A DNA stretch of 64,000 bases from Escherichia phage vB_EcoM-Ro121c4YLVW. The notes below the pieces were generated by a model that saw nothing but the letters and a program-made list of their open reading frames with translations, made no database searches and had not been told where the DNA came from. Positions within the stretch are counted from its first letter, which is position 1, and each line of letters begins with the position of its first letter. The DNA is taken from sequence record NC_052654.1, one strand, 5' to 3'. Position numbers and translations under genes: made by a program. Below, in pieces: positions 1-64,000 of this stretch.

Positions 1-1
1 A

Positions 2-145
2 CCTAAACATAGTCCTTTAGCTTGGATGGAAAAATGGTTGAATCCTGATTTGATTCAGTCAGCAGCCCAAGAGATTCAGTTAACTAATTACAAATTGAAT
101 TCAGCTAACAAAGATCTCTCTGATGATGAGGAGCTTGACTTCTAA
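2..145 (+). CDS. 3' end of upstream gene (partial), hypothetical
   Basis: Open frame from window edge to TAA at 143-145, overlapping next ATG (taATG). Confidence 0.4.
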   Translation, partial: PKHSPLAWMEKWLNPDLIQSAAQEIQLTNYKLNSANKDLSDDEELDF

Positions 146-354
146 TGATTTTGAGATGTGTTGGTATAATCGACACATTCAAAGACGTTTTTGATAAAGG
201 GGCTTCTTATGAAGCCTCTGAAATGAAGAATGGTTTTTGTGATGTATTCGGTAAACGCCTGAAGAAAAACGGCGATCCTTGGCTAGGAGTTATGTCTTGT
301 GGTCATATTATTGTAAATGGTGTTGCCAAATTTGAAATAATTAAGGAGGAATAG
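145..354 (+). CDS. hypothetical protein
   Basis: ORF track 69 aa; co-oriented and translationally coupled. Confidence 0.45.
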   Translation: MILRCVGIIDTFKDVFDKGASYEASEMKNGFCDVFGKRLKKNGDPWLGVMSCGHIIVNGVAKFEIIKEE

Positions 355-506
355 TGGCTGAAAAACTTATTTTTTGTCCTGTGTGCGGTGGGACGGGACA
401 GATGGAAGTGGAAATTATGGTAACATTTCCTTGCCTGAATTGTCATGGTGAGGGGCGAGTAGTAGTCTTTGAAAAAGAAGGGTTGGAGGTAGAAGATGGA
501 GAGTGA
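354..506 (+). CDS. small zinc-ribbon protein (CxxCGGxG...CxxCHGxG)
   Basis: GTG start after AAGGAGG; 50 aa with two CxxC pairs; not in ORF track (<60 aa). Confidence 0.4.
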   Translation: MAEKLIFCPVCGGTGQMEVEIMVTFPCLNCHGEGRVVVFEKEGLEVEDGE

Positions 507-660
507 AAAAGAGTATGTCCGCATTCCACGAGAATTAACAGATCACATTGCAGAAGCAATAGCTTTCGAAGCTAGATGTTGTGGAGGTATTGCTTACGAT
601 ATTTATGAAGCAATTATTAAAGCTGCTCAAGAAGAGGAGGAGATGAATAATGGGTATTGA
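496..660 (+). CDS. hypothetical small acidic protein
   Basis: ATG after GGAGG; 54 aa; overlaps neighbours by a few nt. Confidence 0.35.
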   Translation: MESEKEYVRIPRELTDHIAEAIAFEARCCGGIAYDIYEAIIKAAQEEEEMNNGY

Positions 661-976
661 TATCGAATGGCGTATGTTACAGGGTGCACCATATGATAAA
701 TGGAAAGAAATATTTGGAGACGACCCACAAGTTGAAGACCAGTTCGATGGGGACTTTAATTGGTTTCTCTGCGAAGGTTTGGGCTTGGAAAACATTTCCC
801 CGTGGTACGATGCAGATCCTGAAGATTGTGTCTTCGGTGTCAAGCTGTGTAGCGGCTGTGGTGCTTGTGCCATAGACCTCACAAGCTTAAATAAAAAAGC
901 GAATGAGATCTATTTTGAACTGCTTAATAAGTATAATATTGAAACTGAAACATTAGTATCACAAAACGTCTGGTAA
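650..976 (+). CDS. hypothetical protein
   Basis: ORF track 108 aa; RBS GAGGAGGAG upstream. Confidence 0.5.
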   Translation: MGIDIEWRMLQGAPYDKWKEIFGDDPQVEDQFDGDFNWFLCEGLGLENISPWYDADPEDCVFGVKLCSGCGACAIDLTSLNKKANEIYFELLNKYNIETETLVSQNVW

Positions 977-985
977 GGAGAACTG

Positions 986-1978
986 ATGCGCTATCTGGTA
1001 ACAGGTGGTCTTGGTTTTATTGGGAGTGCCGTGGTGCGCTCTCTTTGTCAAGATCCTAATAACGAAGTTTTTGTCGTTGATAAGATGAGCTATGCAGCAG
1101 ATATTGAGAATGTAGGCGATATCACTCACGTTAAACTAAGCATGACAGATTTGGCAAACGAAGCCCAAGTAAAAAGTTTAGTAGTAGAGTGCAATCCCGA
1201 TTTCATCATTCACTTAGCGGCAGAGAGTCATGTGGATAATTCTATCAAGAATCCACGAGTTTTCATCGACTCCAATATTATTGGTACATACAATTTATTG
1301 GAAGCTGCAAGGCTCCTCCCAAAGAATAAACTGAAGATGTTCGTACACGTCTCCACAGACGAAGTGTACGGCGATATGGCAGACTCTGGCGTTCCCTTTA
1401 CCGAAGAGACAGCTTATGCCCCTTCAAGCCCATACAGTGCGTCTAAGGCAGCATCTGACCATCTTGTGAAAGCTTGGCACCGTACCTACGATTTGCCTGT
1501 TGTGATAACCAACTGCTCCAATAACTTTGGACCTTATCAACATCCAGAAAAGCTGATCCCAAAAATCATCACAAGTATTTTGACGAATAAAGAGATTCCG
1601 GTGTATGGTAAAGGCGATCAGGTGCGAGACTGGCTTTTTGTTGAGGATCATGCGAGAGCTATTCTTCAAGTGGCAACAGGTGGAGAACCAGGCCAAACGT
1701 ATAACGTTGGAACACGTAATCCCAAAACCAATATGGAGATCATCTATATGGTTTGTGACTACATGGATGCTGTACATCCAGAAGCAGGAACCTACCCTTC
1801 TTCCAACTTGATAACTTTTGTTGAAGATCGTAAAGGACATGACTTGCGTTATGAAATCAATCCTTCTAAGATAGAGTCTGAACTGGGTTGGAGTGCAAAC
1901 TCTACATTTGAACAAGATCTCTACTCAACGATTGAATGGTACTTAAACAACCCTCAATGGTGGAGTGAGAAGATTTAA
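986..1978 (+). CDS. rfbB: dTDP-glucose 4,6-dehydratase
   Basis: N-terminal TGGxGFIGS Rossmann motif, STDEVYG and YSASK (YxxxK) motifs typical of RmlB. Confidence 0.85.
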
Positions 1979-1986
1979 GGAGGGCT

Positions 1987-2865
1987 ATGAAAGGTATTAT
2001 TTTGGCTGGAGGAAGTGGAACCCGCCTTCATCCGGTAACACGCAGCGTGAGCAAGCAATTGCTCCCTGTGTATGACAAACCCATGATCTACTACCCTTTA
2101 TCGGTATTGATGTTGGCTGACATTAAGGATATCTTAATCATCACCACACCAGGCGATCAGGAAGACTTTGAGTATCTTCTCGGAGATGGGTCTATGTTTG
2201 GGATAAAACTCACTTACGCAATCCAATCCGAGCCACGAGGTCTTGCGGACGCTTTCATCATCGGTAAAGATTTTATCGGAGAAGACTCTGTTGCTCTTAT
2301 TTTAGGTGACAACCTATTCTTCGGACAAAGCTTTGGTAAACTACTGATTAACGCCAGTGAGATGGTAGATGTTTGGGGCGGAGCTTGTATCTTCGGGTAT
2401 TTGGTGAAAGATCCTGAACGATTCGGTGTGGTTGAATTTGGGAGTAATCGTCAAGCTATTTCTATTGAAGAGAAACCTGAAAATCCTAAATCAGATTACG
2501 CTGTCACAGGTTTGTATTTCTATGATAACTCTGTTGTTCAACGTGCATTAGAAGTAACCCCTTCCGCGCGTGGAGAACTGGAGATCACAGATATCAATCG
2601 CAGCTACCTCGAAGACAGGAAGTTACAAGTGGAAGTTCTCGGACGAGGATTTACTTGGCTTGACACAGGAACACACGCCAGTCTGATGGAAGCTGGTCAA
2701 TTCGTGCAGACTATTGAGAACCGGCAAGGATTGAAGATTGCGTGCCTGGAAGAAATTGCTTTCAAAAAAGGGTGGATTTCTTTAGAGACTTTGGTGTATC
2801 ATGGAAACTCACTGAAGAAAACAGAATACGGGCAATACCTACTCAAATTAGCGGAGAGAAAATGA
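1987..2865 (+). CDS. rfbA: glucose-1-phosphate thymidylyltransferase
   Basis: [16 protein letters not shown]...[17 protein letters not shown]-terminus typical of RmlA. Confidence 0.85.
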
Positions 2866-3428
2866 AAGTAGAAAAAACAAAAATTGAAGGTGCGGTAATT
2901 ATCAAACCAGACGTTTATAAAGATGATCGTGGTTTCTTTTTAGAAACATATAATGAACAAAAATACGAAGATATTATTGGTAGACAAACTTTCGTTCAAG
3001 ATAACATGTCTAAATCAAACTTCGGTGTTTTGCGAGGAATGCACTTTCAAACAAATAATCCGCAAGGTAAGCTTGTTCGTTGTGTAAGTGGGGAAGTATT
3101 GGATTTCGCTGTAGACCTACGTAAAGATAGTCCTACTTACGGTGCTTGGGACGGTGTTGTTCTTCGTGCACGACACCATACACAGTTCTGGCTTCCACCT
3201 GGTTTGGCACATGGTTTTATAGTGTTGAGTATGGATGCTATCTTCGAATACAAATGCACAACTCCATACGACCCTTCCAGCGAACAAAGTTTACGTTGGG
3301 ATGATCCTGATATAGGGATTGATTGGGGCTTCGATATGATTTTTGACGAAGATTTTAAACCTATCTTATCAACAAAAGATGCAATGGCTAAGTCTTTTCA
3401 ACAGCTACGTAGCGAGGGTGTATGCTAA
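2862..3428 (+). CDS. rfbC: dTDP-4-dehydrorhamnose 3,5-epimerase
   Basis: RmlC-like cupin with RGMHFQ motif; ATGA overlap with rfbA; start chosen at internal ATG after RBS. Confidence 0.8.
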
Positions 3429-4264
3429 CATATCTGGTATTGGGCGGTAATGGACAACTGGGACAAGCTTTACGTAAAGTGGCTCCTTCAAATGTATCTT
3501 TAATTTATCCTAAAGAACGTGTAGATATTACAAATTTTGAAGCTGTGCGAAACGCTATTGTTGAAGATTATGTAGATGGTGTTATTAATTGCGCTGCTTA
3601 TACGGCTGTAGATAAAGCAGAACATGATTTTGCTACTGCTTTGGCTGTTAATTCCTACGGCCCTGCAAACATTGCAGCAGTGTGCAGTAAACTTAAAATT
3701 GATTTTGTGCATATTTCTACAGACTATATTTTTAATTACTCTCATCCTATTTTTGAAGATACTACACCTAACCCAATAAACAATTATGGGTATACGAAAG
3801 AACTTGGTGAAAAAATGGTGCGAGGAGTTAACCCAAATGCATATATTATTCGAACAGCCTCGGTATATAGCGAATTTGGAAATAACTTTCTAAAAACCAT
3901 GTTGTCTCGCTATAATGATGGACAACGTGATTTTATTATTGTTGCTGATCAGTTCTCTTGTCCAACATATGCTCCAGATTTAGCAGAAGCTATTTTTGAA
4001 GTATTAAAAACAGGTTGGTCAAGGTCTGTTAAGACTTACCATTTTGCAGGAAGCCATCTTATTTCTTGGGCGGAGTTTGCGGAAAAGATCTTGACACAGA
4101 TGCCAGAACCTGTTAAGATATCGGCGGTATCAGCTTCAACCTATAATGCTCCAGCAGCACGTCCGGTGAAGTCACAATTAGTAACCAGTCACTATCTTAC
4201 AAAATCAGATTTAAATAAAGGTATTGAACGGTCTTTAGCAGTATTACTTAATAAGGAGAGGTAA
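3422..4264 (+). CDS. rfbD: dTDP-4-dehydrorhamnose reductase
   Basis: LGGNGQLG N-terminal Rossmann motif, length and position after rfbC. Confidence 0.75.
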   Translation: MLTYLVLGGNGQLGQALRKVAPSNVSLIYPKERVDITNFEAVRNAIVEDYVDGVINCAAYTAVDKAEHDFATALAVNSYGPANIAAVCSKLKIDFVHISTDYIFNYSHPIFEDTTPNPINNYGYTKELGEKMVRGVNPNAYIIRTASVYSEFGNNFLKTMLSRYNDGQRDFIIVADQFSCPTYAPDLAEAIFEVLKTGWSRSVKTYHFAGSHLISWAEFAEKILTQMPEPVKISAVSASTYNAPAARPVKSQLVTSHYLTKSDLNKGIERSLAVLLNKER

Positions 4265-4524
4265 TGGAATTTGTAATTTTTGGTAAACCTAACTGTCAAT
4301 TTTGCGAAATGTCAAAACAACTATTAACCATGCGCAATAAACAGTTTGAATATTTAAGTCTTGACCAAGACTACGATTTAGAATCAATGACTAAAACAGT
4401 TGTTGATCTTACCGGAGTTCCTCCACGCACATTTCCACAAATTCTGTCTGAAGTGAACGGGGAGGTAACATACGTAGGCGGTTTTACCGAACTGCGTGAT
4501 CTCATGGCTCAAATTGCGGAGTAA
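4264..4524 (+). CDS. glutaredoxin/NrdC-like thiol-disulfide protein
   Basis: CQFC redox motif near N-terminus, about 86 aa, similar architecture to T4 NrdC. Confidence 0.55.
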   Translation: MEFVIFGKPNCQFCEMSKQLLTMRNKQFEYLSLDQDYDLESMTKTVVDLTGVPPRTFPQILSEVNGEVTYVGGFTELRDLMAQIAE

Positions 4525-4529
4525 CACTT

Positions 4530-4679
4530 ATGAAAAGTAAACAGAAACGTAAGATCTTTTCTCGTGCTTTGGCAAATGAGCTGAAGTCCAACATAAAGAA
4601 AACGAAACCAAAACGTGAAACTTCTCCAGAACATCTGTTGTTTAATGAGTTGGATCACGGAGTAGGAGACGACGAATAG
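4530..4679 (+). CDS. hypothetical small basic protein
   Basis: 49-aa ORF filling gap between glutaredoxin and lysozyme genes. Confidence 0.3.
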   Translation: MKSKQKRKIFSRALANELKSNIKKTKPKRETSPEHLLFNELDHGVGDDE

Positions 4680-4686
4680 GAAGTAA

Positions 4687-5187
4687 ATGGCTAAAGTAGT
4701 AGATGAGTTTGATATGCTACGAGTCGATGAAGGACTGAAGCTTACTGTTTATCAAGACCATCTTGGTTATTGGACAGTCGGCATAGGACACCTTCTGACT
4801 AAAATAAAAGATAAAGCAAAGGCTATTCAAATCTTAGATAATCTCCTTGGTCGTAAGACCAATGGAGTTATCACAGAAAAAGAAGCCCGTCAAATCTTTG
4901 CTGACGATGTTGCAAAAGTGAAGAGAGACATAAAAAACAGTGCTATCTTATCACCAATCTATGATAAGGTGAGTGATACTCGTAAATTGGGAATAATCAA
5001 CATGGTTTTCCAGTTGGGGTTAAAAGGTGCTGAAGGGTTTAAAAATAGCTTGACTTTAATCAGCAATGCATATTATACTCAAGCAGGTAAAAACATGCGT
5101 AAAAGCCGATGGTATAGCCAGACGCCAAACCGTGCTGAACGAGTAATTAAAGTTCTGACTTCTGGAACTTTAGATGCTTACAACTAA
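4687..5187 (+). CDS. T4-type lysozyme (endolysin)
   Basis: DEGLKLTVYQD...GYWTVGIGHLLTK...NMVFQLG...AKSRWYSQTPNRAERV closely parallels T4 gene e lysozyme. Confidence 0.9.
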   Translation: MAKVVDEFDMLRVDEGLKLTVYQDHLGYWTVGIGHLLTKIKDKAKAIQILDNLLGRKTNGVITEKEARQIFADDVAKVKRDIKNSAILSPIYDKVSDTRKLGIINMVFQLGLKGAEGFKNSLTLISNAYYTQAGKNMRKSRWYSQTPNRAERVIKVLTSGTLDAYN

Positions 5188-5190
5188 TAA

Positions 5191-5206
5191 AGGGGCTTCG
5201 GCCCCT
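5191..5206 (+). other. GC hairpin (tetraloop TTCG) between lysozyme and phoH; possible attenuator/stabiliser
   Basis: aggggcttcggcccct, no strong T-run. Confidence 0.3.
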
Positions 5207-5224
5207 TCTAAAAGGAGTGCTACT

Positions 5225-5983
5225 ATGGGAAATAAAACCGCAGCTAAAACACAACGGCAGAAACTGGCTAATTCAGCAAAGATTGAAAGCCGTTATGCAG
5301 CAAAAGCGGTAGGTAATGACGATTACCGTTTAGATGAATTTATGCCTGAAGGGGACCAAAATAAGATTGTTCAAAGCATGATTTGGAATGATCTGACTGT
5401 TGTAAATGCTCCGGCAGGGACTGGTAAAACCTCTGTTGCTTTATGGAAAGCTTTGCAGATGCTTCGTTCAGGAGACTTCCGTAAACTACTTTTTATCAAG
5501 AACCCTACTGAAGTCGGAGATGACCAGATTGGTTTCTTGTCTGGGGATAAAACAGATAAACTAGCAGCACACTATGAATCTACAAAACGTATTTTCCAGC
5601 AATTCATGACAGCCAACAAATTGGAAAACGATATTGGATCAGGTAAGATCGAATTGAATATTCCTAACTATTTGTTGGGGGCTACCCTGGATAATACAAT
5701 CGTCATTATTGACGAAGCACAACTCATGTCAACAGAAACACTTAAACTTCTTATTGAACGTGCAGGTATTAATACGCATGTTATTGTATTAGGCGATGTT
5801 CGCCAGACATATGCAATTAAAAAACGTAGCAATGGTCTGCATCAAATTTTGGAACTTTTATATCCAGAAAATGAAGAAGGTGTTCGTGAGCCAATTGTAG
5901 ATTTTATTGGATACGTTGAACTGACAACGGACGATAATAAACGTGGACGTTTGTCTAAACTGATTACTGAAGTGTTTATTTAA
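5225..5983 (+). CDS. phoH: PhoH-like ATPase
   Basis: Walker A APAGTGKTS, Walker B IIDEAQ; start chosen at ATG after AAAGGAG (alternative 5174). Confidence 0.8.
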   Translation: MGNKTAAKTQRQKLANSAKIESRYAAKAVGNDDYRLDEFMPEGDQNKIVQSMIWNDLTVVNAPAGTGKTSVALWKALQMLRSGDFRKLLFIKNPTEVGDDQIGFLSGDKTDKLAAHYESTKRIFQQFMTANKLENDIGSGKIELNIPNYLLGATLDNTIVIIDEAQLMSTETLKLLIERAGINTHVIVLGDVRQTYAIKKRSNGLHQILELLYPENEEGVREPIVDFIGYVELTTDDNKRGRLSKLITEVFI

Positions 5984-6018
5984 TAATGTGGCAGGGAAGC
6001 CATTTATAAGGAGGATTG

Positions 6019-6519
6019 ATGGGTGTAGCAACAATAGCTATCGGAAGAAGCGGTATAGATGAGTGCTATCAAACGGGACTCGTAAAACCTAACGAATTTC
6101 GTCAAATTTGTGTAAACCATATTGAAAAAGAGATTGCTCTTACTTTAGAGAATATGACCCTCCGAGATAAACTGGAAATGTTTAAATGTTGGTGTCTAGG
6201 AGAAGATTGGCTTTTAAACCATTTTCAAGAACTTTCTGATAGTAAAGAAAGCTTGTTTGATTGTATAATAGGAATAGCTGGCTCCGATCCTAGCCTTCTG
6301 CACATAACAGAAGAAGAGGCGAAGTTACTGTTCTTAAGTAATTTGTTTAATAAGAAAGCACTGCTTGTTCGTGATTGTAGTGATCTTCTTAATAACCCGC
6401 TCGCAACGTCTGATCAAATTTTTGTTGACAAAGAGACACTACGTGCGATAGAATACATCTGCAAATATGTGAATGGCGGGAAAGCGGTTCTTAAAACATT
6501 AACAGAGGAGGAAGAATAG
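6019..6519 (+). CDS. hypothetical protein
   Basis: ORF track 167 aa; RBS AAGGAGG. Confidence 0.5.
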   Translation: MGVATIAIGRSGIDECYQTGLVKPNEFRQICVNHIEKEIALTLENMTLRDKLEMFKCWCLGEDWLLNHFQELSDSKESLFDCIIGIAGSDPSLLHITEEEAKLLFLSNLFNKKALLVRDCSDLLNNPLATSDQIFVDKETLRAIEYICKYVNGGKAVLKTLTEEEE

Positions 6520-7211
6520 TGACGACAATTATTGCAACCAAAAATAAGATTTTGAGTGACGGTAAGGTAACTTTTGGTGGACGTGTAGATTCTATTAATT
6601 TCAAAAAGGTCCGAAAAATTGGAGATTACCTTGTAGGTGGTGCTGGTCGTCTGACCTCCGTGCTTTCTTTCTTTCAATGGTTTGAACAAAATCTACAGTG
6701 CGAAGCAGCACGTGATGCTGTCCCTGGTTTGATGATTCACTCTGATCCAGATAAAGAAGATGAAGAGTTTATTGCACTTGTTGTTCATCCAGACGGACGT
6801 ATTTTCCTGCACGAAGGTAATAACCCAACACGTGCATATCCGATTGATGAAGAATATTATGCGGTAGGAAGCGGGTCAGACTTTGCTTTAGCTGCTCTTG
6901 ATGCAGGGGCAACACCAGAACAGGCTATGGAAGTAGCTAAAAAGCGAGATGCTTTTTCTGGTGGTGAAACATTTATTGAAGAACAAGACGAGATTATTGA
7001 ATTAACAGATGATGATTTAGAAAACTTCTCCAAAGAAGAATTGATCAATCTTTTGAAATTCGGTAATCCCTACGGTGAAGAAGAACCTCGTAACGTGGCA
7101 GGTAACGAGGCGGATACTGAAGAAAAATCTGTTGCAGAAAACAACTTGACTTCTAAATCTGAAAATATTAATCTCGTAAATGTGGCGGATTTCGAAGGAA
7201 CCGCTATTTAA
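6519..7211 (+). CDS. HslV-like (proteasome beta-like, Ntn-hydrolase) peptidase with acidic C-terminal extension
   Basis: N-terminal MTTI (Thr after Met), GGAG and AVGSGSDFALAAL motifs as in HslV; GTG start after GGAGG. Confidence 0.65.
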   Translation: MTTIIATKNKILSDGKVTFGGRVDSINFKKVRKIGDYLVGGAGRLTSVLSFFQWFEQNLQCEAARDAVPGLMIHSDPDKEDEEFIALVVHPDGRIFLHEGNNPTRAYPIDEEYYAVGSGSDFALAALDAGATPEQAMEVAKKRDAFSGGETFIEEQDEIIELTDDDLENFSKEELINLLKFGNPYGEEEPRNVAGNEADTEEKSVAENNLTSKSENINLVNVADFEGTAI

Positions 7212-7214
7212 CAA

Positions 7215-7239
7215 ACTGCCCCTTCGGGGGCATTTCTTA
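7215..7239 (+). terminator. Rho-independent terminator
   Basis: tgccccttcgggggca hairpin followed by tttctt. Confidence 0.5.
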
Positions 7240-7256
7240 AACATAGGAGATTAATA

Positions 7257-7691
7257 ATGTTACAAGTTCCTGCTAAGTTTGTTGAAGGCGCTATCCACTC
7301 TTACCGTCAAACATGTAAGAGGGCAAGAAACTGTTTAGATGGTCTGGTGGCAAAAACCTATACTGTTGAAAAGAAGAAACGTTGGTTTGGCAAAGATGTT
7401 TACGAAGTTAATATTTTTGGTGAACATAAACTAAACCACGATACTCCTGAAAACATGTTAGAAATATTTCTAAGAGATGACAAAATATCTCCTATGGATT
7501 ACCAACTTTTAAAATTTTATGATTCTTCTTTGGCTATTGATAAGTTTGTTGAAGATATTCTGTCTAGAAAAACAGATAAAAACACTTATCCTCTAGAGGC
7601 TGATCAAATAGGATTATTAAACGAGATTTCATCCTTTAAAGAGTTGGATAATATTACAAAAGAGGAGATTTTAGATGGCATTAGATTATGA
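7257..7691 (+). CDS. hypothetical protein
   Basis: ORF track 144 aa. Confidence 0.5.
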   Translation: MLQVPAKFVEGAIHSYRQTCKRARNCLDGLVAKTYTVEKKKRWFGKDVYEVNIFGEHKLNHDTPENMLEIFLRDDKISPMDYQLLKFYDSSLAIDKFVEDILSRKTDKNTYPLEADQIGLLNEISSFKELDNITKEEILDGIRL

Positions 7692-8184
7692 TCGCCCAAC
7701 GAGCGATTATTATCCGACACCGCAAAAAGCAATCAATAGTTTGTTTAGTGTTATAGATTTCAAAAATCTAAAGGAAGAAGGTTGGGTTTTTGCAGAACCT
7801 TGCAGAGGTGAAGCTGAAGCGATTTATCGCCATTTTCCTGAAGGTTCAGAATATTGCGAACTTGAAGAAGGTAAAGATTATTTTAGTCATGAATGGGAAA
7901 ATCGTCCCGACATTATAATCACAAATCCTCCATTTAAGTTAGCAATGGAGTTCTTGGAAAAGAGCTTAAAAGAGGCGGATGTTTGTATTTATCTTCTTCG
8001 GTTGGGCTTCTTGGAGTCAAAGAAACGACGAGAGTTCCATCAAAAGAATCCACCAACAAACCTTATAGTCCTTTCAGAACGGCCTTCGTTTGTTGCAGGT
8101 GGAACAGATAAGACAGCATACGCTTGGTATGTATACGACCCAAAGAATCGTTTGGGCCTCTCTCAACCATTTTATTTTGTTTAA
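7675..8184 (+). CDS. SAM-dependent methyltransferase, N6-adenine DNA MTase-like
   Basis: DYYPTP and catalytic NPPF motifs. Confidence 0.5.
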   Translation: MALDYDRPTSDYYPTPQKAINSLFSVIDFKNLKEEGWVFAEPCRGEAEAIYRHFPEGSEYCELEEGKDYFSHEWENRPDIIITNPPFKLAMEFLEKSLKEADVCIYLLRLGFLESKKRREFHQKNPPTNLIVLSERPSFVAGGTDKTAYAWYVYDPKNRLGLSQPFYFV

Positions 8185-8196
8185 GGAGTGTGAACT

Positions 8197-8433
8197 ATGG
8201 GTAAACTAATTATGACAGTGGCTATTGATTTTGATGAAGTAGATGAAAGCCTCAACCTTTCACTTTCTACTGACGTAGATGGCGAAATGGATAATATTGA
8301 AGCAGCTACTGCTCTTTTCTTCAAAAAAGCCATTGAAGTTTATGCCGAACATGCTGCAAATCAGGCAGTAGATTACGGTGGTATCGTGCGAGCTTTAGTT
8401 CACTCTACCGAGGGCAATGACTGGGAAGATTAA
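8197..8433 (+). CDS. hypothetical protein
   Basis: ORF track 78 aa. Confidence 0.4.
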   Translation: MGKLIMTVAIDFDEVDESLNLSLSTDVDGEMDNIEAATALFFKKAIEVYAEHAANQAVDYGGIVRALVHSTEGNDWED

Positions 8434-8636
8434 TGGCTTACAATTATTACTGCATTTATGCACATGAAAAGAAAAAAGGTGACACTGGGACTAACGTTTA
8501 TGCAGAGTCCGAATCTCATGCAAAAGAGATTGGTGCTATCCTTTTATCACGCTGGACTGGAAATAATTACAGTGCAGAAGATATGTTTGCAGAAGTGGAT
8601 TCTAGTATCCAAGAAGACAACATAACAACTACGTGA
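8433..8636 (+). CDS. hypothetical protein
   Basis: ORF track 67 aa, ATG overlapping previous stop. Confidence 0.4.
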   Translation: MAYNYYCIYAHEKKKGDTGTNVYAESESHAKEIGAILLSRWTGNNYSAEDMFAEVDSSIQEDNITTT

Positions 8637-8646
8637 TATACTTATA

Positions 8647-8668
8647 CTCCCTTTTCGGAGGGAGTATT
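8647..8668 (+). terminator. Rho-independent terminator
   Basis: actcccttttcggagggagt hairpin plus atttt. Confidence 0.45.
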
Positions 8669-8681
8669 TTAAGGAGGGATT

Positions 8682-8876
8682 ATGCAGAGCGGAGAAGAAC
8701 TTTTAGAGAAACAATTCTCAACGCGTCAACAAGCTTTAAGTTATATGGTTTTTCTAAGCAATCTTGATGTGAATGAGATACTTTTACGGCGCGAAGGTAA
8801 TTTCTGGAGCGTTAAATATCATGCAACAAGGTCTGTAATCTACCTGGAAGAGGCGGAATTCTCTTTGGTAGAATGA
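8682..8876 (+). CDS. hypothetical protein
   Basis: ORF track 64 aa; RBS AAGGAGGG. Confidence 0.4.
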   Translation: MQSGEELLEKQFSTRQQALSYMVFLSNLDVNEILLRREGNFWSVKYHATRSVIYLEEAEFSLVE

Positions 8877-8890
8877 TCCGAGGAGTAGTT

Positions 8891-9463
8891 ATGCGTTCAA
8901 CTTTCACTGGCAAAATAAATGCTGGTTTGATTTTTACAGCAGTAAGCATTCTTAGCAAAAAGTTTAAAGTTGTTAACTTACCTGTGTGTGTCGATTTCGA
9001 TCATGTTTTTGATCCTTCGAACCCCACTCGTTGCATAGTAAGGAGTAATGTTGAAAACCCAACAGAAAATCTTTTTTATGTAACAAAACCATCTCAAAGC
9101 ATACTTAACCAGGTTGAGGCGAAATTGATACCTAACGGTAAATATTACTCCTTTTTACCTTGTAAGTCGGTTGAAGTAGAGAATAGCAATACTTTCGCTA
9201 ATAACTTGTCTGTATTCGTTTTCTTTGTTTCACAGGAAGACGAAACAGATGAAATGGTAGCAACAGTGAGATCACTTTATGACTCTTTAGGGGTTGTTTA
9301 TAGTCAACAGGTGTGCGAAAATAATAAATCCTGTGTAGATTTCATTATCAACGGTATTTGTGTTTGTAGAGTAGAATCTTTTTGGCTGCACGATACATAT
9401 GTGACTGTAGCAGAGGTTATATCTGAACCAAGATTTAGTCATGCGGTTTCGTTAATAATTTGA
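8891..9463 (+). CDS. hypothetical protein
   Basis: Start moved to ATG after GAGGAG; 190 aa. Confidence 0.45.
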   Translation: MRSTFTGKINAGLIFTAVSILSKKFKVVNLPVCVDFDHVFDPSNPTRCIVRSNVENPTENLFYVTKPSQSILNQVEAKLIPNGKYYSFLPCKSVEVENSNTFANNLSVFVFFVSQEDETDEMVATVRSLYDSLGVVYSQQVCENNKSCVDFIINGICVCRVESFWLHDTYVTVAEVISEPRFSHAVSLII

Positions 9464-9473
9464 GGAGGAAGGA

Positions 9474-9803
9474 ATGGAAATTACTACAGAACAAGCCCTT
9501 ATCGACGAGGGTCGTAAAATCTTAGAAAAGTATTTAGGGGAGATTCATAAAACCCCTGGCTATTTGGGTTGGAGAATTGTTGAAGCTGTAGATTTCCTTC
9601 CTCGTAACAGTAAAAGCGTCGAAATGCGATCTCTTTTCTTATTAGTAAAGGTGGACGGGGATACACCTTTTAAAGATGCCGCAGAACATATTGAAAAAGT
9701 TGAAGAGAAAGCTTATGCAGAATTTGCCGATCTTGTTTTAGAACAAGAGATTGAAGGAAAGGTGAATATTTTTATTTTCTTAGATTTTGAGGAGGATAAG
9801 TGA
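9474..9803 (+). CDS. hypothetical protein
   Basis: ORF track 109 aa; RBS GGAGGAAGG. Confidence 0.45.
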   Translation: MEITTEQALIDEGRKILEKYLGEIHKTPGYLGWRIVEAVDFLPRNSKSVEMRSLFLLVKVDGDTPFKDAAEHIEKVEEKAYAEFADLVLEQEIEGKVNIFIFLDFEEDK

Positions 9804-10543
9804 TCATACACAGAGAAATTACTGTTAAAAGCGATCAAGATCTTTTTATAATTGGAGATCTACACGGTTGTTATAATTTGTATGAAAAAGGAAAGGCAAA
9901 GTTAGGTATCCGAGATACAGATGTGGTTGTATCTCTAGGAGATCTTACTGACCGTGGAAAGCAAAACTTTCGTTGTGTTTTAGAATTTACTCGTAAACAC
10001 AATCGCTACGCTATTCGTGGCAATCATGAAGACATGATGATTAAAGGTATGCTGGAAGGAGATCGTAGCTACTACGAGTGTTGGTATCAAAATGGAGGAT
10101 ATACGGTCTTTGAAGAATGTGGTGAAGAAGGAGCTACAGCCTTAGCAATGATGACAGAAGATTTACCTGTTGTTCTCATTGTTAACTACAGAGGCATGAA
10201 ACTTGCGTTTATTCATGGTGGGTATCCATCTTCTTTGGAATATCTCCCTGTAACAGATATTCCAGAATACATTTCGAAGATGACAAAAACACAGGAAAAC
10301 CGTTTTGCTGAAGCACTTATGTGGGACAGAGATATGGTAGACTGTGCTAAAGAGGGAATGAAACTTCCTGTTGTGATGGGTGTGGATTATGTGTTTCATG
10401 GACACTCTTATGTAAAAACACCTATTATCAATGCGAATCGTGTTTATATGGATACTGGATCTGTGTTCAATAATAACTTAACATTTGCTTATTTCGATAT
10501 GGACGGTGGTCTTCAATTTTATTCAACTCTTGAGGAGGATTAA
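9800..10543 (+). CDS. Ser/Thr protein phosphatase (calcineurin-like metallophosphoesterase)
   Basis: GDLHG, GDLTDRG and GNHE metallophosphatase motifs in canonical order. Confidence 0.75.
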   Translation: MIIHREITVKSDQDLFIIGDLHGCYNLYEKGKAKLGIRDTDVVVSLGDLTDRGKQNFRCVLEFTRKHNRYAIRGNHEDMMIKGMLEGDRSYYECWYQNGGYTVFEECGEEGATALAMMTEDLPVVLIVNYRGMKLAFIHGGYPSSLEYLPVTDIPEYISKMTKTQENRFAEALMWDRDMVDCAKEGMKLPVVMGVDYVFHGHSYVKTPIINANRVYMDTGSVFNNNLTFAYFDMDGGLQFYSTLEED

Positions 10544-10851
10544 TGTATAAGATTACAATTATTCAAAGTGTAGGTAATATCCGTAAAGAAGTTATCTTAG
10601 AAACAGAAGATGTTAATCTTGTTCGTGAGATTGTTCTTAAGGAAGATAACCTGCAAGCTGTAGAATCAGATGCACCGAATCTTATGGTGGATCAAGAATA
10701 TTCTGAACTTCGTCGTATTTTTGAAGAGATTCAGAAGAAAGAAACACAACCTACCATAAAACCTTTTGGCCCTTATGATCCGAGCAATCCTAGCAGTCCT
10801 TGGATCATGAGAAATACGGAACCCTATACACCTTTTGAAATTACTTGTTGA
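10543..10851 (+). CDS. hypothetical protein
   Basis: ORF track 102 aa. Confidence 0.4.
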   Translation: MYKITIIQSVGNIRKEVILETEDVNLVREIVLKEDNLQAVESDAPNLMVDQEYSELRRIFEEIQKKETQPTIKPFGPYDPSNPSSPWIMRNTEPYTPFEITC

Positions 10852-10858
10852 GGTGATT

Positions 10859-11440
10859 ATGGCAGAACTGTTCTATACGGGAGTTGGAAGTAGAGACATA
10901 TCCGAAGAAGAGTGGGCTTTGATGGTAGGCATAGGGAAATGGCTTTCAAACCTTGGGTTTAAATTAAGGTCTGGGAAGGCAGAGGGTAGTGATTCTGCTT
11001 TTGAAACAGGTGTCCAAGAGTCTGAAAATCCTACTAACAAGGAGATTTATGTTCCTTGGGAAAATTTCAAAGGTAATCAGATTCCAGGGGATGTTATTGT
11101 TCTTGCAAAACCAGATACAATGAACTATGCTATCTCTGTGCAATGGATCAAAGATGTTCACCCAGCCTATGAAAAGCTTAAGCAGGGTGCTAGAAAATTG
11201 CACCAACGTAATGTGCATCAAGTGTTAGGTAGAGATTTGGAGAATCCTGCTCCATCATGTTTCTTGTTGGCTTGTGCTAATACTGATAAACATGGAGATG
11301 CAAAAGGTGGAACAGCTACGGCTTGGAAGATAGCTAAAGCCAATAATGTTCCTTGTTTAAACATTCGTGGGAAAACAAAACAAGAGATTTACGATTTTCT
11401 ACGACCTTTGGTAATGAGGGCAATAACAAGTGATTCCTAA
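10859..11440 (+). CDS. DprA/Smf-like Rossmann-fold (SLOG superfamily) protein
   Basis: GVGSR...SGKAEGSDSAFETG...QRNVHQVLG...GGTATAW pattern resembles the DprA core (GSR, SGxAxGxD, RNR); start at ATG after GAGGTGA. Confidence 0.45.
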   Translation: MAELFYTGVGSRDISEEEWALMVGIGKWLSNLGFKLRSGKAEGSDSAFETGVQESENPTNKEIYVPWENFKGNQIPGDVIVLAKPDTMNYAISVQWIKDVHPAYEKLKQGARKLHQRNVHQVLGRDLENPAPSCFLLACANTDKHGDAKGGTATAWKIAKANNVPCLNIRGKTKQEIYDFLRPLVMRAITSDS

Positions 11441-11942
11441 ACGTAAACGTGGTGAACAAAGAACAAACTTGGCAGAAATCTTAGATTACAACATGGTTAA
11501 TGATGTGACAAAAGAAATTCTGCCTGTTGTAGAAGATATTCTTCAAAGAGGGTTACGATTCTGCTCGGATCGGGTGCATTTCATGTGGACACATAAAAGT
11601 GACTCCGCTTTGAATTTCTATCCTTTGGATTATACTCTGAACAATACAGAGATGAAAGATATCAACAAATACTTAATGGGATATAAAGATATAACCGAAA
11701 CCGTTCTTGGAGAATTGGCAGAAATCTTGGCTAACGATATCCTTAGAAATATTAATAAGGCTCTTGACAGAAGCCCAGCAGGAGTAGTAGTATCTTTTGC
11801 TGTGCCAGATATGGTTAAATATGAGTCTACAATACCTAATAAAGCTTATGCCTTTCTTCGGAGAGACGTTCGTGGAAATGTGTTGGAGATGGAGTCAAAC
11901 TACAAGATTGAGGAGGTTTTATGGCAGAGTTCGGATCAGTAA
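11430..11942 (+). CDS. hypothetical protein
   Basis: ORF track 170 aa. Confidence 0.4.
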   Translation: MIPKRKRGEQRTNLAEILDYNMVNDVTKEILPVVEDILQRGLRFCSDRVHFMWTHKSDSALNFYPLDYTLNNTEMKDINKYLMGYKDITETVLGELAEILANDILRNINKALDRSPAGVVVSFAVPDMVKYESTIPNKAYAFLRRDVRGNVLEMESNYKIEEVLWQSSDQ

Positions 11943-12211
11943 CAAGTTTTGAAAGTAACTTCGTTACCGCTTGGGAAGCTTGGGATGAAATGGGTGTTGG
12001 GGAACTTTATTTTTACAATGTAACACTACGTCCAGAGTATGCTTACCTGGTACCAGAAGGAACAGTTCAAATTGGCATGTATCTGTCTTCTCAAGACGGT
12101 GTTGTTCAATTTGAGTTTTATTCAAACACAACGGACAACGAATTTACATATCGTGCATTTCATGTCAACATGTCTTTAGGAGAGGAGAAATTTTATGACG
12201 ACCAAGTTTAA
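11921..12211 (+). CDS. hypothetical protein
   Basis: ORF track 96 aa; RBS GAGGAGG. Confidence 0.4.
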   Translation: MAEFGSVTSFESNFVTAWEAWDEMGVGELYFYNVTLRPEYAYLVPEGTVQIGMYLSSQDGVVQFEFYSNTTDNEFTYRAFHVNMSLGEEKFYDDQV

Positions 12212-12392
12212 AACAGTAGAAGAAGCCGTAAAAGCAGCTTATGAGGCTTTAGCGGAAGCAGAGCAGTTAGCAGATGAGACTGGTAAAGGTTTCCGTTTCT
12301 CCCCTGAATATGGGATGGGTGGCTATTATGATCCAGAAGATGAAAATGAGAATACTGGAACAAATTGGCATCCATCTTCTTTAAGTTGTTAA
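12195..12392 (+). CDS. small acidic protein, C-terminal W-x-SSxSC motif (family member 1)
   Basis: 65 aa ending NWHPSSLSC. Confidence 0.45.
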   Translation: MTTKFKTVEEAVKAAYEALAEAEQLADETGKGFRFSPEYGMGGYYDPEDENENTGTNWHPSSLSC

Positions 12393-12403
12393 TAGGAGGT
12401 AGA

Positions 12404-12679
12404 GTGGGAATCGAAGATATCAAAGGTTATAAGGCGCATACTGACGATAAGATTGGCAAGGTTAACGCTATTAAAGATGCAGAAGAGCGTTTAGGTTTAA
12501 TCTTCAAAGCTTTAGAGGAAGAGTATTGTGAAGCATATCATGGGTCTTTTGACGGCACAGAAAAAGAATTAGGTCTTGCATACGAACGTATTGATCAAAT
12601 CCGTTGTGCTATTAGACATTTAAAAGAAGCTAGTATGTGGGCTTGTCGTTCAGTTTTCCAACCAGAGGAGAAATACTAA
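12404..12679 (+). CDS. hypothetical protein
   Basis: GTG after TAGGAGGTAGA; 91 aa. Confidence 0.4.
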   Translation: MGIEDIKGYKAHTDDKIGKVNAIKDAEERLGLIFKALEEEYCEAYHGSFDGTEKELGLAYERIDQIRCAIRHLKEASMWACRSVFQPEEKY

Positions 12680-12897
12680 TGAGTGATCGTAATGTTGAAG
12701 AATTAACTGAAAAAGCCCAAGCTATTATGGCTTTAGTGGACGAACTTACAAAAGAAGCTGAAGATGCTGGTTTTGGTCTTAGTTTAGAAAATGACGCAAT
12801 CTGTTTTGAAGATTGGCAATCCTCTTCTTGTTATGGTGAAGGTGATGATGGTTTCGTCGTTAATTCTCAAGGTGTTTGGCACAGTAGTAGCTGTTAA
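12679..12897 (+). CDS. small acidic protein, C-terminal W-x-SSSC motif (family member 2)
   Basis: 72 aa; internal DWQSSSC and terminal VWHSSSC. Confidence 0.45.
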   Translation: MSDRNVEELTEKAQAIMALVDELTKEAEDAGFGLSLENDAICFEDWQSSSCYGEGDDGFVVNSQGVWHSSSC

Positions 12898-12906
12898 GGA
12901 GAGATT

Positions 12907-13179
12907 GTGGAGTCTGAAGGCGAACTGCTGATAAAAAAGAAAGTTAAAGAGATGGAACAAGCACAAAGAAAGTTTCGTAAGGAGATTGAAGAACTTTGTG
13001 AACAGTTTCAGGAACAAGCTTGGATAGGTGACTACGGTAACGGAGAAACTTATTACCCTACAGGAACGCCAGCCGCAGATCACTATATTGATTTCATTTG
13101 TGAAGATTATGGTGTAGAGTTGGATGAAAATGGTTTAACCACAAGAGGTGTTTGGATCTCTTCTTCCTCAATGTGTTAG
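12907..13179 (+). CDS. small acidic protein, C-terminal W-x-SSSSMC motif (family member 3)
   Basis: GTG start after TAAGGAGAG; 90 aa ending GVWISSSSMC. Confidence 0.45.
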   Translation: MESEGELLIKKKVKEMEQAQRKFRKEIEELCEQFQEQAWIGDYGNGETYYPTGTPAADHYIDFICEDYGVELDENGLTTRGVWISSSSMC

Positions 13180-13186
13180 TAAATAA

Positions 13187-13211
13187 TAACCCGCTTCGGC
13201 GGGTTTTTTAT
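13187..13211 (+). terminator. Rho-independent terminator
   Basis: aacccgcttcggcgggtt hairpin plus ttttatt. Confidence 0.7.
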
Positions 13212-13269
13212 TGACAGGAATCTGGAAGCTTGATAAACTTAACCTATCAACCAATAGAGGAGAAATATT

Positions 13270-14211
13270 ATGGTGTTAATTGGTAGCCGTGCATTGCAAA
13301 TTCATGCTATGGACATGGGAAAAGACTTGTATCGCCCTTGTGTAGATTTAGATTACCTGTGTACAGAACAAGAGTGGGAAGAATTATCAAAAATGTTCTC
13401 TCAAGAGGAGTTTGTTGAACTTGTAGAACGTAAAGGAAACAAAGGCCATGTCAAAATGATAGCTGGTGCACATTTGGAATACGATATTGCTTCTCAAGGA
13501 GATAGCACAGAAGCTTTGATTAGTTATTGTGAAGATTCTGATGATGTTCGTCGAACTTACGCTGGACATGTTGTTGCTCCTTTAGATGTGCTCTACCTTC
13601 TTAAAATGAGTCATCGTTTTAAAAAGGATAGTCCTCACTTCTTTAAAACTATGAAAGATATTCATTTCATGCGGTCACTGGGCGCAAAGATCCCAGAAAA
13701 TCTTAAGAGTATTTATGAGTTGCGTGAGAAAGAAACATACACTTACTCTCATCCGAACTTAAACGTAAAAAGTAAAGACTTTTTTAAAGGTGATGAGGTT
13801 CCGTATGTTTATGATCATGATTCTATCCATGAAGCAATCGCGGTAATGGATGCTCCGGCATATAAATCTTATATGAAAGATGGAAGTGAAGTTATGACCA
13901 GCAAAGAAAAGTTTTTTGCTCAACCAAAACATGTGCGCCTGTTAGGTGTTTATGAAGAAGCGTGTGTTTTGGCTTTGGAACGTTCACAAATTCCTTTCGG
14001 TGGAGAGATCGGAGGTCCAACCCCTAAGCAAAGTTTTATAATGGCTTTATCTAAAGTCTGCACATCCATCACTAGTGGTTGGTTTAGGGAATATGCTTGG
14101 GAAAACTTTTATGTTGTTATTAAGCTATATGAAAACATGGGCGAAAACGACTATGTTGAACGTTTTAAAGCTAATCAACATGTAGTAAAGCCTTTTGAAG
14201 GAGGTTATTAA
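13270..14211 (+). CDS. hypothetical protein, possibly Pol-beta-type nucleotidyltransferase fold
   Basis: N-terminal GSRAL...DLD resembles the GS...DxD NTase signature (weak); 313 aa. Confidence 0.45.
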   Translation: MVLIGSRALQIHAMDMGKDLYRPCVDLDYLCTEQEWEELSKMFSQEEFVELVERKGNKGHVKMIAGAHLEYDIASQGDSTEALISYCEDSDDVRRTYAGHVVAPLDVLYLLKMSHRFKKDSPHFFKTMKDIHFMRSLGAKIPENLKSIYELREKETYTYSHPNLNVKSKDFFKGDEVPYVYDHDSIHEAIAVMDAPAYKSYMKDGSEVMTSKEKFFAQPKHVRLLGVYEEACVLALERSQIPFGGEIGGPTPKQSFIMALSKVCTSITSGWFREYAWENFYVVIKLYENMGENDYVERFKANQHVVKPFEGGY

Positions 14212-14212
14212 T

Positions 14213-14608
14213 ATGTGTGGATATCTTTCAGAAAGTTATTTCAAAGTGACGCACGAGGATTTAGAAAAAGCACGATTGAAACTGACAGCTATTATTGAAT
14301 ACTCTAATACTGTTGATCACAGATTAAAGACTACTAAAGTATCTGTTCCTTGTTGGTTAGGTTTACGGCATAAAATAATGTCTCAACATGACCATGTTGT
14401 TCGAGAGATGCATGGTTGGTGTTGGTTTCACGATGTGGCTCTGCATTTTGGTTATATTACAGAAGAAGAGCATAGATTCTGTGAACTAACATATCGTATT
14501 CCAACCCTTCACGATTTAGATTTGTGGAAGAAAGCAAACGAGATTTTTCTTACAGAAAGTGATTGGCGTAAAGTTATGGCTTGTCTTGAATGGAGGGGTA
14601 ATGAGTAA
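14213..14608 (+). CDS. hypothetical protein
   Basis: ATG after AAGGAGG; 131 aa. Confidence 0.45.
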   Translation: MCGYLSESYFKVTHEDLEKARLKLTAIIEYSNTVDHRLKTTKVSVPCWLGLRHKIMSQHDHVVREMHGWCWFHDVALHFGYITEEEHRFCELTYRIPTLHDLDLWKKANEIFLTESDWRKVMACLEWRGNE

Positions 14609-15284
14609 AACAGTTTTGTCTATGTTTGACGGATCTGGGATCATGGTGTTACGTTATGCCGAAGCAGGTCACAAGTGTTTTTGTGTAAACGCTGATGAAG
14701 GGGATCACGGTAAATACGAGGTTAGGATGGAGCACCCAAACATAACCTATGTGAATGCCTGGATAGATTCTACATTCAACCCTGAAGATCATGGGATACC
14801 TAAACCCGATATTATTTTTGGATTTCCACCTTGCACTATGTTAGCAGGTAGTGGTAGCAAACACGAACGCAGCACAGAGGAATTGGATGAAGCTTTAGCT
14901 AATATTCGTGTAGTGGAAGCTTTGGGTAACAAATATAATGTTCCTTGGATGATTGAGAACCCAGTAGGTAAACTTTCAACCTTATGGCGTAAACCCGATT
15001 TTTACTTTGATCCTTATGAGTATGGTGGGTATTTGTTTGAAGAGGAAGGAAGCTTTCATCCTAAAATGCCTACCCGTGATGGGTATACAAAGAAAACTTG
15101 TATTTGGCACGGCAATGGTTTTGTTCAACCAGTGAAGAAACCAGTAGATCATATAGGCTGCTTCTGGGGTTGGAAAAGCTTAGGTGGAGCTAGTGCAAAA
15201 ACAAAACAACTTAGATCACTAACCGCACGTGGTTTTGCTCGTGCAGTGTTTTTGTCTAACAATCTTCTAGATAAGGAGAAATAA
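14601..15284 (+). CDS. C5-cytosine DNA methyltransferase-like
   Basis: Motif I LSMFDGSG, motif IV FGFPPC, motif VI ENP; start after GGAGGGG. Confidence 0.6.
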   Translation: MSKTVLSMFDGSGIMVLRYAEAGHKCFCVNADEGDHGKYEVRMEHPNITYVNAWIDSTFNPEDHGIPKPDIIFGFPPCTMLAGSGSKHERSTEELDEALANIRVVEALGNKYNVPWMIENPVGKLSTLWRKPDFYFDPYEYGGYLFEEEGSFHPKMPTRDGYTKKTCIWHGNGFVQPVKKPVDHIGCFWGWKSLGGASAKTKQLRSLTARGFARAVFLSNNLLDKEK

Positions 15285-15937
15285 TGTTAAATTCAAAACC
15301 AGTGGTTGCTTATCAAGTAGATCGTAATGATGGTGAAGGAAGTGTTGTTATTTTCAGTACACACGGTCTTGAGGCTCGTCGAAAAGGTGCATATCGTTTA
15401 GAATGTGAGTTTGAAGACTGCACAAGCCACCGTGTCAAACAATTCGATCAATATGCTGATAAAGGCTTCGTCCCTATCAAAGCGTTACTGGAAGATGGTT
15501 GGTGGGTATATTCTGCTTTTGATTACTCAAAACTGGAGGAGTCAGCTTCGTGCGCCTCCGAGATCGAATATGATGATTACTATGACACTCTATACCTTCC
15601 AGAATGGCTTGTCTTTTCTCCTGATGAGAGAAGTGTCTGGAAAACGTGGGAAGAAATGGAGAGACATGCGTATAGCATCAATGAAGCTTTAGATCGTAAA
15701 ACTTGGTTTATTGAGGCAGTAAAGGCGGCATACCCCCAATTCTCATTCTGTGATTTCACTGGCGGCCCAGGATACATTACACATACAGCCTCTTTTGAGT
15801 TTCCTGGTTCACGTTATAAGGGTAATGTTTATTGGGACTGGGATGAAAATAAACAACCTTCGGCTCAAGACTTCCGTTGCTATGTTTGTCAAGGCGATCA
15901 AGAAGCCCTTGACAAATACCTACAAAATCTGGTATAG
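15284..15937 (+). CDS. hypothetical protein
   Basis: ORF track 217 aa, coupled to MTase gene. Confidence 0.45.
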   Translation: MLNSKPVVAYQVDRNDGEGSVVIFSTHGLEARRKGAYRLECEFEDCTSHRVKQFDQYADKGFVPIKALLEDGWWVYSAFDYSKLEESASCASEIEYDDYYDTLYLPEWLVFSPDERSVWKTWEEMERHAYSINEALDRKTWFIEAVKAAYPQFSFCDFTGGPGYITHTASFEFPGSRYKGNVYWDWDENKQPSAQDFRCYVCQGDQEALDKYLQNLV

Positions 15938-15954
15938 TGCCAGCATCTGAACAA

Positions 15955-15984
15955 AGCCTCCTGTTTCAGGGGGCTTTTCTTTTA
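15955..15984 (+). terminator. Rho-independent terminator
   Basis: gcctcctgtttcagggggc hairpin plus ttttctttt. Confidence 0.55.
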
Positions 15985-15995
15985 TAGGAGGGAAT

Positions 15996-16481
15996 ATGTT
16001 TCAAGTAAATGTCAATGTGCATAATAGTTACTCTGATTGTGAAACGTGTGGCTATAATTCATCTAATGTTATTCGTATTAGTGGCGATTTAGGAGAAGCT
16101 TCTTTTGGAGAAGAAGCAAGTTGCTTTAGTGGTATGGATGCAGAATGGAATGATATTGCACATTGGTTAGTGAGCAAACTAAAAGAAAAAGAGAAACCAT
16201 TTCCTACTCTGCTTGATCGTTCTCTTGTGGAAGATGCAGGTAAAGCATATGCAGACTATGCGTATGCAGACGGGAAATATTTGGAAGATGATAAGGCTAA
16301 CCATTTGCTTTATGTTTACTATGAAGCTGAATCTGCCTACGATAATTATTACAGCATGTCTAACATCCTACGTCTGTTTGCAGAGTTTGATATTTATTTC
16401 GAAGTAGAATTTTCAGAAGATGATACTTACGAGTACAATTCTTATGATCCATTTGAGGAGGAAGAATGCCAAGACGAGTGA
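15996..16481 (+). CDS. highly acidic protein (possible DNA mimic)
   Basis: 161 aa, D/E/Y-rich C-terminal half; overlaps Sir2-like start by 16 nt. Confidence 0.45.
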   Translation: MFQVNVNVHNSYSDCETCGYNSSNVIRISGDLGEASFGEEASCFSGMDAEWNDIAHWLVSKLKEKEKPFPTLLDRSLVEDAGKAYADYAYADGKYLEDDKANHLLYVYYEAESAYDNYYSMSNILRLFAEFDIYFEVEFSEDDTYEYNSYDPFEEEECQDE

Positions 16482-17281
16482 TTTTTGTAAGCGGTGCAGG
16501 TTTAAGTGCAGACAGTGGGATTCGAACATTTAGAACAGACACAGATAGTGGTCGTGCTTTATGGGAAGAATATGATTTAGAAGAGGTCTGCGATATTGGA
16601 GCTTTCCAAGCAGGTTATCGTGTTAGAACATCTCCAGATCTTCCAGTGGTCGGTGGTGTAGACGAGAACGGTATGGATTTGTATGCCAAAACACACGAAT
16701 TTTATAACAAAAGACGTGTTGAGCTTAAAGATGTACAACCTAATGCTGCACATATTCAAATAGCAAAGTGGTTTAAGGAATATCCTAACCAAATAGTAAA
16801 CTTGACAACAAACGTTGATGATCTACTAGAGCGAGCAGGTGTAGACAGAGATTCTGTTATTCACGTACACGGATATCTTCCTGAAGTAGTTTACCGTATG
16901 CATCCCGGAGATTACAAAACACTGGTAGATATTGGTTACAATAGTATAAACATAGATGATTATAACTGGGTGAAGCCTAATGTTGTATTTTTTGGTGAGG
17001 CTGCACCTTTGTATGCAGATATGGCTCACTTGTTCGATACTTTGACCATGCAAGATTTGGTTGTAGTAGTAGGATGTTCAAACCAAGTTATCAATTTTAA
17101 TTGGGAATTATTTCCTGCACTTAGTATGGGTACAAAAATGGTTGTAGTTAACCCTGGAGTTAATTACGAAGAAACACTTCTCTATGAAGATCGTGGAGTT
17201 TTTGTTTACCGAGAAAAAGCTGCAACAGCCTTCAGCAATGAAGGTTTCATTAAAATGGTCGAAGACCACTTAAACAAATAA
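16466..17281 (+). CDS. Sir2-like (sirtuin-family) NAD-dependent protein
   Basis: GAGLSADSGIRTFR NAD-binding motif, HVHG and VVVGCS motifs. Confidence 0.65.
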   Translation: MPRRVIFVSGAGLSADSGIRTFRTDTDSGRALWEEYDLEEVCDIGAFQAGYRVRTSPDLPVVGGVDENGMDLYAKTHEFYNKRRVELKDVQPNAAHIQIAKWFKEYPNQIVNLTTNVDDLLERAGVDRDSVIHVHGYLPEVVYRMHPGDYKTLVDIGYNSINIDDYNWVKPNVVFFGEAAPLYADMAHLFDTLTMQDLVVVVGCSNQVINFNWELFPALSMGTKMVVVNPGVNYEETLLYEDRGVFVYREKAATAFSNEGFIKMVEDHLNK

Positions 17282-17288
17282 ACCACTC

Positions 17289-17312
17289 AAGGGGCTTCGG
17301 CCCCTTTCTTAT
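17289..17312 (+). terminator. Rho-independent terminator
   Basis: aaggggcttcggcccctt plus tcttatt. Confidence 0.6.
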
Positions 17313-17324
17313 TAGGAGAATAAA

Positions 17325-17597
17325 ATGACTGAAGAAATCCGTGATTACTACCTTGCACATTACGTTTACTACTTTGCCAATGCTACACAAAAAGGGGAAG
17401 GTAATCTTTACTTGGCAACAGGACATGGAACAGGCGTTAGGAAATCAAATATTGATAATGCCTTGGCTCAAGTGGCTGCGGGGCTAGAAGATAAACTTCA
17501 AACACCTGTAGTTGTAGTGATGCAAAATATAAATTACCTAGCAAGTTGTACTGAAACCGAATTTAACGCGTCTGAGACGCAATCTAACGAAGAATAA
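17325..17597 (+). CDS. hypothetical protein
   Basis: ORF track 90 aa; RBS AGGAGAA. Confidence 0.45.
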   Translation: MTEEIRDYYLAHYVYYFANATQKGEGNLYLATGHGTGVRKSNIDNALAQVAAGLEDKLQTPVVVVMQNINYLASCTETEFNASETQSNEE

Positions 17598-17598
17598 A

Positions 17599-17630
17599 AC
17601 AAAGGCACCCAAGTGGGTGCCTTTTCTATT
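17599..17630. terminator. bidirectional terminator at convergence of + and - blocks
   Basis: aaaggcacccaagtgggtgcctttt hairpin with A/T runs on both sides. Confidence 0.6.
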
Positions 17631-17666
17631 TTAGAGCGTCTCTGTTCGATTTAGGTGGGTTCTAGC

Positions 17667-17897
17667 TTACTTGTGTAGTGCTCTCTCGTATAACTCAATG
17701 ATCAATTCATCCTCTACTGTAATACGCGCCATTTGATCCGTCTTAAGTATTGTTGGTTGGTAGTGGTGCATTTCACTATTGATACTACAATCCCATTCGT
17801 CATAACCTAAATACTCTCCTACATGGACCTTAACCATAAAGGGAAACGGGTTATCTACCAAAAATGCCATACAACCTTCTTCGATTTTATTTAACAC
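17667..17897 (-). CDS. hypothetical protein
   Basis: ORF track 76 aa. Confidence 0.4.
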   Translation of the reverse strand: MLNKIEEGCMAFLVDNPFPFMVKVHVGEYLGYDEWDCSINSEMHHYQPTILKTDQMARITVEDELIIELYERALHK

Positions 17898-17923
17898 ACG
17901 ACCTCCTATTGCTACAGATATGA

Positions 17924-17945
17924 AAAAACCCGCCGAAGCGGGTTC
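17924..17945 (-). terminator. Rho-independent terminator (minus strand)
   Basis: cccgccgaagcggg hairpin; T-run on minus strand. Confidence 0.5.
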
Positions 17946-17988
17946 TATTGCTACGATAGGATCACTATCCTATAGTATTGTTTCTGTG

Positions 17989-18270
17989 TCAAGCCTTAGC
18001 GTAGAAAAACTTCTCATATTCAGATTTTGTTACGATTGTGGGGCAATCTTTTGTTCCATCCTCGATAACAGGGGCTTCTACCATTCTGGTGTTGAATAAG
18101 CAATAAGTTCCACGCATGTAAATACCCAGTTTTGTTTCTACGATGTGCTCTTTACTTACGCTTGAAAACTTAATCTCACCATCGGAGTCTCTTATAGCAA
18201 TAAGCGCATGTTCGGGCCAATCTTTTCCTTTTGCTCCTAAAGCATTATACAATTCTTGAACGAGTTCCAT
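17989..18270 (-). CDS. hypothetical protein
   Basis: ORF track 93 aa; RBS AAGGAGG. Confidence 0.45.
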   Translation of the reverse strand: MELVQELYNALGAKGKDWPEHALIAIRDSDGEIKFSSVSKEHIVETKLGIYMRGTYCLFNTRMVEAPVIEDGTKDCPTIVTKSEYEKFFYAKA

Positions 18271-18282
18271 ATGACCTCCTTA

Positions 18283-18456
18283 TTAAATAACAAATTTTTC
18301 TTCTTCTGGCTTATCGTAATCTGGAGAATAAACATGTGCGGGATTAAAACCTTTAAAATTTCCGCGACCTTTACGTGGACAGTTGAATGTGCGAGCTTGA
18401 TGATCCCCAAAAGATTTCCCACAATGCATACATTTAAAATCAGTGCGTTTAGTCAT
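18283..18456 (-). CDS. small Cys/His-rich (zinc-binding-like) protein
   Basis: Start moved to ATG after AAAGGAGA; CMHCGK...HQARTFNCPRKG. Confidence 0.4.
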   Translation of the reverse strand: MTKRTDFKCMHCGKSFGDHQARTFNCPRKGRGNFKGFNPAHVYSPDYDKPEEEKFVI

Positions 18457-18508
18457 GCCATATCTCCTTTTAAAAGGCTGCACCTATTGAAGATGCAGCT
18501 TTGATAGA

Positions 18509-18610
18509 TTATTTAGATGAGTCTAAAATGTCTTTTACTTTTGCCGTGATAACGTCTTGATATTTGTTAATAAGATAGCCTACAACTACACCTACGATAA
18601 ATGAAACCAT
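18509..18610 (-). CDS. 33-aa hydrophobic membrane peptide
   Basis: GGAGAAATA RBS then ATG; single TM-like segment; below ORF-track cutoff. Confidence 0.35.
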   Translation of the reverse strand: MVSFIVGVVVGYLINKYQDVITAKVKDILDSSK

Positions 18611-18619
18611 TATTTCTCC

Positions 18620-19228
18620 TTATTTAAGTGGTGAGAGAACAATCTCTCGGTTTTTTAAGAACCAAAGCACGTCATCTTGATCATAGTCTGATCCCTCTGT
18701 AGTAGAATTTTTGATAGAATCAAAAAACCAACGAGGTATACCAAAACAACTTCCAGATGACTGCATGTCTTTCTGCGACATTTTAAATGTGATTGGAAAA
18801 TCACAATTATCAATCTCTCGGATATCTGCTGAAGATAAGATTGTAACTTCAACCAGTTCGTCGTTAGATGTAGTATCGTTGTCTTCCTGAATAATGTCAA
18901 ATGCTTTTTGCACATCTTTTGCATCTAATGTTAAACCTGTGGCTTTCTGAAAAGCCGAAACAAAAATTAGAGCTTCTTCAGAGCAAGGGGCTTCCAGCAA
19001 ATGAGCCATAATAGGTGACAAGCAAATGTTAAGATCTTTGTCATACCAACGAACAATCCACACAGGCGTTGCTCCGTTTTGTTTGTCACGAGCCAAAATT
19101 GTAACGTGCTGACCTTCTTCTGGTATATGATACAAACCAGAAAAACCAGGACCTGTAGTAGATTTTTTGACACGCGCTACGTGTCCAACTTCTAAAGGAT
19201 CTTTACCATCCCAAATCTTCTCTTCCAT
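18620..19228 (-). CDS. hypothetical protein
   Basis: ORF track 202 aa; RBS GGAGG. Confidence 0.5.
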   Translation of the reverse strand: MEEKIWDGKDPLEVGHVARVKKSTTGPGFSGLYHIPEEGQHVTILARDKQNGATPVWIVRWYDKDLNICLSPIMAHLLEAPCSEEALIFVSAFQKATGLTLDAKDVQKAFDIIQEDNDTTSNDELVEVTILSSADIREIDNCDFPITFKMSQKDMQSSGSCFGIPRWFFDSIKNSTTEGSDYDQDDVLWFLKNREIVLSPLK

Positions 19229-19236
19229 ATAACCTC

Positions 19237-19500
19237 CTAAATAACATCTTTGAAATAGTGAATCACTTCAATATTATGGTACAAAGTGCTTCGCTCTTTT
19301 GTGTACTCTGTTTTAGTAACAAACACTTTTGCAATACCGTACTTATGCGCTGGTAGGCTTGGATTGGTTTGCATAATTTCTTTCACTACACTTATAGTTT
19401 CGTGCTCGGATTCCCAATAAGTGAAGTAACCCTCACCATCAACGATTAAAGACTCGTTTTCAAGATCTACAAAACAGAAAAATATTGACGGATGGCTCAT
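19237..19500 (-). CDS. hypothetical protein
   Basis: ORF track 87 aa. Confidence 0.45.
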   Translation of the reverse strand: MSHPSIFFCFVDLENESLIVDGEGYFTYWESEHETISVVKEIMQTNPSLPAHKYGIAKVFVTKTEYTKERSTLYHNIEVIHYFKDVI

Positions 19501-19664
19501 TCTTTTTCTTCAACCTTCCTCAAAGCTTTTTGATCGAATATGGCGTGTTGCAATTCCCCGTTTTCATCGAACCAAGTTACTTTACAAGATTCACCATAAC
19601 TTTCTATTACTGTCATTTGTTTGTTTGCACCTTTAAGGCAAACCACATCACCTACTTGCATCAT
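19497..19664 (-). CDS. YodC/DUF2158-like small protein
   Basis: 55 aa MMQVGDVVCLKGANKQMTV... pattern; ATGA-coupled to downstream gene. Confidence 0.4.
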   Translation of the reverse strand: MMQVGDVVCLKGANKQMTVIESYGESCKVTWFDENGELQHAIFDQKALRKVEEKE

Positions 19665-20110
19665 GATTGAGTTCCTTTTTGTTTTTCAATAGCTGCACGA
19701 ATTTCTGCTAAAGGTTCTGCTACCAAGTCTTCAACTTCTTGGATTTGTTCATTCATCACATCACGAACCATTTGAATACGCTCTTCAAGGGAAACAGCAA
19801 GTTCATCTGCATAAGCCATATTAAGAACGTGGTAGAAATTTTCTTGTGCACTTAAAGCACCAGATAACAAATAATCCTGATCTTCCTCTGGTAAAAGCAT
19901 GTGTTGCTCATATTCAGCAAAAGTGTTTTTGTTAATCTCAAGCAAAGCACCCATCATAACATCATACTGATAATCTTTATGACCAGGGTTGTTTAAAATA
20001 ACATCTTCAAAAATATTAAGAAGAATCTTAGTAACAAAAGCATTGTTTTCGGCACCTTCCATCTGACGGATTACCGTGATTACTTCTTTTTCTTTAGCGT
20101 TTTGGCTCAT
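19661..20110 (-). CDS. hypothetical protein
   Basis: ORF track 149 aa. Confidence 0.5.
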   Translation of the reverse strand: MSQNAKEKEVITVIRQMEGAENNAFVTKILLNIFEDVILNNPGHKDYQYDVMMGALLEINKNTFAEYEQHMLLPEEDQDYLLSGALSAQENFYHVLNMAYADELAVSLEERIQMVRDVMNEQIQEVEDLVAEPLAEIRAAIEKQKGTQS

Positions 20111-20300
20111 AGTGTTTCTCCTCTGATTCTATTTGGATATAACCTGTGGTTTTGCACGGGTTACACTCGTAAATTTGACCTACGTCCGCCATAACATATC
20201 CTGCACCACCACAATAGGGGCAAGGCATAGGAGGACAAGGTATGGACGTAGTGATTGTTACGACATTATCAATTTCCAACATTTTCGCCATTACTACCAT
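20094..20300 (-). CDS. small zinc-ribbon protein (CPxCGGxG...CxxCxxxG)
   Basis: 68 aa with DnaJ-type CxxCxGxG-like motifs. Confidence 0.4.
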   Translation of the reverse strand: MVVMAKMLEIDNVVTITTSIPCPPMPCPYCGGAGYVMADVGQIYECNPCKTTGYIQIESEEKHYEPKR

Positions 20301-20542
20301 TCCGCTATTAACGTCAAACCAAGTGCATCGTTAAAACGCTCAACATTTGAGTATAGGTATGGAGGGGTTATTTGCTCTAAAATTTGTGCTGCTTCCACTT
20401 GGTGTTCTATGTTTTGAGAAGTTCGGGCATAAACTAAGACACCCATTTTATTCAAAATAAAAACAGAATCAGACCCATCCAGCTTATCAACGGCTGCATA
20501 CATTTTAGTCATATTTTCTCCTGGATTACCATTCAGCAACAA
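20294..20542 (-). CDS. hypothetical protein (C-terminal ...LIAEW)
   Basis: ORF track 82 aa. Confidence 0.4.
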   Translation of the reverse strand: MLLNGNPGENMTKMYAAVDKLDGSDSVFILNKMGVLVYARTSQNIEHQVEAAQILEQITPPYLYSNVERFNDALGLTLIAEW

Positions 20543-20741
20543 GACTAGGATTCATAGCAAAAGCTTTGAAAGTTGTTATGTCATGACTAACATTAAAACT
20601 AACACCTTTTACTTTCTCTAGTATTTGAACTTTTGTCTCTCCGTCCCACGGTAGGATGATAACACCATCTCCTGTGATCAACCACCAATGGTTCTCTCCA
20701 TCTCGTGAATCTTTTGCTTTGTATAGAAAATTGGAACTCAT
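20526..20741 (-). CDS. hypothetical protein (C-terminal ...LVAEW)
   Basis: ORF track 71 aa; RBS AGGAGGAAG. Confidence 0.4.
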   Translation of the reverse strand: MSSNFLYKAKDSRDGENHWWLITGDGVIILPWDGETKVQILEKVKGVSFNVSHDITTFKAFAMNPSLVAEW

Positions 20742-20934
20742 TCTTCCTCCTGTTCGGTATTATTCACCTGTGAGACACAATGTAACACAAGCTTTGTGAG
20801 TTTGTCAAGGATCTAATTACATTCTACAGAAGAAGAGGGTTAATAACTATAGGAATAGTCTTACTATAGGTGCAATACTAGTTAAGACTTAGATTGATAG
20901 GTAAGACTTATCTTAAACAGATAATTGATAGGTG

Positions 20935-21010
20935 AATCAGCATTGACTTTTTCAAAAAAATATGGTACCCTAAACATATGTTTACGAGCGATAGCGAGTA
21001 GTAGATTTCT
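20935..21010 (+). promoter_or_regulatory. promoter-like conserved element, copy A (TTGACT..TACCCT..CGAGCGATAGCGAGTA)
   Basis: About 60 bp nearly identical to 55716-55790. Confidence 0.35.
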
Positions 21011-21101
21011 ATATAATAATGTTTCATGTTACTCACGATAGTGAGGTATGAAACGTAAGTGAAGGTAGATAAACTATGATCATCTATCTACCATCTATTA
21101 A

Positions 21102-21311
21102 TCAGTATAGATCCAATGTTAGACTAACAGTTATCCAACAAACAATAACAGTCCATATAACAAGTAATGATCTACAAACTACATCCCATTCAAATACATT
21201 GTATGTTAACCATTCTCCCATCACAACACAAGAACCTAACCAACATCCAACAATAACTATAATCCAATAAAAGAATCCTACAGTAGAGTATATAGCAAAA
21301 GCTTTTAACAT
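21102..21311 (-). CDS. hydrophobic membrane protein
   Basis: 69 aa, strong GGAGGAAAG RBS; antisense + ORF 21076-21270 also has an RBS. Confidence 0.4.
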   Translation of the reverse strand: MLKAFAIYSTVGFFYWIIVIVGCWLGSCVVMGEWLTYNVFEWDVVCRSLLVIWTVIVCWITVSLTLDLY

Positions 21312-21724
21312 CTTTCCTCCAGAAGTTGTTCAACAGTTTGACGAGTATGATTGTCCCAGTAAACCTTAGTGAAGTCAAGAGTCCCTTGTTCGTTTCTCTT
21401 AGTTTCGAAGAAGTATCCGCCTTCTCTTTCTACTCTGTCTCTAATGTGCTCTATAAGGTGCTTTTTACAAGATGCTGATAAACAATAGTCATACTCCCCA
21501 CGAAGCAATGCTATAGCTGCAAGCCTGTTATCACCAACTTGAGATATTGTCCAAGAAAGCATACTACCTTTTATACCTAAAGGTGTTTGTCGAATGGAAT
21601 ATCCACCATGCCGACTGATAGAAATTATGGCAAGTGGTTCTCCTGTTAGGGATCTTCCTAATGCACCTTCTGTTGGACTTCCTTCAATAACACGTTTGAA
21701 AAAAGCTTTGATCTTACCTAACAT
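21305..21724 (-). CDS. hypothetical protein
   Basis: ORF track 139 aa. Confidence 0.45.
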   Translation of the reverse strand: MLGKIKAFFKRVIEGSPTEGALGRSLTGEPLAIISISRHGGYSIRQTPLGIKGSMLSWTISQVGDNRLAAIALLRGEYDYCLSASCKKHLIEHIRDRVEREGGYFFETKRNEQGTLDFTKVYWDNHTRQTVEQLLEERC

Positions 21725-21741
21725 AAGTCCCCCTTAAAAAC

Positions 21742-21876
21742 TTACTTGTTTAAAGTATCTCTTACTTGTTCTGCTTGACGTTTAGTAATAAAAGTCCCAA
21801 CCGAAACGTTAAATTCATTGACTACAGAGAACGATCCATCACGATTCTCACGAATATTAAACAATTTCTTACTCAT
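21742..21876 (-). CDS. 44-aa hypothetical protein
   Basis: GGAGG RBS then ATG; below ORF-track cutoff. Confidence 0.35.
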   Translation of the reverse strand: MSKKLFNIRENRDGSFSVVNEFNVSVGTFITKRQAEQVRDTLNK

Positions 21877-22072
21877 TTCTACCTCCTTCGATGCTTTGTG
21901 CCGTACCATCCCAAGCCATTAGAATATTTGCCAATAGTTCACGAGGCTCTTTAAACCAAACTTCCATTTCATCAAGAATCTCGTCCGTGTCGTAAGTATA
22001 ACCTGGAACACCAAGTTCGCATTTCTTAAGATAGCTTTCTAACCAGCGGTGATAATTCTTAACCCCATTCAT
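21869..22072 (-). CDS. hypothetical protein
   Basis: ORF track 67 aa. Confidence 0.4.
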   Translation of the reverse strand: MNGVKNYHRWLESYLKKCELGVPGYTYDTDEILDEMEVWFKEPRELLANILMAWDGTAQSIEGGRNE

Positions 22073-22397
22073 ACTGTGCTACCTTTTCTTTTACCCAATC
22101 TACACGATCTTTATCATAATGTTGAGTGCCAAGGAAAAGACCATTGTGGAAACTTTCCTCACCGAAAGGATAAATCGGATCTAAACCATCTTCTTCAAAT
22201 AACATTTTTAGTCTCTGTGATGTAGATTTCTTAGTTTCTGAGTTGTAGTTTGTGGTTATAAGCCAATCTTCCAAACAACGACACAAACCTTGACGAGAAT
22301 CCCAAGGAAAAACACAATCTCCGACAGGAGCTTGTTCAGCCCATTTCAACCAGCCTTTAAAAAAGTTATACAGTATGTAGTCTTCAGTGTAATACAT
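22059..22397 (-). CDS. paralog-family protein F (FY..W..GLC..PF..R..WV motif family)
   Basis: Shares motif pattern with five other genes; start at ATG after AAGGAGGAG. Confidence 0.5.
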   Translation of the reverse strand: MYYTEDYILYNFFKGWLKWAEQAPVGDCVFPWDSRQGLCRCLEDWLITTNYNSETKKSTSQRLKMLFEEDGLDPIYPFGEESFHNGLFLGTQHYDKDRVDWVKEKVAQYEWG

Positions 22398-22448
22398 TAT
22401 CTCCTCCTTTACGTATACAATAACACCCCGAAGAACGGGGTGCAACTG

Positions 22449-23060
22449 TTATTTAATCTGTTTGAAAATTTCGTTTGGAACGGTACCGTTTAAAATACCT
22501 TCTACGATCTCCTGTGCAGACGTGTAAGAGAGTCCAAAAGAAGCTACGCCTAAAATTGCCTCCTTCAAAGGATCTGGCAGGGGTTCAAAATTACCTGCAA
22601 CAAAGCCACCTGCACAAGCAGCGCCTTCATCATCCCAGAAAACAACTGCTACATCGTTACCATGCGAAGTTGTGCGATGTGCAATAACTTCAACTTCTGT
22701 TCCTTCTTTAGGAACAGAATAAGAACTGTCCCAAGAATATCTTTCCAAATCAGGAACAAAGATAACCTTTTCACCTACTGGCGGCAGTTCACAACGATAA
22801 TACCAAGAATTTTTTTCGTTCATTGTTTTATTTTCCTCCACGTCTTCAAAAGTAACGATCCAATCGTAGCCGTAAGAAAACGGATATTTTAGATCTAAAG
22901 AATAAGTTTGACCTAGATCGTCCTCAACAAGAACCATCCTGTCAAAGTTTGCGATGTTAGGATTATGTTTAATGATAGGGTATGTTTCCCCTACAGTAAA
23001 TTGCCCCAAATGGTAAAGTTCATCTCTCCAAGTAATTTGGATATGAGTGCATTGAATCAT
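22449..23060 (-). CDS. hypothetical protein
   Basis: ORF track 203 aa. Confidence 0.5.
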   Translation of the reverse strand: MIQCTHIQITWRDELYHLGQFTVGETYPIIKHNPNIANFDRMVLVEDDLGQTYSLDLKYPFSYGYDWIVTFEDVEENKTMNEKNSWYYRCELPPVGEKVIFVPDLERYSWDSSYSVPKEGTEVEVIAHRTTSHGNDVAVVFWDDEGAACAGGFVAGNFEPLPDPLKEAILGVASFGLSYTSAQEIVEGILNGTVPNEIFKQIK

Positions 23061-23064
23061 AAAA

Positions 23065-23337
23065 TCACCCCCAAGAAATATTTATATATCTTACAATGTT
23101 TGCACTGTCTAAAGCCATGTTTGCACCACACCCACGCTCGCGCCAGTAACTAACAATACCTTCACAGATACTCTCTTGTATCTTCTTATCACTTGGCATT
23201 TCTAGTATAAGACTTGGATTGTGGATGTTTATGTTATAATATCCTTCCTCTGCGGCTTGAGCTACCAATTTACTTACTTTTTCAAAGTACGGGGAATTAG
23301 TGGCATCTGCCATTGTTTTTAAGGTTTGTCTATCCAT
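23065..23337 (-). CDS. hypothetical protein
   Basis: ORF track 90 aa. Confidence 0.45.
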   Translation of the reverse strand: MDRQTLKTMADATNSPYFEKVSKLVAQAAEEGYYNINIHNPSLILEMPSDKKIQESICEGIVSYWRERGCGANMALDSANIVRYINISWG

Positions 23338-23702
23338 TATTCTGCCTCATCATAGAAGAAATCCAACTCTTGTTCCAGTTGTTTAACTCGATCCTTAACC
23401 CACTGTACACGTTTTTCATTAAACATGCAACGTTTTTCCTTACACTCTTGCTCAAAAGATTTTGCTGTGTTAAACGGGAAAGTTGTATCTAAACCAGCAT
23501 TTTCAAAACTGGCTAATTGCATACCATAAACAGAATATGCTAAAGAATGATCGGCTCGAAATTCATCACTTATATACATACGTAGACCTCGGCATAAGCC
23601 AACATCAGCGTAACCACTTTCTCGTGGAAAGAGACGGAGGTGTTCTAACCAATTATTATAGAAATCTAAAAGAATCCTCTTACACTTCAAATCAATTGTC
23701 AT
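23337..23702 (-). CDS. paralog-family protein E
   Basis: DFYNNWL...GLCRGL...FPFN...RVQWVKDRV; start after GAAGGAG. Confidence 0.5.
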   Translation of the reverse strand: MTIDLKCKRILLDFYNNWLEHLRLFPRESGYADVGLCRGLRMYISDEFRADHSLAYSVYGMQLASFENAGLDTTFPFNTAKSFEQECKEKRCMFNEKRVQWVKDRVKQLEQELDFFYDEAE

Positions 23703-24102
23703 AAAAAGTTTCTCCTTCATCGAACAAGTTGGCAAGATTGTTCACCGCAATTTGGGTGGAAAGAAGACAACTGTTTGCAGACACATAAGCACGGGCTATT
23801 TTGTAAACATAAGCTTTCGTATTGCAATCTTCTAAAATCGGAAGACTTTCATCGATAGCATCTATAACACTAAACATTACATCTAAAACTTTAATGGTGA
23901 GTGTTGTATTTGTATCTTCGTAACCTTTTTCAATCCGACCTGAATAGAAAGTATAGTCCTCAACAGTTCGTCGTTTAAATTGGCGCATAAAATCAGAACC
24001 ATCTGTAGCAGAATTGAACAAATTTTCAAAAAATACCTCCCATCCGGCAAAAAGGGCTGACAGCATGATTAAGTGGTCTACAGATTCATTTTCTTGTTTC
24101 AT
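23692..24102 (-). CDS. hypothetical protein
   Basis: ORF track 136 aa. Confidence 0.45.
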   Translation of the reverse strand: MKQENESVDHLIMLSALFAGWEVFFENLFNSATDGSDFMRQFKRRTVEDYTFYSGRIEKGYEDTNTTLTIKVLDVMFSVIDAIDESLPILEDCNTKAYVYKIARAYVSANSCLLSTQIAVNNLANLFDEGETFYDN

Positions 24103-24110
24103 ATCCTCTC

Positions 24111-24782
24111 CTATTTAATGTTCAATCTAGCACACAAGCGAGAAACAGTTTTAGCATCCCACTTACCACCACGTGCTGTTGCGATTTTCTTACTATTGAA
24201 TTTTTCAGCAATAGTTTTGTAAGGTGTATTTAAATCTCTAAGGATCTCCAAGCGTTCACGGAATGTCTCTGCAAAAGCGTCTGCTTTAACAGAATTGTAT
24301 TCCATTTTTCCTTTTCTACGTGCAGCGGCAGTTTTAGGATTAGCACTGCCTAATAAAACACCTTTGCTTTTTGCTACAGCAAGACCCTTTTTAATACGAT
24401 CAGCAATACCTCTGACTTCTTGTTCAGCCAGAACAGACAGAAGCTGTATAACCATTTTATCTGCATCTGGCATGATGGCTATCTTAACATCGATCATTTC
24501 TAGAAGAGTTGCTACGGAGGCGTTGTTACGACCCAAGCGGTCAACTTTAGCTACCAATAAAGTTGCTCCGGTAGCTTTACACATTTCAACCGCTTTGACC
24601 AGTTCCTTACGTTGCTTCCAATCGCCCTTACCCGAATAGTATTCAGAAAATTGACCAATAACTTCAGCATCAGGCACAGAGTCTAAGAAGTAACGGATAT
24701 CGTTCTCTTGGCTCTCCATACCATATTGTGCCTCACCTTTTTTCTGTTTAGAAAGACGACTGTAAACAACAAACTTTTTCAT
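24111..24782 (-). CDS. serine recombinase (resolvase/invertase family)
   Basis: N-terminal YSRLS catalytic motif and LLVAKVDRLGRN motif; C-terminal HTH-like region. Confidence 0.65.
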   Translation of the reverse strand: MKKFVVYSRLSKQKKGEAQYGMESQENDIRYFLDSVPDAEVIGQFSEYYSGKGDWKQRKELVKAVEMCKATGATLLVAKVDRLGRNNASVATLLEMIDVKIAIMPDADKMVIQLLSVLAEQEVRGIADRIKKGLAVAKSKGVLLGSANPKTAAARRKGKMEYNSVKADAFAETFRERLEILRDLNTPYKTIAEKFNSKKIATARGGKWDAKTVSRLCARLNIK

Positions 24783-24852
24783 AACCACTCCTAAACCATT
24801 GCTGTATTCTCACTTTACAAAACGAATAAACACTTGTCAAGGTATTTATTAT

Positions 24853-25065
24853 TTACAGCCATTCTACTTTTAAGCAGTATTCTTCGACATGTTGTTTACG
24901 CTTGTTTTTGTCTATGTAAGTGTATTCAACAAATGTCCCAAGATAATCCTTGTCCACATTGTGTTGGCTATTAATTGGACATTTAGTACGACAAACCCGT
25001 TGCCACTGACGAAGAATTACGGCTTTGTTTTTAGGATCAAAGGGATGAGGGTAATGTGCCTTCAT
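24853..25065 (-). CDS. hypothetical protein
   Basis: ORF track 70 aa. Confidence 0.4.
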   Translation of the reverse strand: MKAHYPHPFDPKNKAVILRQWQRVCRTKCPINSQHNVDKDYLGTFVEYTYIDKNKRKQHVEEYCLKVEWL

Positions 25066-25389
25066 TCACGCCTCCTGTTTTAGTCGAAAAATATTTTGAA
25101 TAACTAGAGATGTATAGTTATCACTTAGTCCCATAAGTTCTACTTCCAAGTTTCGAATATCTTCCACCGTAGGAGGATATGTTGGTAAAAATGCTTGAGC
25201 ATTGCCAGATCCGACCTCATTGCTGTAAGCAGTTGTAAAATTGTAAGATACAAAACATGAAACACCTTTTTGTCGGTACCCGATTAATCGACGAATACAC
25301 CAGATAAGAGCCAAACCTATGAGAACACCTCCTAAACCAGCCAACAAGAAGGATAAGTTCATAATAGCTTCGTTAACAACTGCTTGCAT
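25066..25389 (-). CDS. hypothetical membrane-anchored protein
   Basis: 107 aa, N-terminal hydrophobic helix. Confidence 0.4.
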   Translation of the reverse strand: MQAVVNEAIMNLSFLLAGLGGVLIGLALIWCIRRLIGYRQKGVSCFVSYNFTTAYSNEVGSGNAQAFLPTYPPTVEDIRNLEVELMGLSDNYTSLVIQNIFRLKQEA

Positions 25390-25399
25390 TCTTTTCTCC

Positions 25400-25699
25400 T
25401 TAGTTATGTAAACCCAAATGTGCTACAACTTCTCTACGATAAGATAACTGCATAGCGATTTTATAGCCAGGATGAAAACCATTTACATCAATGTCATCAA
25501 ACCAAACCTCAAACGAACCGTGCTTAAGGGTCATTAAGTTGATATACCATTCGATAGTATAATGATCGTTAGCAATACCTTCGATGTAAAACTCTCGGCA
25601 ACAATGAGATAAATCTTCACTTGTTTCACGTTTCCAGTCTTTGATAGCACCCTTCTCTTTAGCTTTATTCAGAATGTGGATCAGGTCTTCAACTTGCAT
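25400..25699 (-). CDS. hypothetical protein
   Basis: Start at ATG after AAAGGAGAG; 99 aa. Confidence 0.45.
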   Translation of the reverse strand: MQVEDLIHILNKAKEKGAIKDWKRETSEDLSHCCREFYIEGIANDHYTIEWYINLMTLKHGSFEVWFDDIDVNGFHPGYKIAMQLSYRREVVAHLGLHN

Positions 25700-25709
25700 A
25701 TTCTCTCCT

Positions 25710-26264
25710 TTAGTTCCAACTAATAACGATGTGTTTGATAATCCCAAAAATACTGTGCTCTGCGGTTGCCAATGTTACATCCAAACCTTTTGCACGTAGC
25801 ATTGTAGCTACAACATTTGCCCCTCTTTTCTGTTCACTTATCTGTTCATAAGAAGAAGGGTTATTGCACAAACCAAAACTGGAAGGTTCAAAGTATTTTT
25901 CAAACTTCCCTTGTTCTGCACAATCTTCAATCTCTAATAGAACGGCGTCTACCATTTCAGTAAAATGGGAATTTGCTTGCAGTGCTTTATTACGCAGTTT
26001 ATCACGTAAACTTCCCGTAGATTCTTCCTGCTCTTCTGTCTGTCCATCTTCACAGAAAGGATGAAGTTCAGCCCAGTCCCAAGCATCTCCTTCTAAAGCA
26101 AATGGAGTGTTGTAATTGAAGAAAGTGCAGCGCGGATATTCCCCGTTGAAAGAATCTTTCAGCAGAATATATTTCTTACCGTTTGCATGGAAGAGTTCTC
26201 CTTTGATAACCTTACCTACAAGGATATCACTGTTAGTGGAACGGGTGCAAATAAATTTTTTCAT
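25710..26264 (-). CDS. hypothetical protein
   Basis: ORF track 184 aa; RBS AGGAGAA. Confidence 0.5.
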   Translation of the reverse strand: MKKFICTRSTNSDILVGKVIKGELFHANGKKYILLKDSFNGEYPRCTFFNYNTPFALEGDAWDWAELHPFCEDGQTEEQEESTGSLRDKLRNKALQANSHFTEMVDAVLLEIEDCAEQGKFEKYFEPSSFGLCNNPSSYEQISEQKRGANVVATMLRAKGLDVTLATAEHSIFGIIKHIVISWN

Positions 26265-26326
26265 GATTTTCTCCTCTTTGTTTCGATGAGATGATTATGA
26301 CAAAGACAGATCCTTCTGTCAACTAT

Positions 26327-26548
26327 TTATTTCCATTCCCCTTGGTGTTCTTTGATCTCATAAGAGTAGTATTCGAACATGCTCATACAAACCACACCAG
26401 ACATTTCTAAACAAAGAGGTTTACTATTATAAAAGGCACTTATCATTCTTCCAGCTTTATCTGCTGACTCTTTAGTATCACATCCGCAAACTGTTCTCAC
26501 CCAAGGATTAGGGCCATCATACTTAAGACGCACAATCCACATGATCAT
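26327..26548 (-). CDS. hypothetical protein
   Basis: ORF track 73 aa. Confidence 0.4.
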   Translation of the reverse strand: MIMWIVRLKYDGPNPWVRTVCGCDTKESADKAGRMISAFYNSKPLCLEMSGVVCMSMFEYYSYEIKEHQGEWK

Positions 26549-26772
26549 TCTTCCATCTCAAACCATTCAGGGAACACTTTGCGGAAGACCCGCGTGTTTT
26601 CTAAGAGAAATTCCAACTCTTTTTCCAAATCTGCGTTCCAACCGTTTATTTTAACACGGATTGCCAATGCACTTGCACGGCGACTCAATTCTTGACAGAT
26701 TGGATCACGCAGAACTATTGAGTCATAAAACTGACAAACAGCCTCAAGTTCATACCAGTTATAATCCGACAT
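26545..26772 (-). CDS. hypothetical protein
   Basis: ORF track 75 aa. Confidence 0.4.
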   Translation of the reverse strand: MSDYNWYELEAVCQFYDSIVLRDPICQELSRRASALAIRVKINGWNADLEKELEFLLENTRVFRKVFPEWFEMEE

Positions 26773-27098
26773 TATTCATCCTCCTCTGCAATACGATCTC
26801 TTACCCAATTAATCCTGTCCACGTTCAGGTGACATACCTCTGCATCTGATTCTAAGATATATGCATCGTAGTTCTCATTGAAAGGGAGTGCTTGACTCAA
26901 CCCTTTGTGGTAAAACTGTGCGTGCATTTCATCTGACAAGATTGTTATAATGGGGTTGTAATTACCTCTGTGCACATAATCGAACAAGTTGGCACACAAA
27001 CCACAATCCCGCCGAAAAGGTTTACCATCAGGAGCACCAACATCAATCCATGCTAGATAAATTTTATAAAACTCCATCAACCTTGTGCTTGTTTTCAT
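26772..27098 (-). CDS. paralog-family protein D
   Basis: EFYKIYLAWI...GLCANL...LPFN...RINWVRDRI. Confidence 0.5.
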   Translation of the reverse strand: MKTSTRLMEFYKIYLAWIDVGAPDGKPFRRDCGLCANLFDYVHRGNYNPIITILSDEMHAQFYHKGLSQALPFNENYDAYILESDAEVCHLNVDRINWVRDRIAEEDE

Positions 27099-27336
27099 TT
27101 AGCCACCTCGTTAGTTTTTCTTGCTCTTTGTTTGCGCGTTCTAAGCTTCTGAACTTTAAACAGAGGGAACGAGAATCCCTACCCATGCACAAGCTTTCAT
27201 CTAAGCTGTGCTCCCCAACCAACCAAAGAGAGTATGTTTGAACATCTAACCCATAGTTTCTGTCTTTCCATAATCTCACCCCAAGAACATCAAAAGGAGC
27301 TTCCGCGACTAAAGAAAGAAACCGATCTTTATTCAT
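27064..27336 (-). CDS. hypothetical protein
   Basis: ORF track 90 aa. Confidence 0.35.
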   Translation of the reverse strand: MNKDRFLSLVAEAPFDVLGVRLWKDRNYGLDVQTYSLWLVGEHSLDESLCMGRDSRSLCLKFRSLERANKEQEKLTRWLNENKHKVDGVL

Positions 27337-27398
27337 ATTACACCACCTTGCTCACGTTGATAATGTATGTATACCATACATAAAATAAATGTCAAGGC

Positions 27399-27599
27399 TT
27401 ATCGACACAGATAGTTGTAACGATCTGCTTTATCCTCGGCTTCAGCAAAGTCAGCAATCAAGGAAGTTTTGAGTTCTTCCAACTCTTTCACCCAAGAGTC
27501 GTAATCGTTCTGTGTTTCTCCAATAGTTTGGAGAAAACAATCGTCGTAGCCAATAGACATGGCTAACTCGATAATACGTTCCAGTTTTTCTTCCATCAC
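27399..27599 (-). CDS. hypothetical protein
   Basis: ORF track 66 aa. Confidence 0.4.
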   Translation of the reverse strand: MMEEKLERIIELAMSIGYDDCFLQTIGETQNDYDSWVKELEELKTSLIADFAEAEDKADRYNYLCR

Positions 27600-27958
27600 T
27601 TCTCTCCTTCTACAGACTTCTGTTTAACATAAAAGTAAGCACCACGAGCAAGATACAAATCATGTTCAATATCGCTCACAGGAAAACCATCTGGATTTTT
27701 AAAACCGTCTTCTACAGCCAAAATGAGAGATCGTAAACTGATAGCTAACAACTCCATTTGATCTTGTAGTTTTCTATTTTCTGCATAAAGGTTTTTGCAT
27801 TTTTGTTCTGCATTTTTCCATTGTTCTAATGCATGATCATAGTTTCGCATAAGGATAGCTTTTTCTTGTTCACGTTTAAAAGTTTCTTCACAAATGAAAC
27901 CCGTGCCTAAACCAGTTTCTTCATCTTTGACAAACACTTCAACAAAATCTTTAGACAT
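27596..27958 (-). CDS. hypothetical coiled-coil protein
   Basis: Start at ATG after AGGAGATAA; about 120 aa. Confidence 0.45.
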   Translation of the reverse strand: MSKDFVEVFVKDEETGLGTGFICEETFKREQEKAILMRNYDHALEQWKNAEQKCKNLYAENRKLQDQMELLAISLRSLILAVEDGFKNPDGFPVSDIEHDLYLARGAYFYVKQKSVEGEK

Positions 27959-27959
27959 A

Positions 27960-28223
27960 TTATCTCCTATTTGCTTTTGGATACTCCCAACCCTCTGGGA
28001 GATCTTCTTTACACATCCACTCAAAAGGCCAGCGACAATAACTGTGCCACTTTCCATCGAGATACAAGCAATCTTCATCCACTGGTCCACAAGGGTTGAT
28101 AACTACAACACACCCTTTTGCTCGCCAATATTGAACTATTTCAGGGTAAAAACAAGAAACGTCGGTCCACTCCCAAATACGTTCATCATTCAAACGGTAT
28201 GCTGCTGGCAATGTCTCTTTCAT
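27960..28223 (-). CDS. hypothetical Trp/Cys-rich protein
   Basis: ORF track 87 aa. Confidence 0.4.
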   Translation of the reverse strand: MKETLPAAYRLNDERIWEWTDVSCFYPEIVQYWRAKGCVVVINPCGPVDEDCLYLDGKWHSYCRWPFEWMCKEDLPEGWEYPKANRR

Positions 28224-28227
28224 ATTA

Positions 28228-28674
28228 TTAAACCTCTGTCAAAGAGAAACGCCAATCCTTACTACTACCTACACCAAGGAAGATATAGTCTCCGGTACTA
28301 ACGGAATATCTCCAAGCGGGAATCCAATCAGGAATCTCTGGCTTATGGCTGTAGCCATAACGCTCGCCACTCGAATCTGTTGCAATATAATTAACAAATT
28401 CAGGAACCTCTAAAGTTTCACCTTGATACTCTACACGCTTGAAGCCATCTTCCACTTCTTTCTCACCTTCTACCAGAAGGGCAAGAAATTTGATGTGAGG
28501 GCAAGTGAAATCTTGTCCTGGATAACGTGAACGGATATCTGTTAACAATGCGACTACAGCATCCGATAACTCTTTATAATCCTCATATCTTACAAATGTG
28601 CCTTCTGTCGGATCATCAGGACACAAACGCCAAACATCGTTGCAGTTTACAGCGTAATGTCTCATTTTAGTCAT
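28228..28674 (-). CDS. hypothetical protein
   Basis: ORF track 148 aa. Confidence 0.5.
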   Translation of the reverse strand: MTKMRHYAVNCNDVWRLCPDDPTEGTFVRYEDYKELSDAVVALLTDIRSRYPGQDFTCPHIKFLALLVEGEKEVEDGFKRVEYQGETLEVPEFVNYIATDSSGERYGYSHKPEIPDWIPAWRYSVSTGDYIFLGVGSSKDWRFSLTEV

Positions 28675-28683
28675 AAATCCCCC

Positions 28684-29082
28684 TTATCGTTGCGTACAAT
28701 CAGCTTCTAGAGTAAGAACATTCGTTATTGTTTTATCATTTTTTAGAAATGCAAACCAAGCCAAAGTGTCTCGATACTCTGTGCGCATCATTACTACTTC
28801 AGTAGTGCCAATAAATTGTTGTGAACCGTACATAGCACTACCATCTTTACTTTTTTCTCCTGTGTATTGCAGAATGCCACTCATCAAAGCACCACCTGAA
28901 TTTTTAAGGATAAAGGAGTTATCTTTATTAATGACAACAGAAGCCATTTTCTTAGGACCAGAAATCACTTCACCTTTCAGATTTTTAACAACCACATCTG
29001 ACACACACTCATAAACTTGAGACGCATTTGCTGTTCCAAGTGATGCAACGAGTAGCAATAAACCTACAATGATCTTTTTCAT
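28684..29082 (-). CDS. secreted/periplasmic protein (signal peptide)
   Basis: MKKIIVGLLLLVASLGTANA-SQ signal-peptide-like N-terminus. Confidence 0.5.
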   Translation of the reverse strand: MKKIIVGLLLLVASLGTANASQVYECVSDVVVKNLKGEVISGPKKMASVVINKDNSFILKNSGGALMSGILQYTGEKSKDGSAMYGSQQFIGTTEVVMMRTEYRDTLAWFAFLKNDKTITNVLTLEADCTQR

Positions 29083-29177
29083 ATAAACTCTCCTCTTTAT
29101 TTACCCGACGCGCCCCTGTTGGGCGGAAAGGGTTGTACGCAAAATTTTTAGCTCCAATCGTCGGGTGTCCCGACTCC

Positions 29178-29384
29178 TTACGCTTTTAATGTTTTAACAG
29201 AATGACAAGCTTTGCAAACCATAACCGGAACAAGTTCATCTCCATTATCCGCATAAATCACTGTTTTCTTCATTCTGCCACCGCATGAACAATACTCTGT
29301 ATGATCCGCAGGAATATTAAATATTCCGTAATCACTTTCATACTGTTTCTTACATATGGACACTGCTTTCGTAAAACAAGACAT
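29178..29384 (-). CDS. small zinc-ribbon protein
   Basis: CSCGG...CKAC pairs; 68 aa. Confidence 0.4.
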   Translation of the reverse strand: MSCFTKAVSICKKQYESDYGIFNIPADHTEYCSCGGRMKKTVIYADNGDELVPVMVCKACHSVKTLKA

Positions 29385-29386
29385 GC

Positions 29387-29608
29387 CTACTCCGCAAGAA
29401 CCTTCACTTCGTCAGAGAAGAATACGTAATCACAACCTTCCCAAACATCTTCTTCAAACCACTCCCATCCCTCGACTTTGGACATTTCTTCTATCGTAAC
29501 AAAGAATGTTGTCATATCCTCACTAACAAGATGTGCTTCAACAACAAAAGGAATCTGAACATTCTCAAAACCAACATAACCCAATACATCACAAACTCTA
29601 ATTTTCAT
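29387..29608 (-). CDS. hypothetical protein (DYVFF pair, member 1)
   Basis: 73 aa; shares W..E.....EG.DYVFF motif with 32900-33130. Confidence 0.4.
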   Translation of the reverse strand: MKIRVCDVLGYVGFENVQIPFVVEAHLVSEDMTTFFVTIEEMSKVEGWEWFEEDVWEGCDYVFFSDEVKVLAE

Positions 29609-29609
29609 A

Positions 29610-29810
29610 TTATGCTCCTTTGTAGATTATGTTGGTGCGTTCACACTCTGCCACCAGCAAGCGATTAGCAATGTTGTCCATAGGAACATCAATCTCTACG
29701 CTCCAAGCGTTGATATACACTTCTTCAATCTTTGCTCCAAGCATTTGTGCGATCAGAGCAACAGCGCCAGCATACTCAAGTTTAATCTCAATTACCATTT
29801 TGCACCTCAA
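29610..29810 (-). CDS. hypothetical protein
   Basis: ORF track 66 aa. Confidence 0.4.
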   Translation of the reverse strand: MRCKMVIEIKLEYAGAVALIAQMLGAKIEEVYINAWSVEIDVPMDNIANRLLVAECERTNIIYKGA

Positions 29811-29812
29811 GG

Positions 29813-30013
29813 TTATTTGTCTTGCTTGTATCTTACAAGGCGATCACACTCCAGGTCAAGAAATTTCTCCGCATTTCGTTCATGTTTGAGCACAATACAT
29901 TGTTCTTTCCAGTCTGTAGCTCTTTGCTGCGCTGCTCCTGGGTCAAAATCCCAAAGCCATGCCGCGAAAAGAACAACCATAACAATTACCAAGAAACTAA
30001 ACACTATTGGCAT
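29813..30013 (-). CDS. small membrane protein
   Basis: Start at ATG after CAGGAGGA; one TM helix. Confidence 0.4.
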   Translation of the reverse strand: MPIVFSFLVIVMVVLFAAWLWDFDPGAAQQRATDWKEQCIVLKHERNAEKFLDLECDRLVRYKQDK

Positions 30014-30318
30014 TGCACATCCTCCTGTGTAGCATGATCTTTTACCCATTTTATACGGGCAGCATTCAAATGCAATAGCCCGTTTCTTTGTGCAAAATCA
30101 TATTTAAACCAGTCTCCGTCATCAAACGGGTATTCTTCAGACAATCCTGCTTCTCGAAATTGCATTTGCATTTCATAATTTAGGTCATCATAACCACCAG
30201 ACCAAAGATAGAGGCAACTGCACAAACCTTTATCGTGCCAGAAAGGATTATTATCTGGAGCACCAGCTAACAGCCAATTATGATAGGCTTGATAAAATTC
30301 TTTAAGTTCTTCTGACAT
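30004..30318 (-). CDS. paralog-family protein C
   Basis: EFYQAYHNWL...GLCSCL...YPFD...RIKWVKDH. Confidence 0.5.
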   Translation of the reverse strand: MSEELKEFYQAYHNWLLAGAPDNNPFWHDKGLCSCLYLWSGGYDDLNYEMQMQFREAGLSEEYPFDDGDWFKYDFAQRNGLLHLNAARIKWVKDHATQEDVQCQ

Positions 30319-30516
30319 TTAACCCCCTGTGTACAGTGTTGAAAGATACACAGCAAAAGCATTCTCGGCTGTTTTAACCTCCTCTTCAAGATCTTCACGC
30401 TCTGCTGGCGTTAGCGCATTTCGCACAGCAGCGTCTGCTTCTCGGATTTTTCTTACTAAACGTGAAACATCTTTCAGTTGTTGAAAAGTAGCCATAATCT
30501 TCCTCCTTTTAGTCAA
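30319..30516 (-). CDS. hypothetical protein
   Basis: ORF track 65 aa. Confidence 0.4.
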   Translation of the reverse strand: MTKRRKIMATFQQLKDVSRLVRKIREADAAVRNALTPAEREDLEEEVKTAENAFAVYLSTLYTGG

Positions 30517-30742
30517 ACCAGTTGTATTCGGAAGGGTAACGAGCGTAGTTTGGCTTGTACCCCAGTCTTTTCATCTTAACAGACATACGAGTGAAGCCAA
30601 AGGTTGTTTTGCCCTTAGACATAAACTTCTTCCCACTCTTCATTGGCTTCTTAGGGTTTTTGATCGTCTGGTGTAACGCTCGCGCAAGCCACAAAGTGTA
30701 TGCGCTCGGCACTTGATTAACTTTCATCTTGTTACCTTTCAT
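30509..30742 (-). CDS. small basic protein (possible nucleic-acid binding)
   Basis: Start at ATG after TGAGGAGG; Lys/Arg-rich, 77 aa. Confidence 0.4.
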   Translation of the reverse strand: MKGNKMKVNQVPSAYTLWLARALHQTIKNPKKPMKSGKKFMSKGKTTFGFTRMSVKMKRLGYKPNYARYPSEYNWFD

Positions 30743-30752
30743 CGAAACCTCC

Positions 30753-30980
30753 TCAGTGAACTTCGTGCCAAGTGCCAAACTCTTCTGCTGATACTTTAGG
30801 AACGGCATGAGTTTCTCGGTATTTGTTTAAAGCTTTCTCAATGGCTGTAGCAAAAACATCTTGTGATTTATAAGGCATATAATAAGAGCGTCCCATGTAT
30901 GCCACTGCATCACGTAATTCTTCTGCTTGCTCTTGTGTAACTGTCAATGTGATAGTAACCATTATTTCACCTCCGACCAA
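30753..30980 (-). CDS. hypothetical protein
   Basis: ORF track 75 aa. Confidence 0.4.
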   Translation of the reverse strand: MVGGEIMVTITLTVTQEQAEELRDAVAYMGRSYYMPYKSQDVFATAIEKALNKYRETHAVPKVSAEEFGTWHEVH

Positions 30981-31261
30981 TCAATAGTGATCCACTCGTA
31001 TGCCCCGTTCAGATCCATTTCTTTATAAACAATAAGCCCACGCTCACGAAGAATTGCTACTGCTTCATCCATCCACTTCACCTGATTGTAGATCTCCCCT
31101 GGGTGGGTAGGGGAATTATCCAGACCAAAATCAGATGGCGTGAAATTTCTTGAAGAGTTTCCCGCTCGTGCTTCAGCAAAACATGTCTCGATCACTTCTT
31201 CAACAGGGAAGTTGAAGGAAGCTTCTTTTGCAATACGGCGTAACTGTTCGGTCAGATTCAT
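30962..31261 (-). CDS. hypothetical protein
   Basis: ORF track 99 aa. Confidence 0.45.
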   Translation of the reverse strand: MNLTEQLRRIAKEASFNFPVEEVIETCFAEARAGNSSRNFTPSDFGLDNSPTHPGEIYNQVKWMDEAVAILRERGLIVYKEMDLNGAYEWITIDWSEVK

Positions 31262-31288
31262 TTTATTCTCCTTTCGTTGTGCGAAACA

Positions 31289-31726
31289 TTACAGCAGATC
31301 TAATGCTTTCAACTCTTCTTTCAATGATTCAGGCAGGTCACATTCAATGTCAATCAGAGATAACAAGTGACCAACAATGCCTTCCAGATGTTGATACTCA
31401 CTATAACTTATAAATTCAGAATTGTAAACAGAAACATCCTTAGTTTCTTTCACAACTTCCCCCGCAGACACGCACATAAAAAAGTTACGCTCTCCGCGAG
31501 CTAACAATATCTCCCAACTTCTGAACGGATACTGTCCAGCTTCAATAATATCTCCGCTGTCCAATAAGGTCAATGAGCAAACAGACCCTGATTCACTAAC
31601 ATCTTCGACGCGGAAACAAGACCCTTCAATCAAAGCTGCCATTTTGAAATTTTCATCAGAGATCATAGAGAAAGCTTCACATGCAGCTTTGCTTTTGAAA
31701 CAGTAAACAGCATTAATTTTAAACAT
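31289..31726 (-). CDS. hypothetical protein
   Basis: ORF track 145 aa. Confidence 0.5.
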   Translation of the reverse strand: MFKINAVYCFKSKAACEAFSMISDENFKMAALIEGSCFRVEDVSESGSVCSLTLLDSGDIIEAGQYPFRSWEILLARGERNFFMCVSAGEVVKETKDVSVYNSEFISYSEYQHLEGIVGHLLSLIDIECDLPESLKEELKALDLL

Positions 31727-31738
31727 AACATTCTCCTT

Positions 31739-32197
31739 TTAAACAAAAGATACGCCGATGGTAGCAACAACCAAACGTTTATAAACTTCAACCTCTTCTG
31801 TAGGATTAGCCATTTTATGCTCCGCTGCTTCTTTCAAAGCTTCTTCATAATTTTGAGATCCAGAAATACAGGTGTCACCAGTCATTACAACATACCACTC
31901 TTCTTTTGTTGTATCAACAGGTTCTTCTTGGGGTTTTCCACGACCACCACGAACACCACCGTCAACAAAATAATCTATATGAGCAGAATTGATTATGTAA
32001 CGATCCCCATCACCAGCAGTGATAATACCATCTCTCATACCTATTACAACCATTGACAAGATATTACCATTTGCATCAGTGCTCAACACCTCGAAAAAAT
32101 TCTCTCCAATGATAGCCGCAATACTGTTATCAAAGGTAGAATATAGTCGCATATAATCCTCATCCTGGAAACGGTAGACATGACCTTCTTTAAACAT
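31739..32197 (-). CDS. hypothetical protein
   Basis: ORF track 152 aa. Confidence 0.5.
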   Translation of the reverse strand: MFKEGHVYRFQDEDYMRLYSTFDNSIAAIIGENFFEVLSTDANGNILSMVVIGMRDGIITAGDGDRYIINSAHIDYFVDGGVRGGRGKPQEEPVDTTKEEWYVVMTGDTCISGSQNYEEALKEAAEHKMANPTEEVEVYKRLVVATIGVSFV

Positions 32198-32651
32198 TGC
32201 TCTCTCCTCCTAGTTCATCATACCATTTCAAAGCGTCTTTTGGAAGCATACCAAAATCTTCTTTTAGCTCTTTTTCAATCTCTTCTTGCATTTCCATCAG
32301 CATTTTCAATTGACGGACTTTTTTGTGCATAGCCACATTCCTTTCATTAAGGTTTGTCACTACATTATTTGCACGACTCGGTGGAAACGACAAAGGTTTC
32401 ACGGGAAGATAATCTTCGATATTATCTAGTGCGTTACGAAAATTATGATCCAAGAAACGCACATCTACACGATTGTAATCGGCAGCTACAACAGTGAACA
32501 CTTTAAACGGCACATTGGATAAAGTATGTTGCACACAGACAGTACCCATATTACCTTCAATTTTACTGGTAACTTCCAGCACACCTGTATGAGCACTAAC
32601 ATAATCGTGAACACATTGCACATAGGCTGCCAGTATAGTGAATTGTCTCAT
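32190..32651 (-). CDS. hypothetical protein
   Basis: ORF track 153 aa. Confidence 0.5.
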   Translation of the reverse strand: MRQFTILAAYVQCVHDYVSAHTGVLEVTSKIEGNMGTVCVQHTLSNVPFKVFTVVAADYNRVDVRFLDHNFRNALDNIEDYLPVKPLSFPPSRANNVVTNLNERNVAMHKKVRQLKMLMEMQEEIEKELKEDFGMLPKDALKWYDELGGESNV

Positions 32652-32896
32652 TTTCTACCTCCCCATAATGCTAACATTTTATTGAAAATGGAAACGCGTC
32701 GTGCGCGAGATGCCATATCATAATTCATTCTTTCCGTCTCTGCAAGAAATTGATCTACGGTAATCAACGCTTTTGTCTTCTCTTTCAGAGTTTGCATATT
32801 CATCCATTCACATTCAGAGTACCAATTATCGAAATACAAACTATCGAGAAGATCCATTGCTGCTTCATTCTGTTGTGGTGTGATCATTGCACACAA
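32648..32896 (-). CDS. hypothetical protein
   Basis: ORF track 82 aa. Confidence 0.4.
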   Translation of the reverse strand: MCAMITPQQNEAAMDLLDSLYFDNWYSECEWMNMQTLKEKTKALITVDQFLAETERMNYDMASRARRVSIFNKMLALWGGRK

Positions 32897-32899
32897 CCC

Positions 32900-33130
32900 T
32901 TAATAGACAATTTCATATTCGTGAGGAAAGAAAACATAATCTTCCCCTTCTCGTGCATCTATCTCGTCCCAAAACCATTCCTGCACTTCCATCATCTTCG
33001 AGAATCGCACATGAGCAAGCCCACTGTATTCCACCGTAGCTTCCAACACAAGTGGGAATTTTGCACGGGTAAGTCCTTTATAACCACCATCATTCTCAAT
33101 ACGAATTTTCATGCGTTTCATGTTATGCAT
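32900..33130 (-). CDS. hypothetical protein (DYVFF pair, member 2)
   Basis: 76 aa; W.WDEIDAREGEDYVFF. Confidence 0.4.
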   Translation of the reverse strand: MHNMKRMKIRIENDGGYKGLTRAKFPLVLEATVEYSGLAHVRFSKMMEVQEWFWDEIDAREGEDYVFFPHEYEIVY

Positions 33131-33332
33131 CCTTCAGACCCTTAATAAAGTAACGACCAACCGGATTCCCTCGGAAGTATTCGTTAATGAAATCGATAAC
33201 ACACGTTTCACTGCCTGTCACAACGGACGGCTTAAAGTTTTGGAATTCTACAGCTACACGGCTGGCTTTAGCCAGTGCTTGCACACGTGTAGGATCAGTC
33301 AAGAACATTGTGACAGTTTTCAAATTCTTCAT
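33123..33332 (-). CDS. hypothetical protein
   Basis: ORF track 69 aa. Confidence 0.4.
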   Translation of the reverse strand: MKNLKTVTMFLTDPTRVQALAKASRVAVEFQNFKPSVVTGSETCVIDFINEYFRGNPVGRYFIKGLKDA

Positions 33333-33381
33333 TTCATCTCCTCATTGGCTATCTGCTATGTCATCCATTATACAAACATCT

Positions 33382-33750
33382 TTATTCAATGCAAGCATTA
33401 TTTGCATCTTCAATGCGATCTTTCACCCATTGCACACGAAACTTGTTGGTATGACACGCTAAAGCTATACACTCTGAAAGGTAATCCATGCAATCTGCAT
33501 TGAACGGAAGATTGTAGTCCAGCCCTGCACATGTAAATTGTTTCCTCATTTCATATTTCAAACGGTCTAACAAATGATCACGCCATCTTCTATCTTCTTC
33601 TCTAGTTGTCTCACCAACAAAATCATCTACATAGTCTACCAGACAACCACATAAGCCACTCGTTGTGCGATTCATTGCAGGATAGTTGGCAATCCATGCT
33701 TTATAGAAGCGAAGCAATGTTGCACTACTCAACGGAATACTATTTGTCAT
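33382..33750 (-). CDS. paralog-family protein B
   Basis: RFYKAWI...GLCGCL...LPFN...RVQWVKDRI; start after AAGGAGAGAA. Confidence 0.5.
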   Translation of the reverse strand: MTNSIPLSSATLLRFYKAWIANYPAMNRTTSGLCGCLVDYVDDFVGETTREEDRRWRDHLLDRLKYEMRKQFTCAGLDYNLPFNADCMDYLSECIALACHTNKFRVQWVKDRIEDANNACIE

Positions 33751-34084
33751 TTTTCTCTCCTTCATAATCTTGAATTCTATCTAGCACCCATTGTATACGA
33801 TGTTTGTTTTTATGGCAAATATGTTTTTTATGTTCGAAGGTGTATTCCTCATAACCACCTTCATTAAACGGGAAATTGTAATCCAATCCTGCACCAATAA
33901 ACTGTGATTTCATCTCCTGTTGTAGACGAGGTAACAGTTCATCAGGATATGTTCCCTCTACATACTTAATCAAACATATGCACAAACCACTCGTTGTGTG
34001 ACCTTCTACCTCACCAGCAAGCCAAGCTTTGTAAAACTTCATTAGACGTAAACTGCTCAACGGAACATTTTTACTCTTTTGCAT
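33740..34084 (-). CDS. paralog-family protein A
   Basis: KFYKAWL...GLCICL...FPFN...RIQWVLDRI. Confidence 0.5.
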   Translation of the reverse strand: MQKSKNVPLSSLRLMKFYKAWLAGEVEGHTTSGLCICLIKYVEGTYPDELLPRLQQEMKSQFIGAGLDYNFPFNEGGYEEYTFEHKKHICHKNKHRIQWVLDRIQDYEGEKNDK

Positions 34085-34089
34085 GACAA

Positions 34090-35640
34090 TCTCCTCTCAT
34101 CGTTAGCCATCTTTCATGGCAATCATCAATCACCAACATCATACGATCAATCTTAGGGAATTACAATCGAATTATCATAGGGGATTCCTATCAATTATCC
34201 CATATATACCGATTATTTTTGACACCCCACTCTTGTATAAAAAGTAACCCAAAATATCTACGGGGAGAGATTATTTCGGGACACCCTGTTTCATAGCAAT
34301 CATGGCAAGAATATCTAATAGAATCAATATGATATGGCAAAAATCATGGCGCATACGTAAGAAGTGCTTAACGCGAATTTTCGGGCCGTCAGGTCCACGC
34401 AGCGACAATTCCCAAATATCATGCGAATGAGAATAATTATCATTCGTATTCAATGACTTATGCAAGGCTCATGCCAACATAGCGACAAGGTGGGCCACTT
34501 GATTATAAATCACACAAACACTTATTTATCAATGGTTTGGCAACTTCATCATATGACGGAACAATGTCAACTGATCCCGCTCATGACAAGCAGACTATTA
34601 TTTATATGAGAATGATTATTATTTAAACGTTTATTAACATATAAACTAAAATAAATCAAGAATTTTCTGATTTTATTTACGTTTAAGAGAAGGTGCTCAA
34701 CATATCGCTACGCGATAGTATTCGCCCCCAAAAGATTAGCCTTTATTTTCTTGTATGTTTATACACTGCGTGTACATCTATGTGCACACTATGCAACCTG
34801 TCGCTATTCGCTCATGTTGCTACGTGCAATTATTCATCTTGCTAATGATTTCATATTGTAACTATTACAATGACTATTGTTATTGCGCTAATGTTATGAT
34901 CTTGGTAATTACATATAATGCTAATAATAAGCCAGCGCAATAAGTGTAAGCGTCATTACGCTTGCAATTATTGCAAGCTACGCAGTAACAAGAAATAACC
35001 GTCACCGATGGTTATGATTGTTGGGGTGTAGTTGGCTTATTATTAGCTCGCTATGTGTCCGGCATAGCGTGCTAATGATGACTCTGTGAATGATTCGTTT
35101 TGTAATGATTTCATTCAGGCACTATTTTGCTAATAGTTATTATTTTAATGGTTTCGTTTGTTATTGTTCGTTAGTTGGTTGTTTTGTCGTGTTATCGTTA
35201 TCTTGCTTAGTATTCATCATGGTTTGATTGTTTGTCATTATCAATCATCTTGCTATTATTCCTTTGATTATGATTAGTTTGCTTATTGTTTTAGGTTGTT
35301 GGTTGGTTAGTTGTTGCGAACTATTATCAACATTATAGTTATGCACTTATATTGCATAGATAAACATGGATAGATGATAATGGTTATCATTGCACCAGAA
35401 AGGAGGTAAAAGGGTGTTTTTGATGGTTTGTTGTTGGTTGTTGATCGATTTTAACCGCTTTAAATGGCTCTCTAACAGCCTGTTACCCTGGGAGGTATGG
35501 TTATTCATTTAATGGTTGATTAGCTTGATACCACTATTTATTCAGTTTTGTTCTGTGTCGGTTTTCCATAGGCGGAATCTATCAACATTGTTCGGGCAAA
35601 AAGAAAGGGCGCTTGGTGCGCCCCTTGTTTTGTTGTCGAT
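34090..35640. other. about 1.5 kb non-coding region with strand-skewed composition, palindromes and Fur-box-like motifs
   Basis: No ATG ORF with RBS; T/G-rich top strand; palindrome at 34936-34975; motifs at 34421-34441 and 34601-34620. Confidence 0.5.
35606..35630. terminator. bidirectional terminator
   Basis: agggcgcttggtgcgccc hairpin flanked by A-run upstream and T-run downstream. Confidence 0.55.
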
Positions 35641-36059
35641 TATAACGCTTCATAGATTGAGTAGATCCGGTTTGCCAGGTCATTACGAAAGCGGAATTTT
35701 TCATCACGTTTAATCATCAGATCCTTAAAACCGCATTCTTTCAAGGCTTCATTAACTTTATGGCGGCAAACGTTCATATTATCCTGCGCGTCACCAATAA
35801 ACTTATTACTGTGATGCATTGCTTTGATCTCTTCCTCTAATACCAGGGCAACTACACGGACCGGATCAAGCTGATATGCGGTAACATCCATGCGGCATTG
35901 TAAACGGCTTTTAACATCGTTTACAGGATACACTGCAACCTCTTCCCCGTCAACGTTCACGATAACCAATTTACCATCGATTTCGAAGCCTTTGGCGGCG
36001 CTACCGTGACAAAAAGCGTTATCGAAGGAGTAAGCTGGATTATTTGATTTAATGTTCAT
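35640..36059 (-). CDS. hypothetical protein (first gene of small-gene array)
   Basis: ORF track 139 aa. Confidence 0.5.
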   Translation of the reverse strand: MNIKSNNPAYSFDNAFCHGSAAKGFEIDGKLVIVNVDGEEVAVYPVNDVKSRLQCRMDVTAYQLDPVRVVALVLEEEIKAMHHSNKFIGDAQDNMNVCRHKVNEALKECGFKDLMIKRDEKFRFRNDLANRIYSIYEAL

Positions 36060-36198
36060 GATGTTGTCCTTTGTTTCGTTTCGTTGTTTGCTGCCAGTAA
36101 GTTAAATATAATATAACGCCGATCCCCTGTCAATAGGGGATAGCGCATTATTTACATTTCTTTACGTTAAAGGGCGCTTAGTGCGCCCTTGTATAATC

Positions 36199-36567
36199 TT
36201 ACTTTGTGCTGTTGTAAACGTTATCGCGTTCAACCATCAGGGCAAGGCGGATCAGTTGATCAGTTGTATCGCTTAAGCTTTTAGGCCATGTTTTACTGTT
36301 CCAGCTATCAAGATTAGATTGAATATATGTATCAATGGCTTGATCCATGTTGTCAAACAAGTTTTCTTCTAAGCTCTCGGCTGTTTCACACTGGAAAGCA
36401 TTAGCCACACTATTAATCAGTAAGCAAGCCAGTAAATCAGCGTTACGCCAATTTTTACGGATAGTTTCATCTGTCAGATAACCAACGAGATTAACCTTTG
36501 CGCCAGTGGTGGACGTTGCGATCACTTCTTGCGCTTTTTCAACTGCTTTAATTGCTGATTTGCTCAT
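36199..36567 (-). CDS. hypothetical protein
   Basis: Start at ATG after AGAGGAAAATAAA; 122 aa. Confidence 0.45.
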   Translation of the reverse strand: MSKSAIKAVEKAQEVIATSTTGAKVNLVGYLTDETIRKNWRNADLLACLLINSVANAFQCETAESLEENLFDNMDQAIDTYIQSNLDSWNSKTWPKSLSDTTDQLIRLALMVERDNVYNSTK

Positions 36568-36819
36568 TTTATTTTCCTCTTTGTGGGCTTGCTGTATTGC
36601 TTGCCCTACGAGATAAATAATAATATAAGGGTGATCCGGTGTCAATAGGTAGAATTGTAAAGATTCGATAGTTTATCTCTTTGATGTTTTGTTGTTTGAT
36701 AGGTGTTAGCTATCAATATATAGCGGGGTCGTCCGGTGATTATCTTCCCTGTTGCCAGTGCCGCCCGTTCAATAAGCATAACAAAAAACAGGACAAAAAC
36801 AAGCCCTGTTTTGTAAAGA

Positions 36820-37023
36820 TTAGATGATCTGCATATCCTCCACGATAATTTCTAATTTCCAAACAAGATGATCTAAGCTCCCTGATAAAAATGATTCCGA
36901 TACATAACCGCCATCGGATACCGTAGCAAGGATCTCGCCATTTGCTTGCTCTTTGATTTGAACATCCAGGCGGTTAGCCTTTGCTTTATTCAGGACGGCG
37001 ATCAGGCGGTTAGCTGTAGTCAT
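36820..37023 (-). CDS. hypothetical small protein
   Basis: Start at ATG after GGAAGGAAA; upstream part of track ORF is the translated leader hairpin. Confidence 0.45.
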   Translation of the reverse strand: MTTANRLIAVLNKAKANRLDVQIKEQANGEILATVSDGGYVSESFLSGSLDHLVWKLEIIVEDMQII

Positions 37024-37040
37024 GGTGTTTCCTTCCAGTG

Positions 37041-37100
37041 GTGAGCGGCACCATTGCCGCCCTACAAAACACATCTTACACTATCCGGCACATTGTGCAA
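37041..37100 (-). promoter_or_regulatory. array promoter unit (TTGCAC-N16-TAAGAT, TAGGGCGG, hairpin GCGGCAATGGTGCCGC)
   Basis: Read on minus strand upstream of 36820-37023. Confidence 0.55.
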
Positions 37101-37106
37101 GCTATT

Positions 37107-37298
37107 TTAAATCTTATCGCCAATATAATCTGATCTGTTCTTCTCTGTCATGCGCTTTAATAATTCTTGCATATTGCTTATAGCTTGCAAGGTGTCTTCT
37201 TCCAGACTTGAATCAACATAATCAGGATCATTCTTCACCTTGCTATAGTTGTGATAGCGTAACGCTGCTAATACCTTTCTAACTTGTTCCACGTTCAT
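37107..37298 (-). CDS. hypothetical protein
   Basis: ORF track 63 aa. Confidence 0.4.
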   Translation of the reverse strand: MNVEQVRKVLAALRYHNYSKVKNDPDYVDSSLEEDTLQAISNMQELLKRMTEKNRSDYIGDKI

Positions 37299-37307
37299 AA
37301 TGTACCC

Positions 37308-37442
37308 TTAAAATAGTGTGCCGATGGAAGATAGCAGGTCACTAACAACTAAAACCAGATCTACTATCACATATCTAATCAGGAAGGGGATAAGCGCCAG
37401 CGTCGCTACTATGATCCCCATTGTGATGATCACCTTTCTCAT
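37308..37442 (-). CDS. 44-aa hydrophobic membrane peptide
   Basis: ATG 3 nt after upstream stop; no clear SD. Confidence 0.3.
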   Translation of the reverse strand: MRKVIITMGIIVATLALIPFLIRYVIVDLVLVVSDLLSSIGTLF

Positions 37443-37444
37443 CG

Positions 37445-37729
37445 TTAGCGGCTTACGTAGGCTTTACCGTTTACGGTCATCGGTATGGCTTCAAGGTCTG
37501 GATCTTCCTTAAGGTCGCGTGCAAGCTCACCGCAGCGGATACCCTCGAATCCGTGATATTCTGTTACACCGTCGTTAAATGTTTTAGCGGCAAGGCATAG
37601 GCGATAATTAACGCCGATCCGGTTTATTGCGTTGATATCGGTTAGCGTGATGGATTCTGGCAACTCATTAGCCAGTACAGGCGCGTTAATACCAACAACC
37701 AGGGCAACTACTGCGATCATCTTTTTCAT
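37445..37729 (-). CDS. secreted small protein (signal peptide)
   Basis: MKKMIAVVALVVGINAPVLA-NE; RBS AGGAAGAGGA. Confidence 0.5.
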   Translation of the reverse strand: MKKMIAVVALVVGINAPVLANELPESITLTDINAINRIGVNYRLCLAAKTFNDGVTEYHGFEGIRCGELARDLKEDPDLEAIPMTVNGKAYVSR

Positions 37730-37783
37730 GTGTCTATCCTCTTCCTATTGCGTTTAATGGGGCGTTACCGCCCCGCTTATGGT

Positions 37784-38020
37784 TTATTGATTGATGTTAT
37801 GATGAAAGTTATTTTCTTCAATAGCTTTTAAAATAAAAGCCGTGATCGCTTTCGTGTCTACTTGTTCGAACGTATCAGAATAAGCCCAATAATAATCATC
37901 CCCTACTTTCGGCGGGTAAACCTGGACAAGGAGATCGCCACCTGGTTGATCTATAAGCTCAACATGCAAGCCGGATGATTCAGCGGTTTTAACGGCGTTT
38001 AATACTGTTGCAATACTCAT
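37784..38020 (-). CDS. hypothetical protein
   Basis: ORF track 78 aa. Confidence 0.45.
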   Translation of the reverse strand: MSIATVLNAVKTAESSGLHVELIDQPGGDLLVQVYPPKVGDDYYWAYSDTFEQVDTKAITAFILKAIEENNFHHNINQ

Positions 38021-38064
38021 AATCTTTCCCTTTCTGATGTGGGGCGTTGCCGCCCCTTTGTTGA

Positions 38065-38364
38065 TTAGATCGCTGTTTCCAGTAGTTCGGCTAACGTCTT
38101 ACCGCCTGATAGTTGGTCTAACGTTTGCTCTTCTGGCAAGAAATTAGCTGATATTAATCCGACTTGATTTCCTTTGTGCCAATTAGCTTGACGGATGATT
38201 CCATCCTTTAAAGATTTTACCGCCATTGTGCAACCGTCGCCAAATGATTCATTTTTATGATCCATTACTTCATAAGCGCCCAGCTTGCTGCTGTTAGGCA
38301 CCATTAATGCGAATACATCACCAACAACCAGTTTTTCTACGGTAACAATAGCGATAGTTTCCAT
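38065..38364 (-). CDS. hypothetical protein
   Basis: ORF track 99 aa; RBS GAGGAAAG. Confidence 0.45.
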   Translation of the reverse strand: METIAIVTVEKLVVGDVFALMVPNSSKLGAYEVMDHKNESFGDGCTMAVKSLKDGIIRQANWHKGNQVGLISANFLPEEQTLDQLSGGKTLAELLETAI

Positions 38365-38382
38365 TTTACTTTCCTCATTATC

Positions 38383-38439
38383 GGCGGCACCATTGCCGCC
38401 CTACGTGGTAAATATTAGCACACTGGCGATCTGTGTCAA
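38383..38439 (-). promoter_or_regulatory. array promoter unit (TTGACA-N16-TAATAT, GTAGGGCGG, hairpin)
   Basis: ggcggcaccattgccgccctacgtggtaaatatta...tgtcaa on + strand. Confidence 0.6.
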
Positions 38440-38445
38440 TACTTT

Positions 38446-38832
38446 TTATTCAATATAAATCAAATTATCTTCACCAATGTAAGCCGACACGTTCGGCATA
38501 AACTTAGCTGCATTGGTTAGGCGGTTCGCCGTGTTAGTGGTGTATATTTCAGGGCGATCCCAAAAGCCTACGCCGTGACTGTTACGGGTAAAATGTAAAT
38601 CATTCCCGATCTGGTTGGCTGTTGCGCCGTCGCTCATTGCCTCAGAGATAGCGGCATTATTGGCATCACAAAACGCCGCCACGTCACGTATGATCCGCTG
38701 ATGGGCTTGATCTGAAAATTCATAATCAGTCATGTCATCTATAAAATTACCTTCATGATCCCTTGCGGATTCAGCAAAAATAAAGGCTTCTTTATAACCG
38801 TTGATGATTTCAATAATGATTTCTGTTTTCAT
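38446..38832 (-). CDS. hypothetical protein
   Basis: ORF track 128 aa. Confidence 0.45.
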   Translation of the reverse strand: MKTEIIIEIINGYKEAFIFAESARDHEGNFIDDMTDYEFSDQAHQRIIRDVAAFCDANNAAISEAMSDGATANQIGNDLHFTRNSHGVGFWDRPEIYTTNTANRLTNAAKFMPNVSAYIGEDNLIYIE

Positions 38833-39053
38833 GCTGTACGCTCGACAATAATAATGGTTTGCGGTATCTCGTTTTCTACTACTAATAAGGCTTTTTTCTG
38901 CGTGATAGATATTTTAACACGTTGTAAAGTAGCGGTAAAATCTTTCATTTCATTATGCGCGGATTTAGTGCAATGCCAGATCTCAGGCTTACCTATTTGC
39001 AAGCCGCGTAAAAATTCTGTTTTACCTGTCTTATTCGTGATCATTTGATTCAC
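38829..39053 (-). CDS. hypothetical protein
   Basis: ORF track 74 aa. Confidence 0.4.
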   Translation of the reverse strand: MNQMITNKTGKTEFLRGLQIGKPEIWHCTKSAHNEMKDFTATLQRVKISITQKKALLVVENEIPQTIIIVERTA

Positions 39054-39054
39054 C

Positions 39055-39159
39055 TTAACCGATACCGTGGGAAGATAGGATCATATTAGCCATAGTTGCA
39101 ACCACTCCAACCGATAACGCCAGGCCCACTATTACAACCGTGAAAATTTTCTCTAACAT
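39055..39159 (-). CDS. 34-aa hydrophobic membrane peptide
   Basis: Own promoter/hairpin unit upstream, RBS GAGGG; below ORF-track cutoff. Confidence 0.4.
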   Translation of the reverse strand: MLEKIFTVVIVGLALSVGVVATMANMILSSHGIG

Positions 39160-39426
39160 GATTCTACCCTCATTAATGGGCGTTGCCTTATTGCCCCGCC
39201 CTACGAAATACATTCTATCAGATAACAAATTATCGTCAAGATTTATTTTTTACTTCCCAAACGGAAAATTCGCTGCCTGTTGGGATCATCTTTTTAATCT
39301 TGTTTGCTGCCGCTACCAGGTCAACGGCTTGCACTGTAATAATATAACCAATTGTCGAGGCTGTTGCGTTGAAAGTTTTCATTATATTACCCTTTAATAC
39401 AGGCGGGATTAATCCCGCCTTGTTGA

Positions 39427-39597
39427 TTACTCTTCATCGTCGCCGTTATAGTATTCAATGCCATTTTCATCGGTTACGGTGATGTTAACGCCACCGATAG
39501 CAACACGATCACGGGCAAACGTCATGGCTTCATTTAAATCTTCAGACCAAAAAATATTGTGACCTTTGCGCGATACATAAAACATAGTCGGGATCAT
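39427..39597 (-). CDS. hypothetical small protein
   Basis: Start at ATG after AGAAGAGAAA; upstream part of track ORF is leader hairpin. Confidence 0.45.
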   Translation of the reverse strand: MIPTMFYVSRKGHNIFWSEDLNEAMTFARDRVAIGGVNITVTDENGIEYYNGDDEE

Positions 39598-39618
39598 GAT
39601 TTGTTTCTCTTCTGTTGT

Positions 39619-39681
39619 GAGCGGTGGACCATTCCGCCGCCCTATGTGGTAAACTTTACTACGTTGTTTGCGTGCTGTCAA
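39619..39681 (-). promoter_or_regulatory. array promoter unit (TTGACA-N17-TAAAGT, ATAGGGCGG, hairpin GGCGGAATGGTCCACCGC)
   Basis: Hairpin stem differs from other copies but stays self-complementary. Confidence 0.6.
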
Positions 39682-39682
39682 A

Positions 39683-39967
39683 TTATTTTTTAATGTTTTG
39701 CCCTACAAAATTAATCATTTCCTTAAGCTGTCTCTCTGTCATGATCGTACCTGGTAACTCTTCTTTAATTTCTTCCGGTAAATAAATATTACCGCGCCAG
39801 GTTAACAAACAACCGTTTTGATCTTCGCAGATAGAATAGGAAAACATCCACTCGCAATCATTTTCAAGCTCCCAAAAACACAAAAAGTCTTCTTTCCCTA
39901 AGTTTTCAACGGTTAAACATAATCCGCGACGTGCTGCATAATTAGTTAGGCTTTTTGTGATTTTCAT
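39683..39967 (-). CDS. hypothetical protein
   Basis: Start at internal ATG (MKITKS...), 94 aa. Confidence 0.45.
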   Translation of the reverse strand: MKITKSLTNYAARRGLCLTVENLGKEDFLCFWELENDCEWMFSYSICEDQNGCLLTWRGNIYLPEEIKEELPGTIMTERQLKEMINFVGQNIKK

Positions 39968-39986
39968 GATTTTTCTCTCTTCTTGT

Positions 39987-40044
39987 GAGCGGCACCATTG
40001 CCGCCCTACAAGATACATATTACCAGACTAAGCCGACTTGTCAA
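39987..40044 (-). promoter_or_regulatory. array promoter unit
   Basis: gagcggcaccattgccgccctacaagatacatatta...tgtcaa. Confidence 0.6.
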
Positions 40045-40165
40045 ACTATTTTTTCTTTTTCTTTGCTTCCAACCGTCTAAGGTTACGGCTTGACTTATTG
40101 CGCAAGGCGCTTAGATCGTCGTACCCTTTCCATGCTTGCATATCTTTCGGATTCATGTTATCCCC

Positions 40166-40327
40166 TTACTTGTTAGCCGGATTATATGCCAGGACCGCGC
40201 CGCTTGCTTTCACGCTTTCCGCTTCATAGTTGCGCAGATCGTTTTCTGTAAGGTTGAGCGCGATCACTTCCTCGATCTCAACGTCAGCGGCAAGGGCGAT
40301 CTCTTTGATAATGTCTGCTGTTTTCAT
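40166..40327 (-). CDS. hypothetical small protein
   Basis: Start at ATG after AAGGTG; 53 aa. Confidence 0.4.
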   Translation of the reverse strand: MKTADIIKEIALAADVEIEEVIALNLTENDLRNYEAESVKASGAVLAYNPANK

Positions 40328-40337
40328 AGTATGCACC

Positions 40338-40457
40338 TTATAAGATGATTGATAAGATAGTGACAACGAAAGCGATTATACTGATGGCAAATGTTATCTT
40401 TTTACCTTCGGATACTGCCGGATTTTTTGCCGTGTATTCTACTATGTACTTGCTCAT
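40338..40457 (-). CDS. 39-aa membrane peptide (C-terminal TM helix)
   Basis: Promoter unit upstream, RBS GAGAGGA; below ORF-track cutoff. Confidence 0.4.
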   Translation of the reverse strand: MSKYIVEYTAKNPAVSEGKKITFAISIIAFVVTILSIIL

Positions 40458-40480
40458 CGTGTAATCCTCTCATTTGCCTT

Positions 40481-40540
40481 GGGAACTATTCCCGCCGCCC
40501 TATGAATTAAATATACACTATCTCAAAAAGATTGCAAGCC
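40481..40540 (-). promoter_or_regulatory. array promoter unit (hairpin variant GGGAATAGTTCCC)
   Basis: gggaactattcccgccgccctatgaatt...tgcaag. Confidence 0.55.
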
Positions 40541-40555
40541 TTTTTCTGAATTATT

Positions 40556-40840
40556 TTATGCAGTAAACAAACCATCATTTACAACGGCGGCGATGATCTC
40601 CCGTGCCATTGATTCAGGGAAAGGGGCGCTATAGTCCTGGCTTGTCTCGTCGGTGTCAGTGATACAATGATAAGCTAACGAGTAAAAGCCTTTACTAACT
40701 GTTTTCAGTGAGATGATGATCACTCGGTCAAGCTTATTGGTGAATGTTGCCGTTAATGTGTTACCCTCCTGCGTCATATTGGACAAGTAAGCGGCATTAT
40801 TAATCAGGGAAAACATTAGCACGGTGTTAGCTTTACTCAT
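40556..40840 (-). CDS. hypothetical protein
   Basis: Start at internal ATG after GAGGATG; 94 aa. Confidence 0.45.
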   Translation of the reverse strand: MSKANTVLMFSLINNAAYLSNMTQEGNTLTATFTNKLDRVIIISLKTVSKGFYSLAYHCITDTDETSQDYSAPFPESMAREIIAAVVNDGLFTA

Positions 40841-40856
40841 GATTGCATCCTCAAAG

Positions 40857-40916
40857 GGGCGCGGCACCATTGCCGCCCTACACGATAACTATAACACAAT
40901 ATAAAACAGGATCAAC
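40857..40916 (-). promoter_or_regulatory. array promoter unit
   Basis: gcgcggcaccattgccgccctacacgat...gatcaa. Confidence 0.55.
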
Positions 40917-41124
40917 CTTTATTTTTCCACGGTGTCAGTTTGTTAATCATTGGTGATAAATAGCGTTTACCAACGTAAAACAGTACGCCAACTGATGCAA
41001 CGGCGGCGATCTCATGTAAGGAGGAAGGTCGCGCGGTGTCATAGTAGGTACCAATAATAGCAATAGCGGCTACTGCGGCAATGTCTGTAATAATTTTTTC
41101 TTGTTTTGTTGTGATAGTGGTCAT
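40912..41124 (-). CDS. small membrane protein (two hydrophobic segments)
   Basis: ORF track 70 aa. Confidence 0.45.
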   Translation of the reverse strand: MTTITTKQEKIITDIAAVAAIAIIGTYYDTARPSSLHEIAAVASVGVLFYVGKRYLSPMINKLTPWKNKG

Positions 41125-41145
41125 AATGTTTTTCTCTTTTATGTG

Positions 41146-41203
41146 GTCGGGAACTATTCCCGCCCTACGTGATACATCTTATCATACTTGGTTATGCTGT
41201 CAA
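41146..41203 (-). promoter_or_regulatory. array promoter unit (TTGACA-N16-TAAGAT)
   Basis: ggtcgggaactattcccgccctacgtgatacatctta...tgtcaa. Confidence 0.6.
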
Positions 41204-41209
41204 CCGTTT

Positions 41210-41395
41210 TTAAAGATATTTTATGCTAATGACGTTTTCAGGTTTAACCTTGTTGTGATGTGCATCAACATAGATCAAACCATCGTCAGAAAAGCCCAGG
41301 ATCACGCCCTGCGCGATAAAACCGTACGCATCACGGTAACGCACGGCTATTTTTAATGTTGCGTTGTAGGCTGTTTTAAGCTCGTTTAAAGTCAT
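41210..41395 (-). CDS. hypothetical protein
   Basis: ORF track 61 aa. Confidence 0.4.
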   Translation of the reverse strand: MTLNELKTAYNATLKIAVRYRDAYGFIAQGVILGFSDDGLIYVDAHHNKVKPENVISIKYL

Positions 41396-41450
41396 TTTTG
41401 TTTATCCTCTACATGTAAAAAGAAAGGGCGCTTGATGCGCCCTTGTTATG

Positions 41451-41597
41451 TTAATCCTCTAAATCCATCCAATTATATTTGTCACTCTTCCCGCGCTTTG
41501 TTTTATTGCGCTTGTCGCCTTTGCGGATCACTTCCTCGTTCCAGGCCTTGCGGATCTTGGAAGATTGAATTTTTTCTGCGCGATTAGATGTATTCAT
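41451..41597 (-). CDS. 48-aa basic protein
   Basis: Promoter/hairpin variant upstream, RBS GAGGAAACAAA; below ORF-track cutoff. Confidence 0.4.
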   Translation of the reverse strand: MNTSNRAEKIQSSKIRKAWNEEVIRKGDKRNKTKRGKSDKYNWMDLED

Positions 41598-41676
41598 TTT
41601 GTTTCCTCTTCATATGAGCGGCACCATTGCCGCTATATTGTTAATTTAAACTGTTTTGTAAAATTGTCAAGGTTTA

Positions 41677-42030
41677 TCATTCATAAGAGCAAGCAAGGAT
41701 CACGCCTGCAATATAAAGCCAATAATTTTCCCTTTCTCGTTGGATTTTATCATCGCTGCTATTCTCTTTAATGTATCCCCAGGATGTTAACAGGCGATCA
41801 ATTTCCCAATATTCGAAAGCGATATTGATATCTGATGGCAAGCCTTGTAACCATGATGCAAGTGCTTTAACAATACTATAATTAAAACGTGATTGGTTAT
41901 CAGGGTACCAGTACTCGGAATTAAAACGGCGCATCAATTCCGCGATCTTCTCTTTTTCGGTTGTAATACCGTAATCATTAAAATCGATAGCGGCAAGGAT
42001 GTACTCTTTAATTGCATTTTGTGCTTTCAT
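41677..42030 (-). CDS. hypothetical protein
   Basis: ORF track 117 aa. Confidence 0.5.
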   Translation of the reverse strand: MKAQNAIKEYILAAIDFNDYGITTEKEKIAELMRRFNSEYWYPDNQSRFNYSIVKALASWLQGLPSDINIAFEYWEIDRLLTSWGYIKENSSDDKIQRERENYWLYIAGVILACSYE

Positions 42031-42047
42031 GGTCTTTCTCTCTTTTT

Positions 42048-42106
42048 GAGCGGGAACTATTCCCGCCCTACGTGTAACAGTTTACTAAAAATTAAATCGG
42101 TGTCAA
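42048..42106 (-). promoter_or_regulatory. array promoter unit
   Basis: gagcgggaactattcccgccctacgtgtaac...tgtcaa. Confidence 0.6.
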
Positions 42107-42109
42107 GCT

Positions 42110-42331
42110 TTATTTTGTTACTACCATTTGGTACCCTGCTTCAATGTTAGTAAATACTGTTATTCCGTCCTGGCGTTCACTCATTAGCATACAAGGCGCT
42201 AACATCCTTTCTACTGCCTTGCACTCATTGTAAACGGCGGTTATATCTCCTGCGGCCTTGTCTTCTGTGGTGAATGTATCGTTTACGTAAACTTGACCAG
42301 CAACAACGGCGACAATAGCGAAAGTGATCAT
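42110..42331 (-). CDS. small protein with N-terminal hydrophobic segment
   Basis: Start at ATG (MITFAIVAVVAG...). Confidence 0.4.
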   Translation of the reverse strand: MITFAIVAVVAGQVYVNDTFTTEDKAAGDITAVYNECKAVERMLAPCMLMSERQDGITVFTNIEAGYQMVVTK

Positions 42332-42410
42332 AATGTTTTTTCTCTTTATGTGTTTCGTTTCAATTAGTTGATAATACAGCAATTTGCAGATTAGTCTTTA
42401 GCAATTCATG

Positions 42411-42629
42411 CTATTTACTCACAACAATATCGAAAACAAATTTTTCTTTGTTGTCTAAGCTCACGTATCCGATTCGACCACGCAATCCGAGAGTAGTGCC
42501 GTATTCGTAACCATCAAGACCTTTAACCTTCCAATCCATGCCCATTAAAACCGCATTATATTTCTGACCAACTACAAAAGCGCCACCAGTTGATTCAATG
42601 CAAACAACTTTAATTTTACGGATTGCCAT
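42411..42629 (-). CDS. hypothetical protein
   Basis: ORF track 72 aa; promoter TTGACT-N17-TATAAT with palindrome flanking -10. Confidence 0.45.
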   Translation of the reverse strand: MAIRKIKVVCIESTGGAFVVGQKYNAVLMGMDWKVKGLDGYEYGTTLGLRGRIGYVSLDNKEKFVFDIVVSK

Positions 42630-42707
42630 TTTCTTTCTCTCTTTCTGGTGATTGGTTTCTCTTCTCTATAGCGCCCATTATAAGGCGCTATAACGAAAAG
42701 TCAACGA

Positions 42708-42875
42708 TTATTTTTTAAGGCTTAAAGTACCTAACTTGTCAGCATGACGTAGACCAGGGAAGATCCATTTTCCTGATTCATCTTTTACAGGGGCTTTAAG
42801 CGTAGCGCCCAGGTTGGCGGCGTTAACTTTACGTGCAACGTTGCGAGCGGCTTCACGGGTAGCGAAAGTGATCAT
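42708..42875 (-). CDS. 55-aa hypothetical protein
   Basis: Promoter unit upstream, RBS AGAGGAAAA; below ORF-track cutoff. Confidence 0.4.
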   Translation of the reverse strand: MITFATREAARNVARKVNAANLGATLKAPVKDESGKWIFPGLRHADKLGTLSLKK

Positions 42876-42966
42876 AATATTTTCCTCTTCTCTTTGTTAG
42901 GCGGTGGACCATTCCGCCGCCTTGATGTAATACAGTTTACTTTATTTTTGCAGTATTGCAAGCGTT

Positions 42967-43179
42967 TTATGAAATAATCGTCAAAGTAAAATTGTAATCA
43001 CCTGATTGGTACAATACTTTATCACCGAACGTTCCAACACGTTTAACATTGCAATATATACCCATAACACTTTTTACATCTTTGATATTCTTCACGCCTG
43101 TAATATCTTTATTAAAATGATCGTGATCAGAAAATAAAACTTGACTTGCATTTTTTAACAGTGTGCGGATATTAGCCAT
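42967..43179 (-). CDS. hypothetical protein
   Basis: ORF track 70 aa. Confidence 0.45.
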   Translation of the reverse strand: MANIRTLLKNASQVLFSDHDHFNKDITGVKNIKDVKSVMGIYCNVKRVGTFGDKVLYQSGDYNFTLTIIS

Positions 43180-43212
43180 CGTGATAATCTCTCTTCTGTT
43201 GTGAGCGGCACT

Positions 43213-43270
43213 ATTGCCGCCCTACGTAATACAGTTTACTCTTTTTCTTTCCCGTGTCAACAATCTTTTT
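43213..43270 (-). promoter_or_regulatory. array promoter unit
   Basis: gagcggcactattgccgccctacgtaatac...tgtcaa. Confidence 0.6.
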
Positions 43271-43497
43271 CAGATTAATTCATCCAGGCATAACAGGCGA
43301 TCAACGTTGAGATCGGTCAGGCTGATGGTTGGCACCTGGTAGGATTCGATGTACTCAACGCTTGCATATTCCCCAAAATTAGCAATAGCCCACTTATTCA
43401 AGATCTCACATACATCATTAATCTTTTTGTTTGTTACAACTGCAATAACCTGGGAAGTGCCAACGGTGCCGGATACGCGAACAATATTGATAGCCAT
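43270..43497 (-). CDS. hypothetical protein
   Basis: ORF track 75 aa. Confidence 0.45.
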   Translation of the reverse strand: MAINIVRVSGTVGTSQVIAVVTNKKINDVCEILNKWAIANFGEYASVEYIESYQVPTISLTDLNVDRLLCLDELI

Positions 43498-43519
43498 AAT
43501 CTTTAATCTCTCTGCTGTT

Positions 43520-43579
43520 GGCGGGAAACCACTTCCCGCCCTATGTGATACATCTTACACTAATTTTAAACGTTGTCAA
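43520..43579 (-). promoter_or_regulatory. array promoter unit (hairpin variant GGCGGGAAGTGGTTTCCCGCC)
   Basis: ggcgggaaaccacttcccgccctatgtgatacatctta...tgtcaa. Confidence 0.6.
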
Positions 43580-43588
43580 CTGTTTTTA

Positions 43589-43828
43589 TTACATTCCAAC
43601 CATCGCGGCGCGGATCGCTGTAGTGCTATACTTGAAACCGTCTGGAGTTTTATCTTGTCCAGTTTGTTCCAGGAATAACATCATATCACGGGCAGCATCA
43701 TTACGATTAGTATTAGCGGCGATAAATTCTTTCGCCAACCGATATAATGATTCGTCGTTATTAATCCAAAGGCTTACATTCCAGTGAGTTTTGTTTTTGT
43801 GACCGTTGTAAGTTTTAGTAATAGCCAT
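43589..43828 (-). CDS. hypothetical protein
   Basis: ORF track 79 aa. Confidence 0.45.
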   Translation of the reverse strand: MAITKTYNGHKNKTHWNVSLWINNDESLYRLAKEFIAANTNRNDAARDMMLFLEQTGQDKTPDGFKYSTTAIRAAMVGM

Positions 43829-43849
43829 GATGATAATCTCTCTTTGAAT

Positions 43850-43911
43850 GAGGCGGGAACTATTCCCGCTCTCTATGTAATACAGTTTACTCTTTTTATT
43901 CGTGCTGTCAA
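43850..43911 (-). promoter_or_regulatory. array promoter unit (degenerate TAGAGAGCGG)
   Basis: gaggcgggaactattcccgctctctatgtaatac...tgtcaa. Confidence 0.5.
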
Positions 43912-43917
43912 TGCTTT

Positions 43918-44283
43918 TTATAAATCTTTTTTACGTTTTACATCGCTTGCATGACTGTATACAGTGATCCCATTGTCACGGCAAAAACGGGAAAGATACG
44001 CGCCGCGTGAAAATTCCTTGCCCTCAAGGTTGATAACCTTGCTAAATTCTTCCAGGGCGACGGTATCAAAATGATCACCATAGCCATATTGAAACGGAAC
44101 GTTAACCACCTCGATCAGTTTACCGCCGATCTCAACGTCAACCATTAAAGAAAAATATGTGTTACCGTAGGACTGTTGAAACCAGCGACGGGCGCTAATA
44201 TGCACCGCCTCAATGCTGGATAATTCAATTTTAGCCGTGTTAGCCAGGGTAGCATAAGCGGAAACATTGATATTAATAGCCAT
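43918..44283 (-). CDS. hypothetical protein
   Basis: ORF track 121 aa. Confidence 0.5.
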   Translation of the reverse strand: MAININVSAYATLANTAKIELSSIEAVHISARRWFQQSYGNTYFSLMVDVEIGGKLIEVVNVPFQYGYGDHFDTVALEEFSKVINLEGKEFSRGAYLSRFCRDNGITVYSHASDVKRKKDL

Positions 44284-44380
44284 GGTGTCACTCTCTCTTT
44301 TTGGTTAGTGGGAAGTATTCCCGATAAAAGTTATTATGCTTATACTATCACTCATTGTCAATAGTATAAGACTAAAACTT

Positions 44381-44560
44381 TTAACGATAATCATTATAGG
44401 CTTTATTGACCTGGCGAATGTAACATTCGAAAGCAAGATCAATGTATTCGTATTCACGCACATAATCACCATAGGTCACTACATACATTTTTAAAGTTTC
44501 CTCATAAGCCAGGAGGATCGAATCTAAACCTATAATCTCAGTTTTTGCAATGATAGCCAT
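44381..44560 (-). CDS. 59-aa hypothetical protein
   Basis: Promoter unit upstream; below ORF-track cutoff. Confidence 0.4.
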   Translation of the reverse strand: MAIIAKTEIIGLDSILLAYEETLKMYVVTYGDYVREYEYIDLAFECYIRQVNKAYNDYR

Positions 44561-44580
44561 GATGTTAACCTTTTATTGTT

Positions 44581-44637
44581 GGCGGCACCATTGCCGCCCT
44601 ACGTGATAAACTATACCAGAAGTTTAAACAGTGTCAA
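44581..44637 (-). promoter_or_regulatory. array promoter unit
   Basis: ggcggcaccattgccgccctacgtgataaacta...tgtcaa. Confidence 0.6.
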
Positions 44638-44643
44638 CCGTTT

Positions 44644-45006
44644 TTATTCGTAAATTTTACCGCTTTCGGCCCATACCATAACGCGGCGCATACTATCCCA
44701 AGTGTTTTGATCCAGGTTTAAGCCGTGCAACTCTTCGGTACTTCCCAGACCAGGTACCGCTTTGTTGTAAGTCGCATATAAGCGCCCTTGATACTCATAC
44801 GCCAGAGTAAGATCCTTTTGAATCATCTTTTTAAGCATAGCATTAAGCATCATATTAGCGGCATGTTGATCACGTTTTAGCGGTAACATGTCAATAAGGG
44901 CGCGATAAGCTGAAACATGAATATCAACCGTTTCACGTGGTAAATTTTTCATATCATTGCGGAAAGATACCAGATTAAACATGATAGTATTGATTTGCTT
45001 GCTCAT
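44644..45006 (-). CDS. hypothetical protein
   Basis: ORF track 120 aa. Confidence 0.5.
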   Translation of the reverse strand: MSKQINTIMFNLVSFRNDMKNLPRETVDIHVSAYRALIDMLPLKRDQHAANMMLNAMLKKMIQKDLTLAYEYQGRLYATYNKAVPGLGSTEELHGLNLDQNTWDSMRRVMVWAESGKIYE

Positions 45007-45027
45007 TGTGTTACCCTTTTTTGTTTT

Positions 45028-45088
45028 GGCTGGGAAGTATTCCGCCGCCCTATGTGATACATCTTATCAGATTAAAAAACGTTGTCAA
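45028..45088 (-). promoter_or_regulatory. array promoter unit
   Basis: ggctgggaagtattccgccgccctatgtgatacatctta...tgtcaa. Confidence 0.6.
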
Positions 45089-45096
45089 GAATATTT

Positions 45097-45192
45097 TTAG
45101 AAAATAATAGCCGCTACTACAATCCAAAATGGAACGGCTAGAATGATAGCGTTAATCGTTCCAACCGTCAAGCTATTTTCTTTATTAATCAT
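45097..45192 (-). CDS. 31-aa hydrophobic membrane peptide
   Basis: Promoter unit upstream; below ORF-track cutoff. Confidence 0.35.
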   Translation of the reverse strand: MINKENSLTVGTINAIILAVPFWIVVAAIIF

Positions 45193-45219
45193 TGTAAGCC
45201 TCTTGCATAATTTCACTAT

Positions 45220-45278
45220 GAGCGGCACCATTGCCGCCCTACGTGGTAAATATTATGCCAGTGGCGGCGATATGTCAA
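45220..45278 (-). promoter_or_regulatory. array promoter unit
   Basis: gagcggcaccattgccgccctacgtggtaaatatta...tgtcaa. Confidence 0.6.
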
Positions 45279-45841
45279 AGACTATTTTCAAAGTTTTCTA
45301 GTGCGATCCTTTTTTCTTCCTCTGTCGGCTGATAATCAGGAAAAGCATCAACACACAACAACGGCGGGATCTCTTCGTACTCTTCCTCTTCCGTTGTCTC
45401 CTCGTCTTCCTCCTGGGCTATGGCTGCAATTTTGGCTAATTTTCTTTCAGCTTGAATCAATTTACCATCAAGTACGTTTTTTGCCATGTTGTAAGCGGTC
45501 CAGGTGATGCGCTTACTTTCCAGGGCCTGATCGAGCGCCGCTATCTTGCTGGGGTATTCATCCAGGACACGAAAAGCCGGATCAACTTTGTACAAAGGAT
45601 TATCTTTCGCGCCGTCGCTCGCATCTTCCGCACTGGATAAATCAGCGTTACCATTTGCCAGCCAGCCAGGGCGCACATAACGCGCTTTTACGTTGCCGTT
45701 ACTACGTGCTAATCTGTTACCTATTTGCTCACCACTATATCCCGTGGATTCATCGATAAGATGATCGGGAATGATGCGCGGATCATCTGCTTCATGTTTT
45801 ACCCAAGACTGGATCACATATTCGCGGCCCATATTAACCAC
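45275..45841 (-). CDS. hypothetical protein with acidic C-terminal region
   Basis: ORF track 188 aa. Confidence 0.5.
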   Translation of the reverse strand: MVNMGREYVIQSWVKHEADDPRIIPDHLIDESTGYSGEQIGNRLARSNGNVKARYVRPGWLANGNADLSSAEDASDGAKDNPLYKVDPAFRVLDEYPSKIAALDQALESKRITWTAYNMAKNVLDGKLIQAERKLAKIAAIAQEEDEETTEEEEYEEIPPLLCVDAFPDYQPTEEEKRIALENFENSL

Positions 45842-46091
45842 CTTTTTTCAACAATTGGCATACTTTAAAAAGACTTGCTGAATCCTTGCAAGGGTAGAAA
45901 GATGTACGATAATCACGTACGCCAACCTTGCGGATCTCGATGTTCTCGCATGTTGTTTGATCAAAGATATTTATTTCATCACGCCCCCTTATATAAACAT
46001 AGTGGGGATGTATTAACGCATATTTTGCTAATCTGTAAAAAGCGTTATCTTTGAACGCGATCACGTGACCTTTTAATTTGATGTAAAACAT
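45834..46091 (-). CDS. hypothetical protein
   Basis: ORF track 85 aa; promoter unit at 46109-46164. Confidence 0.45.
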   Translation of the reverse strand: MFYIKLKGHVIAFKDNAFYRLAKYALIHPHYVYIRGRDEINIFDQTTCENIEIRKVGVRDYRTSFYPCKDSASLFKVCQLLKKGG

Positions 46092-46167
46092 TCTACCACC
46101 TTACAAATAGCGGGAACTATTCCCGCTTTATGTAACATATTAACAAATTATTCGTTAATGTCAAGCC

Positions 46168-46440
46168 TTAAAGCAAAAACGCTACATCTTGCGCTTTTAG
46201 TGTAGTATCAACCATTTTCGGGCTTTTATAATCAACAAAGCGCGCGGTTTTTTCAATAGCGAAACCGAGATAATCTTGCTTGTTGAAATTACATTCTTTC
46301 TTAAATGTTTCCCGTGCAATAGTGATCGCTGCGTCCAGGGATAAACGCCCGTCAATATTGATATTAGCGAAAGATCCGCCACCGCTCATAGGTTTACCAG
46401 TGGTGCCAGCTACGATCATTGTTGCGCTATATGATGCCAT
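46168..46440 (-). CDS. hypothetical protein
   Basis: ORF track 90 aa. Confidence 0.45.
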   Translation of the reverse strand: MASYSATMIVAGTTGKPMSGGGSFANINIDGRLSLDAAITIARETFKKECNFNKQDYLGFAIEKTARFVDYKSPKMVDTTLKAQDVAFLL

Positions 46441-46464
46441 GATGATAATCTCTCTTCTGTTGTG

Positions 46465-46525
46465 AGCGGTGGACCATTCCGCCGCCCTATGTGATACATC
46501 TTATCAGGTTGTTGTTTGTTGTCAA
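46465..46525 (-). promoter_or_regulatory. array promoter unit
   Basis: gagcggtggaccattccgccgccctatgtgatacatctta...tgtcaa. Confidence 0.6.
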
Positions 46526-46531
46526 TACTTT

Positions 46532-46729
46532 TTATTCTATTCCTGCAATTTGATTAACGCGCTTGCATTTTGTAGCGTGCTGGTCTTCTGTAATGACTCC
46601 CATTTCTAACAGGGAATCAATGAAAGATAAAACCGTTTCATGATCATCCTGGGGGTGACTGAACTCAGTAAAACCGTTTACCACTACGTTGATTTGTCCA
46701 GCTTTCGCCACAATGTGCAATGTTGCCAT
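46532..46729 (-). CDS. hypothetical small protein
   Basis: Start at internal ATG (MATLHIVAK...). Confidence 0.45.
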   Translation of the reverse strand: MATLHIVAKAGQINVVVNGFTEFSHPQDDHETVLSFIDSLLEMGVITEDQHATKCKRVNQIAGIE

Positions 46730-46748
46730 GATTTTAACTCCAAATAAT

Positions 46749-46807
46749 GAGCGGCACCATTGCCGCCCTACGTGGTAAATATTATGCCGCCACCTGGCGA
46801 ACGTCAA
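46749..46807 (-). promoter_or_regulatory. array promoter unit (last copy)
   Basis: gagcggcaccattgccgccctacgtggtaaatatta...cgtcaa. Confidence 0.6.
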
Positions 46808-46916
46808 TCACTTTTTCAATCTTTTTTATTTTCTTTTTGCTTGCTATATATAAAAGAAAGGGCTATCATCTTTCTACCGCGCCAACCAGGGCGCACATCA
46901 AAGAAAGGGCGATACC

Positions 46917-47120
46917 ATGACAACTACATTACACCTTATGCACTCATTGGGCTGGCAAGGCGGCACGGTGCACCAGGTAGCAAGTGCAACGGGCTTAAAG
47001 GTTGAAACCGTTCTCAACCTGGGCGATCATAAGGTGGAAGAGATAGATCATTTTGATACGTTCGCAAATGGTTATCTATGGGCTTGCAGTGGCGGCGGGG
47101 CGATATGTATTTTTGGTTAG
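46917..47120 (+). CDS. hypothetical small protein (only + strand gene within the leftward block)
   Basis: ORF track 67 aa; weak RBS. Confidence 0.35.
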   Translation: MTTTLHLMHSLGWQGGTVHQVASATGLKVETVLNLGDHKVEEIDHFDTFANGYLWACSGGGAICIFG

Positions 47121-47154
47121 GTGTCCTATCCTGGCAAGAAAACAAAAAATAATC

Positions 47155-47183
47155 TTGACAAGCCCAGGGATCGGGCTTATACT
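47155..47183 (+). promoter_or_regulatory. sigma70-type promoter with no ORF downstream
   Basis: TTGACA-N17-TATACT; palindromic spacer. Confidence 0.5.
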
Positions 47184-47189
47184 GTTTTA

Positions 47190-47290
47190 CATACAGAAGA
47201 GGAAGCGCCACCCCACGGCGTAAAGGCGGGGCTAACATACCAGGGGGCACTGGTTGGAAGGTTGATCGCCGGTAGGCTGGGCGCTATATA
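47190..47290 (+). ncRNA. candidate small non-coding RNA
   Basis: GC-rich segment with local hairpins just downstream of the promoter, ends near an A/T-rich stretch; no ORF. Confidence 0.25.
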
Positions 47291-47537
47291 TTTGTAAAGA
47301 AATGTAAAGATAAAATAATCGCTTGCTTTCCTGGCTGGATCTGTTATTCTTATTACATGGCGAGGGGACACGGGAGCGCGAGACAAACACCACCCCTGCG
47401 CGTCATTCTCTAAATGAGAATGATTATCATTTACCTTATCAAATAAGAATCAATCTCATTTATAAACCTAAATGCGAATCATTATCATTTGCATTTCCAT
47501 ATGAGAACTCTTCTCATTCCCATCTGCATAAATTTTT

Positions 47538-47740
47538 GTAAACTTTAAATTTTGCTTTTGTACTTTCATTTTTGTAAAAGCAAAAAAACTTTAAATACTG
47601 TGGGCGCGCAAAATTTTTAAAATTTTCCTTGACTTTTGAGTTTTGTTTTGTATCTGACATTTTAAGATAATTTTCCTAAACTTTAAATTTTGGTTTTCAA
47701 CTTTCACTTTTGTAAATTCTTAAAAAGTTTAAATAATTTG
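47538..47740. repeat. two about 63-bp direct repeats rich in A-tracts plus short TTTGAGATAA repeats (iteron-like)
   Basis: Copies at about 47538-47600 and 47677-47740. Confidence 0.55.
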
Positions 47741-47958
47741 AGGGATTTTTGAGATAATGGATAGTGGGAATTTGAGATAACCTTTAATCTTATTGGCAGA
47801 CCTTCAGGAAGCCACTTAGATCGAATCCTAGCAATGCAAACTGAAAAAGACAAGTGTTTGTATAGGACAAAATAATAGGCTCTCTACGGTGCTGTAGGAG
47901 CCTTATTTCTGTGCTACAAAGTGACACCTTTGTTCTAAAAATGAAAAAAGTTAAAATA

Positions 47959-48501
47959 TCACAAATATCGTCTTTGCGGTATTTTGTCTGGGAAAAGTAT
48001 TTCGATCAGTTTATTATGATATTTGCCTAAAAGATTCTGCCCTTTCCAGGTGGCAGGGTTTAGCACCCCTGGTTCATACATCCCCATTCCAATTCCGTAA
48101 ACCTTATCGTAGGGGCTTGCTTCAACAAACGTTTTGTATTGGTAAAGGTGTAAGTCTGCATACAAATCTGGATTCTGTACATATTTCAAGCATAAACCTC
48201 GCATAACAATACGCTCACGGTTCTCTTCCCACATATCATTATTAAAACCAGATACCGCTCGACCCATACGTTTGTAGTATGCTTGTTTCCTCTCGTTGTC
48301 ACGTATAGTCGAGTGATCAAGGATAGCTGCTGCAATCGCATGATCCTTGAACAGCAAAGCCTTACGCCACATCATATATTGCTCAACACAACAGAAAGTC
48401 TCATTGTAACCTGGTTCAGTTTCTGTAAAGGGTGCAATATACCAATTACTAAACACATCTTTATGTGAAAAGAAGAATACATATTCATCAGTTATTCTCA
48501 T
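47959..48501 (-). CDS. NADAR (YbiA-like) domain protein
   Basis: FFFS...FSNW, CVEQYMMWRKA, KRMGR, FVEASPYDKVYGIG match the NADAR signature. Confidence 0.7.
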   Translation of the reverse strand: MRITDEYVFFFSHKDVFSNWYIAPFTETEPGYNETFCCVEQYMMWRKALLFKDHAIAAAILDHSTIRDNERKQAYYKRMGRAVSGFNNDMWEENRERIVMRGLCLKYVQNPDLYADLHLYQYKTFVEASPYDKVYGIGMGMYEPGVLNPATWKGQNLLGKYHNKLIEILFPDKIPQRRYL

Positions 48502-48676
48502 TTTTCATGCCTTCTAAAACTTTAGCTTGCCCGTCTTGAAAAGCTTTCATCAGAACTATCTTAAGATTGACTTCCAAACGTTCTTCATCCTCTCTATAAC
48601 AATCCAACACTGCTTTAAGTTCATCATAGTGGCTCAGAATAGGTTTAAAGATTTCATGATCTGCTAAACGTGTCAT
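48488..48676 (-). CDS. hypothetical small protein
   Basis: Start at ATG after AAGGAGAAA. Confidence 0.4.
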   Translation of the reverse strand: MTRLADHEIFKPILSHYDELKAVLDCYREDEERLEVNLKIVLMKAFQDGQAKVLEGMKNENN

Positions 48677-48689
48677 AGTTTCTCCTTTG

Positions 48690-49055
48690 TTAATCCATCC
48701 ACCAGTAGCCATAAACTGCGTCTGCGTCGATGAGTTTGTGTTTGTTGTTCCGCATGTAGTCTAAGATAAGTAGACGTTTATTGTATCTGGAGAGATTATG
48801 ACCCTCTTTTCCGCCATAGTCAAAATATTTTGCAAGATCTTTACACTCAAACAAAATCAGTTCGGGAGTTTCTTCACACTGGTCTGTCTGGTACACTTGA
48901 CGAATGATCATGTATACATCGTCGTCTTCCGCTAAATGCTCTACTGGTCCACATCCAGCAGGAACAAATTCATAGTCCCATCTGATCAGATGTTTCTCTA
49001 CTGCTTCAAAGAAATCCATCCTTTCGTTGCGCATAATTTGAACGTCAACTAACAT
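48690..49055 (-). CDS. hypothetical protein
   Basis: ORF track 121 aa. Confidence 0.45.
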   Translation of the reverse strand: MLVDVQIMRNERMDFFEAVEKHLIRWDYEFVPAGCGPVEHLAEDDDVYMIIRQVYQTDQCEETPELILFECKDLAKYFDYGGKEGHNLSRYNKRLLILDYMRNNKHKLIDADAVYGYWWMD

Positions 49056-50251
49056 GTTTCCTCCTGTAATGTTCCACCATAAAGTTTATAAATGTTTTGT
49101 ATTGAGGCCATGCAAGATAACTCTACTGTTTCTGTGTAGCCATCTGGCATAGAATATTTGCTCACTGCTTCCGTGTGAAGGACACGCTTACAACGCTTTT
49201 CTGCATCTTTGCATTGCTTCACAGTAGGGAAGTGCCACACTTGGACCTGTTTCATAGTAAACACATTACGACTATTTTGTTTTTTGATACGGCGATCACT
49301 ATTATTGGCAATTCCAAATTTCAAAGCACAGAGAATACCTTGTTCATCATGAATGTGGTTAATGTAACATTGTTGTTGTGTCTGGTTAGCACATTGCGGA
49401 CAACCAGTGCCATGATTTAACAAACCACTGGCACGTCCTATTTGTACCCCATGTTTCTTACATCCATATTTAAACTTACCTAATCTTACAGACGGTTTCC
49501 CGATCCAACCTACCCAGATATACCCTTTCCTTTCTACTGCCTTTTTTACCCTATAGGTAATCTGTGCTTCTGTGTAATGACAGTTAGTTGCACAACGGCA
49601 AGGAATCTTCCCTTGTTTAAGGTCATTCCCTGCGACATAAAACTTACCATCACACACCCCAGCTTGCACATACTCATCGTGAGAGCAGGCAGGACACTCT
49701 ACACACCATAAAGAATCGCGGCCTCGTTTTTTATCTGTTTTAGTGAAGATTGTACCCTCTTTAAACTTTCCTGTATTAATGAAGTCTTGTATGTGCTGAT
49801 CGTCTGGAAGTATTTTAGAATTCCTAGATCTTTTGTTACCGCATTTAGGACAACCACTACCACCCTTAAGATTATGAAATGTTAATGTTCGCCATTCCCC
49901 GTGCTCAGGACAAAGGTTGATCATCTTTGTATGTACACCTATAAACTCTCCATTAATGCCTAAAATCTTGATTCCCTTAGCTTCAGCAATAGGCTTACAT
50001 TCCGAAAGGTAATAATCTAGGTTTTTACTGTTGTCTTGTCTTGCTTTCTCATTTTTGCACCTAGGGCAACCAGACTTACCACGTTTAAAATTGGCAAATG
50101 TGGATGTTCTCCACTCCCCATGATTAGGGCAGAAGTTGATCATCTTCGTGTGCACACCTTTAAATGGCTCTACAATCCCTATAATCTCATATCCTTTAGC
50201 TTCCGCTATTGGTTTACATTCTCCTATATACTGTTCTAACGTCTTCGCCAT
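49049..50251 (-). CDS. multi-zinc-ribbon protein with internal tandem duplication; possible nuclease-like C-terminal domain
   Basis: Two about 80-aa repeats ending CPxHGEWRT..F.N.K.G.SGCPxC; further CxxC pairs; C-terminal FGIANNSDRRIKKQNS region. Confidence 0.5.
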   Translation of the reverse strand: MAKTLEQYIGECKPIAEAKGYEIIGIVEPFKGVHTKMINFCPNHGEWRTSTFANFKRGKSGCPRCKNEKARQDNSKNLDYYLSECKPIAEAKGIKILGINGEFIGVHTKMINLCPEHGEWRTLTFHNLKGGSGCPKCGNKRSRNSKILPDDQHIQDFINTGKFKEGTIFTKTDKKRGRDSLWCVECPACSHDEYVQAGVCDGKFYVAGNDLKQGKIPCRCATNCHYTEAQITYRVKKAVERKGYIWVGWIGKPSVRLGKFKYGCKKHGVQIGRASGLLNHGTGCPQCANQTQQQCYINHIHDEQGILCALKFGIANNSDRRIKKQNSRNVFTMKQVQVWHFPTVKQCKDAEKRCKRVLHTEAVSKYSMPDGYTETVELSCMASIQNIYKLYGGTLQEETC

Positions 50252-50293
50252 CTTTATCTATCCTCTCTCCCTATAATCTGAAGTCAATATAAC

Positions 50294-50314
50294 AAAACCC
50301 GCCGAAGCGGGTTT
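50294..50314 (-). terminator. Rho-independent terminator (minus strand)
   Basis: cccgccgaagcggg hairpin then T-run on minus strand. Confidence 0.55.
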
Positions 50315-50330
50315 AGTTATTTGTGCTGTA

Positions 50331-51470
50331 TCAGAACACGCTACCCAGTGTAGTGGAACGTTGTGTTACAGGCTCCAGCACCACTCGCAGAGTGTTTCCT
50401 GGTGTAGTGCTCATCACCAGAATCTTACCACCTTCAATCAGATCACAAGTTAGACCATCAGCAGTTGCACACAGATCAATATGTGGATCGCCATCTTCAT
50501 CCAGGATAACATAACTGTTGGTTTCCATTGCTTCCACTTCATCATCTTTCAAACTTTGCAGATAGATGTTCAGGGAACAAGCACCCGACAAAAACTTAGT
50601 AGGGGTGAAGTCGTGCCAGTTATTGATCCAATTCACCTTCAGGGTTTTGCCATTAGCTACGATAGAAGCCACATTCCATTTAGCATCGTTGCCTAAAGAA
50701 ATACCCATCATTTCCAGACATTCTTTAAAAGTCATTTTTGGATAGAAATTCAATTCTTCTACAATACCTTGAATAACATCAAAAGACAACTCTGTACTAA
50801 CATCCCATAAACGTTGGAAGTTATCTACGTGCTTTTTATTTACCAAGTTCTTATCCAAGTAATCTAACATAGTTTCACTAGACAGTTTATCGTAATTGAA
50901 ACTGTAATAGATACGACTAGGACGGTTTACAAAATATTCCGAGATATAACCACTATTTTTAGTGAGGATGTAAAGTTTATTCCCACTTCCTGTTCCATCC
51001 AACAAGGTCAACAGTGCTTCCTGATCTTCTTTCTTAGCGTACACTTTATCAAATTCGTCAAATAAAACAACAGCACGATCTGTAATTTTACTCATAAATT
51101 CTAAGAAGCCAGCATCTGTGTAAGGCTGTGTAACCAAAATGGTTGGAATACCTAAACCTTCTGTGGACATTAGAGACATGCTAATCAGTTTAGCTAACAT
51201 CGTCTTACCACTGCCCTTTGTCCCTGTCAGTAACACCCCAGTATTTTTACCTTCTTTACTACGACGAGCAAATGTTTTAATAACATGTGCGGCGCGGTCT
51301 TTAGTTTCCCCATAAAGAGTGTTCGGAAGAGAGAAACTTTCGCCACGCACTAAAGAGTAGTTACCGTGCGGATCGCAGTTGACAACCCAAACTCCAGCAG
51401 GAAGTTTATTAGCTTCAACGCCATATTCCTTATTTACAACCGCTACATCTCCAAAAATAGTGTATTTCAT
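50331..51470 (-). CDS. AAA+ ATPase
   Basis: Walker A GTKGSGKT, Walker B VVLFDEFD; 379 aa. Confidence 0.65.
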   Translation of the reverse strand: MKYTIFGDVAVVNKEYGVEANKLPAGVWVVNCDPHGNYSLVRGESFSLPNTLYGETKDRAAHVIKTFARRSKEGKNTGVLLTGTKGSGKTMLAKLISMSLMSTEGLGIPTILVTQPYTDAGFLEFMSKITDRAVVLFDEFDKVYAKKEDQEALLTLLDGTGSGNKLYILTKNSGYISEYFVNRPSRIYYSFNYDKLSSETMLDYLDKNLVNKKHVDNFQRLWDVSTELSFDVIQGIVEELNFYPKMTFKECLEMMGISLGNDAKWNVASIVANGKTLKVNWINNWHDFTPTKFLSGACSLNIYLQSLKDDEVEAMETNSYVILDEDGDPHIDLCATADGLTCDLIEGGKILVMSTTPGNTLRVVLEPVTQRSTTLGSVF

Positions 51471-51826
51471 TAGAACGTTTCTCCTTTTAAAATAATTACT
51501 GTAAACTTTGCAGTTTTTTCACTCTTAATATTCTTGACTAATAAGTATTCTCCTCCAGGGGCATCTTTATATTGTTTAATAGCTACTATTTCATTTTTGC
51601 AAGTAGCTATAATCGAATAAAAAGGACGTTCCGTGTTATCTTCTTTTCCTGTATATGCCTCAACATCTTTGCACTGTTCTAGAACACCATTCCCAGGTGT
51701 ATAGTAAAACTTGTTGCCTGTGATCACAACATCTTTACCAATATCTGTTTTAACTGCTACAAATTTTTGAGCGTAAGTGGTGAAGCTTACGGTAGCCAGC
51801 AATGTGGCTAAGATTAGTTTTTTCAT
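51470..51826 (-). CDS. secreted small protein (signal peptide)
   Basis: MKKLILATLLATVSFTTYA-QK; start at internal ATG. Confidence 0.5.
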   Translation of the reverse strand: MKKLILATLLATVSFTTYAQKFVAVKTDIGKDVVITGNKFYYTPGNGVLEQCKDVEAYTGKEDNTERPFYSIIATCKNEIVAIKQYKDAPGGEYLLVKNIKSEKTAKFTVIILKGETF

Positions 51827-51837
51827 AAACTTCCCTC

Positions 51838-52002
51838 CTATTCCCACAACATACAAATCGCAGCGACAAACATATTAGCAATAGCCGCACCAAGAACTAT
51901 AAACATCGCCAGTTCAGAACAATATTCACCAACCAGAGGGGATACTATTGCACAGAGTAATCCCAATGTCAAACACAAGTTGATGATGAAGTTTAAAATC
52001 AT
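51838..52002 (-). CDS. 54-aa membrane protein
   Basis: GGAGAGAAT RBS then ATG; two hydrophobic segments; below ORF-track cutoff. Confidence 0.4.
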   Translation of the reverse strand: MILNFIINLCLTLGLLCAIVSPLVGEYCSELAMFIVLGAAIANMFVAAICMLWE

Positions 52003-52011
52003 ATTCTCTCC

Positions 52012-52203
52012 TTACAACCAACCTTTTGCCTGATAGCCTTTAGAAAATCCATCTTCCCATTCTTCGAATTCCTTTTTGTGTGTCATTGGACAATATGGAT
52101 TTACTTTATTAAACATACCAAACTTGAACCCTGCGGTATACCCCTTCTTAAAAGCTATTGATTCTAAAGAGATCATATTCTTTCTCCTCTTAGAACTCGA
52201 CAA
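52012..52203 (-). CDS. hypothetical protein
   Basis: ORF track 63 aa. Confidence 0.4.
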   Translation of the reverse strand: MSSSKRRKNMISLESIAFKKGYTAGFKFGMFNKVNPYCPMTHKKEFEEWEDGFSKGYQAKGWL

Positions 52204-52441
52204 TGATTTTGTCTAAGTGTTCTGCTTCAACTTGGGATAATGTTAACACCTGCACCAAACCTCTGTCAATACCAATTTTAATGACTTGCAAATAATCACC
52301 AAAAAGATCTGATAAAGAAATAGCATGTTCCGTAACTACAATAACTTCATTACCTTTAGTGTATTCTTTCCACACCCGACCACATTTATAAATGTAATCT
52401 TTTTGATCTTCAGTAATCATTTTAGGTTTGATACTTAACAT
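52190..52441 (-). CDS. hypothetical protein
   Basis: ORF track 83 aa. Confidence 0.45.
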   Translation of the reverse strand: MLSIKPKMITEDQKDYIYKCGRVWKEYTKGNEVIVVTEHAISLSDLFGDYLQVIKIGIDRGLVQVLTLSQVEAEHLDKIIVEF

Positions 52442-52779
52442 TACATACTCCCGTATTCTGGTTCAATATTATGTTTACGACAAATGGTATCCCAACGTTC
52501 ATTACCAAAACTTCTTCCATGTAGAGCGTTAAATGCGAAATGCTCTGCCAACCACAATACTACATCATCAGGATCTGTGTCAAGAGGAATTCTAAACTCT
52601 CGATCATAACGCATACGCAGAATAAAATCCTTATCATCTTCAAGGAGATACATGTGACTTTTAGCCCGTGATGCCAAATCAAAGAAAGGAGGCTCATCTT
52701 TCCAAACGTGACGCTCAACTTCAACACCATGATCTACTACCAGAGTAGCGATCACCTCTCTCATTTCTTTACTAAACAT
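52441..52779 (-). CDS. hypothetical protein
   Basis: Start at ATG after AATGGAGGTAAT. Confidence 0.45.
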   Translation of the reverse strand: MFSKEMREVIATLVVDHGVEVERHVWKDEPPFFDLASRAKSHMYLLEDDKDFILRMRYDREFRIPLDTDPDDVVLWLAEHFAFNALHGRSFGNERWDTICRKHNIEPEYGSM

Positions 52780-52789
52780 ATTACCTCCA

Positions 52790-52978
52790 TTAACCAATGA
52801 GTTCAACTGCTTTGCAGATGTAGATCCAAACCGGAGTGAGCATAAGAGCTATACCGAATGCACAATTCCACTTAATTCCCATTTCCTCTATTAGAGACAT
52901 GATTAAGCCAACAGCACTAATAATCAGATAGATCCCTAAGAAAGCCATTGTGAAGAATTCAGACATATTTAGCTCCAA
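52790..52978 (-). CDS. small membrane protein
   Basis: 62 aa, two hydrophobic helices. Confidence 0.4.
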   Translation of the reverse strand: MELNMSEFFTMAFLGIYLIISAVGLIMSLIEEMGIKWNCAFGIALMLTPVWIYICKAVELIG

Positions 52979-53325
52979 AGATTATCAAAATAACTAGCGA
53001 ATAAAAGACGGCCCTCTAACCGTGCCTTCCTTTGATCTTCAGCATACACGATTTCTGGATTACCACTATCAATAAAAGCATTCTCCATCTTTTCTAAAAT
53101 ATTTAACCACTCTCTTCTACCTGTCTCCTCTTCTTCATCTGTATACGGCGCACTTCTATTTGGATACAAAACACGCATCAGTTTAGTGGGGATCATGACA
53201 AACGTGCTATTGTTTGCCTTCTCGCGGAAGGCTTTAATTCCTGCATAGATTACCTTCCCCAAAGCTGCATCCAAATCCATCAGGTCACTTTCTTCTATTT
53301 GAATTTCATCGTGTACAATTTTCAT
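52969..53325 (-). CDS. hypothetical protein
   Basis: ORF track 118 aa. Confidence 0.45.
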   Translation of the reverse strand: MKIVHDEIQIEESDLMDLDAALGKVIYAGIKAFREKANNSTFVMIPTKLMRVLYPNRSAPYTDEEEETGRREWLNILEKMENAFIDSGNPEIVYAEDQRKARLEGRLLFASYFDNLWS

Positions 53326-53609
53326 CGTGCCTTCTCCCGATCTGCGTCCAATTTCAACAAGAAGGTTGCATACTCTTCTGAGCCTTGATGCAAGAACATA
53401 CGATAAGAACTTACCAGTTTCTTGGTCGTTGTATAACGTTCCATTTCCCCAACAACACCTCCACCCAGGGTGTAGAGCACAACACCCTCAAACCCAACAT
53501 GAGTTACTACTTCAACCAAGTCTGTGTTATCCCAATGGTAGTTAGGTGACACAATAAGATCGCCAACTGCCAGTTTAATGTTTGCTACTTCATTTTGTGA
53601 ATAATACAT
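53322..53609 (-). CDS. hypothetical protein
   Basis: ORF track 95 aa. Confidence 0.45.
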   Translation of the reverse strand: MYYSQNEVANIKLAVGDLIVSPNYHWDNTDLVEVVTHVGFEGVVLYTLGGGVVGEMERYTTTKKLVSSYRMFLHQGSEEYATFLLKLDADREKAR

Positions 53610-53621
53610 TTGGTTCTCCTC

Positions 53622-53915
53622 TCACATTAAGACACGTTTTGTATCGATGGGTGCATTATCAAACATGTTAAGAACATTGTCAAGCAGTTTTACTAATTCA
53701 TTTGTAATTTGTTCTTTTGAACGGGAGGAAGTGAGCACTTTGCTTTCACCAACGATATGCATAACTTTTATAGGAGCATCTAAAATAATGTTGTGCTGAC
53801 GATCCTCTTCAAAAGAAGCCAACCATTTCTCGTTGTTACCGTGTAAGGCTACAATGACACCAAAACCGTTAATTGTCTCAGAAATATTCTTAGTTGCTAA
53901 AGTAATGTTCATCAT
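53622..53915 (-). CDS. hypothetical protein (first gene of leftward block)
   Basis: ORF track 97 aa. Confidence 0.45.
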   Translation of the reverse strand: MMNITLATKNISETINGFGVIVALHGNNEKWLASFEEDRQHNIILDAPIKVMHIVGESKVLTSSRSKEQITNELVKLLDNVLNMFDNAPIDTKRVLM

Positions 53916-53929
53916 CTACCTCTCTTGTT

Positions 53930-53995
53930 AATGTTCATATATGATACCTGAAAATAATTTCAGATCAAGTATTGACATGCTTTTTAGTCCTGTTA
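53930..53995. promoter_or_regulatory. divergent promoter hub
   Basis: Rightward TTGACA-N16-TAAGAT (53964-53991); leftward TTGATC-N16-TATCAT on opposite strand. Confidence 0.5.
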
Positions 53996-54029
53996 AGATC
54001 AACTCATACAAAACAAGAGGAGAAAACAA

Positions 54030-54464
54030 ATGCAAAACATCAAACTAACTTGGACCGAAGCTAAAGAAGCAATGAAGGAAGGTAGACGTGTTGAGCACAG
54101 TTATTTTTGCGGTGGTGAATGGTTTGAGATGCGAGATGGTGTTATTCTCGACGAACAAGGTTATAACATGGAAACTTGGTTCAGAGGGGAAGCTTGGCAG
54201 GAAGAGGGTTGGTCTGTAATTGAAAAAGAAGACAGTAAGGAAGAAGGCGTGTTGTCTAATGTAGAACGCAAGATGAGGGAAACAAAGATACCTGCTTTGG
54301 ATTTTGTATACCTGGAAGAACTTGTGGCAGCATCTTTTGTAGCAGGAAATCTTTGGAATACACCTGTTAGCCGACTGGAGAACCAAAATAACCCATCTGC
54401 TCGTAATCACAAGCTTTATAAGGGTAAAGGTCACAACAAATTAAAGAAAGGAAAGAAGAAATGA
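54030..54464 (+). CDS. hypothetical protein with basic C-terminus
   Basis: ORF track 144 aa; RBS AAGAGGAGAA. Confidence 0.5.
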   Translation: MQNIKLTWTEAKEAMKEGRRVEHSYFCGGEWFEMRDGVILDEQGYNMETWFRGEAWQEEGWSVIEKEDSKEEGVLSNVERKMRETKIPALDFVYLEELVAASFVAGNLWNTPVSRLENQNNPSARNHKLYKGKGHNKLKKGKKK

Positions 54465-54607
54465 TCTACAAAAACAAGTTCACTGGTTGTCTCCGTAAAT
54501 TTATCGATAAGAAAGGGTATGTTTCTCTTGACAACGGGGTTACATGGACAGAGAATGGCACTTCAGAACAGCTGATCAAAGCTTTGCCTTACTACGAGGA
54601 GGTTTAA
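54461..54607 (+). CDS. 48-aa hypothetical protein
   Basis: ATGA-coupled; fills gap; below ORF-track cutoff. Confidence 0.35.
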   Translation: MIYKNKFTGCLRKFIDKKGYVSLDNGVTWTENGTSEQLIKALPYYEEV

Positions 54608-54931
54608 ATGTCAAACAGTTTGTTTAGCGTGTCAATTGCACCACGTGTCAACATCCGTTGTCAGTTTGTTACTTTACCTGGTGTAACGCATATCACATTA
54701 GAATACGATCCTCGCTCACGAGACAACCCAATCACAGGGAAAATTGATTGTGCTTATGGAGACTTTGTTATGGATCACCAAACCCTCTTATGCTGTGTGC
54801 AACGCTTACAGGCAGGATCTTTATACATCTTTAAGAAAACAGTGTTCCAAGAGATTGCTCAAGCAGTTGAAAGCGGTATGGAGACTCTTAACGTTATGAT
54901 TGAAGCAGCCAACCAGAAGGAGGTTTTATGA
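54608..54931 (+). CDS. hypothetical protein
   Basis: ORF track 107 aa; RBS GAGGAGG. Confidence 0.45.
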   Translation: MSNSLFSVSIAPRVNIRCQFVTLPGVTHITLEYDPRSRDNPITGKIDCAYGDFVMDHQTLLCCVQRLQAGSLYIFKKTVFQEIAQAVESGMETLNVMIEAANQKEVL

Positions 54932-55185
54932 CACTTTATCACGTAACCACTGAAGGCGATACCGAAGGTCGTACTACGAAAGATTTAGGGTATGTTGAAG
55001 CAGATTCCCCTGAACACGCAATTAAGTATTTGCATTCCATCGGTAAATATGCGACTTATGAATATACTATCTACAAGGTTGAAGTTAGCCCTATACAAGT
55101 GGCAACTCCTATGGTAGAGTTGAAACATCTTAAGGCAAAAGTAAGACCTGGTATAGTGTCCGATTACAAAGGGGGAGTAAAGTGA
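54928..55185 (+). CDS. hypothetical protein
   Basis: ORF track 85 aa. Confidence 0.45.
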   Translation: MTLYHVTTEGDTEGRTTKDLGYVEADSPEHAIKYLHSIGKYATYEYTIYKVEVSPIQVATPMVELKHLKAKVRPGIVSDYKGGVK

Positions 55186-55394
55186 GTGGATGGATTAAAG
55201 TATCTGGTACCGAGGATGTTCCTATCGGAGAGTGGCTTGTAATCATGGCAAACGGCAAGAAGGGATTCTGTGAAGTTAACAAAACACGCAATGGCACGAT
55301 AGCTGTTATCAATGGTCATTTTTATTTTGACTTGGCACCTGTGATCGCATACCATGCACTACCAACATATGAAGAGGAGATTAACAATGGCTAA
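55182..55394 (+). CDS. hypothetical protein
   Basis: ORF track 70 aa. Confidence 0.4.
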   Translation: MSGWIKVSGTEDVPIGEWLVIMANGKKGFCEVNKTRNGTIAVINGHFYFDLAPVIAYHALPTYEEEINNG

Positions 55395-55710
55395 CAAAGA
55401 ACCACATGTATACACTGCACTGGTAAAGCACTTGAACAAAGAACGTAACAAGATCATTGCAGATTATCGTAAATTTAAACGTAGTAGTCTAAATCGTAAA
55501 TACATGCCACATGCAGCTTTTGACGCTACACGTGCAGTGTTTCGTGCAAAGATTGCAGAAATGGATAATCTGCTTAAGCTTGCACGATTATCTATTCAGG
55601 CATCCAAAGTAACAGGAGTCACTCACTTCTTTGACTTCGATACTAAAGCACTATATGCACCAGAAGCAGGTGAACAATTGATTTATCTACTTACCAAAAA
55701 TAAGTGTTGA
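55387..55710 (+). CDS. hypothetical protein
   Basis: Start at ATG after GAGGAGATTAAC. Confidence 0.45.
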   Translation: MANKEPHVYTALVKHLNKERNKIIADYRKFKRSSLNRKYMPHAAFDATRAVFRAKIAEMDNLLKLARLSIQASKVTGVTHFFDFDTKALYAPEAGEQLIYLLTKNKC

Positions 55711-55715
55711 CTTTT

Positions 55716-55790
55716 TTCAAAAAATATGCTACCCTAACCCCGAAGGGTCGAGCGATAGCGAGTATAGATTATGTAATAGATTAATCTCTA
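55716..55790 (+). promoter_or_regulatory. promoter-like conserved element, copy B
   Basis: TTGACTTTTTTCAAAAAATATGCTACCCTAA...CGAGCGATAGCGAGTA, homologous to 20935-21010. Confidence 0.4.
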
Positions 55791-55879
55791 TCGTTAGATG
55801 TTCGAAGAACAGAGATTTAAGTACTTGTTCTTATCGGTAGATGATCGTAAGATCAAGAACAATAATAGGAGAGTGTGTT

Positions 55880-56077
55880 ATGTTAGTCAGTGAAATACTA
55901 CCTGACTCTAATGGTAATCAGATCACTATTGATTGGTTTCCTGGTACTGGTACACTAGATCTAACTGCTGAATGGTCTGGTGATATTTATGGAGAAGGTG
56001 TATTATCATTGTCTACAGAACAAATGATCATCCTTCGTGACTTCTTAATTAGTTTAGATCTAGGAGAAAACAAATGA
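55880..56077 (+). CDS. hypothetical protein
   Basis: Start at ATG after AGGAGAGTG. Confidence 0.45.
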   Translation: MLVSEILPDSNGNQITIDWFPGTGTLDLTAEWSGDIYGEGVLSLSTEQMIILRDFLISLDLGENK

Positions 56078-56343
56078 GTAAAACTTCTGTTGAGTTTATC
56101 GAGAAATCCCCTGTTCCAAAGTTATACCGTTTATCTGAAATTGAACCTATGTCTGTTTTCTATTACTACAACTCAGAAGTAAATGAACAAGAACGGGACT
56201 ACTACTTAGCTACAGATACAGGTGCAGTTTGCTTAACAGGTTCTCGTGCAGGAGAATACATTGCAAATAGTCGTTTTAATGAAGCAGATTCCTGTTGGGC
56301 TAAGGTTGAAACTAAGATCGTCATCAACATCATCAATCATTAA
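56074..56343 (+). CDS. hypothetical protein
   Basis: ORF track 89 aa. Confidence 0.45.
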   Translation: MSKTSVEFIEKSPVPKLYRLSEIEPMSVFYYYNSEVNEQERDYYLATDTGAVCLTGSRAGEYIANSRFNEADSCWAKVETKIVINIINH

Positions 56344-56425
56344 GATTAATCTCACAAAGAGTTACTTGACATGTGCAAAGCTCTTTGTGTAGAATAAAGA
56401 TTCACTTACTAAGGAGACTTTATAA

Positions 56426-56623
56426 ATGGCTACAAAGAAACAGAAAATGAAATGTCTTACTCTTACTGAACTGGGTCAAGCTTCCAACTGCGTTACTGTT
56501 GGTAAGATTTATTCTACAGTTCTTGATAAAGACAACAACAGTTTTACTTTCAAAGATGATAACGGAAACCCTCAAGTTGGAATCTACCCTTCCTGTGCTT
56601 TTGGTACTTGGGAAAAAGTGTAA
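56426..56623 (+). CDS. hypothetical protein
   Basis: ORF track 65 aa; RBS AAGGAGA; promoter TTGACA-N18-TAGAAT upstream. Confidence 0.45.
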   Translation: MATKKQKMKCLTLTELGQASNCVTVGKIYSTVLDKDNNSFTFKDDNGNPQVGIYPSCAFGTWEKV

Positions 56624-56666
56624 CTAATTAGAGGGTATACTTGTAAACAAGATTAAGGAGGCATTT

Positions 56667-56840
56667 ATGGGAGATAAACAAAGTAACATCCGTTACGCGC
56701 TTTATGGAAGAATGGGTGCAGATTGTGAATGGATGCTTCTGTCGCAACGTATACCCTCTTACAAAGAGGCTCTTGAAAAAAGAGACTATTATAAACAAAC
56801 ATGGCGTTTTGTCATTTGTAAACACTATTTGGAGGCGTGA
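56667..56840 (+). CDS. 57-aa hypothetical protein
   Basis: Strong RBS TTAAGGAGG; preferred over antisense track ORF 56628-56855. Confidence 0.4.
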   Translation: MGDKQSNIRYALYGRMGADCEWMLLSQRIPSYKEALEKRDYYKQTWRFVICKHYLEA

Positions 56841-57148
56841 TGAGTACATTATCATTAGCAGTTATGGTACATCAACAGTATGAAGAAGCTGTGAAAGATT
56901 CAGAAAACCCTTCTACATTGGTGTTTGAAGATCGGACTGGTCTTAAATGGGTAGAATCTTGTGGTGAACTTTACTTTTGGTATCCACAAGGTTGCACAAG
57001 TAATTCTAATCTGTATAGTTATGAATTGGAGTATCGTGCGCCTGTAGACGAAGATGATAATTACATCATGTATTATGTTAATAATGGTTGCGGTGAAATG
57101 TTTAATGTAGTATTCTCTAAAGCCTTGAAGTCCGACGAGGAGATGTGA
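56840..57148 (+). CDS. hypothetical protein
   Basis: ORF track 103 aa. Confidence 0.45.
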   Translation: MSTLSLAVMVHQQYEEAVKDSENPSTLVFEDRTGLKWVESCGELYFWYPQGCTSNSNLYSYELEYRAPVDEDDNYIMYYVNNGCGEMFNVVFSKALKSDEEM

Positions 57149-57507
57149 TGAGAAAAGTGCTGTTTGCCTTGCTGTTATTAGCCTCTACTGGTGTTTTTGC
57201 TCGTGACGGCTTTAAGGTTGGGGCAGATCGCACTAAATTCTTCACATGGTTCGGAGGTGAAGCACTTTACCAAGACGGTAAAGATAAAATAAAATGTAAG
57301 TATGTAGAAACATTAAAAGGTGTGGATGATTGGGGCGATGCTTATCAAGCAACAGGCTTCTCTTGTAAGAAACACCTTTACATTGTAGTAAAAGAGTTTC
57401 AAGATATAAATAAACAACTTTTTATTTTAGTAGATCCTAGTAAATTTAATGAACGGGCAGCTTATGAAGTTGACATGTTCTTAGAATACAAGAAGGAGGA
57501 AAAATGA
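57145..57507 (+). CDS. secreted small protein (signal peptide)
   Basis: MMRKVLFALLLLASTGVFA-RD. Confidence 0.5.
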   Translation: MMRKVLFALLLLASTGVFARDGFKVGADRTKFFTWFGGEALYQDGKDKIKCKYVETLKGVDDWGDAYQATGFSCKKHLYIVVKEFQDINKQLFILVDPSKFNERAAYEVDMFLEYKKEEK

Positions 57508-57866
57508 GAGAAACGATTGTAGATGTTGTTATTAATGGTCAACGTTATGTGCCTGTTGTAGATAAAGCTGAACCAGATGCTTTAGATGTTGTTTTTGAAG
57601 ACGATGATCTTGGCACTGTTACTGTGCGTGAATATTTCAGACGACTGCTCTCTACACTTTGGGAAGAAGAAGACAGTTTCAGTGGAAAACGTCCTTTCGG
57701 TAATTCTTGTTGGCAGTTCGATTTGATTATTGGTTTGATCGATGCTGGGTACTTGGAAGGTAAAGTTTATCGTGACGAAGATGGTGGTATAGAAGATACC
57801 GACTATGATCGAGAAGAAGCAGATAAACTAATTCAAGGTCTGATCGCACGTATGTGTTTAGGTTAA
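57504..57866 (+). CDS. hypothetical acidic protein
   Basis: ORF track 120 aa. Confidence 0.45.
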   Translation: MRETIVDVVINGQRYVPVVDKAEPDALDVVFEDDDLGTVTVREYFRRLLSTLWEEEDSFSGKRPFGNSCWQFDLIIGLIDAGYLEGKVYRDEDGGIEDTDYDREEADKLIQGLIARMCLG

Positions 57867-57867
57867 T

Positions 57868-58236
57868 ATGAAGGTATTAAACTTTTACCATTTAGGCAAA
57901 ACAATCCCAGAAGGTGCTGTTTATATTGGTAGAGCAATGCCACACATGGGACTAAAAGCCTCCAAGTTTGCGAATCCTTTTAAGTTAAAAGATGATGAAC
58001 CACGAGGATCAACCATACAAAGGTATAAAGAGTGGTTGTGGGAGCAAATTCGTTGTGGTAAGATCACTCTTGAAGATTTATTAGAGTTAGAAGGGAAAGA
58101 TTTAGTTTGCTTCTGCTCACCTCAACCTTGTCATGGAGATGTATTGGTAGCAGCCGTAGCTTGGGCTAGAAAAGAGTGGGACAAAAAGCATCCTACTTAT
58201 GTAGACAATTATTGGATTTGGGAGGAGAATTTTTGA
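57868..58236 (+). CDS. hypothetical protein
   Basis: ORF track 122 aa. Confidence 0.45.
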   Translation: MKVLNFYHLGKTIPEGAVYIGRAMPHMGLKASKFANPFKLKDDEPRGSTIQRYKEWLWEQIRCGKITLEDLLELEGKDLVCFCSPQPCHGDVLVAAVAWARKEWDKKHPTYVDNYWIWEENF

Positions 58237-58586
58237 AAAATATTATTGATGTAGATGTGTTTGGTATCACAACACTACAAGACAAACAAGCAACATTGTA
58301 TTATCATAAAAAAGAGGACCAAGCTTACATCTACATCGGGGCAGAAAAGTTTGGTGTCGGAGATATGGTTTTAAATGTTGAAGGAGATCTTCCTTTAGAA
58401 CAAAAGTTGAAAGTTTTTCGTTTCACAGGAGATGTTAAACTAGACGGCGTTATCGCAATCCTACAAGAAGACCATTATTACATGGTAACTTTCGTTACTC
58501 CTGCTTTCTCTGGCCTTAATGGAGAAGAAGCTCTTAACGACGTTATTATCTTAAAGATTGGTAATGCTCTAAACGATGTAAACTAA
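58232..58586 (+). CDS. hypothetical protein (start uncertain)
   Basis: Frame open across previous stop; possible TTG start after GGGAGGAGAA. Confidence 0.35.
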
Positions 58587-58599
58587 AGGGGGAGTGAGT

Positions 58600-59109
58600 A
58601 TGTTCTTTGATGCAAATTCTCTTTTTGTATCTACAGCAGGGCAGTCTGCTGTTAATGCAGAATTTGAGGAAAGAGAAGAATGGATTGATAATCACAACTA
58701 CGATCCAAGTAATTTAAACTGGTGCAGTTTGGATGTTGGTAATCTTAGTCGAGATAATGCACTTAGAGCATACTACTCTGTATATACTGTTGACAATCTT
58801 TATCAATACTACGTGTTTCGTAGTCTTATTGTTAATCTTAATTTAGCTGGACGTTTAAAGAACAATAAGGCATTCACATTGGGACATTATATTCCCTTCC
58901 GTAAAGGTGGTGTGCATTTTCCATGTAATTGGATTATTCAAACACGAAAAGAAAACAGTTTAGCAGGAGACACCATGCCAAGATTTAAAGATAAGTGGAC
59001 ATGGGAAAAACAAATGGGATACATTAATGCACATTTGCCACCTAATCTAAAAGAACCTTACGCCAGCAGAGCTAAGGAAATGATGAGGATTGTCAAGAGT
59101 TTTTATTAA
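58600..59109 (+). CDS. hypothetical protein
   Basis: ATG after GGGGGAGTGAGT; 169 aa. Confidence 0.45.
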   Translation: MFFDANSLFVSTAGQSAVNAEFEEREEWIDNHNYDPSNLNWCSLDVGNLSRDNALRAYYSVYTVDNLYQYYVFRSLIVNLNLAGRLKNNKAFTLGHYIPFRKGGVHFPCNWIIQTRKENSLAGDTMPRFKDKWTWEKQMGYINAHLPPNLKEPYASRAKEMMRIVKSFY

Positions 59110-59123
59110 GAGAGGAGAAATAC

Positions 59124-60716
59124 GTGTCTACACAATTGAGTTTTACACCTACCGATGAACAATACGCTATTGAAAGTGGGTATCAAGAAAATCGTTTCGT
59201 TACAATTCAAGCTAAATCTGGATCAGGTAAAACGTCAACACTGTATATGTTGGCTAATGGCACAAATGATAGTATTCTATACTTGGCGTTTAACAAAAGT
59301 ATGGCAGAGGAAGCTCGACGTAAAATGCCGCCTAATGTTATGTGCCGAACGCTACATTCAATCTGTTACCAGCGTCTTCCACAAAACCTTCGACACAAAT
59401 TGTCTCGTCCAGAAGGTCAATATGTTAACGTAGCTGGAACTGGTAGTGAGATTGCCAAAAAATTCAAGATTCAGAACTTGATTGATAAGAATGGTAAAGT
59501 GCTACTGACTCGTGCAATGATCGGGTTAATGGTAAAACAAACTTTAGCTAAATATGAGTTTTCTGACGATGAACATATTGGACATAAACATTTTCCTAAA
59601 GTGCATATGTCAGATCTTAAACGTAAGAACATCAACGAACAAAAACTTATTAACGAAGTTGTTAAATATGCGAAGCAACTTTGGCGTGAGCGTATTGATC
59701 CTAAATCAGAAACCATTATGACTCATGACACCTATGTGAAACTCTTTGAATTGAGTAAAGAAGATTTAGGATACGATATTATTTTTGGAGATGAATTCCA
59801 GGATGTTAACCCTGCATTCCTGTCTATCCTTCGCAATGCTAAATCGGCTAAACGTATTGTTGTTGTGGGTGATGAATTTCAGAGTATTTATCAGTTCCGT
59901 GGAAGCCAGAACATGATGAAGCAAACGGCTAAATATGGGGTTGAGTTGCCTCTGACAGCTTGTTTTCGCTTTGGTCCTAAAGTTGCGGACATTGCTAATG
60001 CGATCCTTTCTGATCGCTCACCTCTGAAGCATCCGCTGGTAGGCAAAGGTTATGATACTGTCACTGGAAGTTTTCATTCTGATGTGGTAGATTATAGTAA
60101 ACCTTACACCATTATTTTCCGTAAGAATTTGACCCTGTTGCTCGAAGCTATGGATCGAATCGCTAACGGAGAAGAGATTATTATTAACGTAGATACCAAA
60201 GATTTCATTTCTATGGTTGATAGTGTTAATGCTTTACGTAGAGGTGATTTGGACAAAGTTAAGCATGAGACAGTTCTACCTTACACTTCTTGGGAAGAAT
60301 TTGTAGAGTGTGCAGAATCAGATCCTGATGCAAAACGACTTTTAAACATCGTTGTTTCTGGTAAAGCTAATAATATTGCATACACTTTACGTATGCACCG
60401 TAACTCTCCAACGGCTAAAGTTACTTTAACTACAGCCCACAAATCAAAAGGTTTGGAGTGGGATCAGGTTATTGTTGCAAATGACTTCCCTTCCAATTAT
60501 GATAAGAAGGGTGAGTGGGTAGGTCTTGAAGAATCAGAACGAAATCTTCTGTATGTTGCACATACACGTTGTATTAAATGTCTGCAATGGAACCGAACTG
60601 TTCAAGAGATTTTAGACATGCATCGTTTAGGTAAGAGCACGGCTCCTGTATCTGAAGAAGATAAGCTTATAGCTGCCCTTGCTCGTAAGATTAATCAAAT
60701 CAGAGAGGATCGTTAA
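59124..60716 (+). CDS. UvrD/Rep-family (SF1) DNA helicase-like protein
   Basis: Walker A AKSGSGKTS, motif II GDEFQD, C-terminal TTAHKSKGLEWDQVIV; GTG start after AGAGGAGAAA. Confidence 0.65.
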   Translation: MSTQLSFTPTDEQYAIESGYQENRFVTIQAKSGSGKTSTLYMLANGTNDSILYLAFNKSMAEEARRKMPPNVMCRTLHSICYQRLPQNLRHKLSRPEGQYVNVAGTGSEIAKKFKIQNLIDKNGKVLLTRAMIGLMVKQTLAKYEFSDDEHIGHKHFPKVHMSDLKRKNINEQKLINEVVKYAKQLWRERIDPKSETIMTHDTYVKLFELSKEDLGYDIIFGDEFQDVNPAFLSILRNAKSAKRIVVVGDEFQSIYQFRGSQNMMKQTAKYGVELPLTACFRFGPKVADIANAILSDRSPLKHPLVGKGYDTVTGSFHSDVVDYSKPYTIIFRKNLTLLLEAMDRIANGEEIIINVDTKDFISMVDSVNALRRGDLDKVKHETVLPYTSWEEFVECAESDPDAKRLLNIVVSGKANNIAYTLRMHRNSPTAKVTLTTAHKSKGLEWDQVIVANDFPSNYDKKGEWVGLEESERNLLYVAHTRCIKCLQWNRTVQEILDMHRLGKSTAPVSEEDKLIAALARKINQIREDR

Positions 60717-60968
60717 ATGGCAGGGTATCACATAACAGACATTAAGAAACAACCTTATGGCAGCATAGAAAAGATTAAAGAGGAAGTAGAAGAACTTTTT
60801 GATGCTGTTGAGCAGGATTGCAAAATAATGCAACTTGTTGAATTATCAGATATTATAGGTGCTGTCGAGGGAGTTTTAGAACAACAGTTCCCAGATATGA
60901 CTTTACAAGACTTAATCATTATGTCCAACATTACTAAACGCGCTTTCCGCACAGGAGGAAGATCATGA
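60717..60968 (+). CDS. small MazG-like nucleotide pyrophosphohydrolase (tentative)
   Basis: 83 aa with KIKEEVEELFDAVE...ELSDIIGAVEGVLE pattern. Confidence 0.35.
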   Translation: MAGYHITDIKKQPYGSIEKIKEEVEELFDAVEQDCKIMQLVELSDIIGAVEGVLEQQFPDMTLQDLIIMSNITKRAFRTGGRS

Positions 60969-61519
60969 ACGTAGCTGTTATTGCTCAAGCTATTGATTAC
61001 TACGGGCGATTTGCGGAGATGTTGGAAGTTCCTTATCTTGTAGATGCGGATATCCTTGCATATACATTACCAGAAGGTAAAGAGGATCGCCCCTTGGGGC
61101 ATCCTAATGGTAAGTTCTACGTAGCCAGTGCAGAGCAGTCTTTCCTCCAGATGGAGAAAGATGGGTTTGAATTTTCAACAGATCATCCTTATATGGCTCT
61201 AACACCTTGCTACCGAACAGAAGAAGAGTTGGATGATGCTCATTTTAACATTTTCTTAAAGTTGGAAATTATTGAGTTTTATCCAGGAGCGTCCGTAAAA
61301 GAATATGCCGAAACTATGCGCTATTTCTTTTGGACGTATTACAAAGTTCAAACTCAAATCATAGAGACAGATATTGGTCTTGACGTGGAAGATATGTATG
61401 GGTTAGAATTAGGTTCGTTTGGGATGAGAACTTCTCCACAAGGTCATCCGTATTTATACGCCACTGGTATCGCAGAGCCTAGGGCATCTATTGCAATAAA
61501 ACGAGGAGGGTTATTATGA
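60965..61519 (+). CDS. hypothetical protein
   Basis: ORF track 184 aa. Confidence 0.45.
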   Translation: MNVAVIAQAIDYYGRFAEMLEVPYLVDADILAYTLPEGKEDRPLGHPNGKFYVASAEQSFLQMEKDGFEFSTDHPYMALTPCYRTEEELDDAHFNIFLKLEIIEFYPGASVKEYAETMRYFFWTYYKVQTQIIETDIGLDVEDMYGLELGSFGMRTSPQGHPYLYATGIAEPRASIAIKRGGLL

Positions 61520-62862
61520 ATGTATATGCACATAAGCAAGATTTGGTAACAGCGGCAAACAATCGGGGCTTGTTCGATAGGCTTTGCAAAGCTATTGAAA
61601 TTGCATATGGTTGGACTAAAGAGACAGATCCTAAACTTACAGGACAATATGCTCTTTTACACGGTTGCACAAATTTTCCATACGTCTGTCACACAGTCGG
61701 GACCAATGAATTTTCTGGAGAGCCGACAGTAGGAGATAATGAACTACGTTTTACAGGAGATGCAATGTTAGATTTAATTCTTAAGAAAACTAAAATGCTA
61801 AAAATTGAAGATGTTTACACGGACACTAGTAACCTTTCTGAAGAAGAAATTGGAGAAATGATTACTACTTTCAATAATACAACAGGGAAGAGTTTTTGGA
61901 CTAAAAGCGATGCTTCCCGTCTTAAACGAGTAGACCCTGCTATTCCAGAAGACGGCAAGAAGTATCGAAAAGTTATCTTTTACGATAAAATGGCAGGTCT
62001 GGATGCTCTACATCTTGAGTGTGGAAGCCTTGTGCCTCCGGCTGTTAGAGAACATGAATTTGCAGTTGAGGTTGAAGCACAGGAGTTTAAAGATATGTTT
62101 TATACTAAGCATGTAAGAAAAGTGGAAGATGTGGAACAACAAAAAGAGACTTTTGAACCAGAAGACACAGAGCCTACCTATATTCCTAATACAGGTATTC
62201 AACCTTGTGAGGATTTTGTTCAAGTCCGTTACAAAAATGGTGTTTTAGAAGTATGCAAAGCCAACCACTTCGAATGGGAGAAATACGACAGTGAATGGCA
62301 GATTGAAGAATATTTTGTTCTCCCAAGAACAGCAAAATACCAAGCACACATCGGAGGTAGACGCCCTTGTGATGGTCCTGTTAATGTTCTTTTTCGAAAT
62401 GGGGACCAAGGAAAAGGTTTGGCAGAGACGTTTTATTGGAGCCACTCTGGAGATGGGTCAGATATTGTAGGTTATATTGAACTTAACCCGTCTCCACGTT
62501 ACCGCAAGCGTCGTCAGAAGCCGCCAGTAGGTAAGAAGAGTGTCGTTCGTGTCCTTTACACTACACAGCAGACATACACATTTAAAAATGTGGTAGACGT
62601 GCAAGTGACCGAGGAGCGAGTTTATATCCAATATGATCGTGAAGTTACAGAGGGTATTAAAGAATCGGTTACTACCGAAATTGAAAATAAGCTTGTTATG
62701 GCAATCATTGTGGAAGAAAGTAAAGTAGAGAACGGTAAAGCCTACACTGTTCGTGATAGCTTCTTGCGTAACATTGATGGAACTTGGGATTATAATGGAC
62801 ACGATGGGACCGCTGTAAAGAACGGTAAGATCATGGGAAGACAATTCCTCTCCAAACGATAA
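61516..62862 (+). CDS. hypothetical protein
   Basis: ORF track 448 aa. Confidence 0.5.
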   Translation: MNVYAHKQDLVTAANNRGLFDRLCKAIEIAYGWTKETDPKLTGQYALLHGCTNFPYVCHTVGTNEFSGEPTVGDNELRFTGDAMLDLILKKTKMLKIEDVYTDTSNLSEEEIGEMITTFNNTTGKSFWTKSDASRLKRVDPAIPEDGKKYRKVIFYDKMAGLDALHLECGSLVPPAVREHEFAVEVEAQEFKDMFYTKHVRKVEDVEQQKETFEPEDTEPTYIPNTGIQPCEDFVQVRYKNGVLEVCKANHFEWEKYDSEWQIEEYFVLPRTAKYQAHIGGRRPCDGPVNVLFRNGDQGKGLAETFYWSHSGDGSDIVGYIELNPSPRYRKRRQKPPVGKKSVVRVLYTTQQTYTFKNVVDVQVTEERVYIQYDREVTEGIKESVTTEIENKLVMAIIVEESKVENGKAYTVRDSFLRNIDGTWDYNGHDGTAVKNGKIMGRQFLSKR

Positions 62863-62867
62863 AACTT

Positions 62868-62892
62868 AAAGGCGCACTTTGCGCCTTTTTTG
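62868..62892 (+). terminator. Rho-independent terminator
   Basis: aaaggcgcactttgcgcctttttt. Confidence 0.7.
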
Positions 62893-62962
62893 ATTTTCCT
62901 CAAAGCTTTTTTCGGTTGGAAGAGGTAGAATAATAGTTCTACTCACAAAATAAGGATTAATA

Positions 62963-64000
62963 ATGAAAGATTTGTACCAAGATGTTTTTTCTTTTTTAGA
63001 TCGCACTTCAGAAACATACACTAGAGAGAATGCAAACAAACCTTCCCACCTCGTTAACACGCATAGGGATCTCTTGGCGGGGATTTTAAGCAAACATATG
63101 GCAATGACACAGATACTGCCAAAAAACTTGTCAGAGTGGCATACAGAAGGTTTTGGACATATTCACGACTTGGATTATCTACTCTCTCCTCTTACAAACT
63201 GTTGTCTTGTTAATTATCAAGATATGTTAGAGACTGGTTTTAAGATCGGAGCCGCACAGATAGAAAAACCAAAATCTATTGGGGTAGCTACCACAGTACT
63301 AACTCAAATTATCCAAGCTGTTGCCTCCAGTCAGTATGGAGGTCAGACGTGTGCGCACATTGATAAAGGTCTTAGTCCTTATGTTGAAGCTAGTTTCCTT
63401 AAAAACATGGAGATAACTAAACGTCGCTACGGTTGTTATGCAAGGAAAGAAGCCCTAGAAATGACCGAACAAGATGTATATGATGCTATGCAAACTCTCT
63501 TGTATCAGGTTAATACTTTAATGAGTGTTAATGGACAATCTCCTTTTATTACAATCAGTATGGGTCTGGATACCTCTGTTTTTGGCAGAATGATCACAGC
63601 TAACTATCTTAAAGTGCATAGTAACGGTCTAGGCAAAGATCATGTAACACCTGTATTCCCTAAAGTTATTTTCTTTTTACAAGAAGGTGTAAACATGAAA
63701 CCTAGTGATCCTAATTATGACCTTAAGCAACAAGCTTTGGCCTGTTGTGCTGATCGTATTTATCCAGATTTTATTTCTGTTCCTTTGAACAAAGAAGTTA
63801 CGGGATCAGCAGATGGTACTGTTACGAGTATGGGTTGTCGTTCCTTTTTGTCGTACTATGCCACCGAACAAGGAGAAAAATATGATGGACGATTCAACCT
63901 TGGAGTAGTTTCTATCAATTTACCTCTGATTGCTGCGGAAGCGAGAAGTAAAGGAGAATCTTTCACCGACCTCCTTAATAAACATATGGAGATAGCCTAC
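62963..64000 (+). CDS. nrdD: anaerobic ribonucleoside-triphosphate reductase (class III), 5' part; continues beyond window
   Basis: N-terminal region closely parallels T4 NrdD (NANK, RDLLAGI.SKH, HxHDLDY, TNCCLV, GFKIG.AQIEKPKSIGVAT, QYGGQT); no stop within window. Confidence 0.8.
   Translation, partial: MKDLYQDVFSFLDRTSETYTRENANKPSHLVNTHRDLLAGILSKHMAMTQILPKNLSEWHTEGFGHIHDLDYLLSPLTNCCLVNYQDMLETGFKIGAAQIEKPKSIGVATTVLTQIIQAVASSQYGGQTCAHIDKGLSPYVEASFLKNMEITKRRYGCYARKEALEMTEQDVYDAMQTLLYQVNTLMSVNGQSPFITISMGLDTSVFGRMITANYLKVHSNGLGKDHVTPVFPKVIFFLQEGVNMKPSDPNYDLKQQALACCADRIYPDFISVPLNKEVTGSADGTVTSMGCRSFLSYYATEQGEKYDGRFNLGVVSINLPLIAAEARSKGESFTDLLNKHMEIAY

Follow-up and report, generated by a model that had tools for sequence, protein, structure and literature searches.

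The DNA analyzed here, a 64-kb stretch that we refer to as the window, comes from a Phapecoctavirus, i.e., a phAPEC8-like myovirus, and contains a block of ~36 small genes (35640-46807, minus strand) that is transcribed towards the DNA end. Approximately 22 near-consensus sigma70-type promoters are located in this block, upstream of most of its genes, and the block is presumed to be an early module read by the host RNA polymerase. We found no Pfam domain among the 10 largest products of the block, no DNA-binding annotation among 18 neighboring and array proteins using PHROG and Pfam, and nothing meaningful in tRNA and Rfam searches of the window and both flanks. On either side, the block is flanked by non-coding DNA that is AT-rich (36% GC) and repetitive. 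The left flank (34085-35640; 1.56 kb) separates a gene at 33740-34084 (minus strand) from the small-gene array, whose last gene is at 35640-36059 (minus strand), and contains no CDS according to the annotation of the related phage Schickermooser. The right flank (47121-47958; 838 bp) is a convergent region between an ORF at 46917-47120 (plus strand) and a gene at 47959-48501 (minus strand).

Fur boxes are the textbook operators of bacterial iron genes. A first-pass annotation reported that variants of one Fur-box-like palindrome occur in both flanks and proposed that they be scored with a Fur matrix. For this purpose, we used a 19-bp matrix built from 17 experimentally supported Escherichia coli K-12 sites, the coordinates of which were taken from Chen et al. 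2007 (PMC2189734). In leave-one-out scoring, the 17 training sites ranged from 8.1 to 27.8 bits, and two operators kept out of training, those of mntH and sitA, scored 24.6 and 27.6 bits, respectively. Eight boxes in the flanks scored between 18.0 and 28.3 bits, supporting the Fur-like nature of the palindromes; the phage boxes are within the score range of the strongest chromosomal Fur operators. In the left flank, these are L1 (AATGAGAATAATTATCATT; 34426-34444; 28.3 bits), which has a secondary site at +6 (34432; 16.6 bits), L2 (TATGAGAATGATTATTATT; 34605-34623; 23.7 bits), the weaker L3 (TTTGCTAATAGTTATTATT; 35126-35144; 18.0 bits), and L4 (GATGATAATGGTTATCATT; 35373-35391; 21.0 bits), which overlaps a weak promoter-like sequence (TAAACA-18-TATCAT, plus strand). 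In the right flank, they are R1 (AATGAGAATGATTATCATT; 47413-47431; 28.2 bits), R2 (AATAAGAATCAATCTCATT; 47442-47460; 20.4 bits), R3 (AATGCGAATCATTATCATT; 47471-47489; 25.0 bits), and R4 (TATGAGAACTCTTCTCATT; 47500-47518; 18.6 bits), which is a perfect palindrome (ATGAGAA-N3-TTCTCAT). R1 and R3 also have secondary sites at +6, located at 47419 (15.3 bits) and 47477 (15.0 bits), respectively. The four 17-mers quoted in the first-pass annotation are all present, but their positions were wrong by 1-10 nt, and they start at 47416 (given as 47406), 47474 (47475), 34608 (34604), and 34429 (34426). R2, R4, L4, and the weaker L3 had been missed altogether. With R2 and R4 added, the right flank becomes a phased array of four palindromes, in which the dyads at 47422, 47451, 47480, and 47509 have a constant spacing of 29 bp.

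The phage sites are inverted repeats of the 9-1-9 or 7-1-7 type (AATGAGAAT-N-ATTmTCATT). The palindrome had been described as centered on AATGATnATCATT, which is a normal register for a Fur cluster; however, the best-supported dyad is 3 nt further to the left, at the N of AATGAGAAT-N-ATTATCATT. This 9-1-9 register is also normal for Fur clusters and is that of the M9 model of Fur sites, and overlapping sites at offsets of 6 bp (or 3 bp) are typical of Fur clusters (Chen et al. 2007, PMC2189734).

The boxes are confined to the two non-coding flanks, as had been claimed. All eight of the best matrix matches in the window are located in 34085-35640 or 47121-47958, and the seven matches of at least 18 bits, with 0.235 expected per 64 kb, all lie inside 2.4 kb of non-coding DNA. 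The rest of the window contains no site of at least 17 bits, and in ESCO13, a close relative, the remaining 88 kb of the genome contains none of at least 15 bits. Similarly, a pattern search allowing up to three mismatches returned nine matches in the window (0.59 expected), a number that was reached in none of 100 shuffles. When the phage unit was compared by BLAST with 5,426 E. coli genomes, the sole matches were the operators upstream of mntH and sitA, and window positions 47412-47429 are identical to the mntH Fur operator over 18 nt without a mismatch. As in the operators of mntH, sitA, gpmA, yoeA, ryhB, fecI, and others on the E. coli chromosome, the phage boxes consist of the 19-bp palindrome with +6 secondary sites, and their matrix scores equal or exceed those of the chromosomal operators. 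Unlike the latter, they have no downstream iron or manganese gene and no clear occluded promoter, and they are found in a regular 29-bp four-site array and in the terminal repeat of a virulent phage.

The terminal repeat is predicted from Schickermooser (MK373788.1; 92-98% identity), in which the first 329 nt are an exact copy of the last 329 nt and the repeat borders correspond to 34697 and 34369 in the window; a terminal repeat of 328 bp was previously described for this phage (Korf 2019, PMC6563267). By homology, 34369-34697 would be a direct terminal repeat of 329 bp and, thus, the physical ends of the virion DNA. L1 and L2 are located inside this repeat, 57 nt from one of its ends and 74 nt from the other, respectively, arguing that these boxes are present at both ends of the virion DNA. 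L1 and L2 are the same in Schickermooser, while L3 has a 1-nt change in its copy there, which brings the score up to 20.3 bits, and L4 is kept at 19 of 19 positions next to neighboring bases that have diverged. Altogether, 75 of the 76 nt in the boxes are identical between the two phages, versus 91.3% identity outside the boxes. Thus, of the eight boxes, two are in the terminal repeat, two are in the same untranslated end region, and four form the right array, and together they bracket the small-gene block. The suggestion that the flanks are related repeats bounding a module therefore holds in part: the left flank contains the predicted terminal repeat and DNA end, and the early-gene block has its inner border at the right flank, but the sequence that the two flanks have in common is limited to the Fur units, and we rejected a more extensive repeat relationship.

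The right flank contains additional structured elements. A near-consensus sigma70-type promoter (TTGACA-17-TATACT; 47155-47183, plus strand) points at the Fur array, and a second, weaker conserved promoter on the same strand has its hexamers at 47323-47328 (TTGCTT) and 47345-47350 (TATTCT); each of these rightward promoters is followed by a GC-rich hairpin unit. The left half of R1 together with an inverted copy upstream of it can form a hairpin (GTCATTCTC-TAAAT-GAGAATGAT; 47402-47424, plus strand) that looks like a terminator for transcripts arriving from the left. The region 47121-47432 is conserved at ~92% identity in Justusliebigvirus. The array has undergone rearrangement in phi92 and cardinal, where the spacings are 17, 24, 29, and 23 and sites of up to 28.2 bits are still present, and in tuntematon sites 1-2 have undergone a block inversion. 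The features annotated as repeat_region in tuntematon and anhysbys were considered as candidate terminal repeats and turned out to be the tandem array. Immediately 3' of the Fur array are two AT-rich direct repeats of 72 nt (47531-47602 and 47669-47740) that are 82% identical. A partial third copy of this repeat is found at 47620-47652, and phi92 has three similar copies.

The distance from the right array to the predicted DNA end is 13.0-13.1 kb, or about 9% of the ~150-kb genome, and in this respect the locus resembles the T5-like phages. The T5 array (9552-9715) is located within the segment annotated as the injection stop signal (NC_005859, feature 9140-10149), and the shear point of the first step of T5 DNA transfer is at about 9618 (Davison, bioRxiv 10.1101/866236); Fur is not mentioned in the latter paper. 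Fur-type arrays are also present in DT57C (6969-7581) and in My1, which has six sites. Our matrix scans covered the initial 50 kb of DT57C and 12 kb of T5; in the scanned parts of DT57C and My1, strong sites are confined to the region equivalent to the T5 array. R3 and its surroundings (47469-47495) are identical to DT57C 7324-7350 over 27 nt. The setting of the Fur-type array is similar in the window and in the untranslated Repeat Region 3 (the injection stop region) of the T5-like phages: it is a long, convergent stretch of non-coding DNA, at ~8-9% of the genome length from the end (~8.7% in the window and 7.8-8.0% in T5), where a terminal block of early genes transcribed towards the end has its inner border. 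In contrast, the terminal repeat is 8-13 kb in the T5-like phages and a predicted 329 bp in the window's phage, and the arrays are spaced by 23 and 35 bp in the former and by 29 bp in the latter. Moreover, the paired DnaA boxes in large inverted repeats (IRD'-spacer-IRC') that characterize T5 Repeat Region 3 are absent from the flanks of the window; TTWTNCACA is absent from both flanks and occurs six times in the whole window, approximately the number expected by chance. The T5 GTGCAAATCCGAC direct repeats do not occur in the window, and none of the T5 terminal-repeat proteins, including A1 and A2, had a tblastn match in the phapecoctavirus genome. We therefore rejected homology to T5 Repeat Region 3 over the whole region, because the alignment is limited to the Fur units and the DnaA boxes and GTGCAAATCCGAC repeats are missing. 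Two blocks that looked alike by eye (gagataat...tttgagata and TTGACTTTTGAG) were below significance. Because the similarity is restricted to the Fur units, it may reflect convergence instead of a shared element.

Fur boxes are also located close to DNA ends in other phages. In the Vequintavirus phiWec189, an exact terminal repeat of 148 bp starts at a 23.5-bit box and ends within a 25.8-bit box; in DLP12, a Fur box is 35 nt from cosN; and in lambda, a Fur box lies 34-52 nt from the right end, adjoining cos. Of 40 complete IMG/VR contigs, 13 carry the motif no more than 300 nt from one of their ends versus 3.7 expected, an excess to which assembly breaks at repeats could contribute; the viral contigs with arrays span GC contents of 0.21-0.53. 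A precedent for a host-factor site at a phage DNA end is the IHF site I1 in lambda cosB, which has an established role in packaging. This site, the lambda and DLP12 Fur boxes, and L1 and L2 all place a site for an abundant host DNA-binding protein only tens of bases away from where the mature DNA ends; however, a packaging role is established only for IHF. Host Fur boxes borne on phage DNA are also found ahead of cargo genes of temperate phages, as in the case of stx1. Similarly, sitABCD on lambdoid coliphages has a Fur box ahead of the cargo genes (PMC6969025). These cargo boxes are single operators at the promoters of iron-related genes of temperate phages, while the window's phage is virulent and the boxes are not accompanied by such a gene. 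In the literature searched, with older subscription papers lying outside the search, no paper joins Fur to T5-like, phAPEC8-like, or lambda cos DNA.

Based on the scores and the identity to chromosomal operators, the palindromes are very probably high-affinity sites for the host Fur protein, with binding itself being predicted from sequence. On balance, we favor the explanation that these sites act as an end or boundary nucleoprotein element and not as a classical gene operator. According to this model, pre-existing Fe2+-Fur dimers would occupy the boxes when the DNA enters an iron-replete cell, and the resulting Fur-DNA complexes would cap the DNA end as well as the early module at its inner border. 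The boxes would, thus, act in cis via a host protein and not as the operators of iron genes, and DNA translocation, read-through transcription, or both could meet an anchor, pause point, or roadblock in these complexes. A boundary role is suggested by the corresponding arrays of T5, which lie in its injection-stop region; specifically assigning Fur binding a boundary or anchor function is a more tentative proposal, which we regard as possible rather than probable. None of the array spacings (29, 23, and 35 bp) is in phase with the DNA helix, which counts against the boundary model. In addition, we note that Fur is cytoplasmic, which argues against Fur halting DNA transfer. We know of no block of T5 or lambda growth in fur mutants, and therefore any role of Fur would probably be modulatory.

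The usual job of Fur boxes suggests a different function, in which they are classical iron-responsive operators. Fe2+-Fur would then repress phage promoters overlapping the boxes or block the transcripts from the two rightward promoters (47155-47183 and 47323-47350), and host iron status would tune small RNAs or early transcripts. In E. coli, 83% of Fur clusters overlap sigma70 promoters (Chen et al. 2007, PMC2189734), and promoter-like hexamers are found over L1 (34409-34437), L4 (35361-35390), and R3 (47459-47488). Moreover, the two conserved rightward promoters with their structured GC-rich units are immediately upstream of the array, and the phage encodes iron-dependent ribonucleotide reductases. 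However, the overlapping hexamers are weak (9 of 12 matches) and in part a by-product of the resemblance between the Fur box and the −10 element, and the right flank is a convergent region in which no gene follows the array. The sole ORF behind a box (35414-35512, behind L4) has a Shine-Dalgarno sequence, but we rejected it as a Fur-controlled gene because a stop codon interrupts the Schickermooser copy. Promoter control also leaves unexplained the arrays of 4-12 sites and the boxes in terminal repeats or beside cos. Control of a phage transcript by host iron status, as raised in the first-pass annotation, is thus conceivable but does not fit best with sites in a terminal repeat and a convergent intergenic region and with an ORF that is not conserved, and we consider it rather unlikely. 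Even less probable, in our opinion, is that the boxes act as a decoy, in which hundreds of replicated genome copies, each with at least eight high-affinity sites, titrate Fur and, thereby, derepress host iron uptake to feed iron to phage enzymes or rewire the Fur regulon in another way. Titration of Fur by multicopy boxes is well established and underlies the Fur titration assay; the phage boxes equal the best chromosomal operators in strength; and the class Ia and class III ribonucleotide reductases of the phage need iron. A decoy would work from any position, however, and does not predict the strict siting at DNA ends, at the border of the early module, and beside cos. Fur is present in thousands of molecules per cell, and eight sites per genome would have an effect only late in infection. 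Based on the annotation of A1, T5 degrades host DNA within minutes, which would make derepression of host genes pointless in T5.

The likeness to Fur boxes could also be coincidence or mimicry, with the palindromes serving as operators of a phage-encoded protein. The early module encodes mostly proteins of unknown function, among which a DNA-binding protein could hide, and the phage consensus favors G at position 6 (AATGAGAAT), where the E. coli consensus has T. However, G at this position is also found in the validated fecI, oppA, fecA, and mntH sites, and one phage site matches a host operator over 18 nt. Furthermore, the motif is common to the Demerecviridae, Stephanstirmvirinae, Vequintavirinae, and lambdoid phages and to viral contigs across the wide GC range given above. 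A binder shared with T5 was rejected, given the lack of homologues of the T5 terminal-repeat proteins by tblastn and of DNA-binding annotations among the 18 proteins analyzed. The suggestion that another palindrome-binding protein is involved is, therefore, disfavored, and we regard it as very improbable. Finally, in AT-rich and repetitive flanks, palindromes could arise by chance or persist as functionless remnants of tandem duplication. Simulations at the base composition of the flanks gave 0.024 matches of at least 18 bits versus the seven observed, and a top score of 23.2 bits versus 28.3 bits. In addition, the conservation of the boxes exceeds the background, and the boxes survive rearrangement in other genera; this explanation is effectively refuted.

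To our knowledge, phage-borne Fur boxes have so far been known just ahead of cargo genes of temperate phages. What is new here are Fur-box arrays of consensus strength in the non-coding DNA of virulent phages, at the physical DNA ends, predicted by homology for the window's phage, and at the border of the early block. Fur boxes occur in the T5 injection stop, in the terminal repeats of Phapecoctavirus and Vequintavirus, at lambda cos (on the cosQ side), and in many uncultured viral contigs. We speculate that Fur-box arrays could be a conserved and previously unrecognized cis-element of the DNA ends or first-entering segments in several unrelated groups of enterobacterial phages, a generalization that we consider unlikely at present. 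If it were true, Fe2+-Fur would take part as a host factor in DNA entry, in the holding or capping of DNA ends, or in packaging. The injection stop signal of T5 was described decades ago, and no host factor for it was identified in the literature searched; its long-sought host component could then be a Fur nucleoprotein array, and an early segment that enters first, as in T5, and is delimited in the same way would exist in the phAPEC8-like and rV5-like phages. More generally, if Fur binds the boxes, involvement of a host metal sensor in DNA entry, end protection, boundaries of early transcription, or packaging becomes testable. In that case, the iron supply, which is limiting in the gut, could affect infection by phages of the types currently used for therapy, i.e., phAPEC8-, rV5-, phi92-, and T5-like phages.

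Both non-coding regions that bound the small-gene array (34085-35640 on the left and 47121-47958 on the right) contain Fur-type sites. We scored these sites with a symmetric 19-bp matrix built from 17 of the experimentally supported E. coli K-12 Fur sites positioned by Chen et al. (2007, Tables 3 and 4; PMC2189734), using promoter regions from NC_000913.3 and holding out the mntH and sitA operators. The matrix consensus is AATGATAATAATTATCATT, and the held-out operators scored 24.6 bits (mntH) and 27.6 bits (sitA). In the right flank, boxes R1 to R4 start at 47413 (28.2 bits), 47442 (20.4 bits), 47471 (25.0 bits), and 47500 (18.6 bits); their dyads at 47422, 47451, 47480, and 47509 are spaced by exactly 29 bp, and the fourth palindrome, ATGAGAACTCTTCTCAT, is perfect. 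In the left flank, boxes L1 to L4 start at 34426 (28.3 bits), 34605 (23.7 bits), 35126 (18.0 bits), and 35373 (21.0 bits). The strongest sites have secondary matches offset by +6 bp (16.6, 15.3, and 15.0 bits), and such 6-bp-offset sites are a signature of real Fur clusters (Chen et al., PMC2189734).

The first-pass annotation had likened four 17-mers in these flanks to the Fur box. All four are present; however, their true starts are 47416, 47474, 34608, and 34429 rather than the positions given there, and each flank has two more sites, at 47442 and 47500 on the right and at 35373 and, weaker, 35126 on the left. The matrix supports the likeness (18.0-28.3 bits for the palindromes vs 8.1-27.8 bits for the training sites on leave-one-out) and also the confinement to the two flanks, in which the window's eight best matches all lie; the ninth reaches 16.7 bits. 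That the flanks are related repeats, as had been considered, is not supported; they have nothing in common except the Fur units. Chance is effectively excluded as the source of the sites: the 17-mer pattern has nine matches at three or fewer mismatches, compared with 0.59 expected from shuffles; first-order Markov simulations predict 0.235 matches of at least 18 bits per 64 kb; and seven such matches were observed compared with 0.024 expected in 2.4 kb when the flanks' own composition was simulated. A matrix scan of the other 88 kb of the genome of the relative ESCO13 gave no match of at least 15 bits. When a 68-nt composite of two Fur-type units was compared by BLAST with 5,426 complete E. 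coli genomes, only two chromosomal locus types were found, both intergenic, immediately preceding mntH or sitA and adjoining their MntR boxes. Positions 47412-47429 are identical to the mntH operator (18/18 nt), the Fur site of which is credited to work by Patzer and Hantke on Fur/MntR repression (in Chen et al., PMC2189734). Based on these computational analyses, Fur very probably binds the boxes in the window.

Many Phapecoctavirus genomes (e.g., ESCO13, ukendt, and vB_Ec-G1), which are ~150-kb genomes of phAPEC8-like E. coli myoviruses, match 46500-48500 at 97-98.5% identity. The small-gene array (35640-46807, minus strand) comprises ~36 short genes of unknown function in the ESCO13 annotation, and no Pfam domain was identified in the 10 largest of their products. 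Upstream of most of these genes, we identified a total of ~22 near-consensus sigma70-type promoters on the minus strand (TTGACA-16/17-TAnnnT, at least 10/12 matches), a pattern that fits an early module transcribed by the host RNA polymerase; several bidirectional GC-rich terminators lie among the promoters and genes. The right flank is a convergent intergenic region between an ORF at 46917-47120 (+) and a gene at 47959-48501 (-). Beyond it, the minus strand encodes an endonuclease-like protein of 400 aa (49049-50251; phrog_681 and, more weakly, HNH endonuclease; repeated zinc-ribbon-like CxxC motifs) and an ATPase of 379 aa (50331-51470; phrog_2376). The ORF directly behind L4 (35414-35512, +; 32 codons) would encode a hydrophobic product and has a good Shine-Dalgarno sequence, but it is probably not a gene because a stop codon interrupts the copy in the relative Schickermooser.

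In the Schickermooser record (MK373788.1), the first 329 nt equal the last 329 nt exactly and map to window positions 34697 and 34369; the terminal repeat of this phage was described as 328 bp (Korf et al. 2019, PMC6563267). By comparison with this relative, we infer that the physical ends of the genome are a 329-bp direct terminal repeat at 34369-34697. L1 (57 nt from one end and 253 nt from the other) and L2 (236 and 74 nt) both lie within this repeat, and each virion end would therefore bear both boxes. With these ends, the distance from the right array to the DNA end is 13.0-13.1 kb (~8.7% of the genome), and the small-gene array occupies the outermost ~12 kb of the virion DNA, with transcription directed at the DNA end. 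The start of the ESCO13 record is an arbitrary opening within the small-gene array.

Among relatives, the four left-flank boxes are identical to those of Schickermooser at 75/76 nt vs 91.3% for the remaining flank. In phi92 and cardinal (Justusliebigvirus), the stretch upstream of the right array is ~92% conserved, while the array is rearranged into five sites with spacings of 17/24/29/23 bp and scores of up to 28.2 bits; in anhysbys, three sites are present and the fourth is absent. This turnover with maintenance of the boxes suggests that the sites themselves are under selection. In tuntematon (L018), 1493-1540 corresponds to window 47413-47460 with the first two sites block-inverted, presumably by recombination between palindromic units.

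A sensitive BLAST search with 47380-47540 matched 586 phage records. In T5-like phages, the matches lie in an untranslated region close to where the long terminal repeat ends on its inner side. In DT57C, the sites at 6969 (27.1 bits) and 7326-7581 (up to 28.2 bits) are strong, and no others of comparable strength occur in the first 50 kb; My1 has six sites (19.9-24.5 bits) within 150 bp. In T5, the RefSeq feature "injection stop signal" (9140-10149) encloses the array (9552-9715), which comprises sites of 22.7, 28.2, 22.7, and 18.1 bits as well as 23-bp half-site repeats and lies 33 nt from the annotated major nick at 9748/9749; the first-step shear point is at ~9618, and the repeats have been described as palindromes and direct repeats with DnaA proposed as the host factor (Davison, bioRxiv 10.1101/866236). 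T5-like genomes and the window share a layout in which terminal early genes directed toward the end are followed by a few plus-strand genes, a non-coding region, and then minus-strand genes. However, we do not call the two regions homologous because alignable similarity is limited to the Fur units, and the window lacks the DnaA-box pairs and GTGCAAATCCGAC repeats of T5; the likeness could equally have arisen by convergence on one host protein. The octamer CCCTGCGC adjoins the Fur array in both the window (47396-47403) and T5 (L025, 9741-9749) and is also present in phi92; the major single-strand nick annotated in T5 falls at this octamer. The agreement may be due to chance.

Fur-type sites also lie at or near DNA ends in other phages. 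The record of Vequintavirus phiWec189 has an exact 148-bp terminal repeat (L026 1-190, L027 2855-3002) that starts at a 23.5-bit box and ends in the middle of a 25.8-bit box and, being read from the record ends, represents physical ends or an assembly overlap. The prophage genes nohA and nohB have been reported to have strong Fur sites upstream (Chen et al., PMC2189734). The K-12 prophage DLP12 (L150 693-757) has a 23.5-bit box 35 nt left of the cosN sequence GGGCGGCGACCT, and the last 63 nt of lambda include GATGATAATCATTATCACT (17.7 bits; 34-52 nt from the right end, J02459 48450-48468), which we take to be just upstream of the cosQ region. We know of no function assigned to these cos-adjacent boxes. 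Scanning IMG/VR for the exact consensus gave at least 120 loci; among the matches listed, 43/120 have at least three sites of at least 18 bits, and the arrays, on contigs with a GC content of 0.21-0.53, are often phased at 23-43 bp (e.g., 12 sites in L048 and a 29-bp spacing in L120). Among the listed matches on complete contigs, the motif lies within 300 nt of the contig end in 13/40 vs 3.7 expected (P ~4e-5), an enrichment to which assembly-breaking repeats could add.

The Fur-type motif is unchanged across unrelated phage families and a wide GC range and is identical to host operators. It could be recognized by a phage-encoded binder; however, the T5 terminal-repeat proteins, including A1 and A2, gave no tblastn match in the phapecoctavirus genome, and the 18 neighboring and array proteins scanned have no DNA-binding annotation. 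These observations are explained economically by a conserved host protein. The searchable literature, which does not extend to older subscription work, contains no paper connecting Fur with these phage regions.

What bound Fur would do is a separate question. One explanation is iron-responsive control of small transcripts. Directly upstream of the right array, 47121-47432 (+) consists of two conserved tandem promoter-hairpin units, ~92% identical in phi92-like phages, with rightward promoters at 47155-47183 (TTGACA-17-TATACT) and, weaker, 47323-47350 (TTGCTT/TATTCT), each followed by a directly repeated GC-rich hairpin (47203-47221 and 47385-47403); moreover, R1 forms part of a terminator-like hairpin. 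The units are candidate small RNAs; compared with shuffles, the predicted transcripts show modestly stronger folding (z = -2.1 and -2.65), and they have no Rfam match. A similar promoter-hairpin segment is found in phiWec189. The array is immediately followed by AT-rich direct repeats of 72 nt (47531-47740), two of which are 82% identical while a third is partial; these may be iterons, promoters, or an unwinding element. Three copies resembling them (CTTTTCATTTT...AAAAACTTTAAATAA) are present in phi92 and cardinal. Alternatively, the boxes could act as a Fur decoy. Because the sites lie in terminal repeats, beside cos, in the T5 stop region, and in a convergent intergenic region, we tentatively favor, over these two readings, a possible nucleoprotein element of DNA ends and boundaries. 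According to this model, Fe2+-Fur already present in the cell would occupy the DNA end and the phased array that marks the internal boundary of the early module, and could there serve to anchor, pause, or insulate the translocation of DNA, its transcription, or both.

Follow-up and report, generated by a model that had tools for sequence, protein, structure and literature searches.

The NADAR gene of a Phapecoctavirus coliphage as a probable counterpart of the anti-DarT factor AdfN^Bas60

The anti-DarT factor NADAR (AdfN) of phages was described by Johannesman et al. (Nat Commun 2025; PMC11825919), with hydrolysis of guanine-ADP-ribose (guanine-ADPr) and rescue from DarT1/DarTG1 shown for AdfN^Bas60, AdfN^Bas32 and AdfN^T4. 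In uninfected E. coli, with no phage factors present, AdfN^Bas60 neutralises DarT1; it also restores plaquing of RB69, T5 and Bas25 in the face of DarTG1, though not of DarTG2 (PMC11825919). It is encoded by bas60_0111, the only NADAR found in Bas60 (Escherichia phage PaulScherrer, genus Justusliebigvirus; MZ501100.1). NADAR subtypes that share in vitro activity differ in their rescue of cells from DarT1, and in one study neither YbiA nor T4 gp30.3 gave such rescue. The active site of the family was defined by structure and mutagenesis in PnNADAR, as residues E43, K50, K75, R79, W89, R93, E125 and D130 (Schuller et al., Mol Cell 2023).

Layout of the locus

The window analysed here is a stretch of 64,000 nucleotides from Escherichia phage vB_EcoM-Ro121c4YLVW (NC_052654.1), a phAPEC8-like coliphage placed in Phapecoctavirus, which is the sister genus of Justusliebigvirus within the Stephanstirmvirinae. 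The open reading frames given in an earlier note on this DNA were all recovered at the same coordinates on the minus strand. All genes from the ATPase to the NADAR gene are co-oriented with short gaps, the NADAR gene being the final one of the leftward run. Promoter-like sites showed no enrichment over shuffled sequences. The features are as follows.

47959..48501, minus strand: NADAR gene (AdfN-type), putative stand-alone ADP-ribosyl glycohydrolase, 180 aa (Pfam, AF2, Foldseek, synteny)
48488..48712, minus strand: small ORF, 74 aa, phrog_22330 (ORF list, PHROG match)
48690..49055, minus strand: 121-aa ORF, phrog_24465 (ORF list, PHROG match)
49049..50251, minus strand: T5orf172/CapR-type homing-endonuclease-like gene, 400 aa, phrog_681 'endonuclease' (Pfam, PHROG)
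50295..50314, minus strand: intrinsic-terminator-like hairpin, directly after the ATPase stop codon
50331..51470, minus strand: classical-clade AAA ATPase, 379 aa, phrog_2376 (PF00004, AF2, Foldseek)
51470..51856, minus strand: small protein with signal-peptide-like N-terminus, 128-aa ORF, phrog_5474 (ORF list, PHROG match)
51838..52002, minus strand: hydrophobic (membrane) peptide, 54 aa, phrog_27459 (ORF list, PHROG match)

The NADAR protein and its probable target

The NADAR signature that the earlier note had recognised in the 180-aa product is matched far beyond chance (Pfam PF08719, E=3.4e-35; 122.1 bits, cutoff 35.1), with residues 11-161 covering positions 3-154 of the 163 in the profile; the protein also matches phrog_1017 (E=3.8e-51) and, by sequence, PDB entry 8BAU (E=1e-12). 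Its AF2 model (pLDDT 95.1, pTM 0.88) predicts a YbiA-like alpha-helical core fold, for which Foldseek returns PnNADAR with ADP-ribose (8BAU) as the best match (E=1.8e-9, TM 0.78) and YbiA (2B3W) as a further one (E=2.3e-6, TM 0.68). Mapped through the 8BAU alignment, the PnNADAR active-site residues correspond to E40, K47, K77, R81, W91, R95, E127 and D132 of the phage protein, all eight being present and none lost. In an alignment of 10 NADAR sequences all of these are invariant; in a larger one of 48 sequences six of the eight are invariant, R81 is nearly so and R95 is not listed. The gene is under purifying selection (dN/dS 0.11-0.17), and 69 phage records carry it at an amino-acid identity of at least 80%, as many as carry the ATPase at that threshold. 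Stand-alone bacterial NADARs are its nearest cellular relatives, in agreement with the clade reported in PMC11825919. Searches with Pfam, NCBIfam and PADLOC found no ART or DarT domain among the neighbouring ORFs; the phage NADAR has no adjacent DarT toxin and is hence of the orphan (toxin-less) type.

Protection of the phage from a DarT-type toxin that ADP-ribosylates guanine, the counter-defence proposed in the earlier note, is by analogy the best reading of this gene, because a syntenic homologue with 57% identity (E=9e-68), AdfN^Bas60, experimentally neutralises DarT1; the gene order ATPase, endonuclease-like gene, NADAR is common to both phages. We take the protein to be an orphan NADAR-family ADP-ribosyl glycohydrolase and the Phapecoctavirus counterpart of AdfN^Bas60. 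In infected E. coli carrying the DarTG1 toxin-antitoxin defence, DarT1 would ADP-ribosylate guanine in the phage DNA and thereby block phage replication, while the NADAR, acting as a single protein with no need of its neighbours, would hydrolyse the ADP-ribose-guanine bond and restore replicable DNA. We infer the same substrate and the same anti-DarTG1 effect as for AdfN^Bas60, although at an identity of 57% the range of substrates may have shifted.

A different main target in vivo, with DarT1 reversal as a side activity, seems to us quite unlikely. The candidates would be ADP-ribosylated RNA or cytidine, or an NAD+-consuming system inhibited through ADPr binding. Recent papers report reversal of cytidine ADP-ribosylation by NADARs and a role in the reversal of RNA ADP-ribosylation, and reference 37 of PMC11825919 concerns a phage NADAR acting without catalysis; inhibition through ADPr binding is reported for a T5 NADAR acting against Retron-Eco1. 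Of 80 other viral NADAR loci, 22 have NAD+-salvage genes (NAMPT, PRPP synthetase) no more than 10 kb away, a hint that phage NADARs may belong to a wider NAD/ADPr context, but in the Stephanstirmvirinae such genes do not adjoin the NADAR. Direct data for this clade exist only for a specific reversal of guanine (DarT1), not thymine (DarT2), modification (PMC11825919), and the strict invariance of the catalytic residues favours an enzymatic over a purely binding role.

That the protein is instead a housekeeping-type N-glycosidase acting during infection in damage control on reactive early riboflavin intermediates and not on DNA adducts, like E. coli YbiA or the plant COG3236 domain, is highly improbable: with 114.9 bits, NCBIfam TIGR02464 'riboflavin biosynthesis intermediates N-glycosidase' (equivalog-domain) exceeds its cutoff of 73.7, many GenBank records name the gene 'GTP cyclohydrolase II' or COG3236, and the protein shares with the YbiA family a Glu as catalytic acid at the PnE125 position, but the NADAR family profile favours PnNADAR (8BAU), a proven guanine-ADPr hydrolase, by a wide margin over YbiA (125.6 against 60.5 bits), as does the structural match given above (TM 0.78 against 0.68), no riboflavin gene is fused to or adjoins the NADAR, and AdfN^Bas60, with its anti-DarT1 activity, was placed outside the YbiA-like group (PMC11825919). 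Even YbiA hydrolyses guanine-ADPr in vitro, so the TIGR02464 name is itself compatible with DNA de-ADP-ribosylation.

The neighbouring genes

The duplicated zinc-ribbon modules that had been noted in the 400-aa protein are evident, residues 2-72 and 75-144 being 64% identical and each module bearing C-x2-HG...CPxC, in the manner of DUF723-like Zn modules. Four C..H/C..CxxC modules were counted in all; CapR scores 98.6 bits (cutoff 24.2) over three stretches of the protein and DUF723 scores 46.6 bits (cutoff 20.9). The C-terminal GIY-YIG-related MUG113 remains at 17.3 bits, below its cutoff of 22.3, and T5orf172 falls below its Pfam cutoff in this allele but just passes in its orthologues from Bas60 and BME3 (20.6-20.7 against 20); the nuclease motif residues Y296-I-N, K311-x-G-I, R321, N326, E351 and E374 are invariant across six alleles. 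In comparison with L008, the flanks of the gene are 99.0% and 96.4% identical, whereas blastn finds no DNA similarity across 49066-50325 and the L008 allele at this locus is only 34% identical. Alleles of the endonuclease-like locus range from 329 to 486 aa, with one to three N-terminal modules in different phages, and at an amino-acid identity of at least 80% the gene is found in only 8 records, as opposed to 69 for the ATPase and the NADAR. A tblastn search with the 400-aa protein finds putative HEGs of ICP1. We suggest a selfish, homing-endonuclease-like gene of the T5orf172/CapR type with putative homing and cleavage activities, which seems to behave as a mobile or exchangeable cassette and not as a partner of the NADAR.

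The AAA+ ATPase assignment of the earlier note likewise holds (PF00004, 29.9 bits against a cutoff of 21.2), and the Walker A/B core is in place, GTKGSGKT and DEFD being invariant. The AF2 model (pLDDT 85) predicts a beta domain at the N-terminus and a beta-rich one at the C-terminus; Foldseek matches it to Bcs1, Rpt, FtsH and Cdc48 (E about 1e-8), and the profile search against the PDB points to p97/Cdc48 D2 (1e-7). Homologues are widespread in large phages (395 phage records). The hairpin that follows, AAACCCGC-TTCG-GCGGGTTT and then a T-rich tail, stands between the ATPase on one side and the endonuclease-like gene and NADAR on the other. Bas60 has an equivalent hairpin after its ATPase, and L008 has one of different sequence and the same structure, the terminator-like element being kept in three allelic contexts.

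The remaining ORFs are small. The 74-aa ORF is specific to Phapecoctavirus and had no match in Pfam or PADLOC; its true start is probably Met13, because the PHROG match spans residues 13-71 and the relatives are annotated as a shorter CDS of 180 nt. The 121-aa ORF, 99% conserved across Phapecoctavirus, is without a match in Pfam, NCBIfam and PADLOC. The product of the 128-aa ORF, earlier called a secreted protein, does have a signal-peptide-like start, MKKLILATLLATVSFTTYAQ, from residue 11 of the listed ORF, where the phrog_5474 match also begins; the protein probably starts at MKKL, at about 51826.

A functional cluster of NADAR, zinc-ribbon protein and AAA+ ATPase, as the earlier note had grouped them, is not borne out by the comparative evidence. 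A single multi-component counter-defence or DNA-repair system formed by the ATPase, the zinc-ribbon protein, the two small ORFs and the NADAR would be in keeping with the co-orientation and short gaps, and with the conservation of the order ATPase, endonuclease-like gene, NADAR across both genera at 64%, 51% and 57% identity. The idea is unsupported, however, because AdfN^Bas60 works alone in E. coli and needs no other phage factor, because the endonuclease-like gene is swapped for a 34%-identical allele within a backbone of 96-99% identity, because the conserved terminator-like hairpin lies 3' of the ATPase, and because the adjacency of NADAR and ATPase is limited to one phage subfamily. The ATPase is found near the NADAR in 4 of 80 viral NADAR loci, all four of this subfamily, and is absent from the flanks of the 76 more distant ones; in Enterococcus phages with both genes (phiEF24C-type) the two homologues are about 20 kb apart, in the Vequintavirinae the NADAR is located in a replication/repair module, and the two small ORFs are missing from Justusliebigvirus. 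These comparisons already largely refute such a system, to which we give next to no credence. On sequence comparison the AAA ATPase gene is independent of the NADAR and widely conserved in large phages, and its adjacency to the NADAR looks like lineage-specific synteny inherited within the Stephanstirmvirinae, not like a system. We hold it to be likely that the locus carries an AdfN^Bas60-like orphan NADAR that would reverse DarT1 damage alone, with independent neighbours whose adjacency reflects inherited synteny.

There is a small but real chance that the 400-aa cassette, placed immediately upstream of the NADAR, drives gene conversion of its flanks and so shuffles NADAR (anti-DarT) alleles among co-infecting Stephanstirmvirinae. 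Such an exchange is hinted at by the clean cassette swap between near-identical backbones, by a raised NADAR dS against tuntematon (0.38, where the ATPase and the 121-aa ORF have 0.08-0.11) and by the clustering of all 16 NADAR amino-acid changes in that comparison within residues 34-90. If true, a selfish nuclease would be the vehicle for the exchange of a counter-defence gene. Cooperation of ATPase and NADAR in vivo, despite the comparative evidence, is a weaker alternative than this exchange.

Comparison with known systems

The counter-defence reading has largely been published before, as regards both the mechanism and the phage clade (2025). It allows a well-supported function, anti-DarTG1 DNA de-ADP-ribosylation, to be assigned by analogy to a gene whose label in most GenBank records of Phapecoctavirus is 'hypothetical protein' or, in error, 'GTP cyclohydrolase II'. 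What looked like a gene cluster comes apart into an unrelated ATPase and a cassette of the selfish-endonuclease-like kind. As Phapecoctavirus phages are being considered for therapy and biocontrol, a core anti-DarTG1 gene could be useful for predicting host range on DarTG1-positive E. coli.

For the 400-aa neighbour, the comparison is with gp165 and gp174 of ICP1 and with PLE CapR (Netter 2021, PMC8096241; Barth 2023, PMC10448857). As in the T5orf172/CapR genes of ICP1, repeated CapR/DUF723 zinc modules precede a C-terminal domain, here a putative one, of the T5orf172/MUG113 kind, the module copy number is variable (1-3) and the gene is sited at a boundary of genetic exchange. It differs in occupying one locus in two genera, and would therefore be long-resident or repeatedly replaced, not sporadic.

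The DarG1 antitoxins (BC4488 subfamily; E. coli C7, G. lovleyi) share the fold and the presumed role of DarT1 antidote, and the same reaction, guanine-ADPr hydrolysis, would be expected in the phage protein. They have a catalytic Asp (D171 in E. coli C7) where the phage NADAR has Glu127, and the latter lacks both the N-terminal beta1-beta2-alpha1 extension and an adjacent DarT1, beginning directly at the core (match from residue about 5-8); the G. lovleyi DarG1 structure was matched neither by PDB sequence search nor by Foldseek. Identity as a DarG1-type (BC4488) antitoxin was rejected on account of Glu127, the missing N-terminal DNA-binding extension and the missing DarT neighbour. AdfN^T4 (T4 gp30.3) is a phage orphan NADAR countering DarTG1, but has His at the catalytic Glu position, needs the T-even context for full activity and belongs to a separate clade nearest to DarG1; with Glu127, not His, invariant, identity with this clade was also rejected.

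PnNADAR (Phytophthora nicotianae) is the top PDB match by structure and sequence, and the phage NADAR keeps all of its ADPr-contacting and catalytic residues, including the Glu-type catalytic acid. It differs in being eukaryotic and outside a conflict context, in its identity to the phage protein of only about 26%, and in a short N-terminal/C-terminal extension near its active site. The closest resemblance is to AdfN^Bas60, also a stand-alone phage NADAR of about 180 aa, with 57% identity over the whole domain, the same place in the genome, following ATPase and T5orf172/CapR genes and preceding a gap of ~800 nt, an identical set of catalytic residues with Glu at the PnE125 position, and a subfamily-specific 7-residue insertion ahead of K77. 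The two are separated by genus (Justusliebigvirus as opposed to Phapecoctavirus) and by 43% sequence divergence, and the Phapecoctavirus locus has two extra small ORFs inserted upstream.

The NADAR protein and its counterpart in phage Bas60

The window belongs to a phAPEC8-like coliphage of the genus Phapecoctavirus (subfamily Stephanstirmvirinae), to which vB_EcoM_UP17 and DE16 show 98.6% identity over a 4-kb region. Every ORF that the earlier note had placed around the NADAR gene is present, on the minus strand and at the coordinates assigned to it:

Genes of the NADAR region
47959-48501, minus strand: NADAR, 180 aa
48488-48712, minus strand: small ORF
48690-49055, minus strand: small ORF, 121 aa
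49049-50251, minus strand: endonuclease-like ORF, 400 aa
50331-51470, minus strand: ATPase ORF, 379 aa
minus strand: 128-aa ORF with a signal-peptide-like start
minus strand: 54-aa ORF, hydrophobic

The assignment of the 180-aa product to NADAR was borne out by Pfam PF08719 (122 bits against a cutoff of 35, E=3.4e-35, nearly the full domain covered), and structure prediction with AlphaFold2, using 48 homologues as input, gave a model with pLDDT 95.1 and pTM 0.88. Its top structural matches are 8BAU, a Phytophthora NADAR with ADP-ribose (TM 0.78), and E. coli YbiA (TM 0.68), which score 125.6 and 60.5 bits, respectively, with the NADAR family profile. Schuller et al. (PMC11543638) identified eight residues of PnNADAR as serving ADPr binding and catalysis (E43, K50, K75, R79, W89, R93, E125 and D130), which correspond to E40, K47, K77, R81, W91, R95, E127 and D132 of the window protein. 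All eight are invariant in a 10-sequence alignment that includes AdfN^Bas60, the NADAR of phage Bas60; in a 48-sequence alignment six of the eight are invariant and R81 is nearly so, with R95 not listed. Selection on the gene is purifying (dN/dS 0.11-0.17). NADAR and the ATPase are each found in 69 phage records at 80% identity or more, and these equal counts suggest that NADAR is core to the genus. A promoter of NADAR's own was looked for, but sigma-70-like matches in the region (e.g., 48823-48795) number 31, which does not exceed the 24.1 +/- 5.1 of shuffles.

The catalytic acid of the window NADAR is Glu, whereas DarT1-associated antitoxins carry Asp and T4-type phage NADARs carry His at this position, and an N-terminal extension is absent; the protein therefore lies outside the DarG1-type and T4-type clades, and membership of either was ruled out. 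Among cellular proteins, its nearest relatives are bacterial NADARs that stand alone (40-47% identity), in agreement with the clade to which AdfN^Bas60 has been assigned (PMC11825919).

Orphan antitoxin NADARs of phages (AdfN) strip ADP-ribose from DNA and defeat DarTG1, as described for T4 gp30.3, AdfN^Bas32 and AdfN^Bas60 (Johannesman et al., Nat Commun 2025, PMC11825919). In that study the two latter proteins neutralised DarT1 in uninfected E. coli and restored plaquing of RB69, T5 and Bas25 on DarTG1, while DarTG2 was unaffected by either. Bas60-62 were there called Vequintavirinae, but they are listed under Stephanstirmvirinae elsewhere (PMC11564622), and Bas60 itself (MZ501100.1, Escherichia phage PaulScherrer) is assigned by its GenBank record and by NCBI taxonomy to Justusliebigvirus within Stephanstirmvirinae, a genus that is sister to that of the window phage. 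AdfN^Bas60 is therefore the direct syntenic homologue of the window NADAR. Its gene, bas60_0111, encodes a protein 57% identical to the window's (E=9e-68) and is the only NADAR found in Bas60 outside 50001-61999 (~12 kb); relatives in Justusliebigvirus have one NADAR place per genome. Gene order in Bas60 is that of the window: ATPase (64% identical), endonuclease-like gene (51%), NADAR and a gap of ~800 nt. On identity, synteny and agreement of clade, the window NADAR is thus, judged from sequence, orthologous to a counter-defence enzyme that has been characterised. The core proposal of the earlier note, counter-defence, is supported by the anti-DarT1 phenotype of this orthologue and probably right; the finding is real, yet of a kind already known from the recent publication.

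Two other functions were weighed against this one. It is improbable that the main target is instead another ADPr conjugate (RNA, cytidine) or an NAD-linked defence. Less probable still is the main alternative, a YbiA-like riboflavin-intermediate N-glycosidase: NCBIfam TIGR02464 does score above its cutoff and so accounts for the "GTP cyclohydrolase II" labels, but the family is much nearer PnNADAR than YbiA, riboflavin genes are absent from the vicinity of the window NADAR, and the anti-DarT1 phenotype of AdfN^Bas60 speaks against it.

Nicotinamide phosphoribosyltransferase and/or PRPP synthetase (NAD+ salvage) lie within 10 kb of NADAR in 22 of 80 viral loci (L009-L088), and YpsA/SLOG-family ORFs recur in 12 of the same set; neither pattern was seen in the Stephanstirmvirinae loci. 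The window phage has another NAD-linked gene ~30 kb from NADAR, encoding a Sir2 (sirtuin) family protein (16472-17278, plus strand; 96% identical to bas60_0185).

DNA downstream of NADAR

The NADAR stop codon is directly followed by ~780 nt of AT-rich non-coding DNA (47180-47958), within which two direct repeats of 72 nt each (47531-47602 and 47669-47740) are 82% identical. A similar unannotated gap lies behind NADAR in the Justusliebigvirus phages BME3 and Bas60, and in tuntematon the gap holds an annotated repeat_region. ARAGORN and Rfam searches detected no tRNA or known ncRNA anywhere in the window, the ~1.4-kb low-coding stretch downstream of NADAR included. Possibly, 47180-47958 serves as an origin or regulatory region.

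Beyond the gap, a small gene on the plus strand (46917-47155) is convergent with NADAR. Its intact form of 88 aa is ~90% conserved in both genera (bas60_0113; homologues in DE16 and tuntematon); in the window a 28-nt deletion after ~47095, whether a true mutation or an artefact of assembly, frameshifts the C-terminus and leaves a 67-aa ORF. The DNA from 46800 to 47432 is 88% identical to that of Bas60, above the ~70% of the coding flanks. Further on (42000-46800, minus strand), an intergenic cassette of ~60 nt occurs in 7-9 copies ahead of successive small genes, each with a TTGACA-17-TATnnT promoter-like site, a GC-rich hairpin (e.g., GGGCGGCAATGGTGCCGCC) and then a ribosome-binding site; it looks like a repeated module of early promoter plus 5' hairpin.

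The ATPase and the proposed cluster

The ATPase scores above the PF00004 cutoff, with invariant Walker A (GTKGSGKT) and Walker B (DEFD) motifs. By both its AF2 model (pLDDT 85) and profile searches it is a member of the classical AAA clade (Bcs1, proteasomal Rpt, FtsH, p97/Cdc48), with additional N-terminal beta and C-terminal beta-rich domains; from clade only, a role in protein remodelling may be proposed. It belongs to PHROG 2376. Phage records that contain it number 395, among them jumbo phages, Herelleviridae and crAss-like phages, and Bas60 encodes a paralogue at 43% identity. No tie to ADP-ribose was found. The neighbours were also considered as known defence or anti-defence components and rejected as such: PADLOC and NCBIfam returned only weak generic P-loop matches for the ATPase, while the endonuclease-like protein and those small ORFs that were searched drew no match.

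The earlier note had described NADAR, the zinc-ribbon protein (the endonuclease-like ORF) and the ATPase as clustered; as far as comparative evidence tells, the three do not form a functional cluster. We examined co-localisation in 80 viral loci of NADAR relatives, taking at most 10 kb on either side and less where a contig ended: the ATPase lies near NADAR in four Stephanstirmvirinae-type loci only and in 0 of the 76 others. Both genes are present in phiEF24C-type Enterococcus phages, ~20 kb apart, and in the Vequintavirinae phage 4MG, NADAR is surrounded by ligase, exonuclease and HNH genes. A GC-rich hairpin with a T-run follows the ATPase stop codon in the window (50295-50314) and in Bas60, and a hairpin of the same structure but other sequence follows the ATPase in the 3A1_SA_NWU allele context; with this terminator-like element in three contexts, the ATPase appears to end a transcription unit. 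These observations, together with the cassette swap at the endonuclease-like gene, argue against a conserved functional module. The two small ORFs between that gene and NADAR are missing in Justusliebigvirus, and AdfN^Bas60 acts alone (PMC11825919). The adjacency of the three genes is, on this comparison, inherited synteny.

Upstream, a three-gene block (52969-53915; ORFs of 97, 95 and 118 aa) points the same way as the NADAR run in the window phage, and the same block is inverted and divergently transcribed in Justusliebigvirus (L007, 14894-15828); the co-oriented run therefore begins at different genes in each genus.

Possible allele exchange and the endonuclease-like gene

Between the window and tuntematon (L004, 3060-3602), NADAR has a dS of 0.38, the ATPase one of 0.08 and the 121-aa ORF one of 0.11, and all 16 amino-acid differences in NADAR fall in residues 34-90, none at catalytic residues. 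By this measure the NADAR gene is locally mosaic. That the HEG-like cassette next door promotes the exchange of NADAR alleles is a tentative and rather unlikely suggestion.

The 400-aa protein, assigned to PHROG 681 "endonuclease", shows CapR homology domain matches in three stretches (98.6 bits), DUF723 and, weakly, MUG113/T5orf172; the Bas60 and BME3 alleles pass the Pfam cutoff for T5orf172. GIY-YIG-like motif residues are invariant in six of six alleles that are otherwise 35-72% identical. Its duplicated Zn modules (residues 2-72 and 75-144) are 64% identical, and their number varies by allele, with one in tuntematon (332 aa) and BME3 (329 aa), two in the window and three in Bas60 (467 aa). 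Between the window and 3A1_SA_NWU, identity is 99.0% as far as the ATPase stop (53227-50326) and 96.4% from 49065 downstream, and no DNA similarity is detectable over precisely the stretch made up of the endonuclease-like gene and the spacer upstream of it; the 3A1_SA_NWU allele encodes 486 aa and is 34% identical to the window's. Only eight phage records carry the protein at 80% identity or more, as against 69 each for the ATPase and NADAR. The best interpretation of the gene is a selfish or swappable cassette, probably not a partner of NADAR. With tblastn, the 400-aa protein matched putative homing endonucleases that ICP1 carries in multiple copies. In architecture and behaviour the window's endonuclease-like gene matches the T5orf172 HEGs with CapR/DUF723 Zn-finger repeats that lie at genetic exchange boundaries (Barth et al. 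2023, PMC10448857).

Follow-up and report, generated by a model that had tools for sequence, protein, structure and literature searches.

The window analysed here, a stretch of 64,000 nucleotides from the genome record NC_052654.1 of Escherichia phage vB_EcoM-Ro121c4YLVW, comes from a phAPEC8-like coliphage of the genus Phapecoctavirus, subfamily Stephanstirmvirinae. The reading frame of 400 codons singled out in the first-pass annotation is found in the open reading frame list at the same position, runs on the minus strand and ends in a TAG stop codon (Table 1). It is flanked by an AAA-ATPase gene upstream (50331-51470) and by a conserved gene for a protein of 121 residues downstream (48690-49055). 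Its product matches PHROG 681, a family named 'endonuclease', with an E-value of 5.6e-79, and the Pfam profile CapR scores 98.6 bits on the whole protein, where it aligns to four stretches. Phage ABPW7 carries a 100% identical gene, and the copies in DE16 and ECO340P1, with 99.4-99.6% identity, are annotated as 'putative endonuclease'; over the surrounding 4 kb or so, the window shares 98.6% identity with phage vB_EcoM_DE16.

Table 1. Features of the putative endonuclease gene and its borders (positions in the window; aa, residues of the 400-aa protein).
Feature	Position	Strand	Details
Terminator-like hairpin	50295..50314	(-)	After the upstream AAA-ATPase gene; pattern scan and sequence
Shine-Dalgarno-like GGGAGAGAGGA	50261..50271	(-)	9 nt 5' of the endonuclease ATG; read from sequence
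Endonuclease gene, CapR-homology array / T5orf172-type GIY-YIG (putative)	49049..50251	(-)	400 aa; ORF list
Start and stop codons of the endonuclease gene	ATG 50251-50249; TAG 49051-49049	(-)	
Module 1, A-type	50051..50239	(-)	aa 5-67; putative ligands C41, H44, C62, C65
Module 2, A-type, duplicate of module 1	49835..50020	(-)	aa 78-139; putative ligands C114, H117, C134, C137
Module 3, B-type, canonical CapR	49574..49807	(-)	aa 149-226; C186-x2-C189 … C218-x-C220
Module 4, A-type, adjoins the nuclease domain	49385..49570	(-)	aa 228-289; C264, H267, C284, C287
GIY-YIG-fold domain, T5orf172/MUG113 type	49052..49384	(-)	aa 290-400; includes FGIANNSDRR…
RBS (AGGAGGAAA) and ATG of the downstream 121-aa gene	49053..49065	(-)	Sequence; phiWec190 empty-site alignment

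The hairpin behind the ATPase gene forms the 5' border of the inserted endonuclease gene, and the 3' border is formed by the ribosome-binding site and ATG of the 121-residue gene, which sit inside the last codons of the endonuclease gene. Scans for tRNA genes, Rfam families and tandem repeats around the gene all came back empty, and a promoter scan returned fewer sigma-70-like sites than shuffled sequences did, so that no promoter is claimed. A phmmer search of all six-frame open reading frames of at least 60 residues in the window for paralogs recovered only the protein itself. Likewise, tblastn finds one copy of the gene in the identical genome ABPW7, an apparent match in a 'second place' being probably the internal repeat aligned to itself.

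Several features of the wider neighbourhood are recorded here in their own right. The operon of the endonuclease gene adjoins about 1.1 kb (46810-47950) with only short overlapping reading frames, none of them convincing, and scans of it for tRNAs, Rfam families and tandem repeats found nothing; in the equivalent stretch relatives annotate a repeat_region and a terminator. Next to it, 47959-48501 on the minus strand encodes a NADAR-domain protein of 180 residues (Pfam E-value 3.4e-35), whose gene is variously named 'GTP cyclohydrolase II', 'YbiA-like N-glycosidase' and 'NADAR family protein' across records. A patch of 100 nt in this gene (48260-48359) has 66-67% identity to phAPEC8 and tuntematon and 99% to ukendt, and is a second small mosaic patch. 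Along the window (1-64000) the sign of the GC skew flips at about 18 kb, at 34-36 kb and 46-48 kb, and again at about 54 kb; these switches track blocks of genes on opposite strands, and the endonuclease gene lies in the minus-strand block from about 48 to 54 kb.

Most of the protein consists of repeated modules. Local alignment of residues 1-80 with residues 81-160 scores 240, as compared to 24.9 ± 4.8 (maximum 56) in 1000 shuffles (z≈45). The DNA contains the corresponding direct repeats (49858-49945 / 50077-50164 and 49955-50002 / 50174-50221) with a period of 219 nt and 77% identity, and copies 1 and 2 have a module period of 73 residues at the protein level. The tandem duplication proposed in the first-pass annotation thus stands, except that its second copy, placed there at residues 88-150, lies at about 78-139. 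The 'further CxxC/CxxxC pairs' mentioned there are also present, and they turn out to belong to two more homologous modules, bringing the total to four. When segments 1-75, 76-149, 150-225 and 226-292 are scanned singly against Pfam CapR (PF21817, cut-off 24.2 bits), module 1 scores 31.0 bits and module 2 scores 28.8 bits (28.5 and 25.0 bits, respectively, with DUF723), module 3 reaches 55.5 bits (E-value 6.5e-15), and module 4 stays below the cut-off with 21.6 bits and is matched by the module HMM at 5.7e-35.

The modules follow the order A-A-B-A, where the A-type modules 1, 2 and 4 carry a C-x2-H … C-x2-C pattern, a DUF723-like variant, and the B-type module 3 carries the CxxC … CxC motif of CapR. 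Its two cysteine pairs are separated by a spacer of 28 residues; in the published motif they are 24-26 residues apart (PMC8096241). Module 3 contains three further cysteines, C183, C200 and C224. Across 42 homologs, C186 and C220 are invariant and C189, C200 and C218 are conserved in at least 90%, and the four candidate ligands of module 4 are invariant in all 42 of the full-length homologs, in which the ligand positions of the modules are in general unchanged or almost so. By these matches the modules are CapR-homology/DUF723 zinc-finger domains, which would bind zinc and DNA, and the earlier suggestion of a modular metal- and nucleic-acid-binding protein is borne out at the computational level.

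Modules 1 and 2 are 68% identical, the highest value for any intragenic pair among the six alleles inspected, and outside the gene they come closest to the single N-terminal module of phage tuntematon (67%). As the two modules are closest to each other and then to this single module, the additional copy most likely arose by in-frame recombination between repeats, converting an A-B-A array into A-A-B-A. The duplication probably changed or lengthened the recognised site.

An AlphaFold model of the full-length protein (49052-50251) has a mean pLDDT of 91.3 and a pTM of 0.46, and this combination of high per-domain confidence with a low overall value is what independently folded beads on a string would be expected to give. 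In the model, an A-type module is built from a helix, three strands, a second, short helix and then a helix capped by the CxxC motif. The first pair of ligands is located at the turn of a beta-hairpin, and the second CxxC lies at the N-terminal end of a helix (helix 63-75 for C62-C65, 135-145 for C134-C137 and 285-288 for C284-C287). Since the second CxxC is placed at the start of a helix, the predicted secondary structure suggests a treble-clef-like arrangement rather than the two-knuckle zinc ribbon, and the label 'zinc-ribbon' given to the modules in the first-pass annotation had to be dropped: the profile Zn_Ribbon_TF reaches 12-14 bits against a cut-off of 29. The 'treble clef' profile DUF4379 likewise remains below threshold (15 bits versus 24.5). 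Foldseek searches with the full-length model repeatedly returned non-significant matches to dsRNA-binding domains (Loqs, R2D2, DGCR8, PKR, DRB4; all E>0.03), a resemblance that probably reflects merely a shared alpha-beta3-alpha topology.

The last module is followed by a domain that lies just below the Pfam thresholds, scoring 18.5 bits with T5orf172 (PF10544, cut-off 20) and 20.1 bits with MUG113 (PF13455, cut-off 22.3). Both families belong to the GIY-YIG superfamily. When 53 non-redundant homologous domains are searched at E≤0.01, 17 match T5orf172 and 11 match MUG113, with a best E-value of 4.6e-6, and none of the other Pfam families recurs among them. The domain is retained at the C-terminus in 120/120 homologs among the matches listed. 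Invariant in the alignment of the 53 domains are Y296, K311, G313, R321, E351, G371, E374 and T375, and Y296 (YIN), K311-F-G313 (KFG), R321, E351 and E374 are invariant in the 42 full-length homologs as well. The domain is modelled with a pLDDT of 95.9 in the order beta-beta-alpha-beta-alpha-alpha, which yields the three-stranded sheet flanked by helices of the GIY-YIG fold. A search of PDB sequences with the domain profile found no solved structure; its only match, TUP1 (E-value 0.22), was rejected as spurious.

Based on the order and spacing of the motifs, Y296 would correspond to the tyrosine of GIY, K311-F-G313 to YIG, R321 to the arginine of helix alpha-1 and E351 in helix alpha-2 to the catalytic glutamate. 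We take Y6, R27 and E75 of I-TevI to be the counterparts of Y296, R321 and E351. By the same reasoning E351 may be equivalent to E180 of Odn, a protein of phage ICP1 whose T5orf172 domain was demonstrated to be a Glu-dependent nuclease (PMC8263062). The position of the alpha-1 His/Tyr of classical GIY-YIG enzymes is taken by a glutamine (Q325). Profiles, alignment and model together point to a GIY-YIG fold with conserved core residues, and hence to a putative nuclease, as had been guessed for the C-terminal region, for which GIY-YIG had been named as a candidate.

The replacement of the alpha-1 His/Tyr by Q325 could also be read as a sign that the nuclease domain is inactive or vestigial and that the protein acts mainly as a sequence-specific DNA-binding regulator. 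CapR, with which the module family was founded, represses transcription (PMC8096241), and I-TevI also acts as an autorepressor (cited in PMC8096241 and PMC10448857). However, CapR lacks a nuclease domain, which is retained in all of the listed homologs here, with invariant Tyr, Arg and Glu and a low dN/dS (see below), and Odn is an active nuclease although it also lacks the alpha-1 His/Tyr (PMC8263062). We consider a CapR-like repressor highly unlikely.

Comparison with related phages reveals allele replacement at this locus. When the window is aligned with phAPEC8, tuntematon and ukendt, the two flanks and the final 300 nt or so of the gene are 95-100% identical, and only across about 49360-50330 does identity fall to 40-75%. 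The alleles found at the locus encode proteins of 332 residues (A-B-A), of 394, 400 and 402 residues (A-A-B-A) and of 486 residues (A-A-A-B-A), and in the alleles of 3A1_SA_NWU and phiWec179 the nuclease domain is just 33-36% identical to that of the window. Module-type strings are used for the six inspected alleles only; A/B labels assigned to distant homologs by iterated HMMs ('BAB' and the like) were discarded, as the two profiles converge. In other phapecoctaviruses the same intergenic site is thus occupied by a second endonuclease lineage (OR062524.1, 2051-3511; LC739533.1, 2541-3554), whose nuclease domain shares 33-36% identity with that of the window gene, whose arrays consist of 5 or 3 modules and whose B module is of a 'CPDNV…' type; its flanks are 98.5% identical to the window (ten records among the matches listed).

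One relative, phiWec190, has an empty site. Only 45 bp with a hairpin and a ribosome-binding site separate the flanking genes there, the equivalent of the hairpin being followed directly by the ribosome-binding site of the downstream gene. The flanks are 94-100% identical up to both borders, leaving a clean indel of about 1 kb. In phiWec179, a close relative of phiWec190, the site is occupied, as it is in all other inspected relatives, and among the Phapecoctavirus-like matches listed phiWec190 is the only one with a span short enough for the gene to be absent.

Between alleles, dS amounts to 1.25-1.45 in the module region as compared to 0.03-0.12 at the 3' end of the gene, and dN/dS is 0.16-0.26 in the module region and about 0.2 also over the whole nuclease domain. 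Both parts of the protein are under purifying selection. Diversifying selection on the modules in situ was considered and is ruled out by these dN/dS values together with the near-saturated dS. Since dS in the modules is near saturation, in contrast to the 3' end, and dN/dS is low, the divergence of the modules results from recombination of old alleles and not from adaptation in place.

These values also bear on the reading of the gene as a remnant of a homing endonuclease gene that is decaying and no longer functional. Such genes are expected to degenerate once fixed, and in two public records (vB_EcoM_01 and MRostami-2023b) the gene is seemingly disrupted. The 'disruptions' are, however, runs of N and not mutations, and the apparent deletions were rejected. 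The runs lie inside the gene at about 3640-4040 of PP129558.1 and about 4330-5240 of OQ031492.1, where they mimic deletions in BLAST coverage tables, and may stem from assembly failure over the repeated modules or from masking. Moreover, the reading frame is intact and preceded by a good Shine-Dalgarno sequence, dN/dS is about 0.2, and the metal-ligand and catalytic positions are invariant, which leaves a remnant extremely unlikely. It is the invariance of the catalytic positions in combination with purifying selection that speaks against both the remnant and the regulator.

The observed domain architecture, fold, core residues, purifying selection, empty site and replacement of alleles at a single locus together argue for a free-standing homing endonuclease gene of the T5orf172 branch of GIY-YIG enzymes, in which the zinc-module array would recognise the site and the GIY-YIG domain would cleave; we consider this the likely explanation. 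Zinc binding, DNA binding by the modules, cleavage, target and homing are steps that we infer from these observations. The gene lies between conserved genes and is present in phiWec179 and absent from its close relative phiWec190, and the mosaicism is centred on it, as seen from the collapse of identity, the contrast in dS and the second nuclease lineage. This is the pattern of presence, absence and allele replacement of a free-standing homing endonuclease gene, and in that computational sense the homing-endonuclease-like role raised in the first-pass annotation gains support. On the other side, the T5orf172 and MUG113 scores below the cut-off and the lack of a solved structure retrieved by the domain profile count against it.

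Mechanistically, four independently folded, zinc-stabilised CapR-homology modules, arranged A-A-B-A as 'beads on a string', would bind an extended DNA site and tether the C-terminal GIY-YIG-type catalytic domain, which would then cut nearby DNA. During co-infection with a relative without the allele, the genome of the latter would be cut near the junction of the ATPase gene and the gp012-like gene, and repair of the break from the carrier genome would copy the gene and some of its flank into the relative.

The near-universal presence at the locus among the relatives listed makes the gene more 'fixed' than a classically sporadic homing endonuclease gene, and it would also fit with a domesticated targeting nuclease that benefits the phage, either similar to Odn or as a weapon in competition between phages (marker exclusion). 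The zinc array would then aim the GIY-YIG domain at the DNA of a competitor phage, a satellite or the host and would not serve the spread of the gene itself. In line with this, almost all members of the genus among the matches listed have the gene at one fixed locus, its module array and nuclease domain are both under purifying selection, and several deeply diverged alleles (module dS 1.25-1.45) are maintained in near-identical backbones. Odn provides a precedent, and odn-like T5orf172 genes occur in the phages Mt1B1_P17, Muut and Inny of the same subfamily (PMC8263062; PMC10448857). Nevertheless, the DNA-binding part consists of the CapR/DUF723 modules usual for homing endonucleases, whereas Odn uses a domain taken over from a satellite. 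Moreover, no external target emerged as a candidate, and both the clean empty site and the way in which the cassette sits between genes are typical of selfish homing endonuclease genes. Domestication is on balance unlikely, and the two roles are not mutually exclusive.

A further idea, which we regard as quite unlikely, is that the modules act as a combinatorial array for DNA recognition, every module of about 65 residues reading a short sub-site of its own. If so, the GIY-YIG cutter would stay constant and be re-targeted whenever modules are gained, lost or swapped, amounting to natural 'zinc-finger nucleases'. The old alleles at the single Phapecoctavirus locus would then reflect a frequency-dependent conflict and not simple selfish homing, with the allele of each co-infecting phage directed against genomes that have a different allele or lack one.

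Both the architecture and the way it evolves through repeats have already been published, and the domain family is already in Pfam. Records of relatives already name the gene or its alleles 'endonuclease' or 'putative (homing) endonuclease', so that its discovery value is small. What is gained is a firm annotation for a gene that appears as 'hypothetical protein' in many phage records, together with a compact natural series at one locus of nearly identical coliphage backbones: an empty site, arrays of 3, 4 and 5 modules and two nuclease lineages. Such a series should be useful for learning how CapR-type modules read DNA and for testing homing by T5orf172 enzymes. In the literature examined there is no demonstration of homing by the T5orf172 branch; nuclease activity has been shown for the domesticated Odn.

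Amongst known systems, the structure-specific GIY-YIG nucleases SLX1 and HIGLE resemble the window protein at the level of the fold only, with a sequence identity of 12-16%. They serve in repair in eukaryotes, have a RING/PHD partner domain and lack a site-specific array of zinc modules. In I-TevI and the Seg proteins the nuclease domain is N-terminal. I-TevI and the Seg family of free-standing endonucleases of T4 therefore differ from the window protein in their reversed domain order, and they bind DNA via helix-turn-helix or NUMOD-type modules and not via a CapR-type zinc array. I-TevI does possess a zinc finger, which is located in the linker and regulates catalysis instead of binding DNA (PMC10448857), though two direct DNA contacts are cited for it (PMC8096241).

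The origin-directed nuclease Odn (Gp88) of ICP1 is closer, as its GIY-YIG domain is of the T5orf172 type, has the conserved Arg and Glu and likewise lacks the alpha-1 His/Tyr, and it is the sole member of this branch for which Glu-dependent cleavage was shown within the literature examined (PMC8263062). It differs in being a domesticated defence gene directed by a RepA_N domain captured from its satellite target, without targeting by zinc fingers. On the side of the modules, CapR, the capsid operon repressor of the Vibrio cholerae satellite PLE, compares best to module 3, with a score of 55.5 bits and the shared CxxC … CxC motif, the cysteines of which are needed for DNA binding by CapR (PMC8096241). 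Unlike the window protein, CapR is a repressor of 15.5 kDa without a nuclease domain, and its spacing is 24-26 instead of the 28 residues in module 3.

The closest counterparts are the putative homing endonucleases of ICP1. The definition of the CapR homology domain goes back to Netter et al. (2021; PMC8096241), who showed by experiment that CapR binds DNA in a cysteine-dependent manner and linked the domain to the T5orf172 putative homing endonuclease genes of this phage. According to Barth et al. (2023; PMC10448857), most T5orf172 homing endonuclease genes bear one or several CapR/DUF723/DUF4397 zinc-finger domains, for which these authors use the name 'beads on a string'; the phapecoctavirus gene itself is not named in that study or its supplements. 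Some differences are apparent: the ICP1 proteins share only about 27% identity with the window protein, which comes from the Stephanstirmvirinae coliphage lineage, its A-type modules have C-x2-H … C-x2-C in place of CxxC … CxC, and its nuclease domain is divergent, falling just under the Pfam T5orf172/MUG113 cut-offs. Nonetheless, tblastn ties the window protein directly to the ICP1 genes annotated as 'putative homing endonuclease', and gp174, gp165, gp121, gp53 and gp130 of ICP1 as well as a protein of Vibrio phage Helene likewise combine an N-terminal array of zinc modules with a C-terminal T5orf172-type domain. In ICP1 gp174, a repeat-mediated in-frame deletion of 228 bp has been described (Barth et al., 2023; PMC10448857), which resembles the degenerate in-frame repeats of 219-nt period in the window gene. 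The same study found arrays to be swapped relative to the nuclease domains and the genes to lie at boundaries of genetic exchange, and the window gene is alike in its variable number of modules, in the swapping of arrays against nuclease domains and in its position at a boundary of sequence exchange.
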